Assembly: GCA_977020255.1 (NCBI GenBank)
Contig: CDROCS010003383.1
Span: 310,001 to 374,000 of the forward strand
Reading direction: 5' to 3'
DNA length: 64,000 bases
DNA from: Obrimoposthia wandeli
Taxonomy: Eukaryota
Positions 1 through 64,000 of the stretch are shown in pieces (positions within the stretch are counted from its first letter, which is position 1; the number at the start of each line of letters is the position of its first letter). A program made the position numbers and the translations under genes. The notes under the pieces are model-generated. The model was not told the DNA's origin and searched no databases. It saw nothing but the letters and a program-made list of their open reading frames with translations.

Positions 1-520
1 AATTAGATTGTATGAATTTACTAAAAGTTTATTTCATCTTGATAAGATACAGAATGTTTATTTATATACCTTTTATTTATAAATCTAAAATACAACATTA
101 TTTAACTGTTGATATATTAAGCGGATGGATTTATTAAGATAAGTTCACTGTATGTTTCTCATTAAGGCCTATTGTCATAATTATAGGATTGCAATATATA
201 ATGATAGTGACTGACGCAAAAAAAATTTCGTACGTATTAGGGGTGAATATTTTTTGCAAGACTTTCTCGCCAGCTTCGGCTAATCAAACATTTTCTGTGT
301 AAGTTTTATATCCACATACAAAATTGGTATCGTTTTTCCTCTTCCCTTACTTTTACGACTTATTGTGGTCGGATAATAAGTGATCAGTCTGAATGTACCA
401 GACCCCCGTTCACATTTCAGATTACCTAGACATCTTCAAATTTATGAAAAAACTCAAAAACAAAAATTATTATAACTCTTGATTTATGAATACAAAAAAC
501 ATAACTGTTATAAAGTTTTA

Positions 521-888
521 ATAAACTTCACATTTAAAATAGAATGTAAATTAAATTTTCATTATAAACAAGTTAAATGCACAATTTCCTTTTAATAAGG
601 GTGACTCTTGGCTGAAGTTGGGCTGTTACCCGCAAGGGTGTACTTTGCCTGCTGCAGTTGGGATGAGCTCATTAAAATAAAAATGGTGTTGAAATATTAT
701 AATCTGTATAAACTTCACAATTAAAATAGAACGTAAATTAAATTTTCATTATAAACATTTTAAATGCACAATTTCCTTTTAATAAGGGTGACTCTTGGCT
801 GAAGTTGGGCTGTTACCCGCAAGGGTGTACTTTGCCTGCTGCAGTTGGGATGAGCTCATTAAAATAAAAATGGTGTTGAAATATTATA
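521..888. repeat. Tandem duplication, 2 x 187 bp
   Basis: ATAAACTTCAC starts at 521 and 708; AATAAGGGTG at 594 and 781 (offset 187). The copies are nearly identical and include a GC-rich core (GGGTGACTCTTGGCTGAAG...GGATGAGCTC). Confidence 0.95.
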
Positions 889-1830
889 TTATATTATACT
901 AAATAACTTTCAGTTTAAAAAAATCTTCATTTATGTATTAGTCTTCATATCAATCTTACACTACAATGAATAAGTTACATATACTCAGTTATGTTTTATA
1001 TTGTAGACATAAATCAAGAGGCAGATTCGATAAACACAGTATTTATTCATGTTTACGGAGTTTTCATGAATAGATATTCTCGGTAGGATATTTCATGTTT
1101 CTGATGACATAACTCTGCCCTTCACTATTCGTAATTAAACTTCTTCGGCCATACGATTCACCTGGGGACGATTTCTATTGAAACTGAATTAATACCTATT
1201 GACTTAAAAATTATATTGCTTTAAAAGGACCTTCATACTAATCACTATTATTGCTTCTTTTAATTAAGTTCTGGTGAATCTTATGTGTAATCAATATTTT
1301 GCAATTTCTAATTTTACGACGCTCGTCATTTTACATGTTAACTGCATTAGATTTTGTTAAATATTTATAATATTCCTTTTTGTTTCAAAAAACGTGAAGC
1401 AACCCGGTGCAAGTAAACTAAATGGGTTATAGCTAACTGCCCTTTATATTATGATTAATGATTTGCATTTGTAAATCAGGTGCAATTTTTTACAAAGGGC
1501 AGCTTAAAATATGTGTACGTTAACGGATATATTTATAGGCATGAGCGTACTAAGGAGACGTATGCATATTTCAAATGCCGAAAGGTGCATTGTAATGGCA
1601 TTTGAAGATCATTTGAAAGTAAAATATGCTAGTGGACTCAAGGGCTTATAAAATATTTATGGAGTCGATGGATGGAAGAGGTAGTTCCTCAATGGGTTGT
1701 GCTACAGACGTGGTGTGAGGACAAGGATCCCTTGAAAATGAATTATGTTGTTTTAAATTTAGAGCTAAAGAGAAATTTGGTTATCAGGAAGGGCAATCGA
1801 ATAAATGCCAGGTAGTGATGATAAGATTAG

Positions 1831-2173
1831 TGTTACGAGAATAAAAAGTCAAGATAAAGAGATAGTTCGGTAATTTCGTAAGTTTTGTAAGCTGTGTGCG
1901 GTTTTCCTGATTTTACTATCAATATAACTACTTTATCACTGTTTAGCAAACTTTGTTTAACTTCTGTCTTTTTCATAAAACCTGATATTGTTTTGCACTT
2001 TTCAAATTGATCTTAAAAGTGATAACTTTACTCAGTTCAATTTAGAAATTGATAATTTCCATTCAGTTCAATTTAAATAAGGATAACTTCACTCAATTCA
2101 ATTGAAATATTGTTATAGAATTCACGTTGGGGGCCTCCATACGAGGATCTAGTTTCAAATAGAAACCTCAACA
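1831..2173. mobile_element. Solo LTR (343 bp), Gypsy-like
   Basis: Termini TGTTA...CAACA, flanked by 4-bp TSD TTAG (1827-1830 and 2174-2177). Contains three ~30-bp internal repeats (GATAACTT...CAGTTCAATT, about 2021-2110). Its last ~65 bp match the end of the LTR at 49100. Confidence 0.8.
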
Positions 2174-2752
2174 TTAGCACAAAATACGTTCAACATGCTA
2201 CCCAAATATATTCAAGGGATGTTAAATATACTACGTTTGATTTGACAAGATAATTGAAGTTTCTGAACAAACGTTAGCTACTAGACACTGGAAACTTAAA
2301 TAGACGGTTTTATAAATACACAAAAAATTCATTTTAATGTTAGCTTAATTGCTTAGAGTTTAATAATAAAAAAAAATTAAATATTATTCAATGTTTATTT
2401 TATAATATTTGTTTTATTTTGTTTTAAATTTAAAATAATGTTGTATAATATGTTTTATTTACAAAAAAGAATAATGTCCTTAAATTGTTTTAAGTAAAAA
2501 ATTTAAATTAAACCAATAAAAACATTTTAAATTATTTAATTTTAATTAAATTTATAACATACTTCGTCTACTTTCATTTAAAAGAAGACGAAAAATATTA
2601 AATTAAAATGTAATTTTTGTGTGTTTTAAAATAAGAGTAACTAAATTAGTGTAGTAGATATAATTATTTAAAGTTACAGTAGAAACTTTCTCAGTAGAAA
2701 TTTAGACATAGATCCTATATATGCAATTATTAGTCTGATAACGAGACTGCGA

Positions 2753-2815
2753 GTCGCGATAGTTCAGTGGTAGAATATACGACTTGCCAGAATGAGAACC
2801 GATTTTATTCTGAAC
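2753..2815 (+). pseudogene. Degenerate tRNA-like sequence (tRNA-Gly-like 5' half; possible SINE head)
   Basis: GCGATAGTTCAGTGGTAGAATATACGACTTGCCA resembles the tRNA-Gly D-arm/anticodon region with a Pol III A-box (TAGTTCAGTGG). The B-box and T-arm are degraded and there is no acceptor stem. Confidence 0.4.
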
Positions 2816-4392
2816 CTAACATATTTAAAAAACACACAATGAATCATAACAATCGAATGAATTTATTGCTTTAAATGTATAAAAGAAATTTACCGAAAAA
2901 ATTTACTTGACAATTTTATTCAAAAGCACAATTTCTTTATATGTTTCGATTTTATGATATTGTATTTCGTTTTGTTGGCATAGAAAGAAAGAAATAATGT
3001 GACGGAACCCTTAGTTTGTAATTATGAAAAATAATAAATTAGAAAAGATAAACATTTAAATGGGAATTAAAAAATGAAAAAAACTTCTTTTAAAATTCTT
3101 GCATTCCATTGAATTTTGTTATCTACCAATTATGATGTTCGAATATTAATTAAAACGGTTTTAAAGAATTTTTTGGTATGTAAATAATATGTACGTATAT
3201 TTAGATTAAGATTTATTATTAAGATTCTATCACTTGCGTTAATAATTAATTTATAACATCCTGTTGACATACGTTTTTAAAACTGCAAAATTTGCTTCAA
3301 AACAAAGACTGTCCTTAATTATTTTTCTGAAATAAATAAATGCAGGTCCCTTCTATGAATATAGGTTACCAAATTATTTACCCTGTCCAAAACTATATAG
3401 ATTTGATAAAAAGTCTAAAACTTCTCATTTTAGAAGAAAGTTTCGAAAAGCTAAATCTATAAAATATTTTACCATTGGTTATTAAAATACAGCAATACAA
3501 TAATTTATTTTATTAAAAATCTACATTGTCGATCGTGCACGGTACCGCGTTCTCATCGTTTCAGATGTAAAAAATGATATCGTGCGAATTGTTTAGAAAA
3601 TTTAGATATGAGTTTGAGTGATAAATTTCTGGATAGTGATGAATGTTTGAATAACCGCAAAATAATAAATAAAAAACTTTGAGATGGAGTAACAAATTAA
3701 GGAGACAGAGAGCAAAGATAGGTGAATGGCGCTTGGGGTTGGTGTCGAAAGATGAGGCTAATAGAGGAGCACAGTTAAATGAGAGTTCGATGTTGTTGAA
3801 GAGGGAGATGACAAAAGTAGAGTTAACAGCAAAGAGCCTTAAGAGGTAACGAATGAAGATCCTGGGAAAATTCGAAATTTTAAAACAGAAGTGGGATATT
3901 AATTAGAAAGAAAGCAATTGTAGAAAACCTAGTATGATAATATAGGTGGGTCTATTTGAAAGGGGAAAGCAGATTAAAAATAGAAGTACCATCAAGAACA
4001 ACAATGGATGAATTAAAGGAAACCGAAATGGAAAGAATTAAAGAGAGCCTCAGCCTATTGGTTAATTACTAAAGTGAACGAAAAAGATTAGGGAGTATAT
4101 AAAAAATTTTGTTTTAGAAGGTTTAAGTGTGAGAATTATTTTGAGATGTGCTGATGGGAAAAGTAATAATATATATTTGAAACTGTATCTGTCCATTTAA
4201 AATTTTGAATTTGGATACGTGTGCATTACGGTTAAGAATCACTGTAATAGACTTATTGCTGAAACCCGAAGAAAATTGAAACTGAATATTAACTATAGAA
4301 TGCACATTAGTTATTGTTGATTTTTGTATTAAGAAGCAGTGATAGTGAGTGATCTCACTGACTTGCAGGAGCCGAGCTGGCAGTGCGCAAGA

Positions 4393-4770
4393 ATGGTCTC
4401 CACGCCACACGACCACGATCCCCGCCAGCAGATGGTAACTGCCAGCAACTTAAGCAGAAACGGCAGCACCAGCTCAGGTCACCTGCAGATCCCGTGGTCC
4501 TCTACCGAGAAGGCCATACTTGCATTCGCGTACTCAGGCCTCATCCTGTTGGCTTCGCTTGGCAACTCACTGGTGTTGCTCGTCTTCATTGCCGGACCCT
4601 TGCGCCGGCCTCGATCCTCCCGGCAATCGGATATCCGACACTTCCTCACCAATCTCGCCATCTCCGACCTTCTCATCAGCATCTTCTGCCTCCCATTCAC
4701 CTTCACCTACGTTCTGCTCTGGAACTGGCCGTTCCCGGATCTCTTCTGCCCACTTGTCCTGTTCATACAG
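4393..4770 (+). CDS. Class A neuropeptide GPCR, coding exon 1 (N-terminus, TM1, TM2, ECL1, start of TM3)
   Basis: ATG at 4393 (AAGAATGG). TM1 LLASLGNSLV, TM2 FLTNLAISDLL, ECL1 WNWPFPDLFC. Phase-0 donor CAG|gtctgc at 4771. An acceptor at 4367-68 suggests an upstream exon (UTR or coding). Confidence 0.9.
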
Positions 4771-7706
4771 GTCTGCTGTAGACAAACTTTACAGAAAACG
4801 TTAAAATATTATGCAAGGTCTGTCAGAGGAATCATTGTCAACTAATATTTAAATTCATTCGACAGTGATAAAAAAGAAGATTACAATGAAGAAATAAACC
4901 AATAGGTATCCAGTTCGCATGAAGGAAGAATAAGCGTTGTATGTTATCTATTCAATTCGAATGACAGATTAGTTTAGTTAGCTGAGCATAGAAGATGTGC
5001 CTCAAGTCCCTACCACTGTCAAAAAGATGTACATCAAGTAAAAGGTTCTTCAGATATATTGAAGATCCAAATAGTTCAATGCATCGTTTAAACTCATGAT
5101 TTTGTGCGTTCTTCTTTGTTTTCCGATTGTTTGAATTGTTTCGGAAATTTTGGGCACTTAGTTTCTTTAGTTTGTAAATGTATGAACCGTATCTTCCGTA
5201 TCTTACATGAAATCTTATGGTACTAAGCGATGTAGAAAAATTCTGCTTAACAAAGTCAGTTACTTACAAATCATCATTCAGAAATTCTTAGTTTGGTTAT
5301 TGGTAGATATTAAGATCAGCGAAAATTCAGTAAAATAATGCCCGCCACGACGACCAACTTTATCCAGGACCTAACATTTGGTGCTTCCATGATTCAGAAT
5401 TTGGAGACACGTTAAATTTAAAGAGAATGATATACTAAGAAAATTATTTTTCAAAATTCAGCTACTCACAAATTATAAACAAATAATACCATTTGAAATT
5501 AGTACTTGTGTTATCCAGAGAGATTACGAAGAGTACACATATATAATGCATGTCTTGGAAGTAGTGAGACTCGTGATTCAATTTTTGTCGCGGTTCCTAT
5601 TTTATTTTAACCCGACTCGTTTAATAAATCATAGACATAATCAAATACAGGGCAAAGTTGTAGTTTTAAATGAATCTGATTTCGGATAACAATTTTAATT
5701 AATTGAAGATTGCGCATTATGACACAACTTTTAAAGCAGTTATATTATACCTGGGCATTTTGAGGGAACTGTAATTATTCAAGAATACTCTGAAGAACAA
5801 TGCCAAATTTTAAAATTTTTATTTAGCATGAGAATTTTTGGATATAATCCAAAATTGTAATTCAAGTTCATTTTCAATGTTTTTTTGCAAAAAAAATTTT
5901 GTGTCAACAATCTTTGATTTAAATAAATAATTTTTCTTCATATAACATTATTTAAGCAGATTTTCAAATTTTTGAAAAGTTAAACTTAAGTTTTATATAA
6001 AACTTATAAATCAAAATAATAAATTATACATAATAAATATTTAAAAACTTAAATATTTTTTTATTTTACTAACCAAAACATGTTGATCGGTCAAATTTTT
6101 AGGCATGTATGATTTCTATTGTGATTATTTGGCATTAAGTCTCATGTTATTTTCAATTCTGTTTTCATAAAAAAGCTTCATATGCTTTGTTAGGTAAATA
6201 ATTATAATTTTAATCTCACAATAAACTAATTAATTGAATGTTTGTACCTGTATGATTGCATAACTAATTGTCTCCATAATATTGCACAACTACCTGCATT
6301 TACCCACAGTGCGCTTTACTTAAAAAAGCCCACAGAACGAGAACGACAGATAACATGCCTTACATTTAGTATGTGTTTTGCTTGTTGATTATCTCCAATA
6401 AAATATTTTGACATTTCGATGATTACAGGAAAATATACATTCTTTAGGTTTGAACAAGTTTTCATTTTAATTTTTCTATGACATTGGACAATTGGCTCTG
6501 GATCTTGATTTACTATATTTTGTTCAAAAGAAACTAAAAAATCTGATATTAAACTATTCGCATGATGTCATTACATTATCTGGTCACAAACAAACAAAGG
6601 AAAGAATTGAATATTTTTTCTATGGACCTTATGAGAAAAGCAAACCAAGGAATGGTGTCAAAGCTGTTCAAACTGTTCAAACTGTCAAAAATCTAAATTA
6701 ATATTTACGAAAGGGAGGGCATCATCTTTCATAACTACTACAATTAATTAGCCATTTTTAGAGTCAGGATAGGTTTATTCGTTCTATAAATTTATCTTTT
6801 AGATTTTTTTTTTATATTAGACATAGTTCAATCTACAAGATACCCAGAAGCAATATCAATTCAAAGGATAAAAGGTGAAACTGATGCCAAAGAACCCTCA
6901 AAATGTTTTGAGTAGAAATTCTTCACGAAATACTTTCTGATAAAGGAACGAATGTTATTCCAGTGCACATTTCATATAAGTGCCTCTTATAAGAACTTAA
7001 ACTTTTATTTAAATTTCAATAGCTTTGAAATTAATTGGTTCAAATTCAATATTTTGTTAAATCGCTGCCGAAAAGGCAATTCATTTGCGTGTAAAAAACA
7101 AATTCACCAAAGAACGAGTTGCTCAGAAATAATTCGATACGCTTAATAACTCAACTAATCTTTCCAGAGTTCACACGTTCCATCAAACAGCAAAGCTTGA
7201 AGAGACCCTTTTGCTATTGGAATTCATCAAAATTGAATTTATATCTTCTTCTTCTATACAACAAGCACAACTATAGTCAGGTACAACATGATTACATTAA
7301 TATCGTTAGGTTCTCTTACTCTTACACAATGGTCTTCTCTTTCCAAGCGCCACAGTGTTTTAGTTTAGTCCTTTCTTCGATCAAATCAAATGTGCAAAAT
7401 ATCTTTGATTTGATTGCCTTTTCTAACCATCTTTGCAGCTTTCTCTTTCCAATTTTTTATCTAGATATGTTTGTTTCATTTAGTTTACCCATATCTTCTA
7501 AAGCTGCAGAAGCTCTGAAATTTTTACAATATCTATCAGCAGTTATGTTGCTGTATCATTTGTGCTTGATTATTATATCTTTAATTTGTTAAAAAATAAA
7601 ATCGTTCATGAGAGTATCTGTTTTGTTTATTTTCTCGTAACTCAAAATTTGGAACAAAGAGACCGTCAATGTCACTGTTGTCATTTGAGTCTTCTGACAT
7701 TTCAAA

Positions 7707-8033
7707 AGTATAATTAAATCATTAAACTTTACGTTTTTACTTTTAAGATTTTCATTGATCTTTTACCAGCAGAAATTGTTGCTCTGTTAATTGGTCCAAG
7801 GGGATTTTTTCCCCAACAAATGCATCCCATTAATTTATTTATATTCTTACTTCACATCGGCTATATTTTCGAGAAACATTTTTTCTCATGATATCTACAG
7901 GAGCAAAGGTATAATTAAATCATTAAACTTTACGTTTTTACGACTATCTTTTACCAGGAGAAATTGTCTTCCAAGGATTTTTTCCCCAACAAATGCATCC
8001 CATTAATTTATTTATATTCTTACTTCACATCGG
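7707..8033. repeat. Imperfect tandem duplication (~170-200 bp)
   Basis: GTATAATTAAATCATTAAACTTTACGTTTTTAC and TTTTTTCCCCAACAAATGCATCCCATTAATTTATTTATATTCTTACTTCACATCGG each occur twice; the second copy has deletions. Confidence 0.85.
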
Positions 8034-8789
8034 TATAAAAGATATCTAGCATTCGACTATCTTCATGAAACTTCTCAATTATTTTTAGAGGAACTTCATT
8101 TAATTTTATTGCTGAGACATGCGATCTTTCAAATTTGCTTGAAATTTTTTCAAATCAAATATGAGGGAAAATAACTAGTTTCAAATATCTTCACATATTT
8201 TGCAACTATTCTATAGATTCTTTAAGAGGTTTTTGTCGCTTTTGATAAAATTACATCTGTATTTATAACAAACAGATAATGTCGAATAGCATCCGATAGG
8301 TATCATAGAAGCAGAAAACGATGTTGGTTGAAAGATTTGCTTTTTGTAGACATTTTAAAATTATAAATTCTAAAATTGAAAAAACGTAATATTGATTATA
8401 AATAATCTTTAATTAAACAGAAACGTTTATATGCTGGAAATTTGAAGATTAAACATATACATTTTTTTGTACTTTTATTAAGAAAACAGTACAGAATTGT
8501 GCGCATATGGCTGAATAAGAAAAAATATTGTTATGTTTTACATACAGACCATAAAAAGTTTCAAAATACTATGATTTGTCAATATGACATTTTATTTGGT
8601 TGAGGTATCCAAAGATGACTATTTCTAATGTACTGAGAACTAACAGGCTTAAATGAAGAAGAAGAAATATGTGTATTTGAATTTATGTCAGATCTCAAAT
8701 ACAAATTACAAGTATAAACTTGAAGAACAAATAAAGGAAGTTATGAAAGAAAACGTAAAAGGTGGTACGTAAAGAAAACACCCAACTGG

Positions 8790-9480
8790 ACATTTGCTGT
8801 TGGCGATGATGTCTTAGTACTATCACCAACAGTTCAAATAAAATACTCGCTGGTTGGAAACGACCGTAGTCGATAGTAGAAAACCTGAATGACGTAAAGT
8901 TGATACAGGTAGATTATGAAAGATATACAGAATGTTTCATACTAATCTACTGGGATCTTGGTATTCGAGAAAGATATATTTGAGGAATCGAATTGTACCA
9001 AAATAAGATAGTACTAACCGTTAAGTTCAAATTATCGCTTTATAAACTCTGTAAATTCATCAGAGAGTTATCCAACACAAGAAAGGGATACAATTATTGA
9101 CTTGGTAAGTTAATCAAAGTGTACAACAACTCTAGATCTGACTAAAGGATGCTATCAAATTCCTATTAAAGCTATAGATTTTCATATAAGATTAACTTAT
9201 GTCAGTATAAATGGATGTAATTCGGATATAAAAATGCACCTTCGATATACCAAAGATGGACAATGTGTTTAAAAATGACTTAAACCCTTCAACATTCTTA
9301 GACGATTTCACAATAAATAATGAACATGCTAATAAGCATGTATAAATACTTACATTCGATTTCAAAAAAATTATTTAAATCCACCTTGAATCCAAAGAGA
9401 TGTAAGATATACATGTATCAAACCGCGTTCCTGGGTAAACTATTGTAAAATGTCCAAATGTTCTTTTATGGCAAAGAAGT
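8790..9480 (+). mobile_element. Degraded Ty3/Gypsy pol fragment
   Basis: Broken frames give FAVGDDVLVLSPT, TTLDLTKGCYQIPI (RT DLxxGYxQI-type motif, 9126-9167) and FLDDFTI (YxDD-equivalent, ~9295). Confidence 0.6.
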
Positions 9481-12400
9481 GGCAATCATCAAACTTCCTG
9501 TTCCGAAATCAAACAAATCAGGTAGTTTCTAGGAATGGTTAATTATAAGATAGACCAAATAAACATCGGGTATTAACAGCGCCCTCACTAACTGAACTCA
9601 CTAAACAAGGAAATAGTGACAAACTTGCCATCCTATTACATATATACTATATAATATATAGTCTACAATCAAGTTGTATGCAGTAATAAATAAATTTGAC
9701 AAATTCCATTTTTACGTATGTGGCAGAGAATTTGCGATTCGGACTGCTCCTAAATGTTAAACTTGCTGAAATCTACGAAATTTAAAAGAAAAAAACTTTC
9801 GAGGTGGTGCACTGCTACAGGTTTATAATTTCGAAATTCAGCACTAGATAGGTGCCAGAAATGTGAATAGTGATTTCCCAAGTCGCTTATGAAAATTTCT
9901 AGAAAAAGAATCGAATGTAACATTCTTGAAAGAAAATAATTACTTTCTTTAAATGTATGTTTTAATATTAAGCTCTTTATTTATGTATTTTTTCTTATGT
10001 TTTCGAATTTAGCTAGTTTTATATTTATTCATAACAAATACCATATACCAAACATGTAGGAATAAATTTACAAATTTAAAATTTCAATAAATATAGTCAA
10101 ATTAAAATATGTTTAACATTTGAAGACCATCACATGGAACAAAACCAGGCGCGGATCCAGAATATATCCCTGGTGGGAACGGAATTCAGAATTACATTGA
10201 ACAAAAAGTCCCAACTGGTCATCCGCTATGATCATTTTCATTGCATATGTCTATTTTATTCAAAATTATCTTATTTACAAAAATATTGAAAAATTCAAGC
10301 GCAAATTTTGAATGTTATTTGTTTGTTACCCATTACATGAGCATGAACGATATTATCGAAAAGGTACAAAAGTATATTAAACATTTTTTAATAGACCATA
10401 ACACTTCACAAATATTTAGAAATCAACTCAAACGCAATTTCTGTTCTGAATCGCAAATTTGTAAATTACAGTCTCACTCTTTTTATCACGTTGACATTAA
10501 AAATCTTTAACTGAAAAAGTTCTTCTTCAGTTTTACATTTCTGATGTAACACAGTAAATATCTGAATTAAGTAATTTGTATTATTTTAAATACCTAATTT
10601 ACAATAACAAACTTCATGTCTTCAAATAGAAATGTTATATAGGATTAATTATTTGAGAAATATCTGAGAATCGCGATAAATAGACAAAGACCGTATTGAG
10701 AATATTTATTAAGACTGATCTGGGAGTGAGAGCACTACATATTGAAGTAAGAAATCAATATCAAATGAGGATAATGTTTAGAGGAAACATATGACGCTGT
10801 AGACGGTGGCTCACACAAGGTAACGCAAATGTTTCAAGCTGAAAATTAAAAAAACAAAACACATTCAGATATTACCTATCATTCTCGACTGCGCGTGTTC
10901 ACTACGTACATTGAAAAATTTCACCAATACATTACATACAGTGTTTTATAAGATGTCGTGCATAGAACATGTGTTGCGTATGGTGATGAGTACCCGTATT
11001 CTCAATATCAACATCGATCTACTACCCATGGCTTCCGGTTTGGAGTCAGCAGTCGCTTGATTTATATCTGTCATACTTAATGAAAGAAGAAAAACCCTTA
11101 TAATAAATAAATTTGTTGCATTTATTAATAAAAAAATATTTATTAAGTTCTTAAAACTTATAAATAGGAAGATATTATTTATGAAATAATATAAATTAAA
11201 TTCTAGAAACTGAAGATTACAAAATCAAATAAATATTTTTAACTTCAAAATCTCGATTAATGTGATCAGCACATCATTTCAGTGTCTATTGGTAATTTGA
11301 TCCAAGGAGCACTGTCCATTTTCTCTCCCAAAGGACTTTCAGGAGACTTTGCAGAAACCTGCTCGCGGCGATAACTTTTTCTATATCAGCACAACATGTT
11401 TTTCTTTCAGCCAATTTTAAATTCAATAGTTAAAGCTTGAAGTATGACAAATATAGAAACTTCTGAGAGCATAATTTTCTTCAGAATTTATTTAATTGGT
11501 TTTAGTTTAGAAATAAACTTTAGAATGGGATCTAAATATACCTTCAAAAATTTGCCACTGCACAATTAAAACAGATTTTGCAAAGGGAAATGTATCAATA
11601 TATCAAGACACAAAAGAAAACATAATTAAGTTGATAAAAATTAGTGTTCCAATTATTTTATTATTAACTTTTTATCACTAACTTAAAAAGCAAGCAGACG
11701 CAGCCATTCACTGTGAAGTCTCTCCGAACCTTGAGCATTATACTGAGCATCATAAGCACGTCTAATTATAAATGGCAGTTAATCGTTAGTTCGAACCCAT
11801 ATCTAGAGTGTCCTGGGATTTCGGGGTGTCAACGACTAATTCCTGCAATAAATCGCAGCAATTCCCATATTAATCCACTTTTCTAAAGAAAGTACTACTA
11901 ATATAAAGTTATTAATTCAACTCTCATTTGTGCTTGAATAAAAATTAACAAACAAAATTTCAGAATTTTGGATCTCCACATATTATCTTCAACGTTTTGA
12001 GCGACCTCTGTATTGTGAAAGAATCTGGCGGATTATCGAATCAAATCTCGAGTAAGAATGTTTAGACAAGCTGCCGATATGTCTGGTAGCAAATTGCCGG
12101 AAGATGGAGAGTTAGATAAATTTAAATTTGCTTCAGATGGTTTGGTTGATCTTGAAGAAAAAATTAATAGTTAATTGGGTCTTCCTGTTGAGATGATTTG
12201 GATGAATTTTTTTCAATTTAATCCAATATTTGAGGTTCTACTATGGTAAATATTGTAGCTTTATAATTATAAAAAAATAGATAATTTAACCCGCAGTTCC
12301 CCAAGTTGCCTAGGAAAAACATGGCAATTATATATTTTGTGAGTTGATATATATATGATAGAAACATATTTGACATTGTGATGTTCTTATGTAATGTTTA

Positions 12401-13879
12401 CAACCTAAATAAAGAAAACATAAAAATTTAATTAGCTTTGAGCTTTTTTCATAGTTTTAAAAAAACAGTTTCAAAAAATAATTGTTAAAAGTGAATTAAT
12501 TCTTTTAATATGTTTTCATTGAACTGTTTACAGTTTGAGTATTTATTGAATATGGGGTTGTTTATTTTCAATAAGTTATTATTTAGTAAATACCACATAT
12601 TTTTAGAACTTTATTAGGAAATATATAATAATGTAAATGTAGATTTAGAATTTTTTAGAATTTCTATAACTGTTTTTATTTAAAATACTTTAATTTAATA
12701 TATTATTATTGTTTTGAGAGTGGCCATCGTGTTATCCTGATCTGGCTTCAACAAGACTAAGATTTATTGGGAGCTCTCGAAGGGGTAAGTATATGAACAA
12801 CGACCACCAACAATTATACCTTTGAAGGAAGAAATTCGCCGTCCAATACAGCTTACAGTTTCAATAATCATCTGGTAAATGCCGAGAAAAGCTTAAACGG
12901 TTTTGAATATATCGTAAATTCCTGTAGTTACAAAGTAAAGATATACTGTTATACTTTTACTTATAAATAAAGTCGTAAAGACTTTATAACCGACCTGTAT
13001 TAATTGTGATGATCGAAATTAATTTCCATTCTTTACAAAATTCTTTAAAATTTGTACTGAATTTCATACTGTGAATTAATCATACAATTGACAAAAATAT
13101 ATTTCCCATTTAAATTTATACTTTTAACATAATTTACAACAATTAATAGACAAATAAACAAAGATCATATTTGACTAACTGAAAGACAAGATGGTAAGGA
13201 TAGGAAAATCTTTGACGGACTGAAAACTTTCGATGGAAATGTAAAACAACAGAACAGTAATGATATCCTGAGTCCGGTATTATGGAAATCGTGACACTGA
13301 TATTCAAGATATCCTTAGCAAATTATTTGAATCAATGTCTCGTAGAAATCAAGCAGAAAATGAAAACATAAACTTTTCACTAACATTATATATGTAAAAT
13401 GTAAATATGTATCTTTAAAGTGTTTCTTTCATAATATTTTTTTTTCAAATTCAAGTGAGTCTTAGATGAATAAATGAATGTGTTAAAAATAGAAAATTGA
13501 AAACTGTCTCTCTTATTCTTGCCTGTAATACAAATACTTTTTCACTCATGTTTTCTCTGATGTTTGTCAGGATGGTCAAAGACATATTACTTTTGTGTGA
13601 ATTATTTCTACATATTTCATATTTGTTTTACCATTCTTGCGGACAACACTTTGAAAAATGCAGCTCTAAAGAATCCGATTGAAAAATAAACCAAGAAACC
13701 TGCCCTGGAATTCTGATTATAGTGCGGGCATAATATGAAAAATAAGATACTCTGAACTCTATTTTAAATAGGTGAAATGCATTTTACACGGAAGAGTCCA
13801 AAAGCATCGTCTAAATCGCATACTTTGAACTGTTCAATACTTCTAAAAATGCAGTTGGTATTTCACAAAATCGCTTTCA

Positions 13880-14200
13880 TATACATCATCATTCCAGTCT
13901 TTATCGCCAAGGTTGGTTGGGCTATCGACGATTTTAGCCTTTTGAAAACCATTAATAAAGCCAAATTACACGCATCAACCATCCATTCACGGACTGTTAA
14001 TAATGTTGCTTTTCATAAATTTGCTTCTTTAATAAACAAATGAAAGTCATTGATTATTCCTTTTCCTCACTTGTTTCGAATGTTGACCTTGGTACGTTTG
14101 TTGACTGATATGTCTAATGACGGTAATATCTTGGCAAGGTCTTCAGGTATGACTGCACTATATGAATGTAATTTTGCACTCTTGTTTTCTTCTTCATTCA
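13880..14200 (-). mobile_element. pogo/Tigger-type transposase remnant (DDE_1 C-terminal part)
   Basis: Minus strand translates AVIPEDLAKILPSLDISVNK (family pattern VIPGGLT..LQPLDVSVNK), then VREWMVDAC and an acidic tail; contains stops. Confidence 0.6.
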
Positions 14201-14770
14201 AATGTTATGGTGCAAATCATAGAAAAGAAGATATTTTAAATTGAAAAATGCACTCTGAAATAGATCCCCAATAACCTTTATAAATCTTTATTTAATTATG
14301 GAGCATTAATGTGACATCATAATTTAATACAATTTAGTGTACATTATACAAGGTTTGAAAGCGCAATTAATTCTAGCATATCATAGACGGAAATTTACGG
14401 TAGTGGAAAATATCGAGTGGTATTACGGTGTATTCCATGACGGTGAAACTGTAGTGGGATAAACAATTTTAGCTTTACTTTAAAATGTTTGATTTCAGAC
14501 ATTGTGTTAAATTTATCAAATCAAGAGTTTCGAAAATTACGTCGAAAATTCCGAAGAGATTCCTAGACAATAATTTATTTGAGCCCGTAGTAGTGTGATG
14601 GTCCTAGAAAATAGGTTTACAGTTTTTCGCTACAAAAAGCGACATTCGAAATTACGATCTAGAATTTACATCTGAATTTGCACGCATTAGTTTACAAGTC
14701 TGAAATATTTGAGTAAATGTTATGGTGCATACTGATTGTCACAAAGTGGTGAGTACCAACGATGGCACAG

Positions 14771-15217
14771 GTTCTGTCGGTGACAGCGTCAGCGGTGACC
14801 AACATGATGATTGGTCTCGATCGGTTCTGGGTGGTACTGTATCCAATGCGGTCGCGGATCACTCGCAACCGGAGCTGGCTGCTGCTGGCGCTGGTGTGGG
14901 GCGGCTCTGCTGTGTTTGCACTACCGCAGCTAGTGGTTGGCAACACACGCTCCGTATCAGGACCGTCCGTCTCTGTCACTGTGGCCGACAACAGCAGCAG
15001 TGTGGTCCAAGTCAGCCAGTATCGCGAGTGCGAGGAGAACTGGGGAGGTGCGCTGCAGCTCTCGTACACTCTGTTTGTGCTGGTGGCTACCTATGTTCTG
15101 CCGCTAGCAGTGCTCTGTGTCACCTATTCCATCGTTGGCGTAAGCCTGTGGCGCCGCGCCATTCCTGGAGAGGCCAACCAGGCTCGTGATGCCAGCCATC
15201 TACGCTCTAAGGTCAAG
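14771..15217 (+). CDS. GPCR coding exon 2 (TM3-TM5, ICL3)
   Basis: Acceptor gcacag|GTT. IGLDRFWVVLYP (DRY-type motif), TM4 VWGGSAVFALP, ECL2 Cys (RECEENW), TM5 VATYVLPL. Phase-0 donor AAG|gttagt at 15218. Confidence 0.93.
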
Positions 15218-15244
15218 GTTAGTCCGTGCTTCTGCTGTTGATGT

Positions 15245-16140
15245 TGAGGCTTAGTAAAGAACCCTGATATCTTTCAACCAGTTCCAGTTGGAGAGTGTTT
15301 GGACTGGTTCCAGACAAAGGTTTACTAGGACCACATATCACACTCAAGCATCTGAATCACTGTTGCTATGCACCGGAGAAAACGTCTTATGTGTCCATCT
15401 TCTCGCCCCACATGTGACACAAACATCTCCCTGACTCCCTTTCAACTTGCAGTAGTTCATTATATATAGTGAGTGTCTAATACCTAATATCTGAAAACTA
15501 AAAGCCAGCTTCCTCTGTTAAGTGCTTTCAAGCTATTCATTAACCCACACTTTCCGTAAATTACCCTAGTAAATTTCCTATCAATCCCATCTGTCTCGTG
15601 ATCCAGGTCAACACAATCTGCCTACGTTGCTAAGATCTTCCCGAATCCATACACTTCATTGATCAAGTCGTAGTTTGTGTTGTACCTGAACCTTGAGATG
15701 CTCTGGACATGCTCTGTCTGTCGCTATCCTCACTTTCTTTCTAACATATCTGTCCTTCACTAGCCACTTCAGTGCCAAGCACAGAGTCGCCATATCTGGT
15801 TACAAACAGTACCTCCCTCCCAACAGAGTTTCTGCAAACGTTTGGCATCACTTTTAACATTCCCGAACCTTCCTTTATTTGCGGCCTCATCAGTATACAG
15901 CACCAGGTCAAACTTGAAATAATCACTGAGCTTCTTGTGTGCCAGTTCGCTGTTTCTGTTGACGCTTTTGCTCAAAGTAATATTCAACTCCAGGCTTGTT
16001 TTATTTCGATCTTTCAAAGGAGCAGTCAATGAGGAAACATTCAATTATCTGAATCTTCTCCAAAGGAAGTACCCCGACTATTTCATCTTCTCTCTATCCA
16101 CGCCGCTTCAACTGATTATTAATGTTAACATTGATCAGGT
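15245..16140 (-). mobile_element. Degraded non-LTR retrotransposon (RTE-like LINE) fragments
   Basis: Minus-strand pieces resemble RT (LVLYTDEAA, a YADD-like motif), a C-terminal region (WIREDL...PGSRDRWD) and an endonuclease-like segment (DVFSGA). Many stops; intermediate GC content. Confidence 0.5.
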
Positions 16141-19100
16141 CCCTTTGTAATTTCTCTTAAATTTAACTTTAGATGTAATATCTTTTATGATTTTGACGGT
16201 GGTTGTATAATTTTAAACTTTTACAAAAGTCAATTAATGCTTAGAATTATTTATATAAAGTGCATTATAATGATTTTTAGTTGTAAAACTATTAAAATAA
16301 ATTACAATTATTATTTGAATATGTAAGAAAAACCCATTTATCTTAAAATTATTAAATAATTGCGCTATTAAGAATAACCTTGAAAATGACTTACACTTCT
16401 TTTGGAGTTAATCAGAAATACTTCATTTTTATTATTAAATTCCATTTTACATTTAACAATAAATCTTATAAAAAGATTGAATTCAAATAATATTATTATT
16501 GACAACTTAATTTAACTTTCATGTTTGTTTATATTTGTCATGGTAATAAAAGTCTAGTAAACATTCATCCATGATTTCATTTGCGCCTTGTTTTTGTTTG
16601 TGTCTTTGAAGCAGCTAACGGCGACAAATGATTCCTTGTGATTAACATGTAACAAAGATTGTAAATAATCATTAAAGTTGACATTAAATAATGCTTTGAG
16701 GGAAAATAATTAAAATATACCCATTAATTCTTCAGCTTTTACCAACCAATCACAGGCTATTTTATTTTGTATTTATAATATTAGAATTTAATAAACAATT
16801 ATTTTCAAACTGATTCATATTTATATTACTAAATTAAGTTGGTTAAAAAGTAGAGAAAATACAAATTCACAAAACAACATTATCTGTGTCAATCAGCAAA
16901 TAATAATTGAAGTAAATCTTATGTTTGATTCGTTTCAACTGGACTCATATTTTCAGGGTCCAATTGAAAATAACATTTATGTGACATCATATGATTTTTA
17001 AGTCTTTATTAACTTTGGCATTAAATATATACTTATGGAAGGTGAATATGAAGATATTGTAGGTATTGTGGTTGAATAAAACGTGAATCACAAGTCTGTG
17101 ACAGAACACGAAGGTAGTGGGAGAAAGCGAAATGATCTTACTATAAACCAACATTGAGAGAAAAAGGGATATTGTGAGTTTGGATTATGAGAAGGCATTG
17201 GTTGAGTGTTTGCTGTTGTGGTTGATTGCTGGATTAATTTTTTTCTTGACGATATTTTTCGATTTTTCTTTTGAATTAAATTTGATTTACTTGATTTCTG
17301 CTATTTTTTTTAGCAGCGGTTTTGTTGTTTCTAAATGCATCGATATGCATTAATTATTACAATTAATTAGTTTCTTTCTTTTTTTAACATTTTTCTTTCA
17401 TCATAATTATCATCACACACATTATCATTTTTACCATTATTTATTTAATTTAATTTTTATTTAATTAATTTTACTTTTATTTGATTTTATTAACAATTCT
17501 ATTTCAAATTAAGTCACAACAATACTATATAAATATTTATTTTCTTACAATATATACAAAGCAAAAAGTACACAACCATATGATTCACTTTATAACAATA
17601 GTTATCAAATTGGTTAATTATTTCAGAAATATGTACACATAAAATCTTTACTTTTTTTTAAAATAATGATTGTTTTTCTGTTTATTTTAAGCTAATTAGA
17701 ATTACATTATTCATAAATAAGAACTATAGAGAGCAACAACTTATTTCAACAATATATATATAAATATAAATATTGAAACAATAAGTCATACAATAAGTAA
17801 ATAGATTTTAATTTAATATCATTGCTTATTATAATTTGATATATTTGAATTTTTAAAATTAATTTGTCCATTTATGTTTTTTAATTTATTAAAATTAGCA
17901 ACATGTTAAATTTTATTATTGGCCGTTTTGGGAACCATATTTATAAGGTAAGTGTTTTTTTACAATTTCTAGGTATAATGAATAAAACCATATCAGATGC
18001 CATTTGAAATTAAAGAACTTCAAAATTAGATCAAATATTGAATATTTCCGAAATAGCTAGATTAAGTGAAGTTAGTAGAATTAGAGTATATAAAATGAAA
18101 AACAAAAATAATTGGAGCGTAGTTGTATCTGGTAAAGCGAATGATTAGAAGAACTGGGGATGTAACGTCCTCAACTTATTTTCAGACTTTAATATGTGGC
18201 TTTCTTTATTGAAGTTACGCGATTTTAATTTTTTTTTGGTAAGCAGATCTGGTGACGTGAAGTTTGTGATTTCACATGAAGTTTAATACTTTTTATTTTA
18301 TTTATTTTTAGACTGAAGTTTATATAATTTTATCGACAAATCAGAAATTATGCCATTTAAAAGTATGTTCATTGAAAGTGCATATGAAAAGGGAAAATAA
18401 AATAATTTATAAAGCTAAATTTAATACAATAATTAACAAAATATTATTATAATTTTTTGACCTAATTTAATATTGATTTTCAATAAAATTGTTTCATCAA
18501 AACTCAAATCTCTGTTTAAAATTTATTCATTTGCAAACTATTTGAAAGAACAATAAATCATATAGTGTTTGTTTAGCGTAAAGAATCTAATTTATTATTG
18601 CAAATAAAATACTAACTAAATTGAGTCTTTACAGATTTTATATCTTTTAAAATTATAATTTGGTTTTGTTAAAATTATTTTAAATAAATATATGTAATAA
18701 ATTTCAAAACTTATCCTGATTAAAAATGTACAAAAATATATATTAAAAAAAAATCTATGTTTTGTACAGATGTATTGGAAAAATAATTTTCTATAATTAT
18801 AGTTTTACTGATTATATTTTATTGAATTGTCTGAAGAACTCATTTTATAAGGAAACGGCTTTTAATACTAGTGCTTTTAAGGGATATAATTCTATTAATT
18901 CTAATTAAATATTACAGACGCATTTAAAAAAATAATTGTACTATTATTCTGGATCAGATTGCTTAAAATTTTCATAATTTTAATGTAACACAATATATTT
19001 AGATTCATTATTAAAAATAATTTAAATACATTTATAATTTGATGCAGGATTTGAAAAAGAAAGACCAAAATAAGGCTATATGGAAAGAAAATTATAAAAA

Positions 19101-20065
19101 TGAAATAACAGTTTTTCTTTTGTACTACATATAACTATCATGGGTTTTCTCGATTTCATTATTCAACAATTTTCGATATTTCTATATTCGTTTATTCTAA
19201 GTTGTTACATAAAAAGATTATATTTCCCTTGAAACAGTGAGAAGGAGCGTTCTATCTCAAAGTTAAATATTCGCAGAGTATATTCAGTATGCAGGAAAAT
19301 AGAACTTATTCTGTTCTATTTGAGAGTTTGGCTGTGATAAATTACTCTTCGAGAACAAGACTAATTTCGGTAGCTCTGCTCGGTTTGCTACAGATTTAAT
19401 CATAGCGTCTGGAGCACCCCAGAAGATAGACACCAGTTTTAAAGTCAGTATCAAACAGATTCCCGAGGTTATTCAGAAAGTAAATTGAAAAATAGATTAA
19501 AATATTGTGCACTTTTTTCCTCGAAGCAGACGCAGTGGATTCAGCAATTCAGAAGAATGAAATGCATTCTCAGACAAAACTTGATCCTTTTCTTTATTTT
19601 CTTTCCTGAATAAAATAATAAATTCTTTAGTGCTATGAATTATTTGTGGTGTCGAATAAATCTAAACTTCAATTCCACCATTTCTCTATAAATGGTGTTT
19701 GATTCTTTTTTGAATGAGCTATTGCTTGACTGAATCAGATAAGTTTTGTGGACAATTGCTCTTCAGAGAGAAATTGATTATTGATTTTCGAAGAGTGTGT
19801 GATCGTCTGAAGATTAGAAAATTTTGTTTCTCTTTCGAACAAACTATATGTTGACTAAATCGGATATGTTTTGTGGAAAATATTGAGACTTATGATTTTT
19901 CGGGATAAAGTTATAGACATTATAATAACATTTAAAATTTAATTTCAACAAAGGACTTTTTTGTATAGAAGCACAACTTGTTTAGATGAAATGTCTAAAT
20001 GAGCATATACTTCTTATATGGGTTTTGAAATCCATAAGTAGACATTTGGCTATGTAATACATGTA

Positions 20066-20580
20066 CCGTATTTTCCAGGTCATCTAACCCGCAAGTTATC
20101 TATTATTTTTATTTTGTTGAGTGTGACGGTTATCTTCTAAACTATGCAGGTTTTTTGTTTCATTTAAAAAATAAACTTTAATAACCTCGAAATATAGATT
20201 AAAAAATTCATGATAAAGTGCAAATTTATAAATCAAAACAGTTTTCATGACATTTATTATATAATTAAGAAAAAAAAATTTATACTAAAATCTATATCCT
20301 TTAATATTTGTTTATAATTATTATTATCTGCAAACAATTTCCAGTCAAAACCCTAAAAATTGGAAACCCAGCGACGACAAGAGAATTTGAAATAGATAAG
20401 TCAATAATTCGCTATTGGCGAAAAAACAAAGAGATTATGACAAAAATGCCTCAACGGAAACAAAAAACGGAAACAAATTTACCTTGTTATGCATGCTGTT
20501 TGTGAATTATGGTCAAGAGAACTAATTTTGCATGCGAAATCTGTTAAAAATTGTTGTAGGTAATTGTACAGAAAATACGA
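20066..20580 (+). mobile_element. pogo-type non-autonomous DNA transposon (515 bp)
   Basis: TIRs CCGTATTTTC / GAAAATACGA, each flanked by TA. Internal ORF 20308-20505 has a Brinker/pogo-like HTH pattern (GNPATTREFEIDKSIIRYWRKNK). Confidence 0.75.
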
Positions 20581-23500
20581 TACATCATTTATATATACCT
20601 ACTTATTTCTTGTTATAAAATATTTTTAATGACATTTTGAGCAGAATTTCTAATTTTAAATTCGAAAGCTTGAAAATTACCCTAATTAGTTTCATTTTTT
20701 AGAAGAACATTGAAATTCCTGTTTCTATTTTCTCGAAAAAATCCTCGATATTCTACAATCAATTCCCTCTACAACGCCATATGTTATCGTGCAGTTAATC
20801 ATAATAGATTCCCTTACAATTTTCTTCAAATTCCAGTGGGGATTAGGTTTGATTTTATTACCAGATAGTAGCACTGATACATCCCTCAAACGAAATCCCT
20901 CATCAGATACAATTTAGGATATTATTTTCCTTTATTAAATAATCAATAAAATAAAATAGTAATTACTTAATTATATATTTAACTGTAAGTTAACTCTTCG
21001 GGCGATTTTACATTTATTTTTTTAGATTTAACTATCTAACCACACTACACATGTCATATTAATGTCATATTATAGAATTAAAGAATACATTTCCTACCAT
21101 ATTAAACTATTTTAATGAGAATGTCGTTTTAATAATCAGGAACTTTTAATAATTATCTATATAATGTTTTATAAATAGTTTTGAAAATAACAACAATAGC
21201 AAAGCGACTAATATTTATTTGTGTGTAATAAACCTCCAACTATGATAAATAATTACCAAGTGCCTTTGATTTCCTCTAAGTGTTTGTTCATTTTTGTTGA
21301 ATATTAAACCTTAAAATCTAGTCGCAAAAATTTCATTGAACTTTATTACACTTATCACATATAAGTTATTAGTTTCTAATTAAATGTCAATAATTAAAAT
21401 CGATAGCATTCAACTTTTTATTTTTTTAAACGTTTCTTAAGAATGTTTTCTATTGACAGGCCTTATTTAAACATAAACGTAAATCACAAATAAAAGTTGT
21501 CCACAATCTTAAATATCGCTTGCTTTTACTCAACTAAGTTATGTGTATTTTTTAATTGATAAACATCTTCATTCAAAAAGCCGTTGTTTTGAATTGCTTT
21601 ATATGTGTCATGCAGGGAGTTTATTTAATAATTCATAACTATTGAAATTTCTGTGACGACGCTAAGATTCTTAAAATTGAATAGCTACAAATTAAAATCG
21701 AGACTATATGGAGGCTGGTTCCCCATATATATTTTTTCACTTACGTTGCAACTAAAAAAAAATTCTTTTGATATATGAGGTTTAGAATTATCCTACATCA
21801 GTGTCATCCATGAAGATATACCAAAGATTTTGGTAATAGGTCGAAAAAACTTTATTGCATATTGCCATTGCTGCTATAATTTTTTTTTCATAAGATCATG
21901 TTTATTCATATTTTGTTACTTTTCTCGTGCCAACATATCTTAAACAGTTTTTTTTCCGATATCAACTTTCTCAATCATTCCAGATCTTTTAAAAAGTTTA
22001 CCCATTTTAATACGAATTTTCATTTATGCTTCTGTCATATTTTTTGGTAATCCATATGCAAAATTTATGTCGTACGGAAGGAAATTTCTTTAAAAATTAT
22101 TATTCATAGACTTTCAGTTACTTTCAGTAAAATATGTTTGAGTTCGGCTAACTCTTTCTGTATTTGTAAAACTTGTGTCTTGACGGGTAAATGCCTATAA
22201 ACGATTGCTAGCGATGTTTCTTTATCTCTGTATGTATTGTGTGGTAAGTCATGATTATATATGGAGGTTTCAATTCATTTTTCAACAAGGTATAAAATGA
22301 ATTTAATATTTTTATTTAAATTTCCTACTTCCTTCAAACAAAAACGAATTATTAAATATAATTGAAGATAATTACTTTTTGAAATAACGTTTAAAAGCTT
22401 ATATATCAGATTTAATATTTGCTAACCTAAATTTAAGATATATGCAAATTAATGTTGTCAGGAAAGCTTATTAATATAATTAAGCAAGTTTTCTAATAAC
22501 TTTTTGAAATATAAATAATTCGTCTAAATAAAGTTTGAATCCTCAAAGAACTAAAAATCTTGATGAATATTAATATATTTCCAAGTCATCTAGCATATTT
22601 TAATTAAAAAATATATTCTTGCTCATTCTGATCAATAATGCAGAAAATATTTTTTTAATTCGTTAGAAAATGTGAATTTAAAATAAATCCATTATTTCAC
22701 CCAAACTTAAACCCTTAAAATGCCTTTCAATGCCATGTGGATTATTTTGAAATGAACATATTAATATTTATAAAATAATATTATTTCGATTTATTGCAAC
22801 AATTTGAAAACTGGTTTAGTTTGACTTTTTTCTCTTTATTCTTTTATTTAAAAAAGACATTTACACAAACATTGTAACGAAAAAATTCAAACTTTAACCC
22901 TCAACCATATTGTAAAGGAATGTGAGACCTGACGTTTTTTAGTTTAGAAGGCAGATAATGCATTTTAATGATGGCATGGTGCAGTTGGTGGGGATTGAGA
23001 CAACGTCAACAAGTTGATTTTTATTAACTGTTGTGAATATTTACGAATCACACTTAGTCATCACTAGATAAAAATGAAACTTATATTTGCAATAAAATTC
23101 TTCTTTTGATTTTAAATGTAAATGGAACAAAAATATTGGGTAAAATCGAATGTAACACCGTTTTCAAAATCGGCGTAACGTTTTTCTCAGTCTAGAAAAA
23201 CTGTTTGAAGTTTCAGAAGCAAATCACAACTAAATTGATAGTCTAGAAAGTGCCGAATCCCACTGGTATTCGCCGTGAAGTTCGATAACTGGTTCACAAC
23301 TGATACATAACTGATACACTCTAAACTGATTGTACAAACTTTCAATGAAATTCAAGTATACGATTGTCTTGATTTTCCGCCACTACGACCTTCGCCACTG
23401 TACCGTGCACCACCAGTGAACGGAAAAATCTGTATATCTGAGTTTGAGAAAAAGTTAAACTCACATATATGAACAATATACACAAACATGCACACGCACA

Positions 23501-23668
23501 GGTTTTGTAGAACAGTCGTTTGGCACCTACGAAGATAAATATAACAGCTTCTTATAGCGTTGACAAAAACTCTCAATAAAATTTTGGGTATATTGTGTAG
23601 TATCTCTTTGAAATTTATAATTGATAATTAGGAGTTTCTTTTAAATATCACACTGCTCAATCGCTCAG

Positions 23669-23875
23669 GTAATCAAGATGCTGGCCATAATTGTGACCTG
23701 CTTCGGCCTCTGCTGGTTGCCATTGCACCTCTTTTTTCTGCTGAACAACATCATCGATTTCCGCAAATTTGATCGCTACCACCTCAATATTGCCTATGTT
23801 ATATGTCACTGGATTGCTATGGCCAACAGCTGTATCAACCCCTTTGTTTACGGCATCATGAACGACTCTTTTCAG
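23669..23875 (+). CDS. GPCR coding exon 3 (TM6, ECL3, TM7)
   Basis: Acceptor gctcag|GTA. VIKMLAIIVTCFGLCWLPLH (CWxP), HWIAMANSCINPFVY (NPxxY). Phase-0 donor CAG|gtacca at 23876. Confidence 0.95.
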
Positions 23876-26429
23876 GTACCAGTCTACAGTTTTACGTCGT
23901 ATAAACATGTTACTGTTAAAATTTCCAGTTATAAAATTTTGAAACCAAAATAAAATTTGAAATAAAATTGAAAAATCATATGCAGATTTTCTAAAGAATA
24001 AAACTATTTTAAAATTGCATTATATAACTTAATAAATAAATTAAAATGCTAAGGTCAACATAAACAATAGTTAATTTTGATATTAATTTCATATTAGTAG
24101 CTTGTAAATATTTCAGATATTTAAAATATATATATATATATTTAGAAAAACCTATTGTCAATATAAAATGTATGTATAGAGGAAATCCTGGATTTTGATA
24201 CAAAATTTGGAAAAAATAAAATAAAATTATAAATATTTTAATGACCTCTACATACTCAGCAAAATAATTTATTTTTATTTGTTGAAATGGCCAAATCACG
24301 CCTAATTTATATTTTTTGAATAAAGATTATGATATTAATATTTATTTAAGAATAATTTATTCTGTAACAATTCGCTAAATAATTTTGATTTATTATGTTT
24401 TAAAAACAGAAAATATCTACCAAAATTTATTTTAAACATATTTAGTAAATAATTTTAAGAATTAACTAAAATTTCAATTTTTAAGAAATTTATTTAACAT
24501 TTGTATTTAGTGTAATAATATAGCTAAACTATTTAGAAATTTCTTAAAAACAATAAAGTATCAATGTTTTTTCAATTAATTAACTTTTATTGTGCAAATA
24601 TTGGGAAGTTACTTTATTTTTTCTTAAATGTAACTTTTAAATATACATTAAGTATAATTTCGCTTAAGTTGATTTTAGTAATGCTACTTTTATTTCCTCT
24701 TCACTATCTATATTTTTAACAAATATGAAATTTTCGATTTCTAATTAAAATGCATACATTTGATTGATTAAATCCTTGTAATTTTAGCCTATTGTTTTTA
24801 GTTTATTTTTTGTGTTAATATGATATTTAGAAACTTTTAGACTGTTTATTGAATTTTTATTTTAAACTAAATATAAACTTATTTTTCTCAAATTTTATCT
24901 TTTTAAGTAAATTTTAATTTTAATATAGAATTTAAGAAAAAATTGGTTTTTGTTTACTTTGTGTATATAAGATTTTAATTGTTAAAATTTGCTATGTGGA
25001 ACTATTGAAACATATTTTGAGACTATATTTGACTTTTAAAGTAAATATTATTTGGAAAGAAGATCAAATTTAGTTTGAGATTGTTTGGAAGTGAAACACA
25101 GAGACAGTTTCTGAATAATGCTGATAATGTACCTAATGGATATTGCACCTACTTCAGTTAGTTAATTCTGACCACTGTCTTTCTTTTCACCCTGGATTAT
25201 AGAATCGTGGAACAGTCAAATAATTTATGTTTTAATCAATATTTATTACAAACTAAGTTGCTGAACTATAAAACAGTTTTTCTACAACAAATAAGACTTA
25301 CAAGAAAAAACATTTCAAGCAAATTTTGAGGTGAACTAATTTCTATTAATGGATTTTGCTGGTTAGAATTTCTGAAAATAAATATCATATGCTAACCTTA
25401 ACTAGACGTTATTTTAAAATAAAATATTATGACAAAAATAATTTTATTTATCCGATTAGTAGATGGTTTAAATTAGTTTTGCATTTTGATGTGAATGTGA
25501 TTTTTTTAAATACTGATAACACAGAACAACATGAATGAAAATAATTAATAATAGAACAATTAAATCTTCTGGCTATATTCAAGAAAGATATTAAATCTTA
25601 AATCGTAGTCAAAGGTAAAATACAGTCTATTTTACTTCATAACATTGCCACCAAATACCAATTGTATTGACAGTTATTTTTAAAAAATTAACTAAATAAA
25701 ACAAACATACGTTAGAGTCAAAATACTTTTTCTTTATAATTTAATGGAGCGAATTTACAAAAAATATATTTTTAAATCTTCAGTAAAAATGCAATGATTT
25801 TTATGATGTTAAAATAAAAGGAAAAATCATAAAAGGAAATTGTGGAAATGGAGTAAAGTTTCTTTTGCTTATTTACTCTCAGTTGTACAAATATAATGGT
25901 TTCTTTCTCTAAATCAAATACTAAACCATGGGGTATTACTACGATACCAATTATGACATTTGCTAATTTAGGATTCCCACCAGATACTTTGTACGGATTC
26001 GTCTCTCCAATTATCGTTCATTTCATTTACCCACAATTTCGTCTATTGTACTCAGTACTAACCGACAACATAAGTGAATTAATATATAAACTGAAAGGCT
26101 ACCTTGATGTATTCTCTGACAAGGGAACTTATTTCAGTGACAACGAGTTATTTCAGTGATATTTTTATTTTATATACACATGTAAAACTTTGAAATAAAG
26201 TTTATATTACTATGAATAATTACAAAAACTTTTACTGTTAGTTATTTCTCGCTGTTAAACATTTTGCTTTACTGGTCCTGACCCATTTAACAACCTCTAG
26301 TAGGGACGTTTTAATAAGAATCTAATTTATTTAGAATTCTTAGTTGTGAAGGATTTTTCCTATTATTTTTTATAGAAATAAAAATCATTATTTATTTGTA
26401 GTTAATTTATTAAACAGTAACCAAAGTAT

Positions 26430-26700
26430 TCTAGAGTCTCATTTGGTACCAAATATCGATGAAATCAATTATCCAATATATGATTTCAACAGAACATTGC
26501 AACACCTCAAAATATCAAATTAATAAACTTTCCATTAATGAGTCCTGATTTAAACCCAAAGGAAAATCTATTCACTATAATATCACATAAGCTCTATACA
26601 GCTGGAACGGTATATGCTATTAATATGACCTTGAGACAAATGTGTACAGAATCGTGGAAGAAATAAGAATAAAACAAAAATATGGATTATTTTTTATAAA
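26430..26700 (+). mobile_element. Tc1-like transposase remnant
   Basis: FQQNIATP (QQDNAP-like) at ~26485 and SPDLNPKENLF (SPDLNPIENLW-like) at ~26541; broken frames. Confidence 0.55.
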
Positions 26701-26825
26701 CAAATTAATGGAAAGACCAAACTAAAAAAACATAAAAAATAAGACGATTCCAATGGTTTCATTAAATTTACCTCTTATCTGCAAAAATCAATTTGCAAAA
26801 AAGCAGAAATAACATCTGTGACTAT

Positions 26826-29520
26826 TGTGAGGTTGAATATATTGCGTTGTTTGATATGTTTGACGAGTATGTTTGTATGTCTGTAAATTATGTCTGTGTG
26901 TCTGTTATTTATATTTGTATTTCTTATGCTCACTCGAGAATGCTGCTACTCCTCATAGAATACTGTATAATCAAGGAATATTCTAGAAACAAAATGGACG
27001 TATTTGCTTTTGTTTTAATATTCTGTTTTTGTGAATATAATTTGAATTGATGTCTTTTAAATTTTATCGAGTAGTAAACCCATTACAATTCGACCTAGAA
27101 AACTGCCAGCCCATTTATTATCGAATATCCAGGAACATATTGAAGATATGGAAAATAATGGGATAATCAAGGAATGTGATTCACCATGAAATTCACCATT
27201 GGTTTGTATAAAGAAAAAAGATTCAATGATGTTAGGATGTCTGGATTTTAGAGCTTTAAACAAAGTCACAGAGAGACCCATATTCCCGAATCCAAATACT
27301 GATGAAATACCAGATAGTCTTAACGGTACAAACTATACTGTAGACTTAGGTAATGCATACTATCCAGTCGACAGTCGAATTAGACGAATGTTCTAAATTA
27401 AAGACAGCGGTTTCAACTTAAAATAAACAATATTGTTTTCAGAGAATGCCTTTTGGAATCGCAGCAGCAGCAGCAACCTTTCAAAAATTAATGAACAAAG
27501 TTTTGGGAGGTTTGAATTGGAAAATTGCCACGGTGTGTTTGGACGATATTCTTATTTTCTCTAATAATATAAATGAACACTATGAGAAGATTGAACATGT
27601 TTTCAAGAAAATTAGTGAATCAGGATTAAAAATAAGTCCAAAGAAATGTCATTTTTTGAAGAAAGAAGTAAATTTTTAGGCCACATAATAAATCAAAATA
27701 GAGTAAAGACGGATTGAGAAAAGATCAAAGTAAAATAAAAAATGTACGACTCCAAAATGTGTGTAAAAGCTTCGAAGCTTTTAGGACTCGCTAATTACGA
27801 CAGGAAATTCATTGAGGATTATTCAAAAAGTATTAGAGCTATCTAGCAGTAAGTCTTAAAACCTGTATGGAAAAATGAATGTGAAGAAAGTTTTCTAGCC
27901 TTAAGAGAAAAAATATGCCAAACCCCAGTATTACAATTTCCTGATTATAATAAGCATTTTATATTGGATACAGATGCCAGTTTCGACAGCTTTGGAGCAG
28001 TTTTGTTATAATTGGATGATAATGAAAGAGAACGGGTTATAGCTTATGGTTCACACACAATGTCAAAACATGAAATTGGGTATTGTTTTACTCGAAAATA
28101 ATTACTGGCAATATACTATTTTTGCAATCACTTTAAGCACTATTTATACGGAAAACAATTTGTATTGAGAACAGACCATAAAGTAATAACTTTCATGACC
28201 AAAACAAAAATAACGATAACACCTCAGTTTCAAACATGGATAAACTACCTCAGTAGCCTTGACATAGATCTTCAGTATCGGAAAGGTGAGATGCAATGTC
28301 AAGAAGTGAATGTCAAACTTGTTTACAATGTCAAATGATACACCTGGATCCAAAGTTAGGAAGACTAAAACTAGGATATTGTTTATCATGAAGGATAATA
28401 ATGGTTGAGATACCTTAAAAATACCTTGAGAACACTTTTCATATGAAAAATATGATGTCCAGAATTAAATACATTGTTCAGAGCTGTAAAGCATGTCAAT
28501 TGAGAAAAATATTCACCGGAAGAACAAAAGAAGAGATAAAAAAACCAATATTAGTAAATTAATATAGTACGTTTAAATCAATTTTATGGATTTTGTGGAC
28601 CATTCAGAACAACAGTACATGGAAAAAAATATATTGGCTATAATTAATCAAGAAAGTAAATATATTGTTCTAACAGCTGTCAAAACTCAGGATGAAAAGA
28701 CAGTTGTTAACAGTATGTATTAAAGAATCAATGGATTTTGAAATTCGGATCACCTATGGTTATTAACATAGATAGAGGTAAAGGTTTTGAAAGTAAACTA
28801 TTTAAGGACTTCGTACAACAAATAAATAGCACTATTAATTATCCATTAGTCCATATCACCACTCAGCAAATGGACAAATTGAGAGGCAATTTCGGACTAT
28901 AAGAGATGCTATTCAAGTATCTTTGAAAGATAAAAATCATAAAGATTGGAGAGAATTGTTACCGGACGTTGAGTTTATGTTAAACTGCTCTTACCAAACA
29001 ACTTTAGCAAAAACACCTGCGTAAATGGTATATTGGAAAAAAGGTATTTAAAGAATGGTTAGGGAAGAAATGGGATATTGCTATGCCAGTGACACATCAT
29101 AAATGCGAGTTGGGCGATTTAGTGCTAGTAAAGAGAGAATTGAATAATAAAGCAGAAGATAGGTATGAAGGTCTAGCGAAAGTAACAAAGAATATTCATG
29201 AAAGAAGTTATGTGCTGAAATGTGAGAATGGACGTAAGTAGGTAAGAAATGTAGAGTGGCTAAAGCCAAGGGAGGATGTGAGGTTGAATATATTGCGTTA
29301 TTTGATATGTTTGTATGGCTGTAAATTATGTCTATATGTCTGTTATTTATATTTGTATTTCTTATGCTCACTCGAGATTGCTGCTACTCCTCATTCTATA
29401 TACTGTATAATCAAGGAATATTCTAGAAACAAAATGGACGTTTTTGTTTTTGTTTTAATATTCTGTTTTTGTGAATATAATTTGAATTGATGACTTCTGA
29501 TGTTATAACTCGTTCCAACA
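26826..29520 (+). mobile_element. Internally deleted Ty3/Gypsy LTR retrotransposon
   Basis: TGTGAGG at 26826 and 29277 (two LTRs), end TTCCAACA at 29520, 5-bp TSD ACTAT on both sides, PPT AAGCCAAGGGAGGA before the 3' LTR. Order RT (LDFRALNKVT, MPFGI, CLDDILIF), RNase H (DTDAS, RTDHK), integrase. Frameshifted; gag and protease are missing. Confidence 0.93.
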
Positions 29521-30640
29521 ACTATTAAAACTCAAAAAAATTCATTGTATTAGTCTTTAAATTTAGGAATAGTGGAAAATTTAAAACTTCTCTCATACCT
29601 CTGATAGAAGAACTAAAATAAAATGTGTCATTAAAATCTTTCAAAAATGCAAAAGGGTTTGTTAGATTCGTGTCGTGTCCATGCAATCATATCACCAATT
29701 TATATTCAAACAAAAACACGCAACATTTAGTTCTAGCTTCTTCCTTCGTCATTGACCTTCGACTTAAGACATAATGTTATAATTCAGTTATTGGGCATGT
29801 CGTACGTTCGCCCAATCACTTGTGAAAACATACAATAATCATATATATTTAAATCTTACTATAATTCATTTTAGCCATCCCATAGTGTTGGTTTTTCTTC
29901 TTTTAGTGTAGAGAAAACTGTTTTAAATTGTATGTATGCTTAGCAGTTTGTGGTATCACTTACATTTCAATTATTTATATTTTAGACGCATAGAAAACGC
30001 TAAATAAATGAAATAAATCGTCAGATTCTTTTTGTTAGAATCTTAGTACCCCATACACAGCATTCTTCAAATAAAAGTTAGACGGGATAAAACAAGTATT
30101 AATATTTTATAAATACGATAAATATCGATTGATTAGATTCTACTCGACTAGAATGCTTTTATGCATCAATAGTATGGTAGATCATTCATATCTTAATCAT
30201 TTACCTGGATATAAAAGTATCAGTCATCGAATTATCCTTCATTCACCCTACATCCTTTTCTCGGAGAAAACATTCCTTCTCCTGAAAGACGCATGGATTT
30301 TCAAAAATCATCAAAATTTGACCAAAATCGACCAAAATTTAATGATTTTTCCAATTTTTTAAAGTTTGTCGATAAAATCCCTTTTTTGACCAAAATTTCA
30401 GAAAAAGATTCCAGTGCTGGTTCTAGGGGGCTTTGTCCTGAAAGACGAACATTCCCCCACTGTGGGAATTGTGGGGCAGAAGAAGGTGCAATATGTCCAC
30501 AAATTTAATAATTGCATTAAAAAAATTTTACGCATTCGATTCCTCCTATTTCTAGTTATATTCATGTAATATAGCAGACGATCTAATATTTTGAACTATC
30601 AGTAGTTAATTGTTGTAAATTAATTACCATAATAAAACAG

Positions 30641-30831
30641 GAAGATTTGCGGTGGATTCTGAGAGAGAAGTGTTGTTGTCTATTCTTCTGGCTGAAATAC
30701 AAGTCTGAGGACAACTATGGCGGGGCTGTGACAAACTGCAACAGCAGCATCACCGGAGCCAACAGTATCAAGATGAATCGATCGGGATCTGCCGAAGAAC
30801 TGGCTGAGAAAGCCAACAAGAAGAAACTGGG
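30641..30831 (+). CDS. GPCR coding exon 4 (helix 8, proximal C-tail)
   Basis: Acceptor aaacag|GAA in phase 0 continues ...NDSFQ-EDLRWILREKCCCLFF (helix 8 plus Cys cluster typical of palmitoylation sites). Phase-2 donor GG|gtatga at 30832. Confidence 0.85.
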
Positions 30832-31305
30832 GTATGACTCAACTGTTACGTGTGAAAATCTTTATATACCTCAATTTTTATTATTTTATTATTATAGGGA
30901 CGGAACTTTATAAAACGTTTTAAACCACTTAGGACATCTAGTTAATTAGAATGTGCACTTAAAAGTGTACTTGTTGTAAAAATAATTATTTTAGTTATTT
31001 CAGGCTTTGTTGTTTTTGAGCTATTTGGGACCAATTTAGCTCTGGCAACGTTTTGTGTTTCATTGGGCCCGGTTGGTTTCGATTCATTGGAGATCCTATT
31101 TTATGGATTTAAATATTGACTACCGATCGATGCAAATTTGAATTCAAGATCTTACTTTTTTGATGAAAAAATTGCATTTTCTCACTAAAGGAATTTCTCG
31201 AGCATGTAAATGCATCTTAAGACCAACGATACTGACTGTAGATTGTTTAGGAAATTCTCAAATAACATATCGAGTGATGGAATATTTTAATTGTATGCTC
31301 TAAAT

Positions 31306-31597
31306 CAGGGGTTCCCAAACATTTTTGGCCGCGGAACCCTTTGATATTATTTAAAATATATGGGAACTCCTACCTATTAAAAAATAATTAAAACCATAAA
31401 GTGAAGAATAAAAATAAAACTTCTTTATATTGAAAAACGACAACATAAAAATTTAAGTTTAACTAATGAAGTATTTATTAAGTAGTTAGTGCCCTGGTAG
31501 GTAACGTTAATGCTAATTTTTGTAAATTTATTTTTAATTAAATTTCAACTCGCGGAACCTCTGCTTTTGTATACGGAATCCACTTTGGGAACTCCTG
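31306..31597. mobile_element. hAT-family MITE (292 bp)
   Basis: TIRs CAGGGGTTCCCAAA / TTTGGGAACTCCTG and a perfect 8-bp TSD CTCTAAAT (31298-31305, 31598-31605). Confidence 0.93.
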
Positions 31598-31870
31598 CTC
31601 TAAATCTTTACAACAATTTAGCAATATATATGAGCAACTTTAACAATGTGGAAAATCCAATAAGCAGCTGAAGACTTTACAATTCAGAAATAATTATGTA
31701 GAATAATGAAAAACATGAAGCGCTTTGAGTAATAATTCATAAATGTATTAGATATTACGCCATATTAAATATACTATTGTTATAATTGTGACATTAATTT
31801 TTTATGGAAAATGCTTTTTGATGCCGCAGAATATACTATTGACATTACAACTGATTATGGAATAATATTA

Positions 31871-34800
31871 TGTAACTGTTTTTGAGTTTTATATATGTAA
31901 TTAACAAGAGAAAAACTGTTTTTACAACTGATAAAATTATTTAATTATCAATAATATTGCAACAAATTGTTTGAGAGACTACATGATAATGTTGAATAGG
32001 TTGAATTTTTTCTTTGAAAATTTAAATTTTGTATTTCGCTTTTATCACAAATTGATGCAGCTAGGCTGCTAATTAATTATCGATCTCAAGTCGATAATAA
32101 TTATTATATTAGAATTATATGATTTTATTTATTAAATAAAACATAGTACTTATATCGGCGAACACACATGGGGACACTAACAGGTAATTTCTGCCCTAAA
32201 AACGAAGTTTGTGAATGTGTTTTTGACTCGAGTATTGTGTTTCTGTTTTTTTTGGTGTTTATGATGATTTTGAGATTTCTGTTGATTAGTATTGAGTGTT
32301 GTATGGTTTGTGTTTTATCGTAAGACACGTTATATGAACCTTCATATTTTGGTTCTAATGAAAAACGGTTGCCTCTTTTTATGGCTTTCTTTTATGCAGC
32401 GATACAATCTGTCTGTCTTTCCGTTTGATTGTGGGTTGCCTGTTGTAGTAGTAATGAGTTTTATGTTTTTATTGTGCATAAACCAAAGAAAGTTTGGCTT
32501 ATAATTTGTCTTCCTTGGTCAGTATCTTTTATTGAGGTGAATCTATTTGTTCTGAACCACTTTTTGTAAAATGTGTTCCAAGTGTATTTATATGTTGTGT
32601 TTTTATTAGTAATGCAGAAAACAAGCTTATTTGTTATCTATTATGGTTAGGGGGTGTACGAATTTTTCGTTAGTAATGGTCTGAAGATGTATACGTGATT
32701 TATGTGGAAGGCTTCGCTGTTTATGCTGAGTGGGGTTGTTTTGTTCGTGTAACATTGTACGGAGTTGTACGAATTATTCTATGTAAAGGTTTTGTAAATA
32801 TTATTCTGATTAAACTGGGTGTTATGTTTTCGTGCTGGATGTCAGTGATTTGTATAAGTCGTAACTTGTCGTGTGTGATTTCGGATATGCTTTGTTTGAA
32901 TTTGGTTTATATATCTTCGAAATTGTTTTATGTTGAGTTGTTTTTGACTTGTGGTATGCGAGAGTGTATCCGCGATTATGTTGACGTTTCCTGGGATGTA
33001 TTTTATTTCGTAAGTGGATTGTGAAATGTAATTGAGATTTCCAAGCGTTGGTTTTTCATGCCATTCATGTGTAGTAGTGGTTTGTAGTTTGTGTATATTG
33101 TGAAAGGTTTATCGGTGAGAAAATTTTCGTAGGGTTTGATGGCTTGATGTATTGCTAAACGTTCTCGGTCAAAAGTAAAATATTTTATTTGATGTGCTTT
33201 TAGTTTTCGTGAGAAAAAAGCTACTGGGTTCGACTTGATTTAATGTTGCTACTATGACATGGTTTGATGGGTCGGTTCTACGTGTTCGTCAGGATTAGAA
33301 TAGTTAACGTTGTGGCTTTGAATATTGCTTCCGTTGCTCCTTCAAATTGTTTGATGTCCTGGACGGATATTTTTATCTTTACTGTAATCGTGTAGCGTGC
33401 TAATATGAACGCGCAGTTGTGAATGTGTTTGTGGTAGAAATTGATCATGTCTAAGAACTGTTTCATTTCTCTTATATTTGTTGGTGTTGGAAAGTTTTGG
33501 TTGCTTGTGTCTTTTCGAAATTTGGTTTTATTCCATTTTGTGAGATTGAGTCCAAAGGAAGTGATTTCGTGTTCGGAGAAGTGGCATATTTCTTTGCTTA
33601 TGATTAGGTTATTAGTGAATATTGTTTTGTACAGCTTGTAAGTCTTCTGTGTGTTGTTCTGTTGTGGGGCTTGTGATTATTATGCCATATATATAAGTGG
33701 TTGTGTTTAGTGCATCGTGAATTATTTTTTCCATGAATCGTATGAATGCTGCTGCTGAGTTTTATTGTAACTAAAATGCACCTTAATGTATTCGAACATT
33801 CTGAATGGGGTAGTTAAGACGGTTTTGGGTATGTTCTGTGATTTTAGTGGTATGTGGTGATATGCAGATTTAAGATAATTTTTCAAACATATTCTGATGT
33901 TGTGTATGAGTGGTATTGGGTATTTTGGCAGTTTTCTAATTGTCTGGTGGTAATTGTCTGACTTTTGAATATGTGGGTCTACCGTTTGCAATGATTTTGT
34001 GTGTGATTTCGTTTGGTTTCTCATGTTGTCGTGAGGTTAATGTATGGGTTGTGTTGATGGTTTGATATGTGGATTTTTGTCTTGTCATTTGAGTTGTTTG
34101 TATGGTGTTCTGTGTGCTATTTGTGTAAATTGTACTTTTGTTTAAGTAGGTTGAGTCTTTTGTGTTTGTGTCGATTTTTTTGTGGTTTGTAGTTTTGATT
34201 TTTTGTCAAAGTTTTGCTTCTGCAATCGACAACTACATTGAAATATGCTAAACAATTACTTCGAGGATCGGTTTTGGTATGTCTGCTATGATGAATTCCT
34301 ATTTTGAAATGTCGTTGTCTAGTTGTATGCTTATCTTGGTTGAAATGCAAGTTTTATGGGGGGTTGGTTTGTCCGTGTTTGTGTGTGAATGTAGGTGTGA
34401 TATTTCAGGGAGTTGTGGAAACTGTGACTCAGTGTCTATGAGGAAATTTAAATTATTTATGTTTGAATGTGCCGTGAATATGGGGTTGCAATCAACGATA
34501 ATTGGTACGCTTAACGTTGATGTCGCTAGTTTTTTGTTGGTGTAATTAGATGGAATGGTCTATTTGATTTCTTGGTTTCCGTAGGTGTTGTGGTGATAAC
34601 ATGTATTTGAATTGTTTGTGGAGTTGGGGAATTGAAGCGTGGTCTGTTGCTGTGTCTGTGTGATGAGGGGGGTCTATATATTTATGGTGTAGAGTTGAGT
34701 GTTGGTTTGTGTAATATTTTATGAAAATTTATCCACTTTTTAATTATTTATGTAATTATTTTATTTTATTATAATTATTTTCAAATCGTGTATGACTGAA

Positions 34801-35866
34801 TCAGTGTTGTTTAGTGTATCGTGTCGTATGTGTACTGTTGAAGTGTGGTGTGTTGATCATAAGAATGCAATTTATCGGATGTTGTGGCTAATTATTCTAA
34901 TGGGTAATGTTGTATTGTTGTGATTTTTAGTTTGAAATATATTTCCCGTAGAATTGAATGTTGTATGTCGTGTGTGATGTTTGGCTGGATGAGTTGTAAT
35001 TATTTTCTCTAAAGCATTTAAGTGTTGACTCGGTTTTTTGAGGAGTCGTAAGTTGTATTGAACAAGGTTTTCATAATCTCACTTTTGTTTATTGTGTAAT
35101 TCTCTTTATAATATGTTTTATGTGTTGTGGTGGTGTGTGTGCTTGTTGATTTCTGTGATTTTATCCGTGATTTCGTCTAGGATGTTCGCAGGTAGTGTTG
35201 TGTGATTTCTTGAGTATGTGTTTGGCATTGCGGATGCCAGAGATGTTGATGGTGGTCTTCGTTAAAGAACATTGTGGTGTGTTGGCTTGTTGGTGTGACA
35301 TTGACTTCTTGTCATTATATGTGTACTTTATGTTTGTGCTTGTGTTCTGAAAATGTCCTAAAATGTTATCGCCAATTTGATGTTAGAATTAAAGTAGTCA
35401 AAATTGATAAAATACTTTTTTTAATAACTACAAGTGAAAATACAAAAAAATTAGCGGGCTGAGAAGTTGATGAGTCAAATCTGTTGAATCCTGTTAATGT
35501 TAATTGTGTTGTTGATAGAGTTGGTTTTGATGTCGTGTATTCTTTCTTCTGACATCAATGTTCTGGGGTTTTATGGATATAACTGTCAAAAGAGAAATAA
35601 TTTATACAACTGTCTAAAATATTTAATTATCCAAAGTATTGGAACAAATTGTTTGTGAAATCACAGGATAATGTTGAATGGATTGTTGTTTTTTTATTTT
35701 CACAATTTCTATATGCTGTTATCACCAATTATCTAGACTGCTAATTGATCATTGGCATACCGTCGATAAGAATTAATATATAGAATTAATGGATTTGAAT
35801 TTTTATTATCACATATTACTTATATCGGCCAATACACAACAGTTACACATTTAGGGGCTCTAAATA
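31871..35866 (-). mobile_element. Old Ty3/Gypsy retrotransposon, antisense in GPCR intron 4, G-depleted on its sense strand
   Basis: Two diverged direct repeats (~31871-32200 and ~35559-35866; outer ends approximate). PBS-like TTGATGTCAGAAG immediately after the LTR CA at 35559 (tRNA-Leu-type TGGTGTCAGAAG). RT remnants (YPIPLIH, LKSAYHHIP, IPKT..TTPF), FLDMINFY, RNase H (PVAFFSRKL, TFDRE.LAI, FTIYTNYKPL), NIIADTLS. Confidence 0.85.
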
Positions 35867-36349
35867 CAAATTAATATATTTTATTAGACAAATTAGCATT
35901 TTCTGGAATAAAAGCTAATATATTATTTTTATTATTTGATTAAGAGTTTTACACGTTAATCAAAATGCCAGTCACAGTTGCGGTTCTTAATGACGATTGT
36001 CTGTGTGTTCGTGTGCCTATTGTCTGGCGTCTTTACTGAGCCAATCTTCTTCTTTGTCATCCAATCAAGGCCTTTGACCGTATTCTATTGGCTATTTATG
36101 AGTGTGGTGACCTTCAAGACTGGATTTTTATGTGTTAATTTAAAATACCGGTTTTATGAAAGTTTCTTCCCAAAATGTTTTTTCTAAGAAATTCCCTAGG
36201 TATTTATAGGTCACAAAAAGGTTTCACTGGTCAATCATTCGCGTGATTCTAAAATAAGGCCAGATGCATACACACAGACTGTTTCTGGTCTCAAACATTA
36301 TCAGCAAGTCTGTCATTCCAACCCCAGGGGAAATCTGTATCTTTCATAG

Positions 36350-36423
36350 GCAGAAATTCAGTAGTTCTGTCAGCAGTCGCTCAACCGGTTCCGAGCTGCA
36401 TGTTCCCCGAGCCAATTGTAAAG
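36350..36423 (+). CDS. Candidate alternative GPCR exon 5a (Ser-rich)
   Basis: Acceptor tttcatag|G is phase-compatible with exon 4 (GG+G). Encodes QKFSSSVSSRSTGSELHVPRANCK as a GC-rich island; donor AAG|gtatgg at 36424, or read-through to a stop at 36677. Confidence 0.55.
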
Positions 36424-36661
36424 GTATGGTCATTCATCAACAATTTAATACAGACAGAAATGACCACAAAGTAACGTACACTGTAACCTCAGTAGCCATG
36501 AATCGACTTAAAAGATACATTTCGTATCAAGGGGCTCAATACAAAATTAATACTTGGGGAAATAAATTAAAATCTAAACAAATTATCAATCATTTCTTAA
36601 CAAAAATCATCATAAATTTGATTTACAAAAAGACCGAAAGTTTAAAATTTTTATTTAATTA

Positions 36662-37676
36662 TGCCTGGTATGGATAAAAAGTATCGATACTCGACATAAA
36701 TTAAAGTGTTATAACAATAACATTTTATGTTTATAAATACATTATAGGTTAGGTTTATTTTTCAATATAACCGCCTTCCTCCAGTACACACTTTTTCCAC
36801 CGTTCAACTAGCATTTCAAAGGACCTTTTCTTTTAGTTCATCTTTAGAAGTAAACTTCTTTCCTCTTAAATCCTTTTTAAGATGACTATAAAGCCAAAAA
36901 TGGCTTGGGGCTAGGTCTGGACTATAATGAGGATGATCCAATTGCAGAAAACCCGTTTGTGCTACGGTTGTCCGTGTTTTTGCTGCACTATGGAGCATTA
37001 TCGTGTAACAAAAACATTGTCTGACCCCTAGAATTTCTACGAAGGGATCTGGTTTCTTTTACTAATGAAGAACAATATTCGGAATCTATAAATCCTGCAG
37101 TATAATCACTTTTAATCACTATGTTATATTCCCAAAATAATGTTAACAAATTTACAGCCTAGTTTACGTATTAATAATTGTTGTAACATATTCTGTACTG
37201 TTTTCTTACAAACATTTAGTCGCATTGAAAGTTATCTTTGCGTTAGTTTCCTTTCATTTTTAACAAGTTTAGTTAACATTTCTAATTTGTCTTCATTTTC
37301 ATGAAGCCTTCCACTTTTAACTTCATCAAAAACATTCTCTCTCTCCGATAAAAACTCATTAATCCATTTATATATGTTAGCACGATTCATTGCTACTTTC
37401 CCGTACACTTCTTGAATTTCTTTAACTATTTCATGTCTTTCCATGTTCTTCAAAATTAAATATTTAATAACGCTTCTTATTTCAACAGTTTCATACATTT
37501 TCTATAAAATTGTTATAATATTAATATTCAAATACTTTATTCAATAAAATTAATTAAAGTAAGGCCTAGTCATTATGATTAATAAATATATTTAAACAAA
37601 ACTTTATTTTAATTCAAACATAGAAATTTTAATTCATATGATATCGAGACTTGGTGCTTTTTATTCACACTAGTAT
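36662..37676 (-). mobile_element. Mariner transposon remnant with internal deletion
   Basis: ORF 37232-37498 is a mariner N-terminal HTH (EIRSVIKYL...VYG..AM...IYKWINEF...DEVKSGR). ORF 36816-36998 has HPHYSPDLAPSHFWLY (YSPDLAPSD with Asp lost). Degenerate TIRs at both ends. Confidence 0.8.
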
Positions 37677-39626
37677 GTAATATTGTTTATTTTGAGAGAA
37701 ACGTTTGTATCGTGAATTTAATTAAGAATCAGTACTATACCGAAATGTGTAAGTTTCTTATGATTGAAAGTTCTTTAAATTCTGAATTATAAATAAATCA
37801 CAAATATGTAATTTAATTAATTATACATTATAGATGAATTACTATGGAATAAAAAGTCGTACGCTTTCAAACCAAATATATTTTTTAAATATAAATTATT
37901 TACAATTTAATAAGGTACTTTATCAAAATCGCATATTTGGTTTAAAATGTCCTATAATATGAGAAGTACATAAAACATTACAATGCTAACCGGCAGTCAA
38001 CCTCATCAATGGGTTTCTCATACAATCAAAATGGGTAAACAATTACGATAACAAAATCCGTTTTATATTATCTAATCGTATTCAAATACCTGCTATGTAT
38101 ATCTGGGTATCATATGGAAATCCTAAACTATATAATCCTAAAATTTTCAGATAAAAAGAAAGATCAAATTATCATTCTCAGTTTGACTGGTCTTTGAACG
38201 CAGCTCCAGTATTGTAAATGTAAAGGGTTGGGGAATTGGGATAGACTTGGTTACATCTCCGCCATATACATAATCACCATCAAGATCTTTATCGTTGTTA
38301 GCTACTATTTAAAATGTATATGAGCTCTCCTACTTGTTGGTCCTGTGGTTTTAATTGTATTATATTTCCCTTTATATCTTATTGTAATTTCTAAAAATTA
38401 ACTTTCAATTATTTTATATTTGAAGCCCACTATTACACTTAAGACTTGTTTCCAGTCTTGGCATTTGGAAGAATTTTGATGAGGACCATGGGTAATTTGA
38501 AGATCTTTCAAACAAAACTATGGATCTATTGATGCAATTCCCAAAATTTTATTTATGTGAAAGGGGGTTTTTCAGCTCGTATATATGAACGATAAATAAA
38601 AAAATATATTGTATTTGAAGCATGACCTGCAATTGAAACTGATCAACAAAAGACCTTCAATTGACTAAGTGCCCACGAAATCATTATTCATATTAATAAA
38701 TTTGGTAAATTATTTTATTTGAATTTTTTGTATATTATTTACGCATAGGAATATACCTGGCGTTAGGAATGCAGCAGAAAATTAGAAAAATAATAAGAGT
38801 GCCGTGCAAAACGTTTCCTTTAACTTTGGACAATCCCGCAGGTTTCTTTTTTCAGCATATTTCAAGATTGCTAATTTTTGGGTACTTGTGTAAGATTTCG
38901 ATGTGCTTAGGAATTTTATAAATTGACTTAATATTAGTTTCATTTTATTGTACAATTTTACTTTGCTAAATTAATTTCTAATTCCGATCCAGACTTTTTT
39001 TCATGTATTTTATTCGGAGAAAATAATTTTATCCCAATAACAGGAAAATTCCTAAACTGTCTTCTATGTGAAATCTAACCCTGGTTGTTTGTGAACTTTA
39101 TTTAAAGTTTATATCGTTTAAGGAAACTACCTTTTAACATCGCAAAAGAGTAAATCATTAACTGGAACATCCATTGTTCATGATATCTTTCTAACATTTA
39201 TTTAGGCCTCTCTTATAATGCACCATGTTTGCCTGTTTCTTTTTGTTCACATCTTTTCAAATTTTCCAATAATAATTTGGGCATGAAGAAATTTTCTACT
39301 CGTTTAAAGATATTTTTAATATTTTCCTTTTCCATGCATTTTCATAATTTTCTATATCTTTTATTGCTTTAGACATTTACTTTTAAATATTCTTCTTCAG
39401 TTTAACGAAATATTAATAATACTAGGCATATTTTTTGGGGGAAAATTTTTATTTTTAAATATATTAATTTCAAAACTTTAATTAAACTTTTTTTTTTTTT
39501 TTAAATTAAATTTTGTTCAATTTTTAATATATTAAAATTTTAAGTTATGAAAATATTATTGTAAAACGTTTTACGTAAAATGTCAATATATTTTTGCCCT
39601 ATAGTTACCAGATCGAATTTTTGCAG

Positions 39627-39804
39627 GCAACCACTGAAGTGCGACAAGCACGGCTACATCAATGTGAACTCATCGAGCTCTGTCAAATGTCGAGCTGGTT
39701 CAGAAAGGGTCCTCGAGCGCAACCAGCAACCAAGGGCCGGATTTGTGGATGCCATCGAGCCGAGCTACGAAGATAAAACCGTACAAATGGTAACCCAACT
39801 GTGA
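39627..39804 (+). CDS. GPCR terminal coding exon
   Basis: Acceptor ttttgcag|G joins exon 4 in phase 2 (GG+G=Gly). Reads QPLKCDKHGYINVNSSSS...YEDKTVQMVTQL-TGA. The five exons give an uninterrupted ~466-aa 7TM protein. Confidence 0.8.
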
Positions 39805-40149
39805 TGGGCAGAAGCAGACAACTGAAGTTTCTTACAATCATTCACACACCGAGTTCTTATCGATGTTTACACCCAAATATACATATTTCGATCATTAGAT
39901 TGCTCTCTTTAGCTCAACTCATTGCCAATCAACCCCAAACCCCCTAAGTCGAGACAGAAACTGCTAATAGAAAAAAGATTCGGGGTGCTCCAGCACATCC
40001 TGTCCCGGTTTAACGCATGTAATTTCATATTTATTTTGAGAAATTCTTTTAATTTTTCAGGTATTATTGAAACATTTTCATAAAATAAAGATCAATTTAA
40101 AATAAAATAATTATAAATCATTTTCAAAATGTCAACCATGATCTAATAA

Positions 40150-40570
40150 CCATGTTTAAGGTGATGTTCTGTAAAGAAGCTTGACAACTTCGGCAACATC
40201 AATTACAGTGAAATCAGGACTTTGGGAAGCTTCTCAATTGGAATTTATCTTCATAAACATAGATTAAGAAGATTTTCGTTTAAAAGTATTCTGACAGTCC
40301 ATTCCCAATGAACCGAGGCACCATCTTGTTGATAGAGGTGTTTATAGTGTGTAATGTTGTTGAGAGGAGGAAACCGATTTCAACGAAAACATCGCCCTAT
40401 TGTTCACCATTCAAGGTCTCAAGACGAATTTTAAAACGAGATTCGGCCCTCAAATGGAATGATGACCCACCGTTATTGTTGAGAACTTCATCGAGTTTGC
40501 CAGTGCCTAATGCTCATTCTGTGTAGTGATAGTTCCACTCAAATGGAGGGTCCCCTCATCGCTTAATATT
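40150..40570 (-). mobile_element. Tc1/mariner-superfamily catalytic-domain remnant
   Basis: Minus strand: DEGTLHLSGTITTQN, YQQDGASVH and PQSPDFTVID (DE...QQDGAP.H...SPDL pattern), with stops and frameshifts. Confidence 0.65.
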
Positions 40571-42092
40571 ATCTTTGCTATAGTCAAATTTTAATATAAG
40601 ATTCGGCGTTGGCGGGGTAAAGAAATAAATTGAAATTGAGATATTGATGTATTTTCGTCGAAGCTATTTCGAACGGTTCGGTTATCAAACTGCGAATTTA
40701 ATCTAAATCTGCAATTTCAGACTTAATTTGAAACCGGTGATTGATTTTGAAGCTCTACAAGCTCTGAGCAATTAAATATTTAATTGTTTATTTTTATAAT
40801 TCAAATAAATCATTTGTCCGTAATTAATTGTTACTGGAAATTCAAATTAGACAGTTACCATACTATTGGGATTGTCTTTCACACATTTGAACCTGGAACC
40901 GGCTGTAAATATGTTGATTTAAAATTCTGGAATAATTAAAACAATAAAATATGCATAATGGTGTATTTTTGTATATAGTCTGTTTCAAGACTTTATTATC
41001 AGACATATTTTAAAAAATGTCAAAGAAAATAATCTTAATAAATAAACCAATTTTATTTTATAATCTTTTCTTATTTAAAAGTTTACTCACTGCAATTTGT
41101 TTAATTTTAATTTGTTCTTATTTCATTAAATTAGTGTTTCGAAATTTTTCAGTCATTTTACGGAATTTGCTTTCAGAGAGACTTTCGATTATTAGAAAAG
41201 ATCCTCTACATGAAACACCTACTTTGTTTATTAATAAATGTTGTTAACCGTTATTGTTATATTTTGTTTGTCTGATTCTAAAATTCTGAAACTAAATAAA
41301 TTTTAAAACATCTATACATGAATTATAATAACGATTTTTAGAAATATGGTTAACAAGACGACGATCTGCAGCGTCTTAAAATACTGCACATTATTACGAC
41401 GTCATGAGTAAGAATAGAAACCCATATAAAACATTTCGAAAATTGTTGTAAACTCTTCACCGTTGGAATATCGATATCCGTCTAAAAATTGTCGTATTCT
41501 CTCGTAATGTCTCTTGGAGTTCAGTAGTGCTAGACTAACTTAAATGATATGTAATATAAAATTAATTTATCTCTAGTAGTATTATTTACAAATGTATTTA
41601 TATATTGATTATATAATAACAGATAATAGAATTTAAACTTTTCGTTTCATAATAAATGTTCCCAGCAAAAACCTAAATATAAATGTAGAAATATGTTAAA
41701 TAAATACCAAATATTTGTCATCTCCAGCAAGATAACACAAGGTCACACGTTGCTCAAACACAACGTGTAACTCGTTTGAACCCCACATTGAAAAAGATTG
41801 GTCTCTGTGTCACGGCCTTGCAAACGGTAGTCCTACTGTTGATTAGGCGTGGCCGAAACCCTCCATAAATAATTGTTTAATGTGTGCTTACGAACGACGT
41901 ACACATTGTGTGGCAGATTATAGAAGTCATAATTTCAAGATTTCACAATTATACAAATTTACAATTTAAATTTGAAAAAAATATAAATTGAATTTTATAA
42001 AATGGCGAATCCTATCAATTTCGAACAAGAATTATTGTGAATTATAGATCGTGAAAAATAAATTCTACAGCTGTTGAGTATTTGGATTCCAT

Positions 42093-43430
42093 TGTTAGGT
42101 TTAGGAATTGATAAAAATAAAATAATTAATCGAATTTATAGTGAAATAAGAATCCTTGAAAGCAAGGTTATAAATTAAATAAAATTGAATATTAGAATTA
42201 AATTATTAAAATTAAAAGGTAAATTGAATATTAAGGACCACGAAGGTCGTGTGTAGTGCACTGTATATATAGGAGGTTAAATTATTATTAAGGGCCCCAA
42301 AAAACAAGAATCAATTTAGAAAAACGAAAATCTAATTAAGAAGATTATTGCGAAAAGTTTATTAAGTAAAAGGACGAAGAAGAAAATCAAATTAGTCGTA
42401 CATTAGAAACCCATTAGCAGTCTGGGAGCCACGACAACAGAAACCCATTAGCAGTCTGGGAGCCACGACAACTCGAGCAAAGAAACACTCACCTCATCTC
42501 CGAGAATCACAGCAGCAAGAGGCAACAGATCCATTAGCATCAGCAGACGGAATCCAGCCACGAAGGTAGGAGCACTTAGCTTAAGTGCAAGTGATTAATT
42601 GATTTTAGGAAAACTACGTGGCCGAGGGACATATAAAAACGAGCGACGCTTTCAAAGCACACACAAAAATTTCAAACGAACTATCGGAAAATTCACAGAA
42701 CGCGGAGCGGAATCAAGGAGACAAGGTAAAATCAACTGACTGTCAAATTATCTCTAACAAAGCTTACAGAGGACGAGAAGATTCGATAATCGCGCATCGG
42801 ATCGAGCTAGCATCGGACTAACCAGTACCACGCCAAATTCCGAAAAAGGGACCATCACTTGTCGGACTACAAAGGAGCTAGACTTATTCGGAGAGAGGTA
42901 AGAAGAGAACCGGAAAATTGCTGAAGAGATTTAAAGCGTTTTGTGAGCCAGTTGAAAAGAATTTTAAGTCAAAGTAAAATTATATTCAAGTAAAATTATA
43001 TTGAATTTTTAAAGCGTTTTGTGAGCAAGTTGAAAAGAATTTTAAGTCAAAGTAAAATTATATTCAAGTAAAATTATATTGAATTTTTAAAGCGTTTTTG
43101 TGAGCAAGTTGAAAAGAATTTTAAGTCAAAGTAAAATTATATTCAAGTAAAATTATATTGAATTTTTAAAGTGTTTTTGTGAGCAAGTTGAAAAGAATTT
43201 TAAAGTCAAAGTAAAATTATATTCAAGTAAAATTATATTGAATTTTAAAGAAAATTAAAGTGAACTCAACTCGCATTACAGTACATTTATATTGAAATAA
43301 AAGTAAACCGGGTGAAATTGGATAAAGTAGATTCGAAATCGAATAAAGCTAAAATTGACATCGTAAGTTTTGATTGAAAGACTCTTCTTTATGCGCTCTT
43401 CTTTAAGGTTGATCCGAAGAGCGCATAACA
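42093..43430 (+). mobile_element. Long solo-LTR-like element A (~1.34 kb), related to element B at 47313
   Basis: Starts TGTTAGGTTTAGGA like B and shares TTGAAAGCAAGGTTA, GGACC...AGGTC, AGGGCCC(C)AAAAA and GCACTTA..TAAGTGCAAGT with it. Probable end GCGCATAACA (TGTTA...TAACA). No matching TSD found, so the right end is uncertain. Confidence 0.7.
42930..43250. repeat. Tandem array, 4 x 78-79 bp, inside element A
   Basis: AAAGCG/AAAGTG unit starts at 42933, 43011, 43089 and 43168. A separate 2 x 34 bp repeat lies at 42405-42472. Confidence 0.95.
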
Positions 43431-44094
43431 TATCCAAAGTACTTAGAGTCATAATGATGAAATGATTTTAAAACTAAAGTGTTTCGATTATATAAAAACC
43501 TAACTTCAATATAATTGGTCAACAAATCAAAATAATCCTATATAATAAATAAATTGATTAAACACAAAAGTTGTATTAATATATACAAGTGAATAAATGA
43601 AAAACAACCATAACACAACTATATATCTTATTGTCCAACGAAAAAAAAATACAAAAATATTTTTTACAACTTTATATTTTGTAGTTGACGTTTTAAGATG
43701 AGAAGTCTAACTTCTCAATTTCGATTTTCAACTCTTTAATATCTGCCTGATTCTGTAATTATCCAATTTATAATTTTTGAGTTCTTAATCTCAAATTTTC
43801 AGCTTTTGATACAAAAGATTCCATTCTATCATTCTAAAAGTTCATAGATTAAAAGCTATATTGTGAAATACAGTATGTCATAATATGTTTGTTTGTTTGC
43901 TATTATTTTCATGTCTTTGGAAATAACAACTTTAGTTAAAAGTGTAAAAGTTTTAAAAAAAATTTTTTAGAAAAAATTTGTAAAATTCTGATGAATCTAA
44001 ATGATCAAATTATAAGTTTAAATATTTTATATTTTATATTTCTAAATAAATATCAGATTCTAAAAAATGTAAGAAATTTTATTGAAATTAATAT

Positions 44095-44463
44095 TTATAA
44101 TCTATATATATATTTAGAAATAAGTCGTTTAAATTCATAAAATATATTAAGAAACTGATGATACGACCATAAAAGACATAAAGGATCATAATTAGTAGTT
44201 AGTGGGTTTTGCATACGAGATTTATTATAGAATACATGACGTCTCCCTTGAGTTTCCACATGTCTGATGAGCGCTGATGGATAATAAATTCCTATATGAT
44301 CAAATACGTGTACACTATCCCGTCTTACAAATAGCGCAATCCAGTGTTCACCAGGTAAATTACTCGTATGAGTATTTACAACATATCGCCCAGGTTTTAG
44401 AGTCGGTATTTTATCCATAGGAAACACTCCTTTGAATTTCTGATTCAATAATTCAATTCCCAC
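44095..44463 (-). pseudogene. Adenain-like cysteine protease (Polinton PRO), catalytic Cys apparently lost
   Basis: YVVNTHTSNLPGEHWIALF (GxHW), VFD, QNPLTTNYDPLCLLW. The expected CG dyad reads YD (TAT GAT). Confidence 0.85.
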
Positions 44464-44525
44464 AGTATTAACCTGTTTAGAACTACATTAATTATTATTA
44501 TTATTAAGATCAATAAACACTTACT

Positions 44526-45746
44526 TCATCCAACAATTGCATATTTGCCTTTAGTTACTTGAATTTCAGTATCGAAAACACCGTAAATTATAATGTTTGA
44601 CGGCTGTGCCAATCCTTTGAGAAACTTTACTTCAAGTCTTAGATTACCCTGTCTCGGTAATTGATGTTGATTTATATCAAAGTCAGGGGCCAATACGAAT
44701 GTAAAAAATGAGTAACGTTCCTTAAAATCTTCAGATGTTATACCTATGTTGATATTCTTATCCAATAATCCCATGTTTCTAACCAGTGATTGAATATACG
44801 CAAACATGTATTCATCTTTTTCAAAGTTTGTAGTGTACGTTTCAACAAAATCAGTGTTTCTACTAAGGGAAATTGAACCGACATTACAATGATCAAATTC
44901 TGAAGTGTCTGTTTCACTAAACCCGTCCATTTTAAGATTATGTTGAAATGTAACCAAAACAAATTTAGGTAATTGCTCATCATCAAAAATAGGTGATTTA
45001 TAAAATGTAGTAGAGCCTTTAGGTAGTGAATAATGTGCCACTTTTCCCCGTCTATATGGATAAACCGCATTTTGAGTTTTCAAACCAACATTATGAGCCA
45101 TCAAAACTGATGGTTCAACTCGTACACCTTCTAACTTTAATTTTAGCATCTAAACATTTTATTCTACAATGAGTTGTACCTGTTTTTAGTGACATGTTTG
45201 CATTGGAAATAATCAATTTTATACCGACATTCATACCGGGAAGCAGATATTTAGGTTTTTCAAGAAAATCCGATCGAATTGAACCGCACAACTCAAATTA
45301 ACTAGATTTTTCAATCCACCCTTTCACCAATTCCATCTAATGAAACACTTTTCGTATATTTGCTATAATTAAGCATATATTCAATCAAAGCCTTGTGAGC
45401 ATAATTACCATTTCCTCCTTCAATACGAGTATTATTCAGGTGAATTTGCACATCTTTAAATAGTGTATGGAAAAAGAAATTTGTTGGTATAAATTTATCT
45501 GCTTCCCCCATATCAATATAACTGTTTGTTCCATTATTTTTTAAAAACTTTAAGTTTCAAATATAATAGAGAATCATTCAAATCTAAATATTCTGTTTCA
45601 CTCGAATGGATATTAAACTCGATTGTATTAATATTACTACCGGTAATATTATTAACCGGGTAAATATTCTCAAAACATCCATTTTCTATAGCAATTTGTG
45701 GTAGTGGACGATCAAATAAACACAGTTCAGATTTTGCACATGCCAT
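44526..45746 (-). pseudogene. Polinton major capsid (hexon-like) gene, frameshifted
   Basis: Fragments CAKSELCLF...IEFNI...YLDLNDSLLYLKL (45534-45746), PTNFFFHTLFKDVQIHLNN...YAHKALIEYMLNY (45311-45511), LCGSIRSDF, and ORF 44526-45149 ending GNLRLEVKF...IIIYGVFDTEIQV match the Polinton MCP pattern. Confidence 0.85.
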
Positions 45747-45749
45747 TTC

Positions 45750-46133
45750 TTACTCAAATATGGTTCCTATTTTTCTACGTTTGTTTATACTACCACTACC
45801 TTTCTGTACTTCTTCTTTCATTTCAACTGGAATTTGTACAGGTCGTTTTCGACTTTTCTTTATTTCAGTCATTAGTTGAGTAACAGCTTTTGTTGCTTCA
45901 GGCAACAAACCTGGTACTTCACTCATTGCATTTGATTTTAGTTCACTCAAAATTGGTTTATCGTTCATTACTACATTTGTAAGTGTTTTTGCACCAATTC
46001 GTCCTAAATGTGATAGTATAGGAAACGCAATTCGCCCCAAACCTGTCAACCAACCTGAACCATATTGTTTTCCAACAAAGTAAGGTAGTTCACCACCCAT
46101 TTGGGTTGTACTATACACATCAAATAGAGACAT
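45750..46133 (-). CDS. Small Polinton core/membrane-interaction protein candidate (QxGxG plus amphipathic helix, basic C-terminus), intact ORF
   Basis: QMGGELPYFVGKQYGSGWLTGLGRIAFPILSHLG, located between penton and hexon where this small gene usually sits. Function is inferred. Confidence 0.65.
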   Translation of the reverse strand: MSLFDVYSTTQMGGELPYFVGKQYGSGWLTGLGRIAFPILSHLGRIGAKTLTNVVMNDKPILSELKSNAMSEVPGLLPEATKAVTQLMTEIKKSRKRPVQIPVEMKEEVQKGSGSINKRRKIGTIFE

Positions 46134-46152
46134 TATTAGCGATTAACATTGT

Positions 46153-47294
46153 TTAATTTTGTTTATACATAACTTTTTGGAAATGTAGTGTTAAACTAGT
46201 TTTTGCATTATGAGCAAAGTTTATCGGTATTCCACTATCATTACGAATATTTACTGCAATATTGGAAATAGATGTTGATATTACAGCAAGATACATTGGT
46301 CTAATGATTGCAATATTTGCGTTGTCACCATATTTTTTTATCCAACCAAATTGATTTTAACAATGGTATTGTTACACCACCAACATTTATAGACTCTATC
46401 AAATTGGTATACAGGTACATGTGATCAAACTCACATATTAATTGAGGAATACCTTTACCGTCACCTGTAAATTCTGTTTTATTAAGACCCAGTACAAATG
46501 CCATACGATTATTAAACATTATACATGAAATATTATATTTTAACTTGAATTTAATGAATTTATCTGTTTAAATATGAAACATGCTAAAAAATGATTACAT
46601 TTAGATATAACGTATTTAACTAATGCATTCAAATCTGTACTATTGAAATCGTTGTCAAACAGGATTTTTGAATTTATATATTTCTCTCTTAATTGATAAT
46701 ATTCAAATTTTGTTGATACATATTTATGATTTATGGTTTTTTGCGCATTTAAATAACATTATCATCAAATGCTAAGTAATTTTCAGGGTTTAATTGATTA
46801 TTTAGGAAACCCAATTTATTTTTCGATTTTTTAGATAGTTTTATATAGAATTTCTGTTTATTTACAGATTTTATAACAAGTACATTTTCCATTTTATCTT
46901 CGCCATATGTACCAAACTCACAATAAAGATTAGCAATGCGTTTTGATGATTTTAATTCTACTTTTGAAATTTTCTTTATAATAAATTTAACAGCTTTATG
47001 CTTATCATTATGATTTTCCTGAACTTTAAATTCAACATTTAATGAGACAGTGTCGGTTTTCTTAGCACTAACCGTTTCCTTATAATTAATTTCACCACCC
47101 TTGTGTAAAATAACGGGTGTATTACTATAAGTAAATTCTGTCAATGCAACTTCCCATTCACCTTGAAGTTCTATCGGATTTTCCCAATCAACAATAAATT
47201 TCGATGCGGTATTATCAAGTTGAGTGTTTGGACAACTATTAAATGGTAGCACAATATAGAAAATTTTTACTCTATCTGGTTCGCTTTTATCCAT
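46153..47294 (-). pseudogene. Polinton minor capsid (penton) gene, disrupted
   Basis: N-terminus FYIVLPFNS..NT.S.F......PIELQGEWEVALTEFTY. C-terminal pieces HMYLYTNLIESINVGGVTIPLLK and RNDSGIPINF...SLTLHF; stop at 46153-46155. Confidence 0.85.
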
Positions 47295-47312
47295 GTTGGT
47301 GTTTTATACCCA

Positions 47313-49100
47313 TGTTAGGTTTAGGATTTTATAATTATTTATACATTAAAATAAATCTTTGAAAGCAAGGTTAAATATAAAATAAAATTTTAAATAGAAT
47401 TAAAAAACTAAAATAATAAAATAAAACTGGAAAATAATTAGGACCTTGAAAGGTCATGTTTGGTGTGCTATATGTAAGAATAATTTAGGGCCCAAAAAGA
47501 CTGAGTGTGATTAAGAATAAATAAAGAGTCGTTAAGAAGAAACTGAGTGTAAGAAGAGAGTAATTAAGAAGAAACTTCGAGAAACCGAACGCTGAGAAGC
47601 AGCCAGACCAGCCAGTCCATTAGTGCAGTCAGAAGACACTGCGAACTCGCCAGCCGGTATCCAGGTAGCGAGGTAGGTGCACTTAAGCTAAGTGCAAGTT
47701 TATTCAATTTTGCAGATACAGGAGACACGAATTTGGAGGAGCCGCTGGAACTAAGCCAGTCGTCCAGTCTCACGGTAAGCAGCCATTAACTTAAGTGCAA
47801 TTTAAATTATAATTTGTTAAGGAAAAATTCTAATCTATTATCCATATAATACACGGAAACCGAAATTACAAGCACAACAAATTGTCTGTCTCAAAAAAGA
47901 AAATAAATCGAGTACTGAAATAAAAGTGGTACAGAGTTAATCTAAAAAACAATCGGATACGACTGAATCAAGATTCTAGCCGATTCCAGAATAGTGCCTA
48001 CAACAGAAGAAGGTGAGTTAAACAAATAAAGAGCAAACTATTAAATTGCCACATTTAGTCGAATCTCGGAAAGCTTGGTAGAGCTCAGATCAGTGCAAAC
48101 TATAGCACCTGGAAACGAGGAGGTCAGCAACTTGGCATAACCAAATCGGAGGAAGGAAACAGATTTTCCTCGACTAACCATGACGAAGCGGAGGAGCTCA
48201 AGGACCTTTGGGAACGCGTCAGGACGACAGAGCGTTAGCAGATAGATCAGCGACGAATCTTGGAACGATCGGAATCATCGGTGAGAAGAGTGTGAGCGAT
48301 GCTGATTATTCCCCATTTTTAAAGCGAAATAATTTGGGAAAAGTCTTGAATTGAAGACATATAACTTGTTGTATTAAAGCGTAATAAATTGGGAAAAGTC
48401 TTGAATTGAAGATATATAAATTGTTGTATTTAAAGCGTAATAACTGAGAAAGAAACATTTTTGACTCGTATCTTGAAGAGTAGTTGAGAAAAAAGGAAGT
48501 TGATTTTTCCACATTTTAACGTTGAGTAAAACGTATTTGAATTTGAACAAGTCCCACTGGACACAAAACTCATAAAATTGTTAAGGACCTGGTTAAAATA
48601 AACCAAACTAACTGCCCATATTTTTAGAGCCACCAGCTCTCTAAAATCAACCCATAATTTTAGAGTAAAGACTCTATTGAATAAAACCACTAAAAAATTT
48701 AAATCGATACGTGGATCATCCCCACTTGTGTAGAGACTTTGTGAAAAGTAACTAGGATTAGTTTTGTTGTTTTTAGAACGTGTTAGAACATAATTTCGTG
48801 TCTTAGAAATAAAGATTTCCTACATTAGGCAGTGTTATATTGAACAAAACCCTTGCAAGCAAGTAAGTGTCAACTACTCCATATACAACACCACACTAAG
48901 GGAATTTTGCAGTACCTGTATACACAGCTCTTCACACATTTCGCAACACCTAGACATAATAAACCTTCAGATAGAAATTGAGATAGACACGCACAACTTA
49001 AGTAGGCCACAAACAACTACAAGTCCTGTTTCTATAGAACTCACGTTGGGGCCCTCCATCAGAGGATCTATCTAAGAAGTTTCATATAGAAACCCCAACA
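47313..49100 (+). mobile_element. Solo LTR B (1788 bp) inserted in the Polinton
   Basis: TGTTAG...CCAACA with 4-bp TSD CCCA (47309-47312, 49101-49104). The empty site ATACCCATGCCAC is visible in the duplicate copy at ~49468. Internal ~57-bp repeats at ~48320-48440. Confidence 0.92.
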
Positions 49101-49217
49101 CCCATACCACTTTACGTAATATTGTTTATTCTTACCTCGACATTTAGATTTAATGAATTCTTGTATCCTATATACTTTTGGTTTATCAATAACTTGTAAT
49201 TCTTGCTCATAAAACTT

Positions 49218-49586
49218 GAGACAGTATCGGTTTTCTTAGCACTAGCCGATTTCTTATAATTTATTTCACCACCCTCGTGTAAAAAAACGGGTGTATTACT
49301 ATAAGTAAATTATGTCAATGCAACTTCCCATTCACCTTGAAGTTATATCAGATTTTCCCAATCAACAATAAATTTCGATGCGGTATTATCAGGTTGAGTG
49401 TTTGGACAACTATTAGATGGTAATTTTTTACTTTATCTGGTTGTCTTTTATCCATGTTGGTGTTTCATACCCATGCCACTTTACGTAATATTGTTTATTC
49501 TTACCTCAACCTTTAGATTTAAGGAATTCTTGTATCCTATATACTTTTGGTTTATCAATAACTTGTAATTCTTGCTCATAAAACTT
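49218..49586. repeat. Second copy of a 382-bp tandem duplication spanning the integrase 3' end and penton 5' end
   Basis: Copy 1 = 47044-47312 + 49105-49217 (382 bp, split by LTR B). Copy 2 = 369 bp, lacking the 13-mer GCACAATATAGAA. Confidence 0.92.
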
Positions 49587-50365
49587 TCCCTCTATCGGAC
49601 TTTTATCATCATCTATGATGTTATACATTACGGGATTTGACCGTAAATTGATTTTGGCTATTTCAAATACTTCATCACTCCAATTATTATCGAAATTTTT
49701 AATAAAAGGTGTTGTACTTAGTCGTGATATGCGAATAAAATCTCGAACTTTGTATTTGGGTTTCTTTATTATTGATTTTTTAATTACGAGAAAACCAATC
49801 ATCAAATGAAATATCAATAGGTTTTTTACAACCTAAACCGCGATGTGGTGAGTGATTATATGAAATTAACAGTTTAGGTAGTACCTTTACCCATTTCTTT
49901 GATCCAATTACAACAAAATGTTTCTTTAATTTATCTCTTAATGTCCTATTAAATCGTTCAACCAAGACCGCTTTAAAGTGTGAAAACACAGAGTAATGAT
50001 TTACTCATAATTTATCAAAAGTTGCTTTAACATGTTTGTTATAAAACTCTTTTCCAGTATCTGTTTGTACATTATCGGGAACAACATCAATCATATTTTT
50101 GATTGCAGCATCTATATCTTTACCGGATTTTGATTTTACTGGTTCAGCACGCCCAAATCTGGTAAATACATCAATACATGTTAATATTTATTTGTAACCG
50201 CTATTTATACTCGCATAATGTATCATTTCCATCAAATATATTTGCCATAAATTATTAGGGCCACTAGTCTTGTACGATCGTGTCGGAAACCTTTTTCGCA
50301 TCGGTTTGTTGAGACTGTACGCCAGTTGATTGATCAGCCATGCTTGAGTTTTCTTTTGGCTCGAC
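49428..50365 (-). pseudogene. Polinton retroviral-type (rve) integrase with C-terminal chromodomain-like tail, disrupted
   Basis: AWL.NQLAYSLNKPMRKRFP, WQIYL (WQxDL), IDVFT, VQTDTGKEF, VERFNRTL, YNHSPH, KVRDFIRISR, IEGKFYEQELQ, QYYVKWHGY...TWI; contains stops and frameshifts. Confidence 0.9.
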
Positions 50366-51439
50366 TTGGTGTTTGATGATAGAGTTCCAACTGTGAGAAT
50401 TTCAACTTTTTCGAAATATTTCCCCTTTGTCCCAGTTTATGTTGTCTCACAAAAATAGTTACAAATATTCAAATGAATAAAGCGCTTTGAGAAAACTGAA
50501 ACTACAGCTATAATGTTAAATGTTAATAATTATATAGTTTAATTAAATTTTAGAAAAATAATAATTTTTGTTTCACCTTGTTTAGTAAAATTTAATTACC
50601 TAACTCAAACAAATTTTTAACCTCAAGTCAGTAAATAGGTTTACAGAAAGCATGACATTATTAAATTTACTTAAATATATTTATGGACTGTTTATGTAGT
50701 CACTATATGATACAATATATGTTAATATATAGATAAAATAATAACTTATGATCCTTGTATAAGATGAATCCCTATAATTTTATTTTTTAAAGTACGAGTC
50801 TTATACGGTATGGAAAATATCTGCCGGCCAGTCAGCATTTTTGACAGACATTTTGACCAGCTGTAAATTCTTTAAATTTGCAGCTTATAAAACATAATTA
50901 TAAAATATTGTGATCGTTCTTCAGACAGATTCTTTGGAACTATCTATTAAATAATATGACAAATCTTAAAATAATATCGAAATGGCAACAGATTTTTTAA
51001 CTAGTTAAATAAACATAAATGACAAGTATGAAGTGAAATATGAAATTTAAATTAAAACTGATTACCATTTGAAATTTGGACAAAATCTTCAAAGAGCAAT
51101 TGTCAGACAACTGGACATGTAAACAGGATGATATTCTGACAGACAAATTATGCGCGCATGACATACACTTCTTGTACTATTGAGTTTAGTTCTATAATTA
51201 GTATATGTGAAATAAAGCGGACAACGTGGCTAAACTGCATTTTTCAAGAAGTTAATAATACATTGTACTGTTAGTTATGATAAAATTTTCAAGAGTTCAT
51301 AATGCATGTTTACAAAACTTTATATCATGCAGGTTGTAGAAAAGTATGAATAAATTTCTCATAGATTTGACTTCGTTGAAAAATGAAAATTCATCAAAAA
51401 TATAGTTAAATTTGGGAAAATTGTCAGAAACGAAAAGTA

Positions 51440-52547
51440 GTGACAACAAGAACAAAGAATCAAATAAAGAAGATTCAGATTACAGTATTTTAGTAGCGTA
51501 TTTATAGATTTTTGTGGGCCATTGAAAACAACATATAATGGAAAAAATACATAATTGCTTTAATTGATCCATTTAATAAGTACATAGTTCTGAACGCTGT
51601 AGCAGATCAAAGTGAAAAACAAACAGCAACAGAAATTATGAATAATTGGATTCTAAAATTCGGAGCTCCAAGAGAAACACATTGTGATTATGGAAAATCA
51701 TTTGAATCAAATTTAATGAAAGTAGCTCTTAGCAAATAAATTTAAAATTAAATTATTATCTTCAAGTCCATATCATCATTCAAGTAAAGTACAAGTTGAA
51801 AGACAATTCGGACAATCTGATATTCATTAAATTTAACAATGAGATATAAATGCTATAAAAAATTGGGCTGACGTTCTTCCTGAAGTAAAGTTCTCTGTGA
51901 ATACTACTATACAAGCAACAACAAATATGAGTTCAGTGGAAATAATATTGGGGAAAAATTGCTCTTGAATGGTTTGAAAACAAGAAAAGAGACGAAGACA
52001 CATTTAAAACCTATAAAAACAGTATTAACAGAAAGAATGAAAATAATTTCAAGGAAAATAGTTATCGACATTTTAATGTCCGCGGCGAAGTACTAGTAAA
52101 AATAGATGTTCGAAATAAGGATGATAATCGCTTTGAGGGTCCTGAAGTCATAATAGATAAAATACATGATAGAGCTTTCAAAATAAAATTTACCAATGAA
52201 AGATATAAAGTAAGAAATATAGAATGGATAAAGCAATTTGAAAACCGAGGGAGATGTAATAGATTGTGTAAACTGGTTTATAGACCTACAGGTCTTTATG
52301 TAATCTGTATGCTGGTGAATGTGTGATTGTGTGCTGTTTGCATTGCTCAATAATTACCTATATATATCCTCAACACAAAAACGTATGCTGTTTATTTATC
52401 AATAAAATTATGCCTGAACTTCGGTATTCTAACAATATATTTATTATAACGCTAATATCTAATAAATCTAATATTTATAACTCAAAGGAGCTGATTATTT
52501 TTCATTTTTCTTCGTAATATTTTCTGGAATTCTTAAACATTGTTACA
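51440..52547 (+). mobile_element. Truncated Gypsy: integrase remnant, PPT and 3' LTR
   Basis: FIDFCGPLKTT...LIDPFNKY...WILKFGAP..HCDYGKSFES, similar to the integrase at ~28590. PPT AAAACCGAGGGAGA, then LTR TGTAA (52255)...TTACA (52547). Confidence 0.8.
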
Positions 52548-52679
52548 GTTTTTTAAATTCATCAGTAAAATGTTGAAAAGATTTGGAACATTAATTTCAA
52601 ACATTCCATTACTATGTGTGTTAGTTGAGAATTTCTTGATCATTCTGAAGTCATAATCGTTGCTCCTAAGATGCATACA

Positions 52680-53655
52680 CATTCTTACTGCACCAGGCCC
52701 AAGAAGATCATATAAATATTTGAGTTTCTGAGAATTAAATATATTTTTTTATAATACGTAGATTTTTGAATTCAATTTTGACATTGATCAATTGATCGGT
52801 AGCCAATGAAGCTTCATTAAGTGTTCACTTGTACTACCACTTTTCTTTACATCGAATGTCATTCAGGTGGCTTTGTATAAGGTAGAATATGAAACAGTAA
52901 AATTAAAAAAGCAACTCTCGGAAATAAGGTATTCTATTTTTCGATTTTTTATGACTTTGTGTGTTCTTATAACTTTATTCATTTGTAAGTTCATTGTAAT
53001 GTTTTCATTAAAACCCAACAAAAGTTCTTAATATTTCTGCAAAAATTAACAATATTTTTACTGACATGCTTGAAACCTTTTTTCTTTATATGGTTTGTAT
53101 TATTCTTAGAGCCTCAGTTTTTTTGCCAAACTAAAATGTATTAGATTTAATTTTTTATTTAAATAATTATAAAAAAAATTTATGTTTTTATATTTTTTAC
53201 TTGTTACCGCGTAATCATCAATCAATATATAATAAATTTTTAGTTTTAAGAATATAATAATACAATAAAACACGGGTGTGATTTGACATTAAGACACTCA
53301 TTACTTTATATTGGGGGCAATACAGTTTTGTATCAATCATATAAATGGTAAACAATTCAAGCATACGTACAATATACAATATTTTTGACAGATAATTTAT
53401 TTTTATAGCACTACCTAATTGTGCGATTAGGAATGAATAATGTTAGTTAAGGTGAATGTTTTCTCATTTTGTCTACACTAGTATTAACTTATTTTAGCTA
53501 TTTTCGTTTCTAAAATAATACATGCTCACTGCACCAGACTCGAGGAGATCATATAAACATTGGGACTTTTGGGAGATAATACATTTTTTGATGAAAAGCA
53601 GGATTTTGAATTCAATTCTGTCACTGGAGCTTCACTACATGTTCACTTGTACTAT
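52680..53655. repeat. Pair of diverged ~150-bp direct repeats (~52680-52835 and ~53520-53655)
   Basis: Shared ACTGCACCAG...AGATCATATAAA, GATTTT(T)GAATTCAATT(T/C)TG and GCTTCA...TGTTCACTTGTACTA. Confidence 0.7.
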
Positions 53656-54304
53656 ATGTTATCACAAAGAGTCCAGTTATAGCTGACACACAGCATTTCA
53701 CTTACCATCATTCCGGCTATAAATAAATTGAATGTTGTACAAATATATGAAAACTTACTAAACATATTCTGTTTTAAATATCAGTTCTATCAAATATATT
53801 TTCATGATTAGTTCATATTTCAAACTACTGGTTGGATTGTTTTACTGGTCAATGAAACAGCTATTTAATGTATTTATTGATGATTAGTTAATTAGAAATC
53901 GACAAAGCCAACTGCTTTATGTTCAAAGTTAACATTTAGGGGAAAAGGGAAAACAGTGTGAACACGCAATAAAATGATTTGATAATTTATTGAACGATAC
54001 AAATTTGAAATATTCAGTTTAGTCGAAACGATATATAGCCTATTACACGATACATACGTATATAAAGCTTACTAAACTTCTAAAATCGGAATTTAAATGC
54101 TTGCGGACAGTTTAGTAATTTTATATAGGCTAATGCGGCGTTAGACAAAATGCGGACAAGAATAACTGGAATAGACCATTTATATTGAAAAATACGTTAT
54201 CTCAAAATTACGGATAAAATTAAACCAAAATAACGATTTAAAGCAAAGTTGAAGATCAAGTAAGAAATGTTTGCGTATTTCATTGGGTTTGACGGAGAAG
54301 GCTT

Positions 54305-54450
54305 CTAGGGTTGAGAGCATATAACTTCCTCGTCATGGTCGTAGTCTTCCTCGGTCACTATCAGTGCGCTTCTTTTTATCTGCGCACAGAAATCGAAGTC
54401 AAAATGATGATAACCAAATCGTATGTGCTCCTCTTTGCATTGATAACTGC
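54305..54450 (-). CDS. Candidate terminal exon of the minus-strand gene (tentative)
   Basis: GC-enriched island with acceptor ttttgtag|GC; reads SYQCKEEHIRFGYHHFDFDFCAQIKRSALIVTEEDYDHDEEVICSQP-stop. Not firmly linked to the 59.8-61 kb exons. Confidence 0.35.
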
Positions 54451-54728
54451 CTACAAAATCACGTTGCCAAAATAAATATACGTACATCTGATAAAAGTTC
54501 GTTTAAGGTTAATGCCAGTTTGATATAAGCACATTTCCATTAAATTCATGTGAATTACAAAGTAAACTGGTTTAACTTACTGATTTTGCATAAAATAATT
54601 ACATAAATTAGGAAAAGACCATTATTTTATAAATTAGGAAAAGACCATTATTTTATAACGTCAATTAGATCATTATATTATGCCATCAGAAAAATTACAC
54701 GGTGCAACATGAAACTTTTATCTAAATA

Positions 54729-55395
54729 CCCTAAATTTCCGGGTATAGCTCAACAGCTCTAGAAAGACGATGTTGTAAAAATAACTGGTGCGGCTATTCA
54801 CCGAAAATGTGCTTTGGATCGACGTAAAAAGTCTTCTCATTTAGAAACTCAAACTTTTCTTTATAGTTATCCGGCAGTTTCTTGTTAGTTTACGTCACTG
54901 CCAGTAATGAAAGTCTATTTCAATGCAAAAAAGTAAAGCACCACTTCCTATTGGCTATAAAACTATCACAATATAATCTTTTTCAATTGCGTTATTTTTT
55001 AATTTAATATAAGTAGCAACAGTAGATTATTTTAACACACTTCCTAACGTGGCCCCCTTGGTTTAGCTCTTCGCTGTGCTCCTTTTGAAGGCTTTAGGGA
55101 CTTAAGCAAATATTTCCCGGTTTTTCCCTGTCTGACGTTTATTATTGAAGTCATAAAATCTTCGTCGCTAAAATCACCACAAGCCTCAGCATATTCAATT
55201 ATATTCAGTTTCTTTCCGGCTGTATACGAATTTCCTCTGTCCATGATTAATAGAAATTGAAATAAACATTGATTTGAAACATAAAATATATAATTGTATG
55301 CACGCGGCTATTTAAAATAAAAAGTTCTTTCAAAATTTTAATGATTTGTGTCTGCGAACTATGCACAAATTTGGGCTTAATTCAGAAATTTAGGG
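54729..55395 (-). mobile_element. pogo-type deletion derivative (667 bp)
   Basis: TIRs CCCTAAATTTC / GAAATTTAGGG, each flanked by TA. ORF 55044-55244 has NSYTAGKKLNIIEYAE (pogo HTH start) fused to DFSDEDF (acidic tail). Confidence 0.8.
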
Positions 55396-57420
55396 TAGTC
55401 ATAATTTGACACCCGTTTTAAGTGATATCGAGAAGGTGTGTAAACTAAAAAAGTAATGAGGTTGAAATAATTGTCAACAAAACACGTATTTGCTATTAAA
55501 AAAAATTAAGAATTTCAATTTTAAAAATGGGTTTACATTCGTCACAATTTTAACTTAATCAAACAAATAAGTATAAATGGCACCCTAAATCTTCAGGAAC
55601 AGTAAATACATTAAAATTTAATGTCGCTTAAGACATTAACTACGTTTCATTATCATGTTTGCTCTTTGACATAACTTGCAATTGGATCTTTATAATATTT
55701 AAAAATTTACTTTTCTATCTTAGAACCATTTAGTTAGAATATATTCTACAGATTCTACGAGAGAGCAGAAATGTGTTAGCTTATTACAAAAATGTTATTT
55801 AAACAAATCCTCTTGTCAGGATTTTGACATGGTCAGAAAACACAATTTCACACACAAAATAAAGATTTGGCATATATGAAACAGTCTTTAGTTATAAAAA
55901 TTAATTATTAAGTACGATATGTTACGAAAACAAGAAATTATATTTAAATATTTCAGCTCGCCGTTTAGAAAGATTCGATTCTTTTACTCAGTCATTTAAC
56001 AGACCCTGACTAATAATAAAGGTTCTCTAGAAATCGATTTTTTAGTCTGTATCCATAATAATTTCTTTCAATATAGAAAATTTACAAATGTAAGTGATAA
56101 TTTAAATAAATACGGATAAAATATTTTAAAAATGGCTTTAATGACTTTTTCAGTCGTGAAGGTACATTAATAAAAAAGGTTTTTGTCGTAACCAAATGCC
56201 TCAGTACTTCTCAAGGCCTATTTTTATTGGACAGAACATTTTCATGTTACACTGTGTTATCAATAAGTAACCCCCGCTTCTAGACAGTTTCAGACGTGTT
56301 AAATGGCTACGAAAACATTAAAACTTCAACTTATCACCTTTGAAGCTACTCGAGTGTAATATCATACCGATTCTAAGGTCCAGTTCCTAGAACAATTCCA
56401 TGAGACAAATCTACACTGGAAATGTGGCCTTGAACTTACCTTGTATACTTCAAATATTTATCAGGAAATCGATGAATTTACGTTTTCAAATGTTTATACA
56501 CACCAAACGGTTTTATTTCTACATTAGAAATGTTAGATTACTTTTAGATAACATATCATTAACAGCTAAAAATAAGTCAGCTGCAGAATGGATATTTTCA
56601 GAAGAACGATTTTAGAGAATATTCATTTAGATTTTTGTAAGATTAAATAAAATCTGGGCTCACTTCAGTGGTTACCTCTGACAAAGGACCATATAATCCA
56701 TTTGTCAACAACAAAATTTATATAAAAACTGCTTACATCTTTACTTTAAATGGCGGTCGAAAACATACATGAACAGTTGTCACTGTCACTATATCTTGAA
56801 ATGTAATACGCTCGCTGCAGTTTAACAAAGTAAACGCACGAGATTAATGTTGCAAATGGCATCTTATGTAAATTCTCAAAATAGATAAATAGAGAAGCCA
56901 AATTACTGCGATGCATTACTGATTTCCATTTCTTTTCGACAAATATTATTCCTTGAGTTATGTAATCAGAACCCGGAAATATCCTACCGGCAATAATTGC
57001 CAAGTAATCGCCTGTATACATGTATAGATATATATTGAGTTCGTGGAATCTGACTCTTTTGAATTATGTCTACGATAAGAAACATATATCCTCACATTTC
57101 CATTCTCAAAATCCTCATCATTCACTGTACCTTTAGAAATAGCAAATTCTTCAGCAGTCTTTTTTCAGTCTTATTCTTGATTATCTTTTGTTTCTTTAAC
57201 ACTGACTTCATGAAAGTCATTTTAAATTTATTAGGAATATTTAACTGAAAAGTATTAAAAAATATTTCAAAAGTTCATTACAAAATAGATAATTTTTTAA
57301 ATTTATTGCTCAATTTATATGGGTTAATTTGACTAATTTTGTTTCCTACTTCTCAAAATACAGAGGTACCTAAATTAAAAAGTTTTACTGCATAATTATT
57401 GAGTTATATTATTATGTATA

Positions 57421-58120
57421 CCGGATGTCCACAATGAACCCCGACTCTAAAAGTCATATGTACTATATCCACGAAATAATAAATTACTAGATAATTGATA
57501 TGATTTATTTTCAAAGTGGCCATCAATTTTTGTCAATTATAATTATATCATGCCACAACCTTTAACGGAAGAATGCATTTTTGTTGAGGAGAATTTTTAT
57601 CACACTTGTAATGATAGAAAAGTTGTCAGATTATTTGATTCAGCTTATGGACACTCAATTGACATGAAGTCAATACCATCACTCATAAGAAGATTCGAAG
57701 AAACTGAGGTGTTGATGAGGTCAATCATAGTAAACAAAGAAGTTCGTAATGAAAAAGAAAAATATATCAGTAGTAATTTTTATGCGAAATATTTCTGTCG
57801 TGTTAGGTATATCAATTTCATCAGGCGATTGGGTCTCAAAAGCAATCATTATTCATTACACCATGGTTTGAATAATCCTGATAGAAGAATAATCTTCTAG
57901 ATTGGTCATTCAGATTCCCGGATTTGAATCCATGTATTTCTGCATATGGGGAAATATCAAGGATTTTACGTACAAGACCCATCGATGTACTCTTCTTCAA
58001 CCCAGAGCTTGGATAACCGAAGCATTTGGTATGGTGTCTGGTGAACTGTGCAAGAACGTATGTCGTCAATCTGTAGAGAAACGAATGTTTACCTTATAGA
58101 AAATTCCGGCCACATTGAAT
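57421..58120 (+). mobile_element. Tc1/mariner-superfamily remnant (DUF4817-like HTH type), centrally deleted
   Basis: TA|CCGGATGTCC TIR-like start; N-terminal EECIFVEENFY...IRRFEET; C-terminal PDLNPC / FCIWGNIKDFTY. Confidence 0.65.
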
Positions 58121-59835
58121 AAATAAAAAAATAAGAAATCGCTACAAACATGTATTAGTCATATTGATGATAACACACTCCAGCGCATATTTTACTGTGT
58201 AAGATTTTAGAGTTGATTCTGAGTAATTTTGACATGATAAATCAAGATAAAATTCGTTGTAATCCACCAGGTATAGTTTTTTGCACAATGACTTTTTATT
58301 GTTTCTATCCTTTTGTATATTATAACATAAACAGCGTGTAAAGAACATATTCGACAATAAATACAAGAAAAACGACAAAGCCTGAACTTTACCATCACGA
58401 TTGTAAAGAAAGTAAAATGCCCACCATCATATTTCTGTCCCATTAGCCTAACTGAAATAAATCGTAATTACAAGAAAGCTTTAGTTTTATCAATTCAATA
58501 ACTGAAATAGAAGCATCTTTTTGACAAAATGTTGTCTCGGTTGTGAATAAATTCTTATTATAAAGAATTTGTGAATGATATACAATAAAAATTTAAACAA
58601 CTCGATGCATATGAGCATAAAGCTACTGTAAAAATATGTAAATATTTTAAATTATAATTAAAATAATAAAGCCCACAAACTTATGGTATACCGCCAATCT
58701 ACATAAAAAGGGAAATTTCATATATGTTTATCAATGTTAGAAAGACTTTGTTTAAACTTATCAAAAACTTATGTTGTTGTGGTAAAAACAATTCAAATTT
58801 AAACAAGTTTGAATTTAGGTGTATCGATTTTATGGATAAATATTTATTTATAGAACGACGTTTTTTCGTAATATTCAATATTATATTAAATTATAGGTAT
58901 CATGGGATGGAACGAAAAATTATGGCTAATTACTGCTGAAGTTCCAAATATACAAGAAAGTCAAACAAAAGAAGATTTCTTCTGACGATTACATATTTAA
59001 GTTTATAGTTGCGTATTTAAGCCATGTGGTGCAAACATTTATGAAACTTATATGTTTATAAATTATTTGTTACTAGTAAATTTTCATTTTAATTATTCAA
59101 ACATTTTGATAATTTTGATTAAGGTAGGGTCACGCTAACTATAGTTAAACAACAACAAAAACTGAACCTGGTGCAGAAAACTGATATTAACTTTGGATAC
59201 AGCATATACAAGTTTAATATTTGAGACACCGGAAGAGGACTTTTTGGTCAGCGCAATGATTATGAAAACAATCACAAAAGAAAAGAACACTATTTGCATG
59301 TAAGCTTAATGTTTTGATAACTGACTTAGACGAAGACGTACTTATTGGCCTAATTAGATGGTCTATAGAAATTAAACGATGTAATTAGGCATCAGGCAAC
59401 ATTTTTCTATATTCACCCAGCTGTTGCTGAACCCAGGTACATAGGAAAAGTGTATTAGGTAATGGCATTTACTAACTTAAGCATCAATTCTGCAATTCAT
59501 TCCGATTAAAATAAATGAAATAGTAATTGTTGATGACAGATTTATAAAGAATGTAAAGAAAAGAAACTTATTACTTTTTGTCATTTGAAAGTAGGAGATA
59601 TTGGAGTGTTTAAAAAGTAAACTGATTCGGATCACAGATGTATGGTGATGTACACAAAGTGGTACAAAAAAAACAGTAGGAAAGATTAGCTCCTGAGTGA
59701 TATCGTTGACCACACATTGAGAAGACGTGAGCCGTTTGATTGCCAAAAATGTGTTTAATTCTAGTTTAAGTTTTATTAATCTGTGGTTGACGATACTTCC
59801 CCTGAAAATGGCACCAGCTTATCATGTGGTCTCAC

Positions 59836-60018
59836 CCGAGGGATAATTGGCACAGACGGTCGCATCACCGGATCAGGACTGAGGCAAGCGTCATCTCGAG
59901 ATTGAGATCTCTTCATCATCAGAAATGGCTCCTTGTCGTCAAATGAGTAGTACCTCTCTGTGATGCGGAGGGGACAGTGAGCAAGCGTTCTGGTGATCTC
60001 TACAAGCGTCTCAGTGTA
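59836..60018 (-). CDS. Minus-strand gene, predicted exon (phase 0-0)
   Basis: Acceptor tcttccag|TAC and donor CGG|gtgaga; 183-nt open GC-rich exon YTETLVEITRTLAHCPLRITERYYSFDDKEPFLMMKRSQSRDDACLSPDPVMRPSVPIIPR. Confidence 0.65.
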
Positions 60019-60456
60019 CTGGAAGACAATATTTTTAAACTTGATCCCCTTAAAACATCAAAAGCCAATACACATAGTCCACTTTATTCATAACAATAAA
60101 ACTTTTATTCATATCACATACGTATGAGCCGGCAGAATCTAACATTGAAATCGATTTACCGATCCTTCGATAACTTTTTTTTCAAAAACACTTTATATAC
60201 CTTTAAATTCAAACTTTTAAAAATTACATTAACAACTTTCATCAAGGTAATTTTTTTTAAACAACCTCGTATCTGGCATTTCTCAAATCGACTTTTTTTG
60301 TAAACTTTCAAAGGCTTTTTCAGTCATTTCTCTGGAAACATAATTTATTTCATGTGTTATATGTTGCTTTACAAAGCATTGCAATAGAATAATAGTCCAG
60401 CAGAGTTAAATCCGCGTTTCGTTACAATGAGATACGTTCTGATATATTTTACTTAC

Positions 60457-60554
60457 TGATGGCGTTTTAGATTTATTCTTTGTATCCCATTCTCCTAGCA
60501 CTAGTGACAGTATTCTTTCAACCGTCATCAAAAATGCGAGATGTTTTAATTTTC
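60457..60554 (-). CDS. Minus-strand gene, predicted exon (phase 1-0)
   Basis: Donor TCA|gtaagt at 60456; acceptor at 60555 (or 60582); open frame KLKHLAFLMTVERILSLVLGEWDTKNKSKTPS bridges the phases of its neighbours. Confidence 0.5.
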
Positions 60555-60726
60555 CTTGAATATTATAGCGTAGTTGCACTTCTAATCTTTTTGTAGGAAA
60601 AAAAGAAAATCTCACAAATGCCTTGTTATATGTAAAAAAATAGAAACAAAATAAAAAGCTTAAAACTGAATTGACGATTATTTAGTTCATGGTTATGACC
60701 CGCATTGATTGCACAATGGGACTCAC

Positions 60727-60774
60727 TTTTGAGAGCGATCTGCTTGTTGAAGCCGCGCTTGCTGTTGAGTACAG
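60727..60774 (-). CDS. Minus-strand gene, predicted exon (48 nt, phase 1-1)
   Basis: Acceptor cgtttag|CT and donor AAA A|gtgagt; encodes VLNSKRGFNKQIALK; preceded by a 55-nt intron. Confidence 0.6.
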
Positions 60775-60829
60775 CTAAACGATCAGAAGGGTGATTGAAT
60801 AGATTGCAAGCGTGAAGAAGTAAACTCAC

Positions 60830-60971
60830 GCAAAAACATCGGGTAGGAATTCTCAGCTGCGTAGTGGATTGGCAGATGGCCTGAGTAATCCATCAATTCG
60901 TGGTTGGCGTCTGCAACAGGTCCATCAATCTCTCTCAGACAACCGGATTCTAATGGCGACTTTGCGCGGCG
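60830..60971 (-). CDS. Minus-strand gene, predicted exon with an ankyrin-like motif
   Basis: Acceptor tgacag|CGC and donor TTG C|gtgagt; RRAKSPLESGCLREIDGPVADANHELMDYSGHLPIHYAAENSYPMFL. DxSGHLPIHYAA resembles the ankyrin D..G.TPLH.AA pattern. Confidence 0.6.
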
Positions 60972-61334
60972 CTGTCAGGCTCAAGTGCGCAATTTACACG
61001 CTCCATGAGAAACGTGATTTCGTAACTAACTATCTCAAGTTACAAAGAATTTTTTTTTTAACTTCATATAAAGAAATTTACTTGGATAGAACAAAACGTT
61101 TTGATAATTACATTACATTTTTCTTAGAAATGTAAAAATTTATACTTTTATACTTTAAATATACATTATCAATCTTGGAAAATTCGTTTCAAATTGGACA
61201 GTTATTTAAATAAAAACATTCATTTGAATTTAGAATTAATGGTTGTAAAATGTAAAATGAAATGAAATGATGAGTAAATATGTGAAATGCAGCAGTAGAT
61301 TATAGGAAAACAGTTGGTCTTATTTTTTATTTCA

Positions 61335-61560
61335 GAGGATGCACCAGAAGTTATTTAACCATTCTCGGTGTAGCAGTTGGAATAATTCCGTGTTTGATTT
61401 ATGACAACACTCGACCGCATGTCTTACGATTGGGGACTGAATTTCTTTCATCAGTCACAAAACGTTGTTCGTCAAGCATCATATGCAACGGGAAAATGTC
61501 TGGTTATTTTCCGACCTTGAATATATTCCAGATCAGTGGAATTAAAGTGAATTAAATCAT
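61335..61560 (+). mobile_element. Possible mariner remnant
   Basis: IYDNTRPHVLRLGTEFL resembles LHDNARPHVA..T.EFL. Confidence 0.4.
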
Positions 61561-63027
61561 TTCGGTTTGGAAGCTTAGGATCGATTTCTAACTTGAAGTT
61601 TTTGCGTCCAAAAGAAAAAAGTCGTATGTAATTGATGTGTGGGGATTATAAATTAAAAACAGAGTGTAAATATGACTGCACATAAAGGAGCTTGGCTCGC
61701 TACCAGTTGGAGTACACAAATGTTCAAACTTTTCAAAGTTTCAAGAGGCAAGTAGGACGGAATTTATTGAATCAGTGCTTTCGGCAGAATATTGAAAATC
61801 CTCAGACCGATTAATACAGGAGTATGACGTAGCAGTTGCTTAAAGCTGCTCTATTTATGCGCCATACATACCTATCTATCTGTACCATTCTCATTTTGGA
61901 GAACTCGATCCAGATAGGAGATATTTTGAATAGGTTGAATTTTTCAATAAAGATGAATCACAAAATTGCTGTAACATATCAGGTTAAATTACGAAATTAG
62001 TAATGAAATGGGATATTAAAATAAATTTTAGAATTTTTATGGATGGAGAAGTTTCAAGGATTTAATAAGTTCTAAATCTTTAAAAATTCATTGCCATACC
62101 AGTAGCTCATTCAATACACGTAGAAAATTCCTACGACTCAATTAAGTCATTTTTGAATTAATTTAGTACAATGAATTTCAATGGAATGCAGACGGGGAAT
62201 TGAAAGTCACACAATGCTAATCAGATGGCAAAAAGAGTTACATTAAATTGTTGTTTGATTTGTCTTTGAGACAGTAGATCGAGAATAGAACATTACTGTA
62301 AAAAAAGTAGAATTAATCGAAATCTTGAACAAATTTTTTTCCTTGCATAATGTTTTAATTTAAACAATCAAATGGAATAAAGAAATTTTTGAAACTGTGC
62401 GCTAAATCTTTTCTAATCTGCATTAAAATTGTTAGAAAAGTTAAAGTTTTAAACTGATGATGAAATATATTTTAAACAAATAATTGAAGGACGATAAAAT
62501 AAAATAAATTTGTTTAAACGTATAAATTTTTCCCTGTCACATTCTACAGATAATTTGATATTATTCTAAATCATTAATGTTTAATTAGTATGCAAAGAAA
62601 GCAATGTAGTGGCCGCTTATATTTAGATGAAAGAATAAAGACTAAAGAATATAAATACAAAATATATTCAACAATCATTACTCGTACCTTAAAAAATGCC
62701 AACAATTCCACCTACATAGCAACAATGCAAATAAAATTTATTAAGCATGCAGAATTTTTTAAAATAATTTAAAGAGCATTTTATAACAAGAATAAACATT
62801 TCTATTACTCTTAGAGGGTTTGTTGCTTAAATTGACGGTGTTAAAAGGATATTTTAATAAAATTTTAGATATTACTTTAGAAGGAAAATTTACTTTGTTC
62901 TCAGGAATTTGTCAGTCATTTATTTTAAAGCAAACTTAATGGCTACCTTCCACACCCGGAGAAGATCATCGAAGATATACATGTCTGATAAAGAATGACT
63001 AAATCTTGTGAAGTCTCAAACCTGAAG

Positions 63028-63263
63028 TTCAACTACAAATAACAACATTAGCAATAAGCAACATGCAATATCGAATTACAGCGGCTGTTGGCACCAGACT
63101 TGCCCTTCAATTGATAATTATTAAATGTATTTAGAATGTTCTCAAATTACCAACTTTTCATTACCAAATGACCAGCTTATGGTCGAGCTTTGTTCGAGCT
63201 TTGTGCATTATTGAGTGTCTGGTGCCATTCGAAAATATAATATCCATTTCTCAGGCTTCCTCT
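63028..63263 (-). pseudogene. Degenerate 18S rRNA fragment
   Basis: Reverse complement of 63073-63113 is CAATTGAAGGGCAAGTCTGGTGCCAACAGCCGCTGTAATTC, matching the conserved eukaryotic SSU GGCAAGTCTGGTGCCAGCAGCCGCGGTAATTC. Flanking CAACTAC (63030) and CCATTTCTCAGGCTTCCTCT (63244) fall at SSU-like spacing. Confidence 0.8.
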
Positions 63264-63727
63264 TTTATCTCTATATTTAAGCCATTCGAAACCTCTAAAT
63301 ATCAGATGTTACAAATATTTAAGGCGCGAATTATTGAAGATATTACAGTTTTATAAAATAAATGAAAATATATATACAGTAGATTTCGCGTGATCCGGTT
63401 TCTTGAAGATTAAAAGAACTCGGATTTATATGATATTCTTATATGTATTGTTATTTTCATTCGTGGAGATCGCTAATTAGTCTTTCTCTAGGGAATTAAC
63501 TCGTTTATATTTACCTTCATTAAAACCTAATATTTTTCGTTGTTTGCACTTCACCTCTGTCGAAGGAAATAAAAAATATCTTTACAAGCTCTTCCAATTT
63601 CCAATTTGCGTATTTTAGCACAATGTTTTGTCACGAATGGGCAAGTCAGTTCTGATCACTGTGAAGCACTGTAATAATGCGCTTATCCTCTTCTCTAGCT
63701 TTATCAACTTTAATATATTCACATATA

Positions 63728-64000
63728 AGACCAAATTGAACAAGTGCAAGCCTCATATTGACATCAGACCAAGTTGAACAAGTGCAAGCCTCATATTGAC
63801 ATCAGACCAAGTTGAACAAGTGCAAGCCTCATATTGATATCAGACCAAGTTGAACAAGTGCAAGCCTCATATTGATATCAGACCAAGTTGAACAAGTGCA
63901 AGCCTCATATTGATATCAGACCAAGTTGAACAAGTGCAAGCCTCATATTGATATCAGACCAAGTTGAACAAGTGCAAGCCTCATATTGATATCAGACCAA
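63728..64000. repeat. 38-bp minisatellite, at least 7 copies, runs off the window end
   Basis: Unit AGACCAAGTTGAACAAGTGCAAGCCTCATATTGA(C/T)ATC, head to tail without spacers. Confidence 0.97.

Follow-up and report, generated by a model that had tools for sequence, protein, structure and literature searches.

The question raised by this locus is why units that resemble LTRs should carry a series of very short intron-like segments, because LTRs pass through RNA and are therefore expected to lose introns. Two elements, A and B, in the 64,000-nt stretch of Obrimoposthia wandeli DNA that was analysed (the window) hold four and five such segments, respectively (Table 1). The original prediction had offered two explanations, a self-contained transcription unit or splicing that acts on the element's own RNA, and it is the second that is favoured here. 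A and B are probably solo LTRs of two diverged families within one LTR-retrotransposon clade, and their R-U5 would form an AUG-free 5' leader of 1.1-1.6 kb in which the segments are predicted spliceosomal introns of minimal size.

Table 1. Coordinates of elements and their features in the window.
Feature	Position	Strand	Remarks
Element C	1831..2173	+	newly found; short relative, 343 nt; TG..CA; 4-bp TSD TTAG; 0 ATG
Element A	42093..43430	+	LTR-like; TG..CA; 1338 nt; clean TSD absent
TATA-like box of A	42264..42272	+	TATATATAG; aligned with B; putative start site near 42295
Putative leader (R-U5) of A	42295..43430	+	ATG-depleted; lies in the longest run without ATG in the window (1389 nt, 42003-43390)
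A1	42566..42608	+	43-nt intron-like segment; 17-nt near-palindrome at 42572-42588
A2	42726..42769	+	44 nt; weak donor (GTAAAA); CTAAC branch-like motif
A3	42898..42936	+	39 nt
Tandem array of A	42930..43250	+	79 nt x 4.1; begins at A3 acceptor (TTTAAAG|CG)
AATAAA of A	43342..43347	+	matches B 48680 in a weak local alignment; second copy at 43296
A4	43363..43407	+	newly found; 45 nt; GTAAGT..pyrimidine tract..AAG; contains A's sole ATG (43391)
Element B	47313..49100	+	probable solo LTR; TG..CA; 1788 nt; 4-bp TSD CCCA (47309-47312 / 49101-49104)
Inverted repeat 5' of B's TATA-like box	47442..47455		related motif in A at about 42236-42249; putative function
TATA-like box of B	47467..47474	+	GCTATATG; putative start site near 47500
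Putative leader (R-U5) of B	47500..49100	+	ATG-depleted; 2 ATGs (48180, 48299)
B1	47673..47715	+	43 nt; 19-nt near-palindrome at 47678-47696
B2	47775..47821	+	47 nt; B1 paralogue, palindrome broken
B3	48013..48058	+	46 nt; AAG|GTGAGT, top donor score of the set
B4	48281..48324	+	44 nt; CTGAT branch-like motif; contains one of B's two downstream ATGs
Tandem array of B	48318..48443	+	55 nt x 2.3; begins at B4 acceptor (TTTAAAG|CG)
AATAAA of B	48680..48685	+	in one of two bins of greatest contig depth (48671-48747)
B5	48863..48912	+	newly found; 50 nt; GTAAGT..AATTTTGCAG; last 10 nt equal those of B1

Element B is a true insertion, as empty-site joints that skip 1792 nt (1788+4) occur in contigs of all four runs from one sample. 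Between 7190 and 10941 contigs per run align to B and its flanks, covering all bins and many at 82-99% identity, which makes B a member of a dispersed multicopy family in that single sample (the comparison lists 40 of 350 variant rows and 15 of 112 joints); three relatives lie inside the window. Of the two LTR-like units, B alone has a clean TSD; in A the flanks CCAT and TATC mismatch. The terminal 60 nt of C are 79% alike to the end of B, and C has an AATAAA at 1840 followed by a C|GTAAGTTTTG donor identical to that of A4, with no AG at 38-52 nt from it; its 5' boundary is set by the TSD, in a window that holds 30 such end/TSD pairs. TGTTA starts and AACA ends, as short inverted repeats, are common to A, B and C. 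The 4-bp TSD is at most suggestive of the Ty3/Gypsy superfamily. Pattern scans for a two-LTR parent (PBS, PPT, gag-pol) returned nothing or chance matches, and no coding part is linked to A, B or C. A Penelope-like pseudo-LTR, which should be partly tandem, accompanied by an RT/GIY-YIG ORF and without TG..CA ends, was rejected for B: this element stands singly, has TG..CA ends and a 4-bp TSD, and has neither an adjoining ORF nor a tandem copy.

Promoter, poly(A) signal and end motifs stand in U3-R-U5 order in A and B, with multiple AATAAA copies (4 in A, 14 in B) and putative start and end sites. The TATA-like boxes TATATATAG (42264) and GCTATATG (47467) and the AATAAA copies at 43296 and 48680 named originally are all present; the pairing of those two AATAAA copies is to be revised, since it is A's copy at 43342 that aligns with 48680, in a weak local alignment. 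The inverted repeat just upstream of B's TATA-like box is a candidate DNA factor site.

All seven segments of the original prediction were found where it placed them and with the ends it gave; they have AT contents of 59-74% and lie between a TATA-like box and a poly(A) signal. Two further segments, A4 and B5, lie 3' of the AATAAA copies then quoted and bring the total to nine. GT..AG ends are present in all nine, with a GTRAG start in six and AG|GTA in the other three, and six contain a candidate branch point in the form of the degenerate pattern [CT]T[AG]A[CTA]. A4 follows both 3' AATAAA copies of A, has no poly(A) signal 3' of it and leaves 23 nt of LTR, so that it could be spliced only in read-through RNA. 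B5 is 3' of AATAAA 48680 and 48808 and 5' of AATAAA 48958, and may be upstream of the true poly(A) signal if this last copy is the one used. Each 79-nt unit of A's array also contains GTGAG, then AG 48-49 nt on. In none of the nine segments does the tail copy the upstream exon end (common suffix 0-2 nt, the best case being equalled by 88 of 300 shuffles). Lengths of 39-50 nt are possible for introns in some animals, and intron-length modes near 32 and 58 nt are described for a flatworm (PMC4040987). No short host intron was found within the window, where a GPCR gene has multi-kb introns only. The splice signals of that gene are similarly loose and without a pyrimidine tract.

A generic donor matrix, built from general frequencies and untrained on the sites of A and B, gives four to five matches with lengths of 39-48 nt in the 2210 nt scanned, where the remaining window predicts 0.25-1.07 (Poisson p 1e-4 to 5e-3); 0, 2 and 7 of 500 dinucleotide shuffles reached the match count at three thresholds. 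Under a regular-expression rule that counts the tandem array of A as a single unit, an acceptor stands 38-52 nt from 10 of 17 donors in A and B versus 42 of 343 elsewhere (p=2e-5), a p-value that is optimistic because the bin was picked after the sites were seen, with the empty adjacent bins as the control: those of 23-37, 53-67 and 68-82 nt show no excess (2/17, 2/17 and 3/16). Some of the ten paired donors are alternatives for B1 or belong to the array, and the acceptor rule misses A2 and B3. Pairing of donors with acceptors is confined to the 38-52 nt range and to the + strand, and T content is 0.31 in eight segments versus 0.17 in seven exon blocks (p=2e-6). None of 30 listed family differences falls on a GT or AG, against 0.4 expected, numbers too few to be informative.

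Comparison of A with B shows 73% identity across 143 nt of the 5' part (E 2e-15), and significant alignment of A1 with B1 (z 6.7), A1 with B2 (z 4.3) and B1 with B2 (z 4.3); A3 aligns with B4 at z 2.8, a score equalled by 1 of 300 shuffles. A2 and B3 are collinear without significant alignment (z -0.8), A4 and B5 do not align (z 0.2), and no internal exon pair aligns. Segment lengths, as originally observed, are kept despite the divergence, at 39-50 nt. Length-specific pairing, the T contrast and the aligning homologous introns lend support to the original intron reading; splicing itself is a prediction. Perfect stems of at least 7 bp (loop 0-4, at least 3 G-C pairs) number five in the window, two of them in A1 and B1. 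Neither the palindrome hairpins of A1 and B1 (z -0.70, -0.54) nor their self-duplexes (43 and 40 of 300 shuffles equally stable) are remarkable against shuffles. A mirtron or known structured RNA was rejected, since none of the seven folded segments has a z below -0.7 and comparison with Rfam gave no match up to an E of 1.

The second property of these units is a strand-specific depletion of ATG. On the + strand 3' of the TATA-like boxes, 3 ATGs are observed versus 30.2 expected (z -6.8, array collapsed), making ATG the most depleted of the 64 triplets in the leader regions, where CAT is normal (36 vs 32.7) and CTG, GTG and TTG are not depleted. The lowest 2 of 116 ATG tiles of the window are those in A and B, as are its three longest ATG-free runs (1389, 854 and 708 nt; the next is 379, and the minus-strand maximum 436). 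B has its last upstream ATGs at positions 47456 and 47472. Of the three residual ATGs, two fall within segments, and both ATGs of B's leader read as non-ATG in aligned family contigs; of the 30 differences listed in 47500-49100, two abolish these ATGs and none makes one (the chance of both being struck by listed differences is 0.003-0.006), so that they look like decay of this copy. No ATG occurs across 48701-49100 of B (4.5 expected; 2 of 500 shuffles). The part of A that is 5' of the TATA-like box is ATG-free as well (0 vs 4.5 expected; 1 of 500 shuffles), which a leader from 42295 does not predict, and the start may lie further 5'. Spliced A contains zero ATG, which excludes an AUG-started peptide for A. 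No splice junction of A or B creates an ATG, and no open frame of either exceeds 122 codons, whether or not the segments are removed.

On the favoured reading, transcription would start about 30 nt past the TATA-like box, and RNA begun in a full element's 5' LTR would continue beyond the poly(A) signal. Removal of the short introns may mark the RNA as host-like mRNA for export and translation, and scanning ribosomes would cross the AUG-free leader until they reach a gag start outside the LTR. Two factors would keep the introns in place: reverse transcription uses unspliced RNA as its template, and copies that lose introns are poorly expressed, as has been proposed for Penelope. The LTR part that holds A4 is copied only from the 5' end of the RNA, and A4, if it is an intron, would therefore require reverse transcription of unspliced 5' ends. 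The weakest step, and a doubtful one, is that the conserved palindrome of intron 1, exclusive to unspliced RNA, could signal dimerisation or packaging; Ty1 dimerises via 5' palindromes (PMC7969010), and the broken palindrome of B2 counts against such a role. Introns in the 3' copy of R, past the pol stop codon, could trigger decay, which the leader model leaves unexplained. Taken at its broadest, the proposal is tentative and doubtful: an animal LTR clade may have made its LTR into a gene-like leader, in which more than 1 kb without AUG and four to five minimal introns give the look of a host transcript and the intron-1 palindrome tags only unspliced RNA for dimerisation and packaging, so that splicing in R would separate mRNA from genome and allow introns to come through reverse transcription intact, and even to duplicate.

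Real introns could instead chiefly serve a maize-like, LTR-contained, spliced and polyadenylated non-coding RNA, whose decay would be averted by ATG loss. TATA-like box, introns and AATAAA are suitably ordered within each unit, B's AATAAA 48958 follows all five introns, and maize LTR-contained reads are often spliced (PMC13192763); RNAs of this kind are expected from solo and 3' LTRs under the leader model as well. We regard this as unlikely, and the self-contained lncRNA or small-peptide unit of the original prediction as the poorer fit, in view of the position of A4 after A's last AATAAA, the ATG avoidance that persists beyond B's conserved AATAAA region to its last base at 49100, and the unconserved exon sequence of A and B, which gives no sign of a conserved RNA product.

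Another idea is that nothing is spliced. Within an AUG-free leader that stays whole, the segments would then act as signals at the DNA or RNA level, whether as factor sites, as a dimer palindrome or as U1-binding donors restraining early polyadenylation, with GT..AG spacing part chance and part duplication. Acceptor pairing limited to 38-52 nt and the + strand, lengths held despite sequence divergence, the T contrast and the position of two of three residual ATGs inside segments make this improbable, even though B1 and B2 stem from duplication of one unit and homology links A1/B1/B2 as well as A3/B4, leaving maybe about five independent origins. Conservation is best in the palindrome and TTTAAAGCG and not at a branch point, the branch-like motif is missing from three of the nine segments, and the A4 donor is 15 nt past AATAAA 43342, all of which would suit unspliced signals. 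Ginger-type DNA transposons have TGT..ACA ends, 4-bp TSDs and TIRs of 40-270 nt. Were A and B non-autonomous transposons of this type with a captured spliced leader, the absence of reverse transcription would dissolve the retention puzzle; TGTT..AACA ends, 4-bp TSDs, the lack of a parent with PBS or PPT and the resemblance of C to an internally deleted short form agree with this. It is nevertheless highly improbable: the inverted match at the ends of A and B spans only about 4-10 nt, with no arms of 40-270 nt among the 25 longest of 47 inverted pairs; the two ends of each element differ and the order is promoter, poly(A), end; and a leader that is AUG-free up to its last base requires an ORF downstream, beyond the unit.

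The architecture was originally described as unrecognised, and a literature search indeed found no animal LTR with serial mini-introns; introns within LTRs do, however, have a precedent in maize, where 59.6% of 5'-LTR and 69.2% of 3'-LTR contained reads are spliced (Gooden et al. 2026 preprint, PMC13192763). Its authors claim the first evidence for introns in LTRs themselves and ask about other eukaryotes. As in A and B, the maize introns are canonical and within the LTR, often two per transcript, but they average 1303 nt, come from a plant, have long-read support and are read as lncRNA, with AUG avoidance unmentioned in the sections available (PMC13192763); A and B are from an animal, known from DNA alone, AUG-free, and have four to five segments of 39-50 nt with one past the poly(A) signal. 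If the reading is true, it would extend the maize observation to animals with a spliced AUG-free leader as the function, and a family that keeps four or five introns beyond exon similarity would place LTR splicing under selection for the element. The nine exact junction predictions are cheap to test, and strand-specific ATG depletion offers a simple means to orient long LTRs and locate their leaders. The system could also test directly if introns help retroelements to masquerade as host genes, and by what means mRNA is kept apart from the packaged genome. Penelope of Drosophila virilis and Penelope-like elements likewise keep a short intron in the leader, its donor and acceptor sites conserved; in Penelope this retention is explained by the finding that deletion of the 75-nt intron abolishes reporter protein while RNA remains; Penelope is non-LTR, with that one intron and pseudo-LTRs from tandem insertion rather than reverse transcription (PMC2377424), unlike the TG..CA ends and serial mini-introns of A and B and the 4-bp TSD of B. 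Cer1 of C. elegans (PMC10309623), Ogre, EVADE and BARE1 (PMC12786077) make spliced mRNA beside packaged unspliced genomic RNA, with internal introns that alter the protein made, whereas the predicted introns of A and B fall within the LTR-like unit and give rise to neither an AUG nor an ORF. HTLV-1 comes close in having a donor, plus an acceptor in a vector segment, within leader-forming LTR sequence, and differs as a retrovirus with one donor and no series of minimal introns in the text available (bioRxiv 10.1101/2023.01.28.526022).

Seven short GT..AG segments had been predicted on the plus strand of two LTR-like units, A and the probable solo LTR B, and all seven were found where they had been placed. 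With two further segments, A4 and B5, the total rises to four in A and five in B (A1-A4 and B1-B5, numbered 5' to 3'), every one 39-50 nt long. A4 is located 3' of both 3' AATAAA signals of A, and B5 3' of two of the three late AATAAA signals of B. Scored with a generic donor matrix that was not trained on these sites, 2210 nt contain 4-5 passing segments of 39-48 nt against 0.25-1.07 expected, a count reached by 0-7 of 500 shuffles. Under a regex rule, and with the tandem array of A collapsed, an acceptor lies at 38-52 nt from 10 of 17 donors, compared with 42 of 343 background donors (p=2e-5), p-values that overstate the case because the 38-52 nt bin was picked after the sites were seen and the segments are partly non-independent. 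Three other donor-acceptor length bins gave no excess pairing by the regex rule, and when the elements were read on their minus strand, one of four and none of four donors paired under two single rules. The length and strand specificity of donor-acceptor pairing is real. Furthermore, the T content of the segments is 0.31 versus 0.17 in the exon blocks, and none of the nine segments carries a copy of the upstream exon end in its tail, the exon-copy layout. A reading of the segments as mirrons or structured RNA was rejected, as the seven segments folded gave no z below -0.7 and Rfam yielded no match at E up to 1. Each unit of A's 79-nt array also has a GTGAG (42943, 43021, 43100 and 43179, plus strand) with an AG 48-49 nt further on, the donors lying in weak context with T at -1; if these sites were used, A would gain up to four extra introns, and the exons between them would be very short.

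B starts with TG, finishes with CA and is flanked by a 4-bp target site duplication (TSD). It is an insertion, because empty sites that skip 1792 nt are present in the contigs of a single sample, sequenced in four runs. These contigs behave as DNA, since the flanks are covered and empty sites are present; the comparison covered B plus its flanks only (46900-49200), leaving A out. Compared with the intron-bearing middle of B, its ends and the bin with the AATAAA have far greater contig depth, a pattern that suggests many subfamilies with common ends, summed contig depth not being equal to copy number. Among the 40 of 350 differences listed, 30 fall in 47500-49100, and none of these falls on a GT or AG (0.4 expected), too few to test conservation; one listed difference retains the pyrimidine at the B3 acceptor. 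Among the 15 of 112 joints listed there is no intron-precise skip, and the indels listed are 12 of 67. A has no clean TSD, and C, a short third relative, carries B's 3' end as well as A4's donor after an AATAAA; C may be an internally deleted or a naturally short LTR. The LTR identity of the units is putative; neither a parent element nor a PBS or PPT came to light. A search of metagenome and viral contigs with the intron-1 pattern gave no matches, and the four loci matching the 3'-end pattern were taken as chance because they are GC-rich (0.56-0.66) and match over only 19-20 nt.

The surrounding DNA is AT-rich and animal. Multi-kb introns set apart the exons of a GPCR gene, whose best match in sequence searches has 57% identity, and whose acceptors lack a pyrimidine tract and donors are loose past GT. 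B sits inserted within a decayed element, and A lies at the left side of it; we take this element to be Polinton-like from its capsid-like and protease-like leads. Local duplications lie in and near this element (47043-47248/49217-49422 and 49100-49217/49469-49586). By BLASTN, the two decayed Gypsy-like elements have no similarity to A or B.

Features of the window, with strand where assigned
Feature	Position	Strand	Remarks
Tandem repeat	521-888		187-nt x 2
C, short relative of A and B	1831-2173	+	own TSD TTAG; no ATG; 30-nt x 3 array at 2015-2107
GPCR gene, rhodopsin-family, neuropeptide-type	exons ~4333-4770, 14771-15217, 23669-23875, 30641-30850	+	7tm_1 match; GC-rich exons in AT-rich DNA
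Decayed Gypsy-like element	26826-29496	+	direct repeats at ends
Second decayed Gypsy-like element	~31877-35860	-	direct repeats at ends; strong A/C skew
Mariner transposase remnant	36816-37501	-	HTH_48
A4, intron-like segment	43363-43407 (45 nt)	+	starts GTAAGT; T-rich acceptor; ends 23 nt short of A's end
Polinton-like element, decayed	44095-50436	-	capsid-like and protease-like ORFs, more ORF pieces; multicopy by contig depth
Protease-like ORF	44095-44487	-	weak match, E 0.62
Capsid-like ORF	44526-45149	-	double-jelly-roll; feature score 0.98, recognition under tool's threshold
B5, intron-like segment	48863-48912 (50 nt)	+	starts GTAAGT; T-rich acceptor
GC-richer exon-like blocks, second host gene	59776-60057, ~60700-61000	-	
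Tandem repeat	63685-64000		38-nt x 7

Past the TATA-like boxes the plus strand holds 3 ATG against 30.2 expected (z -6.8); ATG is the most depleted triplet of that region, CAT is normal, and no ORF was found that explains the depletion. The two elements hold the three longest ATG-free runs in the 64 kb; their leader regions, putative R-U5 parts, are predicted to begin at ~42295 in A and ~47500 in B. At both ATGs of B the contigs show another letter in all depth listed, one run being without cover at the second, and the chance of the 30 listed differences striking both is 0.003-0.006. The last 400 nt of B have no ATG (4.5 expected). As evidence against a leader that begins at ~42295, the 200 nt upstream of A's TATA-like box likewise have none (4.5 expected), so that transcription may start further 5'. 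A suggestion that the units give rise to a peptide RNA was not borne out: the longest stop-free frame is 122 codons, no junction makes an ATG, and spliced A would be without any AUG, since the single ATG of A lies in A4.

Near their 5' ends A and B align over 143 nt at 73%. The first exon block aligns between them (z 4.6), as do the introns A1-B1 (z 6.7), A1-B2 (z 4.3) and A3-B4 (z 2.8), and within B the pair B1-B2 (z 4.3); the 19 remaining exon pairs all stay within z 1.6. Duplication gave B its extra intron. Although A2 is collinear with B3, and A4 with B5, neither pair aligns; a tandem array begins at the A3 acceptor in A and at the B4 acceptor in B. Inside A1 and B1 lies a near-palindrome, lost in B2, with a central loop that is inverted between the two; the whole window has no more than five stems of this kind. 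Neither in folding nor in self-duplex energy does the near-palindrome exceed shuffles, and the idea of a stable dimer was set aside. The first exon block of A has an exact 34-nt duplication (42405-42472). Just 5' of both TATA-like boxes is an inverted repeat (47442-47455 in B, a related one at ~42236-42249 in A), the sole item used from a bacterial scan. It consists of everted AGGTCA-like half sites and is a candidate nuclear-receptor-type motif. GGGCCC stands 3' of both TATA-like boxes, with a further copy close to the 3' end of B.

Selection on a scanned 5' leader leads to strand-specific loss of AUG, and an upstream AUG in a spliced leader would also risk decay. We consider it probable that the R-U5 part is the long leader of the element's mRNA, with splicing predicted from the segments. 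Spliced RNA would be translated and unspliced RNA copied, and copies without introns would be at a disadvantage, by the proposal made for Penelope. The intron-1 palindrome may select unspliced RNA, by a weak analogy to the 5' palindromes that the accessible text describes for Ty1 (PMC7969010). A problem for the leader model is that R is also present as a 3' copy, in which these introns would sit past the stop codon.

The original prediction held in what it observed; its interpretation is only partly supported. The lncRNA contained within each LTR that it proposed, for which maize offers a parallel, is unlikely. Slightly less probable again is that the segments are signals that go unspliced. 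That the units are a DNA transposon is very improbable. Two independent tests gave strong sequence signals, and the spliced-leader reading makes nine exact junction predictions; a plant precedent exists.

In the literature covered, mostly open-access main text, there is no description of an animal LTR whose AUG-free leader is broken by serial mini-introns, and the accessible text on Burro (PMC6431247) makes no mention of LTR introns. According to the available portions of the respective sources, splicing lies in the internal region in Cer1, Ogre, EVADE and BARE1, and HTLV-1 has a donor within its LTR. Penelope, although not an LTR element, keeps an intron in its leader; according to the accessible text, taking this intron out abolished protein and left the RNA (PMC2377424). 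Introns in LTRs were reported from maize, where the accessible text takes them as lncRNA and describes them as first evidence (PMC13192763); these introns are long, whereas the intron-like segments of A and B span 39-50 nt.
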